From NCBI GenBank assembly GCA_009103225.1, contig RHPI01002990.1, positions 549,988-574,914 on the forward strand: 24,927 nucleotides of DNA, in the 5' to 3' direction. Positions within the stretch are counted from its first letter, which is position 1; each line of letters opens with the position of its first letter. The notes beneath the pieces were generated by a model. The model made no database searches, was not told the origin of the DNA, and worked only from the letters and a program-made list of their open reading frames with translations. Origin of the DNA: Chlorokybus atmophyticus (lineage: Eukaryota > Plantae > Mesostigma and Chlorokybus algae). This document shows positions 1-24,927 of the stretch, piece by piece. The position numbers and the translations under genes are program-made.

Positions 1-59
<59 letters not shown>

Positions 60-113
60 ATGTATATATATATACACATATATATACACATTTATATACA
101 CATATATATATAC
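1..113. repeat. (TA)n/(TG)n/(CA) microsatellite
   Basis: Pure (TA)n at 1-40, then (TG)n, then degenerate TATACA repeats to ~113. Confidence 0.97.
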
Positions 114-301
114 AGTGTTCAGCGTACGTTAAATGTTTAATGTTGTACATAAAAGCGCTGCAATAATTTACAATTTGCAAAATGCAGTACAATGTATTGT
201 ACGTTGTATGATTTGCATGATACTCGCAATATTGTGTCATGCCATGTGTAATGTATTAATCCGATATATAATACGCCGTGTGAGTCACGTAAAGCTTACT
301 G

Positions 302-335
302 GTAAGTAAGCTTATTAATTAATAAGCTTACTTAC
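302..335. repeat. Perfect 34-bp palindrome
   Basis: GTAAGTAAGCTTATTAA|TTAATAAGCTTACTTAC; the arms are exact reverse complements with no loop. Confidence 0.95.
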
Positions 336-2366
336 TTGTCGAACTTTTCAACGCATATGTCGATGTGCTGACGCAGACACAGTCACTCTATTAAAAAGTC
401 TGGATGTTTTATATACATCATCGTTCCTATAAACAAACACAGCGATTGGTAGGCACACAACCATCATATGAGTCCATTGCAACCGCACCAAGGTAGGCCT
501 ATACAGTGGCTAACACAGTGCACATGGTTGCTTTGCACTTTCAATAGCATTTGCATTATGCTATGTATCATGTTGTACCTTGGTAGTAAAGATGCAAATG
601 CGAAACACAAAGTAATGTTCCATGTCGTTGGCAGTGTGACGACATGACTTGAATGCATCATTACAATATGCATTAATGTGGTTATGTTTGTTTTAATGCT
701 TGAAATGTTCGCTTGTTTCTTCTTGTTATGCATATAATGTATAATGTTGCATGTAGTAAAATGTATGTAGGAATCGGTTACAATTATGAATAACGATGTA
801 TCACATAAAATTGCTTGTATTCTATGGAATAGGGCTGACATCAATCATAGCAAGGTACACATCAAACGTAAGCATTTAAATCGTGATTAATGATATAAAT
901 AGTAAAACAAGCAGTTGGTGAAAAAAGCGCTGAACTTATAAACCATTTAAGTTCATTATGCGCACTATATAATGGCAAGGGCATGCAGGCAACAGCAGGG
1001 CCATTAATACATAAAATAATGATTGAACATGCAATTGCAATGTACAAAATACACGTTTATCGTACGACATCAATACATATTTGTCATCCCCAGCAAACCA
1101 AATATAATTTACTATAGCTTCAAAGCTTTTATGCAGAGTATCTTTAATATGACAGAGTCGTGTTGACATTATAAAGCTCACAACACAATAAATTAATGTA
1201 ATGTATCATACCAAGGTATACTTCGTTATAAAGTGGCTGTCAAAATCACACTGAATTGTTTGTCATGTTTTAAGCATTAGTTGTTGTAATCAACACGAAA
1301 ACACTGCAATAAAGTATGTCAAGGTGCATTAGTGTTTTAAACAGCAGAACACAAAGAAAAAATAGAAATGAAATTGTGGTAAAGTGGAAGCACCATGTAG
1401 GCAATATGCACGTCAGACTGCGTGTCCTCTGCCGGCGGGGGTTGATTGTCATTCACATGCGTTGTGGTCGTCGGCATGATTGTCGTTCTCGTCTTTTTGC
1501 GAACCTGCAATCCCTGTCCTAACCACACAACCTTTCCCTGCCTCGGCCATTCTGCCAGTGGTCTGGTAAGGTCTAACTCAACTTCCACTACCTGTTGTCG
1601 TGCTTTCATGCACACAAACATATGTCCCCCATAATGTAAGCTAGCTCTCTGGTGGTCTTGCTACGAGCGTGCTTGTGGGGACTTGGTTGTTGCTTGTTTT
1701 AATATTTTAGCCCCTTTGTTCTGCCCTATGAAGCCACACTGATGGTGCTTTCAAGCGTTACTAAAATTAAATAATCAACCAACGCTGTAAAATCAACAAG
1801 CGTATTAAAGAACAGGCTGGTTGCAGTGCGCAAAGATTCAAAGGCAGTAATATATATGGTTAGGCCTTCGGCCATTATGGGTACTGGCTGTCAACTTTCA
1901 TGTCTGAGCCATTCACGGGACGCACAAGCCGCCACGTCGGCTGCCTCAGTGTCAACGCCGACACTTGCACTTGTGTCTGCCGACACTATTATCCGCAACT
2001 TATTGCGGGGCATTGCCGCGGCGGCGGTCGTCAAGGGCGGTGGCGGTGGGGTTGGCGGCGAAGGCATTAGCCTAGGTTACAGCAACGTCTTCTGGCTTGC
2101 TGAACGCCACACTGCAGAATGGCGGCGGCGGCGGCGATGACGCTGAGCCTTTCGCCGAGGTGCGACTGGCTTTTGCAATTGTTCGTGTTCGTGTGATCTG
2201 GTGCAGAGAATGAACTGGGGAGCAATGCTAAACATGCATACACACACGCACACACAATCAAGGGGTTTGTATAAGTTACGAATGCAGATTTGCATTTTGC
2301 AGATGCCACACATTGGCCTGCGCAATGCGGCAGTGTTGACCATAAGAAACCAAGCAGCCTTGTGCA

Positions 2367-3956
2367 ATGAGTATTCGCATGTATGCCTGGTACGCTGACA
2401 ATATCAATAAGTAACATGTCTCAACTCTACTTGCTCAATGCAGCTCACAGGCGCTCACGCAAGCAGCACACAGAAAGCTGAGCCTTGGGCAAAGGCCTCG
2501 TTCACAAAGGCTAGCGGCGCATTGCCTGGCAGGTACAGTTACACTGTACTGTTGCTCATTTCAAGCATATACTTCTGCAGTTCAAAGTGTGCTGAGGTTA
2601 TTTGCATAACAACGCAGACGGCATCAGTGTTCAAGCAAACCCTCCCGCAGACGGCAAAGTGAAGGTGGGTTGCATGCAATTTAGCATTTGCACATAGGCA
2701 TGCATCAGGATACATACATACGTGTGCGTGCAAGCACGCACATCCGCGCTCATGAGTACGCACATACAATTGCGTGCTTACACATGCACATATGCACACA
2801 CACGCACGCGCGTGCACGCGTGTGTGTGCACACCCGCGCTTGTGCATGTACGCGTCTGCAAGCACTCGTGCATGCTTGCGCATGCACGCGTGCATGCCTA
2901 CGATATGCACACAGTCCGCAGGCATCAGCGTGCGTATCGTATTTAGCAGAGTTGTGTGCATTGTAACAGCAAGTCTTCGTTCACCACAGCTGGACGTCAG
3001 CATCACAGGAGTTAAGACCCAAAAGGAGTTTGACAAGGTGAGCCCCCCCNNNNNNNNNNNNNNNNNNNNNNNNNNNNNNNNNNNNNNNNNNNNNNNNNNN
3101 NNNNNNNNNNNNNNNNNNNNNNNNNNNNNGCCCCCCCCCCCCCCCCCCCCCCCCTCCTCTCTCTCTCTCTCCGTGCGTGCGTGGCGGTGTGGTGAAAGGC
3201 GCGCGCGTGCGCCTTACAACTGTGATACTGCCATCAGGTGCTTATTGAATTGGGGAAGAATGCGCCGTTGGTGCCGGGTTTTCGAGTAGGAAAGGGCGGT
3301 GAGTAATACACATCACAGTTGCAACCAAGTGTATGCACTCTGCATGCCAGAGGTCTGTTGTGTTCTCACTCTTGGTATGTTGTGCGGTGACATCGCGTTG
3401 GTCTTGGGCTTGGATGCAATGCAGGCAAAAACGCAAAGGTACAGTTGTCGTATAAAAAATCAGCAGCTCACTTTCTGATGCGTGCGCAACGCTGCAGCGA
3501 TGCATAAATATCAACGCCAACAACCATGTGTGTGTATCTGTATGGCCAGGTCCCGAAGACTGTCATGCTGCGGTTTCTCGGCAAAGACAATGTGGAGAAA
3601 TTCACAATAACTCAGCTGGTCTCGAACACGCTAGCAGAATACGTTGAAGAGGTAACCAGGGCACAAGCTAATAGGCAACCACAGAGTGATGCACCCTCTC
3701 ACTCCTGCTTGGTGGTGACACTATGTGCGTGTGCATGTGCACTTGAATATTGCAGAACGGCATCAAGACGGTGGGCAAGGACGCGAAGCTGGACCAGTCT
3801 GAGGAGGAGCTGCACGAGAAGTTCAAGCCGGGGGAGCCGATGTCTTTCGCCGCTGTCCTGGAGTTGCTGCCAGACGGGGACTTGGTGTCTTCTGAGCAGG
3901 AAGAAAAGGAGGAAGAGGCGACTCAAACCACAGAGCCGGAGCCAGCAAATGCATGA
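2367..3956 (+). CDS. Plastid-type protein with only the trigger-factor ribosome-binding (Trigger_N) domain; resembles Arabidopsis At2g30695-type truncated trigger factor; multi-exon
   Basis: Firm GT-AG exons 2990-3037 (LDVSITGVKTQKEFDK), 3238-3298 (VLIELGKNAPLVPGFRVGKG), 3425-3438 (GKNAK), 3550-3651 (VPKTVMLRFLG...EYVEE) and 3756-3956 (NGIKTVGKD...FKPGEPMSFAAVLEL...stop), all phase-compatible. PGFRxGK is the trigger-factor ribosome-binding loop, and the stop comes before any PPIase domain. The 5' exons (~2367-2389, ~2445-2532, ~2597-2664; basic, Ser/Ala-rich, transit-peptide-like) and the start codon are uncertain. The family call is from recalled sequence similarity, not a search. Confidence 0.8.
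2690..2935. repeat. Intronic alternating purine-pyrimidine tract (CA/TG/CG mix)
   Basis: ~245 bp of near-continuous RY alternation (gcacacacacgcacgcgcgtgcacgcgtgtgtgtgc...) inside the intron upstream of exon 2990. Confidence 0.85.
3050..3129. other. Assembly gap (80 N) within an intronic poly-C / (CT)n tract
   Basis: Run of N flanked by poly-C on both sides, then (CT)n. Confidence 0.99.
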
Positions 3957-4464
3957 TATTGGTGATTATGAAGGAGAGCAAGTTGAAGGGCTGCGGTTGC
4001 ATGAAGTGGGGAGAGCTCTTCAGTGGGTTGTGTAGACATTGGTATGGATGCACATTGCTTTAGACAGACTCTTTGGGTTTGTCCTGATTGAGGGCCTGCA
4101 GAGCATGACAGGCATGGCAGGTGGTAGTATAACTGACAATACGATCATTTGCGCTGAGATGTGCCAACTACCTTTCACTGTGCTGAACTCTGCATTGCAT
4201 TGCAGCATTAACCAAGATGATAATTGCCAACAACACGTATATTGCGGTCGAGATGGTATTATACACCGACAAGGGCACTACCATTTCCAAATGCTACAAA
4301 AAGCATTCTGTTTAGTACCACTGGCAAAGTTCCACACACTCTACTTCAGTACACGCACACCATATATCTTGCAAACAGGCCTCACACTACTCGCATACCG
4401 CTAGCACAACCTACTACCATACTAGTATCTCTAGATCACACCACAGCACTACCGCGCCGGGATG

Positions 4465-7400
4465 CTAGCGGTCTGTATGTAAGTCTGCTGCGGGATATTC
4501 AGATTCTTCCGCATGCGTAGATAGCGTTCGTGTGGATGCCTTCGCAAGGCTACTAGTCGCTGTATGCATGTTGTTGGCCGAGGCGGTAGCGGAATTGTGG
4601 CTGTCGTGCGACAACCGCGAACTCACCTGCGAGCTCACCTTGTGCCCAAGCCACTGCATCTTGGTCACGGTGTTCTTCCCGAGCGTGTAGGCCACCTTGG
4701 CAGTGAGGAGGATGGTGCCCAGCACCGGCCCGAACGCCTCCTGAAGCGCCTCGCCCAGGTCGCTGTCCTCCACCTGATCGTCATCCAACCCGCGCTTCTT
4801 CTTTTGGTAAGCCAGATACACCTCGCTGAACATCAGCGCCAGGAACATTATCACCGTCCTGCACAGTAGGATGAGCTGCGTGTTGTGTTGGGTAGGGGAA
4901 ACATAACGCCAACATCCGCATGCCAGCCGTGTTGCATGTAGGTGCCCATTCAATAGATCTTACGCCTGCTGAGAGTGTCACTGCACCGCAAGGCATTGAC
5001 GCACTCTGACTGTCATTGCATCACCGCACAACAAGTTCACTTGCAGGACCCAGGACATAGCAAATTGTGATGTGACAAGACGAAGTTGTGATGTGACAAG
5101 ACAAAGTTGCATCCCCAGGACAAACTCACCCAAAGTACGACACGGCAAAAGCAATGCTGAGCAGAGTGCTCGTGACGCTGGTGAGAGGGAGGAAGAGCAG
5201 CCACGCGATGTAGAGCAGGAGGCAGTTGCCGCTCCAGGCGAGCGTCTGCATGTTGTTGAGCTTGGGGCTGGAGTAGGGGACGGCGTGGACGTTGAGGGCC
5301 ATGCACATGGCGGCGACGGCGAGGGCGATCAGGACCTGCTGCTGCGTGCCGAGCACGCCGAGGAAGACCGCGATGAGGATCAGCACCAGCTTTTCCAGCG
5401 TCACGATGAACTCCCAGAAGAAGGCGCTGCGCTTGTAGCCCGTGTACAGGAAGCCGTAGTACTTGACTGTGTGCTCGCTCTCCAGCTTCATGCGGCGCTG
5501 CCACAACATGAGGTATGCGCCAATGGGTAAACCCAGGCCGAAGAGTATAATGCCGGGAATGCCCACAGCGAGAACCTGCAAAGACAACGACAATCAATGC
5601 ATAGCCATAGCCACACTTGTCATCTCATAGTTGCCCTAACAAACCACAAGTAGTGTGTAACGGGTAATGGCTTACCATTGTCAAGTGTGTCCCAGTGTAG
5701 CATTTGTCATTGATGTATTGATCCCAGTACGTGCCAACAGCACGCTCATTGGCATCATATGGTACTCCCAGCGAGTCGATCTTGCGGCAGGCGAAGAGAG
5801 AAATCAGCTGCTGCGTAACTGCGGGCCACAGGAAGAACTCCACCACCATGAAAGTAACAACAAACCTGCACCCGCCACACCACATGAGTCAGACTTCGAA
5901 AAAACCAAAAAGAGTTTGTACATATCTTGACCACCGCTGCCCCCTGCATACACACAAGGATGCATGCACGGCGACTCACCCTCGGATGTACTTGCGAAGC
6001 TCCGGAGGATTGGCCCTATGGCGAAACCGGAACTTTGCAAACCAATAAACCAACAGCCATATGCCCGCAGGAGCGAGGATGCCGGCAATGGGAAGCAGGG
6101 CATATATTAGCACCAACTGATAGTACTTGTTCAGTGTGCCTGAGTTGTTCATTAGGCAGTAGGATGATATGATGCCGCTCCTGCAAGTCCGCCAGGCCAG
6201 TCAGCGAAAGCACACATGTGTTGCGCAGTTGCCGATGGCAGCTGCACAGCTAGTCTGCAGAGGCAAACATACCCGAGTGATGATGTTGAGGACAAAACCG
6301 TCACAGCCGTATTCACAAAGCCGGGAAAGTTGAAGGACACACCAAACGCGATTGATGTCACCTGTATGTACGTGACAATGACCTGCAGAGTTGCAAATGA
6401 TTAGAAACAGTCCAAAGTGCACGCAATGTGCCACGCACAAGAAAAGTGATGCTGCAACGTGTTGATGACAGATCACCAACCTTGCACATGGCCTGAACGG
6501 CTTGCCCGAGTGGTATCCGTCCATGTTCATCGGGTGTATCGTCCAGCTCTGTGGTCAGGGCGGCCTGTTTGCCAATGAGTGTCAGACCAAGACTCCCAAG
6601 CCGAATGTACAGCATGCTATGGTAGCCAAGATTGCGTACTTACCCTTGTGATGAGGACGATTGCGACAAAGGTGATGAGAGTAATGCCCGTGTATGCAAG
6701 CGCATTTACAACTTTGGAACTGCACTTCTTGCACTGGAAGTTGCTTGTTCCACCGCTGGATTCCCAACCGTCCCTGCACACCCCGCAAAGATTGCCTGCA
6801 TAGCTGCGCACACAGGTTGAGTAAGCTCGTCTGCAACCAGCAACCTGCAATGGTAACACGATGCAGCTGCCAGCTGGCTAGACATTAGCACAGATTGCAA
6901 CAACAAAGGTTGAGAATGCAATTTTGTGCAGGTCGGTGCATGCTGAGATATGCATGCTTACCCGTCGCTGCACTGCTGGACTTGCTCCCAACTTCCATTG
7001 CGAACAAGGCCCTCAAGTACCACAGACCGGTTGTGATATGAGCAAGCATCGTTGTTCGGACATTGATGAAATTGGAACGAGCGTTCGGCAGAGTGCCAAT
7101 AGCCATCAACAGGTACCACGACAGACCCTCCCAAACAGTCGGCGCCATCGGGACACACTTCACATGAGAAGTTGGTGGGATTCCATGAAAAGAGGGGCTG
7201 CTCGCAGTACGTGCACAGCGTGTTGTCGTCGTTGCGCACTTCTCCAAGCAGGCAAGGTCTGATGGTCACACTGATGCCCACAGGTGGCAGGATCGGGTAA
7301 TCGAACGCTCGTAGCTGGAGAGAGCGGACACCCGGCACGGATACAATGGCCACATTGCTGAAGTTTGCCACCCCTTGCTGTGCTGCAGTAAAAGTTTGGC

Positions 7401-10400
7401 CTGCAAACATGTAACATACTATGAAGGGTTGGCCTTAGTGTATCAGAAGAGGCATACATTCAACAATGACCCTGCGCACAGACCGTCCAAGCGGCCACTG
7501 CTGTTGGTATACTCCGCATAGAACACCAGTTGACTTTTGTTGCCGGCCGACACAACTTGGCCGAGAGCGTCGATGATGGTAAGGGTCAGGTTGGAGAGGG
7601 GCCGCGTGCTCGGTTGGGCTGAGTAGTTGTCTGCGGCTGGCTGGAACTCAGCTGGATCTGTTGCCAGTGTTGGACCATAACCATTGATAGCAAGGTTGCC
7701 GGTCTGCACATATGAGCGCACAGACATCAGTGCTCCTGTGTCAAGTGACGTGCTGCTTCAAGCCAAGATACGACAAGTAGTACACAGTATCAACTGAGCA
7801 TGCCCCCAGATGGTGACAACGTATCAGCCGCAATGCCCCGACAGAGTTTCATGAGTTGGTATGCAGGCGATGCAGGCAACCAGTGACAACACTAACACAT
7901 ACCCATTCGGAGCAGCCTGCTGCACTGCGTTGGCCACTGCAGGTGATGTTGGGTGTCAGAGTGCTAAGGATGGCACCGCCACCGCCGCCAACAGCCGTGT
8001 TATCACGAAAATCGCTGGAGTCAAAAGTTGCGCACACCCCAGTGGGTCCACAGGCCGCATACACACCACCACCGCTTTGAGCACGATTGAACTCGAAAGC
8101 ACTATCACTGATGGTGATGTTTGCAGCACTATCGCAGTACCGACCGTCTATGTTGATTGCACCTCCGCTCTCAGATGCATTGTTTGAGTTGAAGGTTGAA
8201 CCCTGTCGGTTTTGTCACGTCAAATGATGCACTACTAACAGTGAGAGATTGACACTTCCAACTCGCATGTGCATCGCTTACAGTTATGGTTGTTGTCTCC
8301 CATGCTTTGCAAATAGCTGCAACTTGTGTACCAGCGCCGCCTAAGAACATGCCGCCACCATCCTGTAACATTGCTGGTCAGAAACACTGTGAAAATGAGG
8401 AGTAACTTCGCACGAAGCAGGAGCTCCTGTTACAGCAGGTTGAAAAATGGCAACATGCCTGGGATGAGCAATTCTCAAATCGCGAGTCTGCCACTGTTAA
8501 GCTGCCTGTCTCATCAAAGACACCACCTCCCGAGACCTGTGCGGCGCATGCATATGTGATGTGTTGGTCTGAGTCGGATGCTTGAACAAATATCTCATCC
8601 CCAGGTCTGGAGTACTGCGATGCTTCAACACCATTCTTCAAACATCTTGTGAGTGCCACGCAGGGAATCCTTGTGTGCCCATAGGCATACCTGAGCTGTA
8701 GCTTCCGTGAAGTTGCACCCAGTGCACGTAACCGTGCGTTCAGAAGCACCTATCTGGTTCTGTAGGGTGACAACGCCCAGGTCCTACAAACCATCAGCAT
8801 AACCCAGTTCAGGCACTCACCAACAACAAGAACTCTCGATGCACTTATGGTTGTTGCGCGCAATCATTACGTAGACTTACTGAGTATGTGCCTGCGCTGA
8901 TCCAAAGAGCGCCTCCTGATACCTGCAGTGTTGCAAGTTTGAGCATGATCCATACAGCCGGTCTCGCAGCTGTACAACAGAGATGCATCGTTATCACCCA
9001 CACACCGCCGTGCTCACCGATGCAGAGTCTTGAAAGAAGGTGCAATTGGTCAAGGCAGCCACAGCTTGATTTGCGATGCCACCGCCACGCGGCTGGGAAG
9101 GTTATGATGTTAGTGGTAATAACAATAGGTGGTGTGTTTTTCGCACAACTGCGCCCTCAAGCTGTGCTGTGTTGCAGTGCCATTATATCAATAGAAACAG
9201 ACACAACACGCACCGCAGTGTTCTGAACTAAGCGATTGCGCACAACACGCAAAACGGCTGTGCCCGCGCTAAATATAGCACCTCCAAATCGCTGCAAGCG
9301 CAAGACAGGCACGAGTTAGTGGCTTCACGTCAATAAGCAACCATACTGCAACCATACCAAACAAGATGGTGATGCTTCCACTGACCCCAGCAACATTGCG
9401 AGACAAAGTTGTATCGCGCAAAGTTATATCGCCTTCACTGTAGACCGCTCCACCATCCAGTGACGCATTGTTTGTCGTGAAGTTGCTTGCAGCCACCACC
9501 ACGTTATTGCCAGAGATCGCCATCAATGCACCACCAGTCTGCTCGCAGAGCAATGCGTTCATCAGTCCAGTCGCCGAAAAACTCTTGAGCCTAATCCAGC
9601 AGCCACTACTGTATGACAACCGCACTTACCACAGCTGCGTTGTCGACAAATGTGGCATTGTTTATGTTACAGGTGCTTGAAATGAAATAGATTGCACCTC
9701 CACCCTGTTGGCACAAATAACGTCAGTGGTGGCAGCTGCTGTTAATGCTAGCAACAAAACATGAACACTTAGCGTTGCTTCCTGCCATTATGCAGCATGG
9801 ATGGTCACAGCGCCGCCATATCAGATCAGATTACTTACGGGTGATTGATTGCGCCTGAAGGTAGTGTCAGTGATGTTGGCCCCGAGTTCATTTATATACA
9901 ATGCACCGCCAGTATTAATTGGATTGCCATTGCAGGTGTTGCTGTCAAAAGTGCAGCGCACAATTGTTGAACTGAATTGCCCCACGAAAGCACCCCCAAC
10001 CTGTAAAGCACAGTCATGAGGCGCTGTTACGAAAGCAAACGCATACGCAGTAACTGCACTCACGTTAGAGGCAGTGTTCTCAGTAAAAATGCAATCCGTC
10101 AAGACCATCGTATTGTCATTCTGAATAGCGCCGCCTTGTAAAGCATTGTTTTGATGGAAAGTACAGGCAGCAACGCTTGCTGTGCCAGCTGCCAGTAACA
10201 AAGCACCTCCACCCTGTAACACAGACGCAATTCGTATCCAGCAGTTAACCATGTAGGACGAAATGAAATCAATCAAGGTGACATCACCTTGAGCAAACAG
10301 GTAGTGTACGAAGTCAAGTTGAACACATGTACAATAACAAGCACAGCAAGTTATTTAGTACAAAAGCTGGTGACACAAGTGCAGGGAGATGCAGGGACCG

Positions 10401-12306
10401 TTAGAACCCTGTTGCAAACACGCCAACCTTCACACTTACAAAAGGCGCGAAGTTGCGAGTAAACTGTGACCCCGATAGGTCTAGTGAATTTCCAGAAGCG
10501 TAGACGGCTCCACCAACACCGCCTGAGGCAGAAACCTCATTCCCAGTGAACGTGCACCCTTGAATGGTAGCTGAACCTTTTAGAACATACACTCCTGAAC
10601 CAAACTGCACAGACAACGAGACATGAGCTTCTTGACACTGAATACGATGTTGACAGCTACAAAAAGAACTCACCGGGGCTTGGGTGTTGCCTTCAAAGTG
10701 ACTCGCACTGAGAAACAACGATCCGGCGGTTTGAATAGCACTATTGATGTTATTGGTGAAGTTGCTGCTGTCAATAATCAGGGTGCCTGCACTATTGGTG
10801 ACAATGGCACCTGAAGCATCCAACTGTGACACACATTTGAAGTTAATGGTGGAAGGTGAGCACCTTCCACACATTCACATGCGAGCGCTTGAACCTGCTT
10901 ACCAACGCTGTGTTGTCGGTAAACTCCGAGGTTCGTATTGAGAGCCTGCCTTTGCCATTCCAAAGTGCCCCACCCGCAGATGCACTGTTTCGCTGGAAAT
11001 TGCACCCAGTGACGTTTATGCGCCCCTCGTTGACAACAACACCTCCAATTGCCTGAGCAAAGCACATATGGCAACCATACTATCACAAGTACTCAACTGT
11101 TAAGTTTTGCCAGATTAATGGAGGGTGAGCTGCTACCAGACTATGCTGAGGTACCAGCTACAAACTTGTTCCTAAACCCTCTCTTAACATACACATGGAG
11201 TGGCGGATGCTTACACTAGGAGAACTGAGGGGCAGAGAACCACTGCAATGGATGCTGCCATGATATGTGATGGGGTAACTTAACTACCTTGTGTGTGCCA
11301 AGTTACCAAGTACTTACTTCTCACCAGTCACGATGTACATAGTTACAGTCTATGTGCCCCGCTAACCTGAGCTCAATGCATGTTGTGTCTCTGTGCACAA
11401 CTGCGAGGATATGCATTTCTTGAACACTGACTCAAAGGCGAACACAACCAATCACCCATGTGACGTATACATATGCCCTTAGCTCACCGGCGCATCAGCA
11501 CTGTTGCCTAAAAACTCAGATGTGTCCAGCACCGCAGTTCCTGTGTTGTAAAGTGCAGCAGCCCCTGTGTCACCCTGCAAGAAGAGGACTATTGATAACA
11601 GCCAGAAAGTATGCCTGCATGACAAACAGCACACTTGTTGGCAAGAAACCTACCGCATTCGTATTGGACATGCGCAAGAATGAACACCGCAAAATGCTGA
11701 TTGTTCCTGCATTGATAATGGCCGCAGAGGAAGCCTGCACACGTAAATCATGCCTGTTGTCAAAACAACGTTTCTCTCAATCTATTACAGTGATACGTTT
11801 CAGCTTTGTGTTTACACCATTGAGCACGACAATGCACAACTCGCCCTTGTAATGTTGAAGCCAGAAAGCTGGAGGTCCTGAAGCTGAAGGTCACCAGCTG
11901 CAACAACTGAAAGCACCGCACCACCACTGGTGCTTGTTAGCACCCGCCGTGGCTGCTGCCTGTCTCCTCTGACAATGACGCTGGAGCTCACTGTCAATAT
12001 CTGAGCTGTGGCAATGTCCGCGAGGACCACAATCTCCTTGACCGAACCATCTGCAAGAGCGGCGGCCAACTGGCTGCTAGAAGAGGCCGTCGCTGCAAGC
12101 AGACATAGTATGCAAGCGTTACATTGTTGTGTACACCGGCCAAGAAGGAGTTGCACACAAGGTCAGGTCAGTCAAGAGTTTGTTGACTGCTGTCCTACAA
12201 TACCTGTTTGTGCTGTTGCTGAGCGGAAAGCAGCTGCTAGCTGTAGCAAAAGCGTGCAGAGAAGGAATCTACCCTGCTGAGACGCAACCCCTCTACTTTG
12301 ACCCAT
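4465..12306 (-). CDS. Large surface/membrane protein (~1427 aa, 24 exons): signal peptide, polymorphic-membrane-protein-like parallel beta-helix repeats (GGA[IVL]...FxxN), Cys-rich furin/EGF-like region, then a multi-pass (~7 TM) C-terminus
   Basis: Phase-consistent exons: 12306-12204 (signal peptide MGQSRG...FLLCTLLLQLAAA), 12092-11845, 11574-11488, 11052-10903, 10823-10674, 10604-10440, 10213-10064, 10000-9839, 9538-9386, 9291-9214, 8922-8881, 8783-8691, 8536-8459, 8362-8282, 8202-7903, 7703-7484, 7400-6962, 6803-6644, 6564-6481, 6382-6273, 6180-5980, 5865-5676, 5575-5130, 4858-4465 (sum 4284 nt). Motifs include GGALW/GGAIQ/FxxN repeats, CxxC...CPxGAxC...GYW, GYAGNLCGVC, KVIVTYIQ and YGFLYTGYK...FWE. 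Two introns are modelled with GC donors. The last exon may contain a further intron (GTGAG donors near 4635). Confidence 0.88.
5063..5108. repeat. Intronic 21-bp tandem duplication
   Basis: aattgtgatgtgacaagacga / agttgtgatgtgacaagacaa / agttg. Confidence 0.9.
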
Positions 12307-13459
12307 GCTGCACAAAAGAATTTTCAGGTGATAACAGCAAAGCTTAGTAAAAGCTGCATTGCATTGTGTCATTGCAGAACTTATGCAGCAGAGTCACATG
12401 TCCAGGCTGTTGACCAGCTGGATGCATGTCTTGCATGGCTGCTTGGCGTTCAAGTTGTGACACGACATGAAAGCAGCCAACCAAGCTGCGCGAACGCAAC
12501 GTTGGCAGACCGAACACCCTAGCGCAAGTAAGCTCTACCTGACTTGCTATGCAGACATGCCAACAGCGCTCCCAACCATAAACCAGGCCGTACCGTCACA
12601 GCAAGAGCGCCCTGTTGACGGAAACTCACCTTCAAGCCACAAACCGCACCTTTCATGTCCTCGCCACCATAAGGAACCTCGCCGCAGCAGCAAGTCGGCA
12701 CACTCACTGCCGCCGTCACCGCCACAGCGGCAAGCAACGCTTCCAGTGATGGTCAAGCGACTCCATTGACCAAGCCAGCAAGGCAGGCCAACCCACCACG
12801 CCGCCGACTCACCAGACGACCTAACACATGCCTTTAGCCTCGCTAACACAGCCTGAGTGCACTCCCTTAGCAGGCAAGCTCCCACCACCCACGCCGCCCA
12901 CCCCGCTCACGCCTACACCAAGGCCGCTGCAAAGTCAAAAGCCGAATTTCTCGAACTTTTTGTTGTACCAGTGGTTTTTTCTGTCCAGCCTTTTGGCAGA
13001 GTTGTTATGGGAATTCCTACAGCATTGTTTACAGACACAGGGACAGGGCGTTTTTGGTCCGACTTTGTCCTCCTTCTCAAGGTTTTCCGTGTCTTCACGT
13101 GCGATGGTGGCTTGCATGTTATGACGGGAAGCAGCGGGGGTCACTCATAACTATCGCGTTTAACTGCGTGATCCTCCGTCGTCCTCGCATGCTCCGGTGG
13201 CAGCCGACAAGATTACGCGGACGTTTGGCATTATCACCTTTCAGATCGGCGGAAGGCGCGCAATGTACCTGCAAGAACCGCCGATGGATGCCAGAGCCTC
13301 TGCTCAGTGCAGTGTGCACACTGCCGAGCGCTTCGGAGACAAAGAATTGGCGACCGGTCACCGGTCTACACCCACCCTTGCCAAGCTGAACATGTTCAGC
13401 GACGTACCGTTGACGACACGGCACACAGATTCATGCAACAAGTACCACAATAGACAGTA

Positions 13460-13882
13460 CAGTCTACCCCGTTAAAGAGCATACTATTTATCCTCGGCTC
13501 TTGGCGGTGTAATTCTCTTGACGTCCAAGAGCATCATGCTCTTGGGTGTCAAGAGTATATATATTCTCTTGACACCCAAGAGGTTTCATCGCGCCCATCA
13601 CGCCCATTGCATCACGCGTGCTACGGCATTTTTGTAATTCTTGCAAGCTTTAGAGAGGGATATTTCAAGGTCGAGGGAGTAGCGCGCGACGGGTGTGGCA
13701 TAAAGCGTGACGCACGCGGTGACTATGGCGTGATGGGTAAGGTGTGACGCGCAGTTAGCGTGATCATTGCGGTTAAGCATAATCTCTTAGGCACCAACAT
13801 TTGCCTGTATTCCGTTTGGTAATTTCTATGCTATCAGCGGGGTTATTCTCCTGGAGCGAAGTCTCTTAGCGGGGGCAGACTG
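13460..13882 (+). mobile_element. MITE copy A, Tc1/mariner-like, non-autonomous (423 bp)
   Basis: TIRs CAGTCTACCCCGTTAAAGAG ... CTCTTAGCGGGGGCAGACTG, flanked by TA on both sides (13458-59 and 13883-84); no ORF; related copies at 15667-16856. The superfamily is inferred from the TA target duplication and CAGT termini. Confidence 0.85.
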
Positions 13883-13998
13883 TACTGGTTTATCAGATTT
13901 ATTGTAGCAAGTTGAAGATGGGCATCATCTTGACTATTGATCAGCATCAGTTAACTTGACTGTACCGTATAAATGTGTTTAATGAGCATGCTTACTTA

Positions 13999-14560
13999 TT
14001 CGGCTGTTGACCATGTTTGATGACGCAGTAACTATAGTGTGTAATCAATTAGCGTTAAAGGGTAGAGTGGATTAGTTAGAACAAGGGTGAGTAGTGGCGG
14101 CATGTCTTTGGGGTATGGGGCCTGCCCCGACCTCGTACCGCCAAAAACGCGGCCGTTTTAATCACTAACTGTGCCGCAATTGCACTAAATCCCTAGCAAT
14201 TTGGGTCGCCGTTGGTAAGCGGTTGCCGCTGAGATATTTGAGCATCTTTTACGCATCTTTGCAATGATTGACCATTTTGCTGCCTTTTTGAGCAACTGGC
14301 TGTTGTCACCGTTGCGATCCCATTTGATCAATCTCATGTGTGACCAAATGGTGGCCTAACGATGCGATTTTTCGTTTAGTTGAATCTTAACGTTAAGGTA
14401 GTTCAGGTTAGCATTATTTTGATGGTCGTAACCTCTCTATTATCTACTAAAAATCGCAGCACGTACCGTGGCGTGAACGTTACGTTGATTATTAAGTTTT
14501 GAAACACTTACCAGCGTTTGCTAATCACATGGCACCATGTTGCGCCATATCGCCGCATAT
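13999..14560 (+). repeat. Left arm of a ~560-bp inverted repeat (5' end of outer element); partner at ~17165-17730
   Basis: ttcggctgttgaccatgtttgatgacgcag... is the reverse complement of ...ctgcgtcatcaaacatggtcaacagccgaa (ends 17730). A hand count gave about 28 differences in ~530 bp (~95%), mostly transitions. Confidence 0.95.
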
Positions 14561-14613
14561 GTAATCATATGGCACCATGTTGGTCCATATCGCCGCATAT
14601 GTAATCATATCGC
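14522..14613 (+). repeat. 40-bp tandem repeat (2.3 copies) built from 10-bp subunits
   Basis: taatcacatggcaccatgttgcgccatatcgccgcatatg / taatcatatggcaccatgttggtccatatcgccgcatatg (37/40 identical) / taatcatatcgc. Confidence 0.93.
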
Positions 14614-14714
14614 AAAATTTTACTACACATCAGAGATATTGTGCATGTGGATTTGCACCTTTGCACGCCCTCATTGCTGGACTGTGCCGAGATGGTTCTT
14701 TTGGATGGCGACAA

Positions 14715-15347
14715 ATGCCAGGGCGGTTGATATGTTCCTGGTGTGTTGTTTCGTCATCCGCTATGACTTATGAGCAACATTGCGATTTGTCTCAGCATTG
14801 CGAATTGTGGGACGACTGCGATGATTTGCTTTCCTGTTGGCAAGATGCACAACGTAAGTTTGTCACGCGAATGCAATGTTGTTCTTTGTGCGGGCATGTA
14901 CAGTTTTACTCTGCTGCTGCTACTTATCGTCCAATGTATCGACGATCAGTATCCACCGTTGCACCATATGATTTGGCTAATGTTTTTATGTCCGATTATA
15001 CCAAGTGTGATAGTGATTACTACCAATGCCATCTATGTAGTCACGGGTCGGAGCGTTCCGGTTACATTGTATTACACAGCGCAGTGTACATTCGCAAGTT
15101 GTTGGAGATACATCCAATGGTAGTGCAGATGTTGTCCCTTGTTAACACGTCCATGGCGCTTTGCGACTTATATAACTCATACAGTTTCACTTCGGGCCAA
15201 ATTCAGCAGTTGAATATGATTAACGGTCCGTTTATCACTTGGGATGAGTTTACACATCAGAACCAACATGCCATCTTGTTGCTGGAGTTGTTGAGCGAGC
15301 TATTATCGTCCAACACTCTGGTTCAGAAATATCAGACCTTGGCAGAA
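14715..15347 (+). pseudogene. N-terminal fragment of the RepHel gene (Cys-rich region plus LxxLLxxNxxVxxY helix), cut off by the nested insertion
   Basis: ORF 14577-15410 (ATGs at 14715 and 14763) has CxxC pairs (CSLC, CHLC) and ELLSELLSSNTLVQKYQTLAE, like the LxxMLxxxNPYVxxF segment found N-terminal of Helitron Rep domains. It joins in frame to 17731 when 15348-17730 is removed (..TLAE|QPFGSDG..). The residues after 15347 are insert-derived. Confidence 0.75.
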
Positions 15348-15666
15348 CTAGCGGTGCGGCTGATTGGGCGTGTGACTGGGCCGGCCGGCCGGCCGGGAGG
15401 CCGGCATTAGGGCACAAAGACACATCACGCGCATTGTGGGCCATCAGCCGAGACTACATGCCTGCCGCGCATACCGAGTAGCCCGCCTGCCTCTCATTGG
15501 CTATGCGACGTTTATCAGCTATCGGCCATTCGATTTGTGTTAAACAAATCTCAACCTTTCAAAGCACATCCCCATATCGTGCAATTGCACAAAGTATGCG
15601 AATGAATAAAAGAAATACATTTTTACCACAACATGCACGGTGCACATATGCGTCATGTGCGTTATA

Positions 15667-16135
15667 CAGTCCACCCCCGCTAAAAGACTTTGCTCCAGGA
15701 GAATAACCCCGCTTGTAGCATGCGTTGTGAGATCACCAACGATGCTACAGGCAAATGTTAATGCTTCTGAGAATATGACTAACCGCGAAGAGCATATTAT
15801 TTTTCATGACATTTTTGCAAATGTAAGTGTGCATATTCTTAACATTGAGGGAGTAGCGCGTGACGGGTTTGTCATCAGGCGTAATGAGTGTGATGGACAA
15901 GGCGTGATGGGATACAGTGCAACACGTAATCAGCATAATGAGCGTGATGGCATAATAGACGTGACGTAATGCGCGTGATGTAACGGGCGTGATGGGCGTA
16001 TTTAAACTGCTTTATAGCATACAGATGCTCTTAATGTTTAAGAGCATATTACACTATTTATCGCCAAGAGCATAACCCCGCCAGGAGCAAACTATCTTTA
16101 AAAATAAACAGAATGCTATTAAAAGGGGTAGACTG
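15667..16135 (-). mobile_element. MITE copy B (469 bp), inverted relative to copy A
   Basis: TA|CAGTCCACCCCCGCTAAAAGACTTTGCTCCAGGAGAATAACCCCGCT ... AAAAGGGGTAGACTG|TA; both ends match the reverse complement of copy A's ends, and the CGCCCATCACGCCC motif is shared. Confidence 0.85.
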
Positions 16136-16186
16136 TACAATAAATGTTTCAATGTAATTAGGTACAACTATGTACCTTAAACTGTA

Positions 16187-16728
16187 CAGTCTACCTCCGC
16201 TATACAAATCACGTGTATCTTTCAGCTTTCATTCCATCATCGGGGTTATTCTCTTGGCGTTTACAGTACTATATACTATTTTATTCTTTACATAATATAT
16301 ATTCTACTAACAGGGGCATTGCGAAATAACCGTAAGCCACGTTATTATATTGTAACGTGGCATACATTAAATCAACAATAGCATTAAATCAACAATAGTT
16401 CAACAATGAATTGATTATTAATAGTATGTACGTAACTATATATGAGTCTATATATGAGTCTACGTAACTATATATGAGTCTACGTAACTACATGAGTCTT
16501 TTAACATGTTATGCTTATAATATTAAAATAAACATGTTATTAACGAGGTATTCCCCCGTAACAAGACTGAGCTCACTCAAAAGATTAACCTTCCGTTGTA
16601 GTCTTATTGCGTACAAAACTATTCCACTAACCGATGATACTTGCCTGTGAAACCATTAGTCTTCTGCAAATCTATGATCTCAACGGGGTTATTCTCATAA
16701 ACCGAAGTCTTTTAACGGGGATAGACTA
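16187..16728. mobile_element. Degenerate/composite MITE-family segment (copy C)
   Basis: Starts TA|CAGTCTACCTCCGCTA, contains CGGGGTTATTCTC motifs (16241, 16684) and a decayed TIR near 16543-16610, and ends GTCTTTTAACGGGGATAGACTA|TA. The internal structure is not fully resolved. Confidence 0.6.
16365..16499. repeat. Short tandem repeats: 17-bp duplication and ~20-bp minisatellite
   Basis: cattaaatcaacaatag x2 (16365-16398); acgtaactatatatgagtct-type units, about 3.5 copies (16429-16499). Confidence 0.9.
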
Positions 16729-16730
16729 TA

Positions 16731-16856
16731 TAGTCTACCCTTTTGTAAGAGCATACTATTATCCTCAAAAATCGTATGCTCTTGGACAGGGTTATGCTCT
16801 TGAACGTTAAGAGCATATATATGCTATAAGCGCAGATTCATTACGCCCATCACGCC
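16731..16856 (+). mobile_element. Truncated MITE copy D (left end only)
   Basis: TA|TAGTCTACCCTTTTGTAAGAGCATACTATTATCCTC...ACGCCCATCACGCC matches the left end of copy A, then switches abruptly to a Helitron-3'-like block. Confidence 0.75.
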
Positions 16857-17164
16857 TATTGGTCGGGCCGGCCGGCCTGTCGGCAGTCAACCTACATCAC
16901 ACATCCCGCGTTAGGGCCATCACACGGCACCCGCGACTGCAGGGCTGCGCGGCAGTATGTGCGACCCGCCTGCTTCTCATTGGCTAGGCGGCGAGGACAA
17001 GCGTTACACCGTTAGATCTGCTCAAACACAATCCTGGCCGTCCAAGGCACATCCAATTGTTTAAGCGCTTGCCAATAAATGTAAAATTAAGCACAGTTCT
17101 GCATACATGGCCGCTTATGGCTGCATGTTGATCATTTTAATGTGTTACATTTTTAATATTGATA

Positions 17165-17730
17165 AATATGGTGCAATATGGTGCAACATGGTGCGATATG
17201 ATTAGCAAATGCTGTTAAGTGTTTCAGAACTTAATAATTAACGTAACGTTCACGCCACGGTACGTGCTGCGATATTCAGTAAATAATACCGAGGTTACGA
17301 CCATCAAAATAATGCTAACCTGAATTACCTTAGCGTTAAGATTCAACTAAACGAAAAATCGCATCGTTAGGCCACCATTTGGTCACGCATGAGATTGATC
17401 AAATGGGATCGCAACGGTGACAACAGCCAGTTGCTCAAAAAGACAGCGAAATAACCAATCATTGCAAAGATGCGTAAAAGATTCTGAAACATATCTAAGC
17501 GGCAACCGCTTACCAACGGCGACCCAAAATTGCTAGGGATTTGGTGCAATTGCGGCACAGTTAGTGGTTAAAACGGCCGCGTTTTTGGCGGTACGAAGTC
17601 GGGGCAGGCCCCATACCCCAAAGACATGCCGCCACTACTCACCCTCGTTCTAACTAATCCACTCTACCCTTTAACGCTAATTGATTACACGCTATAGTTA
17701 CTGCGTCATCAAACATGGTCAACAGCCGAA
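17165..17730 (-). repeat. Right arm of the ~560-bp inverted repeat (5' end of the nested element)
   Basis: Reverse complement of 13999-14560. Confidence 0.95.
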
Positions 17731-20700
17731 CAACCATTTGGTTCTGACGGCATCCCCACTGTCGGTTCATCTACTATTCGTAGCATTGTGTCTCGTGCAC
17801 AGGATCGTAATCCTTTGAACATTGCTGGTGAATCAGCATACACATACGTTTTAACCACTTTGTTGCCATTTCCTTCGCGCAGCACAGTTGAAGTCACAGT
17901 GGACACCATGTTGCGCGTTGGACATATGTCGCTGCGTGAGCCTTGTTTTCCTCTTTTGCTACACATGGATACAGGTGGTGTGTACAATAATCCTGGTTTA
18001 ACTGTTGAGTCTGCTCTGTTTCCCATGTTGTTTCCGCACAATCGTGGGTTCTTTGATGGTAATGTGTACAGCAGACTGTCAGACTATGTCAAGTTCCGTC
18101 TTACACAATCGTTCTCAGTTTTCACATTGTACAAGCCTTATTTGCTGTTGATGTACCAAATCCGTCAATCACTTCTTACAGTCACAAAGTGCCGCGAAGT
18201 TGCTGTGGACGCTGATATTAAAAAGTTCCTCAAACAACGACCTACTGCCACAATCAACGATGCCATCAAAAACGCTGTAAAATTTCGTGTCCCTGGTGAC
18301 ATCATTGGATCTCCGAGTTTGCATCGACAAAAGTTGAGTGAGCTGCTGTGTCTGGTTGAGCATTGGGGTATGCCTCATCTCTTTGTCACCATGACTGCAG
18401 ATGAAGTGTCCAGTACCAAACTCCCTGAGATCATTGATTTGCAGAATGTTCTCCACAATGTCTCCACGCAACTTAGTTGGCGCGATGCCCCTGTGGAGTG
18501 CGCACGTTTGTTTCATCATCGGTTCAGCACCTTCCTTGAAAAATATATCATGCGAAAGGATATCCTTGGACGTGTGATGCACTATGTTATCAGGTATGAA
18601 ACACAACACTGTGGATCTTTGCATGCACATGTTATGTTGTGGTTACATCCCGACGATGTTAAACGAGTTTGCAGTGAAATCACTGCGTTAATCCCCGGAG
18701 ATTTTGACCATGCAAATCAGCAAATAATTGTACCAACTGATTGTAAACTGCGAGTCCTTTATGAATGTGTTGTACGCAAGCAAATGCACAAGTGTTCTGA
18801 TTTTGGCAGTGGCTGCAGAGCATTTGACAACAAGTGCGACATGGGCTTTCCGTATCCCGTACAACCAGATCGTCGACCTCAGTTCAACACAGAAACGCGC
18901 AGGTACGATTATTACAGACCACGCACTTGTGACCGCAATGTTGTTCCCACACATCCAGTGCTTTTATTGTTGTGGGGTGCTCATTGTAATGTGTTGCAAG
19001 TCACTGACAGTCATTGGAGCAAGTATTTAGTCAAGTACACAACTAAAATGGAACCTTGTGGCACTGTTGATGATGCATTAGACACCAATGCACTCGGTTT
19101 GCAAGGATTGACTGTTAACGAATTGCGCATATTGAACACAATGTACTTGTCCAAACCCATTGCTCCAGCTGAAGCTGCTTTGATATGTTTAGATATTCCC
19201 ATCATGCAAATGTCGTCCAATGTAACATATGTTGACACGCGTTTGCCTAACAATCGTTCTCGCATAGTGAACAGTCGTGCACGGACAGTAATTGTGCATC
19301 CCATTCATCGTTATTGTGTCAGGCCTGACGAGGTAGAAAGAGTCACAATGTACAACTACTTTCGACAGTACATGCACCGAGATGGAGACACTGTGCCACA
19401 TAACACTGTGCGTACTCTAAGAGACAGACTGAATGCATTCGTTTATGAGTTAGCTGTCCCGCGCATCATCAGATTCACGGATTACCATCCTGTACACAGC
19501 ACTGAAGGGTTTTGTTTCAATTTGCTTCTTCAGCGGGTTACTTTTCGCTCTGAAGTTGATTTGATTTCTTTGAACAACCAATCACGCACTTACTATGAAG
19601 AATGTGTGTTGCGGGGTTTCATTAACAACACAAACCGCAGTTTGTTGACACATGTCACGCGCTATGCCGAACGTCATCTATACAATGATGTTAAGATTCA
19701 CCATATGACGAATGCCATGATGCAGACCACTGATAATGCTATTAATGCCTTGTCTATGGCTGCAGCTGGTCCGACAAATAGTCAAACTGCACCAGAACGT
19801 ACCACGCAGTATCCAACAGCTTCATCATCCAATCCTGCATCTCCAGCTTCAACTGTGACAACGGACTCAGATGTATCGGCGCCAATGTTTCAAGGTACAT
19901 TGAATGTTGAGGAGTTTGCGTTTGCGAACAATCTCTCTTTGACCAGCCAGCAAGAATGCACCGCAAGTAGTATCATTGCAACACCGGTTGGTCTACATGT
20001 GATATCTGGTTGTCCAGGAACAGGCAAAACATTTTTGACCAAATTCATCACTCACAAGTTGCGCGTTGCTGGGATACCTGTTTTACTCAGTGCTACAACT
20101 GGCGCTGCGGCTTTGCGGCTCAGCTCATCAGCTTCAACTGTACATTCCAACTTCGCAATACCTGTCAACGGTCAGCAACTCCGGTTTGTAACTGCTATGG
20201 ATGATGCTTACAAACTGTTACATCATTGTCGAGTATTTATTATTGACGAGTTTTCCATGATGACATCGCGGTTGTTTGACTTGGTGATGCTGCGCTTACA
20301 GCAAGTTCATGGACCAGAATTTCTACAAACAATCGGCGTTGTATTGGTTGGTGACCACAAGCAACTGCCAGCAGTTTGTGGACACAAAGTCCAAGACACA
20401 TCGCAGGTTTGCCACAAATGCCATATTTCTGCATCACAGAGGTGGCCATTACGTAAGCAACATTTTTTATCTGTTTCAGTGCGTCATGCTTCAGACCCTC
20501 TGTTTGCTGAATTCTTGATTCAGATTCGTTCTGGCATACCCAGTTCAACAGAGATAGCAGATGCGTTAGGTGGCTGTCTGGTCACTTCGGAGTACTTACA
20601 ACAGTTACCAAGTGATGCAACCATATTGTGTTCACATGTACAAGACACACTGGCTTTCAACAGCATGATTGTGAGACAACGTTTTGCCGCCGATACCATT

Positions 20701-21204
20701 GTGCCAATACAAATTACTTCTAATGCAGTGAACGTGCCCGAGCTACACGACTGGATTCACAAGCCCAAGTTCAACTTATTACCTTCAGTCGCCAAGGGAG
20801 CAAAGGTGTTGGTTTTAGAAAACGTTTCACTGCAAGATGGTGTAGCCAATGGGTCTTTGGGAACAGTGACGCAGTTTAGATACTACAAAGGTAATGTGAG
20901 CAGTATACAAGTTACATTTGACCATTTGGCAGACTCCATGTGGATGCGCCGAACAATACAGCAAACAACAACGTTTCAAGGCAAAACGTACTACAAAGCT
21001 GTGTTTCCTTTGCAGCTAGCGTATGCAATGACAGTGCACAAGTGTCAAGGTGCAACGCTGCAATCAACTACTGTTGTCCACATGCAGGAAGCTTTTGCTC
21101 CTGGATTGTGGTATGTGGCGTTGTCGCGCGTGACAAACAGGGCCTATTTACGGTTGACGCGTTTACCGCGCCCTGAAGAGATGACGCCCGTTCCTGGGGA
21201 TTGA
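17731..21204 (+). CDS. Helitron-like RepHel, main part (1157 aa, intronless, no stops): HUH Rep endonuclease plus PIF1-family SF1B helicase; HLE2/Helentron type
   Basis: Rep motifs PHLFVTMTADE (I), RYETQHCGSLHAHVMLW (II, HUH) and KYLVKYTTKMEP (III, two Tyr), plus DAPVECARLF and FPMLFP. Helicase motifs GCPGTGKT, IIDEFSMM, LVGDHKQLPAV, SVRHASDPLF, FPLQLAYAMTVHKCQGATL and YVALSRV. The frame is open upstream of the listed GTG to the insertion junction. Confidence 0.95.
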   Translation, partial: QPFGSDGIPTVGSSTIRSIVSRAQDRNPLNIAGESAYTYVLTTLLPFPSRSTVEVTVDTMLRVGHMSLREPCFPLLLHMDTGGVYNNPGLTVESALFPMLFPHNRGFFDGNVYSRLSDYVKFRLTQSFSVFTLYKPYLLLMYQIRQSLLTVTKCREVAVDADIKKFLKQRPTATINDAIKNAVKFRVPGDIIGSPSLHRQKLSELLCLVEHWGMPHLFVTMTADEVSSTKLPEIIDLQNVLHNVSTQLSWRDAPVECARLFHHRFSTFLEKYIMRKDILGRVMHYVIRYETQHCGSLHAHVMLWLHPDDVKRVCSEITALIPGDFDHANQQIIVPTDCKLRVLYECVVRKQMHKCSDFGSGCRAFDNKCDMGFPYPVQPDRRPQFNTETRRYDYYRPRTCDRNVVPTHPVLLLLWGAHCNVLQVTDSHWSKYLVKYTTKMEPCGTVDDALDTNALGLQGLTVNELRILNTMYLSKPIAPAEAALICLDIPIMQMSSNVTYVDTRLPNNRSRIVNSRARTVIVHPIHRYCVRPDEVERVTMYNYFRQYMHRDGDTVPHNTVRTLRDRLNAFVYELAVPRIIRFTDYHPVHSTEGFCFNLLLQRVTFRSEVDLISLNNQSRTYYEECVLRGFINNTNRSLLTHVTRYAERHLYNDVKIHHMTNAMMQTTDNAINALSMAAAGPTNSQTAPERTTQYPTASSSNPASPASTVTTDSDVSAPMFQGTLNVEEFAFANNLSLTSQQECTASSIIATPVGLHVISGCPGTGKTFLTKFITHKLRVAGIPVLLSATTGAAALRLSSSASTVHSNFAIPVNGQQLRFVTAMDDAYKLLHHCRVFIIDEFSMMTSRLFDLVMLRLQQVHGPEFLQTIGVVLVGDHKQLPAVCGHKVQDTSQVCHKCHISASQRWPLRKQHFLSVSVRHASDPLFAEFLIQIRSGIPSSTEIADALGGCLVTSEYLQQLPSDATILCSHVQDTLAFNSMIVRQRFAADTIVPIQITSNAVNVPELHDWIHKPKFNLLPSVAKGAKVLVLENVSLQDGVANGSLGTVTQFRYYKGNVSSIQVTFDHLADSMWMRRTIQQTTTFQGKTYYKAVFPLQLAYAMTVHKCQGATLQSTTVVHMQEAFAPGLWYVALSRVTNRAYLRLTRLPRPEEMTPVPGD

Positions 21205-21249
21205 CGTTGATAATTGGTAAGTCCAGTTAGTGTTGCGCAATGGTGTGAC

Positions 21250-21513
21250 ATATGTTGCATCATTTGGCGATATGATACGATGTTGCGCAACGTTGTTTGA
21301 TATCGACGCATATCGCGAGTGTTTGAGCATGTTAGATCGATGTTGCACAACATTGCACTACATGCTGCCAAGTTGGACGATATTGCTTTAGGCGACATGG
21401 TACGCTGTTGCGCAACGTTGTTTGATATCAACGGATATCGCATGATGTTTGTGCATGAATGAACGATGTTGCAAAACATTGCGTTATATGGTTCCATGTT
21501 CGACGATATGGAA
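21250..21513 (+). repeat. Degenerate 10-bp-periodic array
   Basis: tatgatacga tgttgcgcaa cgttgtttga tatcgacgca tatcgc..., with a near-duplicate block (tgttgcgcaacgttgtttgatatc) at ~21281 and ~21406; same unit type as 14522-14613. Confidence 0.85.
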
Positions 21514-21970
21514 CCATATCGCGTAAGATGAACTGCATCTCATGACCACACTGTACGCATGTACGGTTTGATGACATGGCACATTCAGTTGATTGCCGTA
21601 TCACCCGTCATCCAACCATGCTTTGTATGCAATCATCTCCTCCACCCCATCAACTCTTCTGACCAATCCCATGGCGGCATGGCTTAGCACGTGGTGTTCT
21701 GCCGACACAGACCCTTTTCCTTGCCACGCAGATATACATAGGCAATATATCTGGCGCTGCTGTAAATGTACACCAGTTGAAACATCAAGTCGCAGGGCAC
21801 TGTGCATACATGCCTGTCGCATCACCTGCCTCAGACACCTGCCCATCGTCGAAAACTGTCACCTCAGCCAGACACAGGTAACAACGTGGCTCAGTTGGCC
21901 TCTGTTTGATCTCGAACCTGTGAGTCATTAGTTGGCGAGCGTTACATTGACAATGCACTTGGGTGACAGC

Positions 21971-23419
21971 ATGGACTTTAACGAAAAAGACCTGTTCGAG
22001 AGGCTCCACGCTCAAATTTCCAATGACGAACCTGGCTCTAAGCGTCCACGTACCAGTAGCTCTGGAGGTGATGCGCCTGGTCGTCCGCTGACAGCGAAAC
22101 AACTGGTAGCATGTGACTCAGCAGGAATCACTCCCGACAAGCTTGAGGGGCTATTCACCAAGCCAGAGGCCGATAAGTTAATTCGCCCTGCCAAAGAGAG
22201 AGCTCAAGAGTTTCGCATAAACCACGGGGACTCTATTGCAACTGGTGAGAAGCGGAATCTGTACACTGACACACTGTGGTGCATGTGTTAACTGATGCAA
22301 GTATGTGTAAACATGCATCTACTACCTCAGAAAGCTCGGCATCGACATTTCTGATGACCTGAAGCGCCAAGTAGCTTACAAGCTGTGGGACACTCTGATG
22401 CGCAAGGACAACCCAGAGCTTCCTGATAATGCAGAGCCAATTTACGCTAATCAGGTATGTATCAATGTGACACTGGGTCATTGGCCAAATACCTGTACTT
22501 AACAGATGTTTCACAGGTGTTCGAGCTGGTTCACATTCGCAAAGTTTGCAACTGGGAGACAGCGCGTTTCATGTCGCAAGGAAAGGCAGAAAAAATCATT
22601 GAGCAAATCAACAAAGCAGACCCAAGGGAAGCTCCAGTAGCAAATGTTGCTGCCAATGAGGTGTGTGGTTATCCAAGTTGATGATGGGATTACTGTGCTT
22701 GCCAAGATTAGTCGCGATGCGTGAGAATGCTATGGTTGCGTAGCAGAGTTCAACAACAATGGGCACATCAAGCCAGAACCCATGCAGTCGCTCCATCTTT
22801 TGTTACACTTCTGTTTTTGCATTGGCTCCCTTTGTTCATATCCTGTACCCGTGGTCTGTTGCCTTGCTTCTACTTCGCTACGCATATATGTTCCATATTC
22901 AACATCAATCTCGGATGTGTACTGCAGCATTCATAGTACCATTGTTCTTTGCAGGTAAACGATGAGGTCCAGATGATCCTGCGATCCTCGGCAGCAAGAA
23001 ACAGCATCAATGCCAACACCAACATTCGCGCTTCTGCACGTCTCTGTGCGCAACCCATAAACACAGGTGTGAAGTTTATCTACAAGTTGACGCATGTGGC
23101 AACACAGAAAGTATATATCGGTCAAAGTAACCACCCAGGTCGACGTTATAAGGAACATCGTAGACACCCGCCTAAGAAAATGTTGCCTGACTTAGATAGC
23201 AGTAAACCTTTTGAAGAGCAAGTGCAGTTGGAAGTATTAGATAAAGGACATTGCAAGGCGCGAATAGATTGGTTAGAAGCTATGTATATCGCCCAATACG
23301 ACTCTCGAGGGTGCAAAGGTTACAATATGGATGAAGGCAACCCAGCGAGGTTCAAAGCATTTTGGGCGCGCCGACGTAGTGGTAGCGGTTTTGGCAATAA
23401 GAAAAAGAAAAAAGAGTGA
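21971..23419 (+). CDS. Probable multi-exon gene: N-terminal region of unknown function and a C-terminal GIY-YIG endonuclease domain
   Basis: Exons ~21971-22260 (MDFNEKDLFERL...KRPR...), 22331-22454 (KLGIDISDDLKRQVAYKLWD...), 22517-22660 (VFELVHIRKVCNW...) and 22955-23419. The last two junctions are clean phase-0 GT-AG. The first needs a weak phase-2 donor; the strong GTGAG at 22245 is out of phase. Confidence reflects the exon model. Confidence 0.55.
22955..23419 (+). CDS. GIY-YIG endonuclease domain (terminal exon, or a standalone ORF from ATG 22973)
   Basis: FIYKLTHVATQKVYIGQS (GIY/YIG pair), RRYKEH (conserved Arg/His), WLEAMYI (metal-binding Glu), GYN (conserved Asn); basic tail RRRSG...NKKKKKE resembles an NLS. 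Confidence 0.88.
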   Translation, partial: VNDEVQMILRSSAARNSINANTNIRASARLCAQPINTGVKFIYKLTHVATQKVYIGQSNHPGRRYKEHRRHPPKKMLPDLDSSKPFEEQVQLEVLDKGHCKARIDWLEAMYIAQYDSRGCKGYNMDEGNPARFKAFWARRRSGSGFGNKKKKKE

Positions 23420-23569
23420 AACTGGCTGCTGTTTGAGTAGGTCACCATGTGTGTTGGACAGTTTGTGTGACACCATGCTTTGGTGTCGATATAATCAATG
23501 GGTGCATATTGGTGGTGAGCTTCATAAATGTACGTATGCTACGTATGCAAGAACTCGTCATGCGACACT

Positions 23570-23665
23570 GCCCCATACCATTCCATATCATAACATATGG
23601 TGTCACAGCGATTGATATGCCAACATATGATGTCATATGGCAAAATGTCGCGCGACGTCAATGGA
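23570..23665 (-). repeat. Degenerate 10-bp-periodic array, reverse orientation
   Basis: The minus strand reads cattttgcca tatgacatca tatgttggca tatcaatcgc tgtgacacca tatgttatga tatggaatgg; same family as the 14522 and 21250 arrays. Confidence 0.75.
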
Positions 23666-24925
23666 CATTGTGAGTTCCCTGTGCGTCATGTTAACACACG
23701 AGCAAAACGGGTTCCATGATACAGGTCTACTCAGGGGGGGGGGTGGCTGCGAAGGCCCAGCGCCAGCAGCACCGGTATTGTGTGTGTCAACATCCTCATC
23801 ATCGTCACTGCTGCTGAGTTCATATACAGGGAAATCGGGGAGCTCTACACCACGTGGTGGGCGCTGCATAAAAATAAGTTGAAAGCGGCGGCAGAAAGGA
23901 CACTCAACTTGAGGGTGAGATCCTGTGCGCAGCTTCTTCAAGCACTGACGGCACAGTGTAGCTCCGCAACATGGCATTGGTAACAACACTTCCACTGGCT
24001 TCTGCTCGCAACAGATCCCGCATGTGTTGTCTTCACTGTCTACCACGCGCTTGCCCTTGTAGTCCTGGCGCACATGTTGCTGCATTTCTTCGGTTGTTGC
24101 TGCTTCACGCAACAACGGGGCAACTGTGCAGAGGTAGGTACAAAGCTTCTCCCATAGTGTTTGGTATAGTTGCAGTTGCAGCTGCCTTTTAACATCTCTG
24201 CGATTGAGGAGCGATACCTGGCACACCAACCAATGAACACCAAGGTGTTGCATTTGTTGATAATTGTCATAATTGTAATTGTTCAGTACCTGTCCGTCAA
24301 GGTCGATCTCTTTCAACATGTATTTTGCCAAGCTGTCCAACTCCTTTCTGGTGACTTCCAGTTCCTGCTGGAAGCTCTCGAACTGCACGCCATTGGGTTC
24401 AACACGCTCACGAAATCGCCAGTTTGCCGTTTGAAGACGCAGGACGCTTGTCAACTCTGAGATCTACAACAGAATGTCAGTTGCTGGAAAATCTAACAGT
24501 GCAGCAACACACACCTTTTTTTTTTGTGCAGCAATTGTCTGGTTGGCTTCTCCAATCTGGCATTGCAGGCGCGCCAATCTTGCATCATTACGCTCATTGT
24601 GTTGCTGCAACTGTGTGGCCCTGCGCTGAACTTCTGTCAGCTGCTTGCGTAAACCCACGATGCTTGCTGCGTCTGCGTTTTTGACACTTTCTGTCATTTT
24701 AACGTGCTCAGCACGCTCTTCGTGTAATGCACGCTCCAGGTCAGCAGAGCGTTGTTCTGCAGCAGCATGGCCTGCACGCAGACCATTGATTTCACTGATC
24801 ATTTTCAACAGCTTTGCAGCGATCTGGGGATCAGGCTGTGTCTGGTTGCGGCGTAGCTGCTCTGCTTGCTTCAGGTTACGCTCGCGAAGGACTGTGTTCT
24901 CGTCAACTAGTTTGAAATCTGCCAA
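23633..24925 (-). CDS. Coiled-coil plus RING-finger protein (putative E3 ligase); 5' end at or beyond the window edge; spliced
   Basis: Heptad-rich exon 24925-24515 joins through a 51-nt GT-AG intron (24514-24464) in frame to ISELTSVLRL.... RING-like CGIC-x13-CC-x4-CRQC-x13-CPFC, with Ala where His is usual, then an acidic/Pro-rich tail. Further small introns are possible (e.g. ~24289-24218). The ORF begins at TTG, and the preceding codon is cut by the window edge (xTG). Confidence 0.75.
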
Positions 24926-24927
24926 CA

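Follow-up and report, generated by a model that had tools for sequence, protein, structure and literature searches.

A RepHel gene of Chlorokybus atmophyticus interrupted by a non-coding, composite relative of its own Helitron-like element

Why does one transposase gene lie in two pieces, and in different frames, in the window analysed here (24,927 nt of Chlorokybus atmophyticus; GCA_009103225.1, RHPI01002990.1:549,988–574,914, forward strand)? The pieces (Table 1) fall in the ORFs 14577–15410 (+) and 17788–21204 (+), the frame of the latter being open back to 17731. The N-terminal piece forms a Cys-rich domain containing CxxC...CxxC motifs; the C-terminal piece displays HUH (HAH, residue 298), YLVKY (432), Walker A GTGKT (763) and DEFS (839) motifs. 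Pfam on the split gene: Helitron_like_N, 3e-23; PIF1, 1.8e-19; match to Helraiser 7LCC, 6e-27. By these motifs and matches the gene encodes a RepHel, i.e., an HUH nuclease domain with two Tyr joined to a PIF1-like SF1B helicase, as in an HLE. As sole query, the N-terminal piece gave no match in the protein-collection search, and in the ESM Atlas Cys-cluster matches below threshold and nothing better. The answer preferred here, with a probability of about 0.85 for the whole account, is that a non-coding relative, itself a read-through chimera, was inserted into the RepHel gene of an autonomous element.

Table 1: Features of the window (positions in nt; strand given where assigned).
Feature	Position	Strand	Remarks
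MITE unit Y_up (fourth unit)	13460–13882	+	TA-flanked; 117 nt upstream of host 5' end; outside host element
Host left terminal region	14000–14570	+	begins ...CTTAT/TCGGCTGTTGACC; part common to insert
40-bp tandem repeat, 2.3 copies	14522–14614		just 5' of RepHel start; host–insert homology stops here
RepHel N-terminal piece	14715–15347	+	211 aa from ATG 14715; alternative ATG 14763; stop-free
Insert	15348–17730	- (antisense to RepHel)	2383 bp; no RepHel coding capacity; equivalents 15345–17727 to 15349–17731
Terminal 3' module B	15348–15640	-	diverged duplicate of module A
MITE unit Y1	15667–16135	-	TA-flanked; inverted relative to MITE unit upstream of host
MITE unit Y2	16187–16728	+	TA-flanked; TIR CAGTCTACC...; AT-rich core of tandem repeats
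MITE unit Y3	16731–16861	+	truncated exactly at module A start
Inner 3' module A	16862–17155	-	terminal-motif copy and GGCCGGCCGGCC palindrome
Insert 5' module	17156–17730	-	copy of host left terminal region; 93.5% identity to 14000–14570
RepHel C-terminal piece	17731–21204	+	1157 aa plus stop
Probable host cargo	21971–24925		spliced GIY-YIG gene (+), RING-finger gene (-)

Removal of 15348–17730 (2383 nt; length mod 3 = 1) gave TTG GCA GAA/CAA CCA TTT GGT (YQTLAE/QPFG) and one fused RepHel frame without internal stop, 1368 aa (ATG 14715) or 1352 aa (ATG 14763), in agreement with the initial annotation; all five equivalent cut placements yield the same product because GAAC is present at both edges of the insert. 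Three independent supports speak for a genuine insertion. (i) The empty site is represented in two public runs, each from a different study, by one contig of X1 (344 nt, 0+2 mismatches) and one of X2 (952 nt, 2+7 mismatches): 15344 is joined to 17728 and exactly 2383 nt are omitted; the same exact skip in both runs means that the split-frame pattern is not a matter of chance. (ii) When the two pieces are aligned with 14 uninterrupted RepHel proteins of algae, the N-terminal piece ends at column 440 and the C-terminal piece begins at column 441; the former matches the N-termini of the homologues (HMM E 1.3e-31, ending at HMM position 211), its last Glu is invariant in the alignment, and Glu-Gln is found at the junction in three homologues as well. 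(iii) The CTAG end of the insert, i.e., the terminus of module B, adjoins a different, unrelated flank in one X1 contig. Comparison of the occupied and empty forms revealed no target-site duplication, just the 4-nt ambiguity (GAAC) that is explained by the termini themselves. Both conditions under which the initial annotation was to be given up were checked, and neither refuted it: TLAE and QPFG are joined directly in the X1 and X2 contigs, and the 14715–15347 peptide matches the N-termini of the RepHel homologues.

Ends of the insert: the reverse complement of 17156–17733 matched 13996–14570 with 93.4–93.6% identity over 576–579 nt, and with 97% over the first 210 nt, the first 13 nt being identical; the copy of the host 5' end, earlier put at ~95% identity, was measured at 93.5% over 575 nt. 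The plus strand of the insert begins with CTAG at 15348, so that the antisense reading ends in CTAG. This end and the lack of a target-site duplication had likewise been annotated, and nothing past the GAAC ambiguity is seen in the empty-site contigs. The termini allow three placements, TTCGG...CTAG, TCGG...CTAGT or CGG...CTAGTT. With TCGG...CTAGT, the joint falls between T and T, the insertion site of HLE2, on all four flanks compared (5' of the host, both sides of the insert, 3' of the second copy); with the other two it falls between G or A and T, or between T and C or T. The flanks of the insert are ...GTTGT or ...GTTGTT (5') and T or C (3'). The earlier statement that the junctions define the termini and the target site is retained in so far as both ends have been located, and is narrowed to these three placements. 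The sole ORF of at least 100 aa in the insert (15640–15969) lies inside a MITE unit; scanning the 2383 bp against Rfam and for tRNA genes yielded no family and no tRNA. Judged from its sequence, the insert carries no transposase and shares the left terminal sequence of the host, two properties of a non-autonomous partner. As to its annotation as an antisense non-autonomous member of the host's own family, the orientation, the lack of RepHel and the shared 5' end were all found again; the family link is suggested by one of the two ends, the 5' end.

The insert is, on sequence comparison, a composite, two diverged 3' modules around three MITE units, and not a simple deletion derivative. Module A: inverted copy of the 5'-terminal 13-mer at 16880–16892 (10/13 matches), 2 nt from the GGCCGGCCGGCC palindrome; the module ends ~8 nt beyond the latter. 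Module B (~64–72% identity to module A): (GGCC)n palindrome with the stem CGGCTGAT...ATCAGCCG, an 8/10 inverted copy of the terminal motif placed after the palindrome, and the end ...CCGCACCGCTAG. Within the window, GGCCGGCCGGCC is present in modules A and B and nowhere else (chance expectation 0); the hairpins predicted at the 3' modules do not surpass shuffled sequence in stability (z -1.0, -0.6). MITE unit Y1 was aligned with 13457–13884 at 61% identity over 483 nt. The alignment of unit Y3 with the other units holds over their first ~165 columns and is lost thereafter, and the missing half of Y3 is absent from the far side of module A. The summed contig depth, a poor measure of copy number, was 2–4 times higher over 16898–17673 than over 15346–15927.

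In the history preferred here, an autonomous Helitron-like element starts at 14000 and encodes a RepHel of ~1352–1368 aa and, probably, the GIY-YIG and RING genes downstream. At a donor locus, a short element (~16862–17729) with a Helitron2-like 3' end would have been situated within a cluster of TA-flanked MITEs; transposition would have begun at the 5' end of the short element, missed its own 3' end, run on through three MITE units and halted where module B, derived from a second and diverged element, has its 3' terminus. The read-through piece would then have moved in its entirety as one unit. What was inserted, antisense, in the codon region ...LAE/QPF... of RepHel is one block of 2383 bp from a relative without coding capacity; it begins with the family left end (TCGGCTGTTGACC...) and ends with ...CCGCTAG(T). 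The insertion left no target-site duplication, in keeping with rolling-circle transposition by an HUH nickase/helicase; it shifts the frame, and translation runs on for 21 codons within the insert, up to the stop 15408–15410. We infer the read-through because modules A and B are duplicated, GGCCGGCCGGCC is confined to them and Y3 is truncated at module A; because the inverted 5'-terminal motif directly precedes the palindrome of module A, as in Helitron2 (PMC3627910); and because of the contig depth, which is higher over 16898–17673. Against this account count the position of the host 3' end, probably beyond the window, the predicted hairpins, which do not stand out from shuffled sequence, and that the short element, with its end at ~16862, was nowhere directly seen as a copy of its own. 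Exact-pattern scans of metagenome contigs for the 5' terminus and for the conserved module core gave no match.

An alternative of some weight, albeit an unlikely one, dispenses with read-through: the insert would simply be a non-autonomous derivative whose one true 3' end is that of module B, with MITEs and an internal duplication picked up either before it landed or afterwards. Units Y1 and Y2 do have complete TA-flanked ends, like ordinary MITE insertions, and such MITEs also occur outside the element (Y_up); however, Y3 is cut off precisely where module A starts, module A has a terminal-motif-plus-palindrome arrangement of its own, like a real 3' end, and the empty site lacks all 2383 nt together, so that any MITE insertions must predate the move.

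It is very improbable that a repeat was misjoined into the RepHel gene in the assembly of the window. The gene and the insert are both repeated in the genome, and neither edge of the occupied site is bridged by any X1 or X2 contig, so that the insertion is known solely from this assembly; however, a complete unit that spans precisely from the family 5' terminus to a terminus reused elsewhere, and whose removal restores the frame to the base, is not what a misjoin would produce. Hardly conceivable is an ancestral origin of the 2383 bases (an intron or linker), with the joined forms in the public runs being microhomology-mediated deletions at GAAC: the 4-nt microhomology at both edges would permit it, but the 14 distant homologues are colinear over the junction with no extra residues, one end is a transposon 5' end sharing its initial 13-mer with the host, the other is found elsewhere with a different flank, and no placement yields GT..AG borders (the ends are GA..CC).

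A recent date of the insertion is plausible but unproven. Ten of the 12 listed differences between the runs and the window are nonsynonymous; this fits neutral drift between copies and gives no insertion date. Recognition of a decaying copy from these differences on the homologue alignment was abandoned, the mapping being too loose at 35% identity.

Assignment of the RepHel to HLE2 is consistent with the data but unproven. For DUF6570, the HLE2 marker used by HELIANO and located upstream of Rep, no Pfam match was obtained in the window pieces and seven homologues at E up to 5 (positive control P0033: 1.4e-10), and profile–profile comparison (hhalign) gave a probability of 0.15%; unlike HLE2, the RepHel clade is here without detectable DUF6570. 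In the RepHel tree, the algal clade (98*) is sister to a group bearing EN or DUF6570 and forms a clade of its own beside marker-bearing HLE2 proteins, the Helraiser-like P0034 being the only HLE1 representative and placed on a very long branch. Bit scores were 170–180 to DUF6570-bearing proteins vs 97 to Helraiser.

The element has much in common with Helitron2/HLE2 of green algae (Helitron-1_CRe and the non-autonomous Helitron-1N1/1N2_CRe; Bao & Jurka 2013, PMC3627910): a RepHel, no target-site duplication, a 5' end beginning with T, insertion after T-rich flanks, a short stretch of the 5' terminus repeated in inverted form just upstream of the 3' hairpin (here the predicted one of module A), and a non-autonomous element that shares a few hundred 5' bases (~90% identity). 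Unlike Helitron2, no 5' hairpin is predicted here (first 80 nt: host -6.1, insert -3.9 kcal/mol; z -1.1 and +0.5), and module B, the terminus used, has the inverted motif after, not before, the palindrome. Read-through past the 3' end has been established experimentally for Helraiser (Grabundzija et al. 2016, PMC4778049); one 5' end, an apparent own 3' end, flanking DNA and a second terminator ending in CTAG are found there as well as here, as are mobilisation of the whole unit together and empty-site evidence. Helraiser is, however, an HLE1 element with an A/T target, whereas here the transduced DNA would be a MITE cluster, a related element would have supplied the new end, and bypass is deduced rather than observed. 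One of the allowed placements, 5'-TTCGG...CTAG-3', matches the proto-Helentron of Phytophthora (5'-TT ... CTAG-3'; HELIANO, PMC11417382); here, however, other placements are allowed as well, a 5' stem-loop upstream of a left repeat was not found, and the host is an alga, not an oomycete. The HLE2 family HelenSM92 of Sphagnum (HELIANO, PMC11417382) carries a GIY-YIG domain, and the present host apparently has a GIY-YIG gene downstream of RepHel; the likeness is one of domain content, the gene here, unlike in HelenSM92, being separate, spliced and accompanied by a RING-finger gene.

The chances are evenly balanced that the insert documents a case of 3'-end bypass that took place in nature, by an HLE2-type element in a streptophyte alga: a short non-autonomous element whose terminator failed would have transduced three MITEs, borrowed the terminator of a diverged relative and knocked out a helper transposase. 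If true, this bypass and the RepHel clade, without DUF6570 and with its own Cys-rich N-terminal domain, would together characterise a separate lineage of algal HLEs that was active recently and whose ends and target site are defined. No new mechanism is implied: the insertion is nested in the ordinary way, and insertions into helper genes as well as read-through chimeras are already known for Helitrons. For an algal Helitron-like family of which little has been described, the locus provides base-level termini (within three placements), together with a target site and an empty site; movement of the family, or of its non-autonomous riders, was recent enough for the occupied and empty forms to differ by ~1%. 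These data are of use for the annotation of a repeat-rich genome and for picking candidates for transposition assays.

Surroundings of the insert: cargo genes (Pfam), GIY-YIG 1.4e-5, RING 1.1e-4; neither the 3' palindrome nor a copy of the terminal motif was found in 21204–24927, and the 3' end of the host is probably located beyond the window. That a tandem element upstream might have its 3' end in 13460–13999 was considered and rejected; this segment consists of a TA-flanked MITE and unique DNA, with no terminal CTAG. At the 5' end of the host, the match to the insert's reverse complement begins at 13999/14000, and the X1 contig depth rises from 0.8 (13794–13987) to 93 (13988–14181).

Deletion in silico of 15348–17730 (2383 nt), the insert lying antisense in the transposase gene RepHel of the Helitron-like host element, gave ...GCA GAA^CAA CCA... 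and one stop-free frame of 1368 aa from the ATG at 14715, or 1352 aa from that at 14763; exact removal of the insert thus restored the ORF, as the initial annotation had proposed. The identical fused product was obtained from five cut placements, since GAAC stands at both edges of the insert. In the unfused N piece 21 codons of the insert are translated, followed by a stop at 15408–15410. The insertion is real, and its position is known within the 4-nt ambiguity; the event is of an ordinary type, its empty site being nicely documented. No Pfam match was found for the N piece; the C piece matched Helitron_like_N (3e-23) and PIF1 helicase (1.8e-19) in Pfam and the Helraiser transposase structure 7LCC (6e-27), and it retains the HUH motif (HAH), the YLVKY tyrosines, Walker A (GTGKT) and Walker B (DEFS).

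Features of the split gene, the insert and their surroundings
Feature	Position	Strand	Remarks
Fourth MITE unit	13460–13882		upstream of host
ORF, N piece of RepHel	14577–15410	+	stop lies inside the insert
Module B	15348–15640		diverged duplicate of module A
MITE unit Y1	15667–16135		TA flanks, TIR CAGTCTACCCCG
MITE unit Y2	16187–16728		TA flanks, TIR CAGTCTACCCCG
MITE unit Y3	16731–16861		same MITE-like family; cut off at module A
Module A	16862–17155		beyond 5' module of insert
ORF, C piece of RepHel	17788–21204	+	other frame than N-piece ORF; frame open back to 17731
GIY-YIG gene	within 21971–24925		downstream of RepHel; spliced, domain at end; Pfam 1.4e-5
Coiled-coil/RING-finger gene	within 21971–24925	opposite to GIY-YIG gene	runs off window; Pfam 1.1e-4

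Search with the C piece returned 38 proteins; the best were 37–39% identical and, where named, came from green algae (Prasinocladus, Edaphochlamys). The N piece aligned to the N-termini of 14 of the 38, ending one residue ahead of the C-piece start: in the RepHel-type proteins P0008 and P0021 it ended at 215 and 149, and the second residue of the C piece was placed at 217 and 151, respectively. An HMM built from 14 full-length homologues matched the N piece at E 1.3e-31 up to model position 211, with C-piece residue 6 at position 218; when both pieces were added as fragments to an alignment, they took up adjoining columns (440 and 441). The last Glu of the N piece was invariant, and Glu-Gln stood at the junction in three homologues too. 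The question whether the N peptide never occurs N-terminal to a RepHel was therefore answered by 14 uninterrupted homologues to whose N-termini it aligns, and the reading of a split gene was not refuted.

Of the words sampled from 13400–19400, about 45% were present in two public sequencing runs from two studies, X1 and X2; contigs of both were placed on 13600–19400 to find joints. A single joint was common to both, 15344 to 17728, with 2383 nt skipped and 4 letters fitting either side; the contigs were of 344 nt (114 + 230 nt; 0 + 2 mismatches) in X1 and 952 nt (518 + 434 nt; 2 + 7 mismatches) in X2, with depths of 23 and 14.6, close to the 19.5 and 12.8 of the RepHel contigs. Among the contigs listed for either run, none bridged the occupied site. 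The unique host flank 13794–13987, at a depth of 0.8 in X1 and 0.64 in X2, is nearly missing there; the joined forms may therefore be other copies or come from other strains. In a second X1 contig unrelated DNA (...TTTCATATA) was followed by the insert from 15346 onward; the CTAG end assigned initially is therefore a terminus used more than once.

The reverse complement of 17156–17733 was 93.5% identical to 13996–14570 (97% over the first 210 nt), in agreement with the copy of the host 5' end, put at about 95%, with which the insert had been said to begin. From TTCGGCTG onward the two are similar, the boundaries being ...CTTAT^TCGG in the host and ...GGTTGT^TCGG in the insert; X1 depth rises from 0.8 to 93 at the host boundary, which supports 14000 as its 5' end. 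With the length fixed, the two pairs of 5' and 3' flanks left three placements of the termini: TTCGG...CTAG, the original choice, which is in the style of the proto-Helentron of PMC11417382; TCGG...CTAGT, where all flanks show T^T in keeping with the HLE2 rule; and CGG...CTAGTT, inserted between TT and C/T as Chlamydomonas Helitron2 (PMC3627910). The junctions thus allow the termini first proposed and do not define them uniquely.

Modules A and B, the two 3' modules of the insert, were 64–72% identical. Within the window a GGCCGGCCGGCC palindrome is confined to these two modules, each of which has it, against a chance expectation of 0. The 13-mer of the 5' terminus recurs inverted in module A (10/13), separated by 2 nt from the palindrome that follows it and by about 22 nt from where the module ends, the Helitron2 arrangement of PMC3627910; in module B a direct copy (11/13) is found at 15439–15451 and an inverted 8/10 copy of the motif after the palindrome. 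The best-conserved core of the modules (15470–15500, 16955–16990) reads antisense GCCGC(A/C)TAGCCAATGAGA(G/A)GCAGGCGGG, with a CCAAT-like box. Between the modules, Y3 follows the other MITE units for about 165 columns and breaks off exactly at the start of module A. Summed contig depth over 16898–17673 was 2–4 times that over 15346–15927, which is weak evidence. The four MITE-like units share the TIR CAGTCTACCCCG..., and their right end, GCGGGGTTATTCTCCTGGAGCGAAGTCT, is conserved; to judge from the flanking TA and the CAGT at their ends, they may be of pogo/Tc1-type origin. One TA is common to Y2 and Y3; the core of Y2 is AT-rich and contains tandem repeats of 17 and 20 bp.

From this composite structure, the insert is probably a read-through chimera. 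A short element (about 16862–17729) would have lain inside a MITE at the donor locus; starting from the 5' end of this element, transposition would have run past the element's own 3' end as far as a terminus belonging to a diverged relative, and the resulting 2383 nt would then have entered RepHel. Read-through of such kind was obtained experimentally for Helraiser and is also found in bat genomes (PMC4778049). The main rival, which is less probable, would be a plain non-autonomous element into which MITEs were inserted.

DUF6570, a marker of HLE2 (PMC11417382), was not detected by Pfam in the window RepHel or its close relatives, the control P0033 being positive; when the N-terminal domain was compared profile to profile with the DUF6570 region, the probability was 0.15%. 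In the tree the algal RepHel clade was monophyletic (98) and sister to a group whose members bear EN or DUF6570 domains, far from P0034, a Helraiser-like protein scoring 827 bits against 7LCC. Since P0034 was the only HLE1 sequence included, the tree is consistent with, and no proof of, assignment to HLE2 in the wide sense. In the protein of 14763–15347 aligned with homologues, CxxCG...CxxC, LS, G, P, N..Y and the final E are conserved; the N-terminal domain of this clade, with no Pfam family and no detectable DUF6570 similarity, may be a clade-specific zinc-binding domain.

The GIY-YIG and RING-finger genes are probably cargo of the host; a GIY-YIG domain was reported by HELIANO in a Sphagnum HLE2 (PMC11417382). 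Neither palindrome nor terminal-motif copy was found in 21204–24927, so the host 3' end probably lies further downstream, outside the window. Related short repeats on CATATGGCACCATGTTGCGC...ATATCGC occur ahead of the RepHel start (14522–14614), past its stop (21266–21509; 126 bp × 1.9 copies), in the interval separating the GIY-YIG gene from the RING gene (23560–23670) and in the insert 5' module (17165–17200); they have the look of a common intergenic spacer and might serve the element as promoters or terminators.

Ten of the 12 listed differences between the window copy and the uninterrupted contigs were amino-acid-changing, which fits neutral drift between transposon copies and gives no insertion date; the recent age proposed initially is supported by the stop-free pieces and the ~1% divergence from the empty form, and by these two only.

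ORF 10401–10874 (−) resembles a right-handed beta-helix weakly (Pfam Beta_helix 2.2e-4, which does not reach the cut-off), and the surrounding 2–13 kb holds short ORFs only, as expected of an intron-rich gene region. Window positions 1–112 are a (TA)n/(TG)n microsatellite; G+C is 33.5% in the first 1 kb versus about 50% elsewhere.

Follow-up and report, generated by a model that had tools for sequence, protein, structure and literature searches.

Genes and features of the locus

The window (the whole stretch of 24,927 nucleotides that was analysed) comes from the streptophyte green alga Chlorokybus atmophyticus. It holds part of an interrupted Helitron2-type element, with the region 21971–24925 as its likely back half. 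The features recognized were the 5' end of the element, two parts of a RepHel gene, a nested relative of the element, three phased arrays, a predicted nuclease gene with four exons and a convergent RING gene (Table 1).

Table 1 Features of the Chlorokybus locus, with positions counted from the first base of the window.
Feature	Start	End	Strand	Remarks
Host Helitron2-type element, 5' end and first 10-bp-phased SATATS array	13999	14640	+	Begins at about T/TCGGCTGTTGACC
RepHel, N-terminal part, severed by the nested insertion	14577	15347	+	ORF 14577-15410
Nested non-autonomous relative, antisense	15348	17737	-	Front common to the host element
RepHel ORF (Rep HUH and PIF1-type helicase), 1138 aa	17788	21204	+	Pfam
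Second phased array, after RepHel and before the nuclease gene; includes a 126-bp tandem duplication	21230	21530	+	TRF 21266-21509; run at 21249
Nuclease exon 1, KRPR nuclear-localisation-like motif	21971	22275	+	ATG 21971; open frame 21932-22288
Nuclease exon 2	22331	22454	+	Acceptor ...ctacctcag/AAA, donor CAG/gtatgt; one base and 41 codons
Nuclease exon 3	22517	22660	+	Acceptor ...ttcacag/GTG, donor GAG/gtgtgt; 48 codons, phase 0
Nuclease exon 4, GIY-YIG domain and basic tail, stop codon included	22955	23419	+	
Third phased array, then GC palindrome	23584	23656	+	Hexamers 23584, 23594, 23614, 23624, 23634
Convergent gene, RING exon; RING at ORF residues 141-193, then acidic Ser/Asp tract	23633	24463	-	ORF 23633-24454
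Convergent gene, upstream exon, helical and coiled-coil-like	24515	24925	-	ORF 24464-24925, open at window end

RepHel gene and ends of the element

The main RepHel ORF matched the Pfam models Helitron_like_N (3e-23) and PIF1 (1.8e-19), and the motifs LHAHV and YLVKYTTK were visible in it. Its Rep domain (HUH, two-Tyr) lies upstream of the PIF1-type helicase, as in Helitron2/HLE2 elements. Neither an AP endonuclease nor an OTU domain gave a Pfam match in this ORF, so that the C-terminal AP endonuclease by which Helentrons are recognized was not found. By tblastn, the severed N-terminal piece matched the corresponding N-terminal region of RepHel relatives at four loci (L001, L002, L004 and L011). 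Since RepHel is split by the nested relative, the copy in the window would be unable to move by itself.

RepHel relatives were 31–38% identical to the RepHel of the window. A word-based protein search returned no near-identical protein for the RepHel ORF, the GIY-YIG exon or the RING ORF, and a metagenome scan with RepHel gave generic helicases only (L024–L031); these searches yielded no copy of the same family.

The 5' end was placed by comparison with the nested relative. The stretch 13996–14570 (~0.6 kb) matched the front of this antisense element (17156–17733) at 91–97%, and the front was the only match shared by the two. The host 5' end deduced in this way begins with a T. Helitron2/HLE2 elements are described as inserting between T and T and as starting with a T, with a hairpin at either end and with terminal inverted repeats that are short and asymmetric (PMC3627910, PMC11417382). 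At its other end, the nested relative carries a 3' module, GGCCGGCC...CAGCCGCACCGCTAG, at 15348–15406; its 3' part includes a GC palindrome as well as CAGCCG, which is complementary to the 5' CGGCTG. The nested relative is outside the main finding, yet it provides the 5' end of the family and one type of 3' end.

For the host element, it had been noted that no 3' terminus occurs between RepHel and the window end, and the searches agreed with this. On the plus strand after 21204, the window contained neither a counterpart of the 3' module of the nested relative (15348–15362, minus strand) nor a reverse complement of the 5' terminus. The end of the host element probably lies beyond the window. 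A scan for bacterial promoters and terminators, of a type not meant for eukaryotes, gave nothing useful.

Phased arrays

Runs of at least three [CG]ATAT[CG] hexamers spaced at multiples of 10 bp were confined to 14546, 21249 and 23584; none of 300 shuffles reached a phased run of three. The first array had a phased run of six hexamers (14546–14606). With phased runs present at only these three places, the runs at 21249 and 23584 bracket the nuclease gene, as originally noted. The arrays have the motif and the phasing in common, and alignable sequence is limited to a 14-nt end unit: TCATATGGCAAAAT, the closing unit of the third array, matched that of the 5' array (14605–14618) at 13 of 14 bases. 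After the third array there is a 10-nt GC palindrome, GTCGCGCGAC, at 23647–23656.

GIY-YIG nuclease gene

The ORF at 22949–23419 on the plus strand, which contains exon 4, matched Pfam PF01541 (1.4e-5; 25.7 bits, cutoff 22.6), with the GIY-YIG domain at residues 39–143 of the exon. It also matched the group I intron endonucleases of TIGR01453 at 1.3e-5, below the family cutoff, and PHROG homing endonucleases with E values down to 7.6e-9. In an alignment of 44 sequences, the window domain kept the invariant or near-invariant residues Y54, G56, R64, H68, E108 and N124, and the Tyr of the GIY strand was retained in FIYKL. Both strands of the GIY-YIG superfamily, together with the catalytic Arg, His/Tyr, Glu and Asn, are therefore present.

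An AF2 model of exon 4 had a pLDDT of 82.8, with the core above 94. Foldseek searches with this model placed the I-TevI structures 1mk0/1ln0 at ranks 1–3 (TM 0.75–0.77, rmsd 2.4 A), and the profile of the GIY family also had I-TevI as its best PDB match (7.6e-10). By alignment and predicted fold, the nuclease domain is intact and I-TevI-like, with a catalytic domain of the I-TevI class. The domain is followed by ~25 basic residues, with no DNA-binding module like that of I-TevI, and its context is a Helitron. A co-directional GIY-YIG gene behind RepHel, with the catalytic Tyr, Arg, Glu and Asn intact, had been proposed from the sequence; alignment, Pfam and the predicted fold all agree with it. 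HMMER with exon 4 found 264 relatives at E ≤ 0.001 among 1.84 billion representatives, the best being 41% identical.

The gene had also been proposed to be spliced, and its predicted second and third introns fit this. Exons 2, 3 and 4 join in phase via GT..AG introns of 62 and 294 nt. For intron 1, the strongest donor (CTG/gtgaga at 22245) misses the phase of the acceptor at 22330 by one base, and a weaker donor (ACT/gtggtg at 22276) is in phase and gives an intron of 55 nt. Because of these two choices the first junction is unsettled, with exon 1 ending at 22244 or 22275. Splicing of the gene is plausible; exon 4 also has its own ATG, at 22973.

No recognisable domain was detected in exons 1–3, and exon 1 had no Pfam or NCBIfam match. 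Each exon was searched singly, and homologues more than 1.75 times the exon length were reachable only through the unrestricted HMMER search. Under these searches the N-terminal exons had no detectable homologue in relatives. A likeness of exons 1–3 to the N-terminal region of the Volvox proteins, seen by eye, was dropped, as all BLASTP E values were above 0.4.

RepHel–nuclease linkage in relatives

To be informative for linkage, a relative had to be a RepHel-side locus with enough flank, and the GIY-YIG genes were found with the family HMM. Each of the four distant relatives that were informative had a GIY-YIG gene of the same subfamily no more than 3 kb from RepHel. It was downstream on the same strand in L001 (1.6 kb), L002 (3.0 kb) and L010 (1.5 kb), and upstream on the opposite strand in L003 (1.15 kb). 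The GIY domains of the window and these four relatives have the motifs H.R.PP.RM..D and a C-terminal FW..R in common, both absent from I-TevI. In Volvox carteri the GIY gene was multi-copy (repeats 86–88% identical) and adjoined RepHel fragments. For L001 and L002, tblastx at 1e-3 missed the GIY domains, and tblastn and the family HMM detected both; the gene calls at these two loci were rejected as spurious opposite-strand ORFs with no Pfam match.

Sampled from the nuclease side, the linkage did not hold everywhere. No RepHel lay within the 3.5–3.9 kb upstream of the closest GIY relatives (L005–L008, 41% identical). One locus, found in ten metagenome contigs (L014–L023), had none within 10 kb upstream, and downstream L015 had only a helicase fragment of 45 residues. 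Co-evolution was examined at five loci with a Mantel test of RepHel against GIY identities (r = 0.17, p = 0.37); the lineages are star-like, and the result is uninformative.

These data bear on the possibility that the nuclease and the RING gene are ordinary host genes, downstream of a Helitron that ends soon after RepHel (21204–21900). The absence of a 3' end from the window would fit such an arrangement, as would the closest nuclease relatives without an adjacent RepHel, and neither gene was seen as a repeated ORF in protein collections. However, 4/4 informative relatives have this GIY subfamily no farther than 3 kb from RepHel, and an array of the element's type is found beyond the nuclease gene. 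With 264 relatives in 1.84 billion representatives the family is rare, which makes four chance adjacencies implausible. We consider two ordinary host genes very unlikely. Recurrence beside RepHel in every informative relative instead marks the GIY-YIG gene as a long-standing partner of this Helitron clade.

The gene could also be a passenger. Capture of host gene fragments is common among Helitrons, and the GIY-YIG exon might be such a fragment, with no role in transposition and kept by indiscriminate copying. The N-terminal exons, with no detectable homologue in relatives, would suit such an origin, and a Sphagnum case has been published as captured (PMC11417382). In contrast, the catalytic residues and the family motifs are kept across RepHel lineages that are 31–38% identical, which points to long purifying selection, and the position of the GIY gene relative to RepHel recurs. 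Passive capture is thus very unlikely indeed. As judged from these sequences, the GIY-YIG nuclease is an old, conserved companion of a RepHel clade of the green lineage.

RING gene

The RING exon matched the TRIM32 RING at 4.7e-7. Pfam RING models stayed below their cutoffs (zf-C3HC4_3 at 1.1e-4), and the Atlas leads for the exon were all RING-type, with scores under 0.9. RING-type E3 ligases have eight cross-brace zinc ligands, in a C3HC4 or C3H2C3 order. Here, Ala stands at the position of the His ligand (CGATLC), and an additional Cys directly precedes it. The upstream ORF is helical, its coiled coil being read from sequence alone, and joins the RING exon through an in-phase intron, from AAG/gtgtgt at 24514 to an acceptor at 24464 or 24455 (51 or 60 nt). 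The TRIM32 match and the in-phase junction to the helical ORF support a convergent gene with a coiled-coil-like part and a putative RING.

The original prediction had placed both genes inside the element. This was supported for the nuclease gene, which has an array past its stop codon and a counterpart in 4/4 relatives. It did not gain the same backing for the RING gene: no RING or coiled-coil homologue was found near the RepHel or GIY relatives examined. A literature search retrieved no Helitron-borne RING gene.

The absence of a RING homologue beside the relatives would be expected if only the nuclease gene belonged to the element and the RING gene were a neighbouring host gene. The element would then end past the GIY stop codon and short of the RING gene, near the last array and the GC palindrome. 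The last feature of the element's type does stop at about 23656, and a short GC-rich palindrome near the 3' end is typical of Helitrons, so that the one at 23647–23656 would fit. Helitron2 ends have been described (PMC3627910). No reverse complement of the 5' terminus was found near the last array, which argues against an end at this point. Further, the last array unit and the stop codon of the RING ORF (23633–23635) overlap, so that there is hardly any space for a terminus and a separate host terminator. We regard a RING gene outside the element as unlikely, and treat the RING gene as a likely cargo.

Comparison with known systems

I-TevI is the homing endonuclease of a group I intron of phage T4. 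It has the catalytic set Tyr/Tyr/Arg/His/Glu/Asn in common with the window nuclease, which differs from it in having the extra conserved motifs PP.RM..D and C-terminal FW..R, in missing the linker, zinc finger and helix-turn-helix DNA-binding module, and in not being located in an intron.

In SLX1, a RING-type finger is fused to the C-terminus of a GIY-YIG nuclease, and both domains likewise share one functional neighbourhood. In the window, they are encoded by two convergent genes, whereas SLX1 is a single polypeptide. The GIY profile gave E values of 0.017–0.55 against SLX1, compared with 7.6e-10 for I-TevI, and the structural match to SLX1 was poor. Penelope-like elements, in which a reverse transcriptase is fused to a GIY-YIG endonuclease, are likewise eukaryotic mobile elements using this type of nuclease. 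By description, they are set apart as retroelements, since the partner of the window GIY-YIG is RepHel and not a fused reverse transcriptase.

Among rolling-circle elements, Helentrons are HLE2 elements with an AP endonuclease at the RepHel C-terminus, often with OTU or VTD deubiquitinase domains (PMC11417382, PMC9741609), and ubiquitin-system enzymes of Helentrons are active (PMC9741609). Like them, the window element would combine a rolling-circle machinery with a second nuclease and an enzyme of the ubiquitin system, here a putative RING ligase. The Helentron nuclease is of the AP type and fused to RepHel, while that of the window is a GIY-YIG nuclease encoded by a separate gene; the ubiquitin enzyme is a protease in Helentrons and a putative ligase in the window.

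Whether a Helitron with a GIY-YIG domain had been described before was left open in the original prediction, and a precedent is published. HelenSM92, a family of the HLE2 (Helitron2/Helentron) group from Sphagnum magellanicum, has a GIY-YIG domain that the HELIANO paper describes as captured (PMC11417382). As in the window, this is an element of the HLE2 group from a streptophyte, with GIY-YIG in addition to RepHel (PMC11417382). The account of HelenSM92, with which we compare by description only, takes one sentence, without lineage conservation, gene structure, nuclease class or a RING partner.

Proposed organization of the element

Our preferred reading, to which we give a probability of about 0.65, is that the region 21971–24925 is the accessory half of an HLE2 transposon, with a GIY-YIG companion gene and a likely RING cargo. 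The transposon would start near 13999, its RepHel being split by the nested relative. Behind RepHel, a second gene would splice variable N-terminal exons to a final GIY-YIG exon; alternatively, this last exon may be translated from its own ATG. The GIY-YIG protein may serve as the second nuclease of the clade, a counterpart of the Helentron AP endonuclease. By nicking target or donor DNA, it would allow integration or copying of the single strand that RepHel produces. For the RING gene, a lineage-specific cargo of the Chlorokybus family is the most likely reading. Its product might be an E3 ligase whose substrate comes from the host or the element, opposite in action to the OTU/VTD deubiquitinases of Helentrons.

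A more far-reaching reading, possible though doubtful, would take the green-lineage HLE2 clade for a true multi-gene system of RepHel, GIY-YIG nuclease and, in Chlorokybus, RING. RepHel would then need a separately encoded nuclease of the I-TevI class, formed by the C-terminus of another, rapidly evolving protein. The parts of this protein would be joined by splicing in Chlorokybus, and the relatives in Volvox and metagenomes would reach the nuclease via read-through of an in-frame TGA ahead of the GIY domain. The Chlorokybus branch would have gained a RING ligase acting on a host factor, and transposition would depend on two nucleases together with an effector directed at the host.

The current account of Helitron transposition has RepHel acting alone (the Helraiser model), and to our knowledge no role has yet been assigned to the extra endonuclease of Helentrons. 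A second, unrelated class of nuclease kept beside RepHel in very distant lineages suggests that HLE2 elements need a second cut, and the GIY-YIG nuclease, being small and separately encoded, is an enzyme that can easily be tested. Should the RING gene prove to move with the element, it would be a complement to the deubiquitinases of Helentrons and point toward the ubiquitin system as a common battleground of transposons and hosts. For annotation, such genes in streptophyte and chlorophyte genomes are to be read as transposon genes, not as host repair genes.

Linkage of the nuclease to the transposase

The GIY-YIG nuclease is a conserved partner of this Helitron2-type (HLE2) clade, and not a chance neighbor. 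The closest RepHel (Rep + helicase transposase) proteins in public data were only 31–38% identical to that of the window. Six of their contigs were analyzed, four with informative flanks (L001, L002, L003 and L010) and two ending too soon (L004 and L011). All four with enough flank encoded a domain from the window's own GIY-YIG subfamily (family HMM E 1e-30 to 1e-38). It lay downstream of RepHel on the same strand in L001 (1.6 kb), L002 (3.0 kb) and L010 (1.5 kb), and 1.15 kb upstream on the opposite strand in L003.

Seen from the nuclease side, the linkage was mixed. In Volvox carteri (GCA_000143455.1) the GIY-YIG gene was multi-copy and found beside RepHel fragments. The closest metagenomic relatives (L005–L008) had no RepHel within 3.5–3.9 kb upstream, and none lay in the 10 kb upstream in L014–L023, where only L015 showed a short helicase fragment, downstream. 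L014–L023 represent one GIY-YIG locus in ten metagenome contigs, preceded each time by the same genes, one of them a DUF3431 gene. A number of the ten contigs break 300–700 nt past the nuclease gene, as expected at a repeat edge.

Nuclease domain and gene structure

Exon 4, the last of the nuclease gene, encodes the GIY-YIG domain. It matched Pfam PF01541 above the cutoff, the group I intron endonuclease family TIGR01453 (1.3e-5) and PHROG homing endonucleases (down to 7.6e-9). An unrestricted HMMER search gave 264 relatives at E ≤ 0.001 among 1.84 billion representatives, the best being 41% identical. In a 44-sequence alignment the window kept the tyrosines of both strands, Arg64, His68, Glu108 and Asn124, confirming the predicted intact catalytic residues. 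The AlphaFold2 model from this alignment (pLDDT 82.8, core above 94) had the I-TevI catalytic domain (1mk0/1ln0) as top structural match (TM 0.75–0.77, rmsd 2.4 Å), with UvrC and SLX1 matching far more poorly. Similarly, the family profile matched I-TevI at 7.6e-10, versus SLX1 at 0.017 or worse. The family motifs H.R.PP.RM..D and C-terminal FW..R were present in the window domain and are missing from I-TevI. The exon 4 domain lacks an I-TevI-like DNA-binding module.

Exons 2, 3 and 4 are connected by canonical introns of 62 and 294 nt that keep the reading frame. Relative to the 22330 acceptor, the strongest donor of exon 1 (gtgaga, 22245) was out of phase by one base, and a weaker one at 22276 was in phase and would give a 55-nt intron; therefore, either the weaker donor is used or this copy carries a frameshift. 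An ATG at 22973, within exon 4, is a second possible start. Searched singly, exons 1–3 gave no recognizable domain or homolog.

In L001, L009 and L010 the GIY-YIG domain had no methionine of its own and was directly preceded by an in-frame TGA, ending an ORF of 75, 227 or 266 codons. A leaky stop fits this arrangement; a dead master copy or unrecognized splicing could also explain it. In the V. carteri annotated protein P0032 both the TGA and the first beta strand are removed by a mini-intron, and its Pfam hit therefore starts at profile position 14.

Coordinates of the features in the window and in related loci
Feature	Position	Strand	Remarks
Repeat families D3–D12 and I3–I7	13450–13990		Fragments similar to nested-element interior
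Phased array	14546		Ahead of RepHel; 6 hexamers
RepHel, N-terminal part	14577–15347	+	Separated from 1138-aa ORF by nested relative
Nested antisense non-autonomous relative	15348–17737	-	2.4 kb
RepHel transposase ORF	17788–21204	+	1138 aa; Helitron_like_N 3e-23, PIF1 1.8e-19
Phased array	21249		Behind RepHel; 4 hexamers
Nuclease exon 1	ATG at 21971	+	KRPR motif
Nuclease exon 2	22331–22454	+	
Nuclease exon 3	22517–22660	+	
Nuclease exon 4	22955–23419	+	GIY-YIG domain
Phased array	23584		Behind nuclease gene; 5 hexamers
RING exon (ORF)	23633–24454	-	TRIM32 RING alignment 4.7e-7
Helical, coiled-coil-like ORF	24464–24925	-	Open at window end
GIY-YIG domain without own Met	within L001:8044–8577		
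GIY-YIG domain without own Met	within L009:10366–11421		Volvox carteri
GIY-YIG domain without own Met	within L010:6023–7162		

Precedent and possible function

A GIY-YIG domain “captured and transposed” was reported for HelenSM92, a Sphagnum magellanicum HLE2 family, in the HELIANO paper (PMC11417382), and thus the pairing as such is already published. In our literature search, neither Chlorokybus Helitrons nor a Helitron-borne RING ligase was the subject of any paper. What this analysis adds is the retention of the nuclease in very distant lineages, its assignment to the I-TevI class, the gene structure and a possible RING partner. The nuclease may make a second cut, much as the AP endonuclease would in Helentrons.

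Element boundaries

The window DNA is eukaryotic. By Pfam, the 1138-aa RepHel ORF had no AP-endonuclease or OTU domain. The nested relative, ending in GGCCGGCC...CAGCCGCACCGCTAG, splits RepHel and has ~0.6 kb of its front in common with the host element (13996–14570 versus 17156–17733, 91–97% identity), so that the host 5' end falls near 13999 and this copy is itself non-autonomous. Just upstream, fragments resembling the nested element's interior, direct and inverted, are probably another decayed relative.

Runs of at least three [CG]ATAT[CG] hexamers, spaced by multiples of 10 bp, occurred at only three places in the window, and a run of three was reached in 0/300 shuffles. The original prediction that such arrays bracket the nuclease gene was therefore correct, and the gene lies between element-type features. 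It also held that no 3' terminus follows RepHel in the window. In agreement, both a plus-strand copy of the 3' module of the nested relative, which matches the host only over the front ~0.6 kb, and the reverse complement of the 5' terminus were absent after 21204. A GC palindrome at 23647–23656 could be an alternative 3' hairpin.

RING gene

Convergent with the nuclease gene is a RING gene that begins beyond the window. Its RING exon is joined in phase to the coiled-coil-like ORF by an intron of 51 or 60 nt. In the TRIM32 RING alignment, alanine replaces the canonical His ligand, with an extra cysteine just before it, and an acidic Ser/Asp tract lies C-terminal to the finger. No RING or coiled-coil homolog was found in any relative locus, and the searches yielded no copy of the same family. 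The proposed Helitron-borne three-gene module is partly supported, with the nuclease recovered as a RepHel partner. Since its 3' end overlaps the last array, the RING gene probably travels as cargo of the Chlorokybus Helitron family. Any function on the ubiquitin side is speculative, but would parallel the active Helentron deubiquitinases (PMC9741609). Just after the RING (ORF residues about 205–225; 23790–23830, minus strand), a VYEL hydrophobic core followed by SSSDDDEDVD reads, on sequence alone, like the SUMO-interaction motif of SUMO-targeted ubiquitin ligases.

Other features of the window

The window starts with a (TA)56 microsatellite (1–112). Within 3050–3154, a run of undetermined bases followed by C24, near 3131–3154, is probably an assembly gap. 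ORFs with many GGA(L/V)Y-type repeats succeed one another on the minus strand at 5000–12200; they resemble the exons of one large host gene whose repeat is of a beta-helix, polymorphic-membrane-protein-like type.
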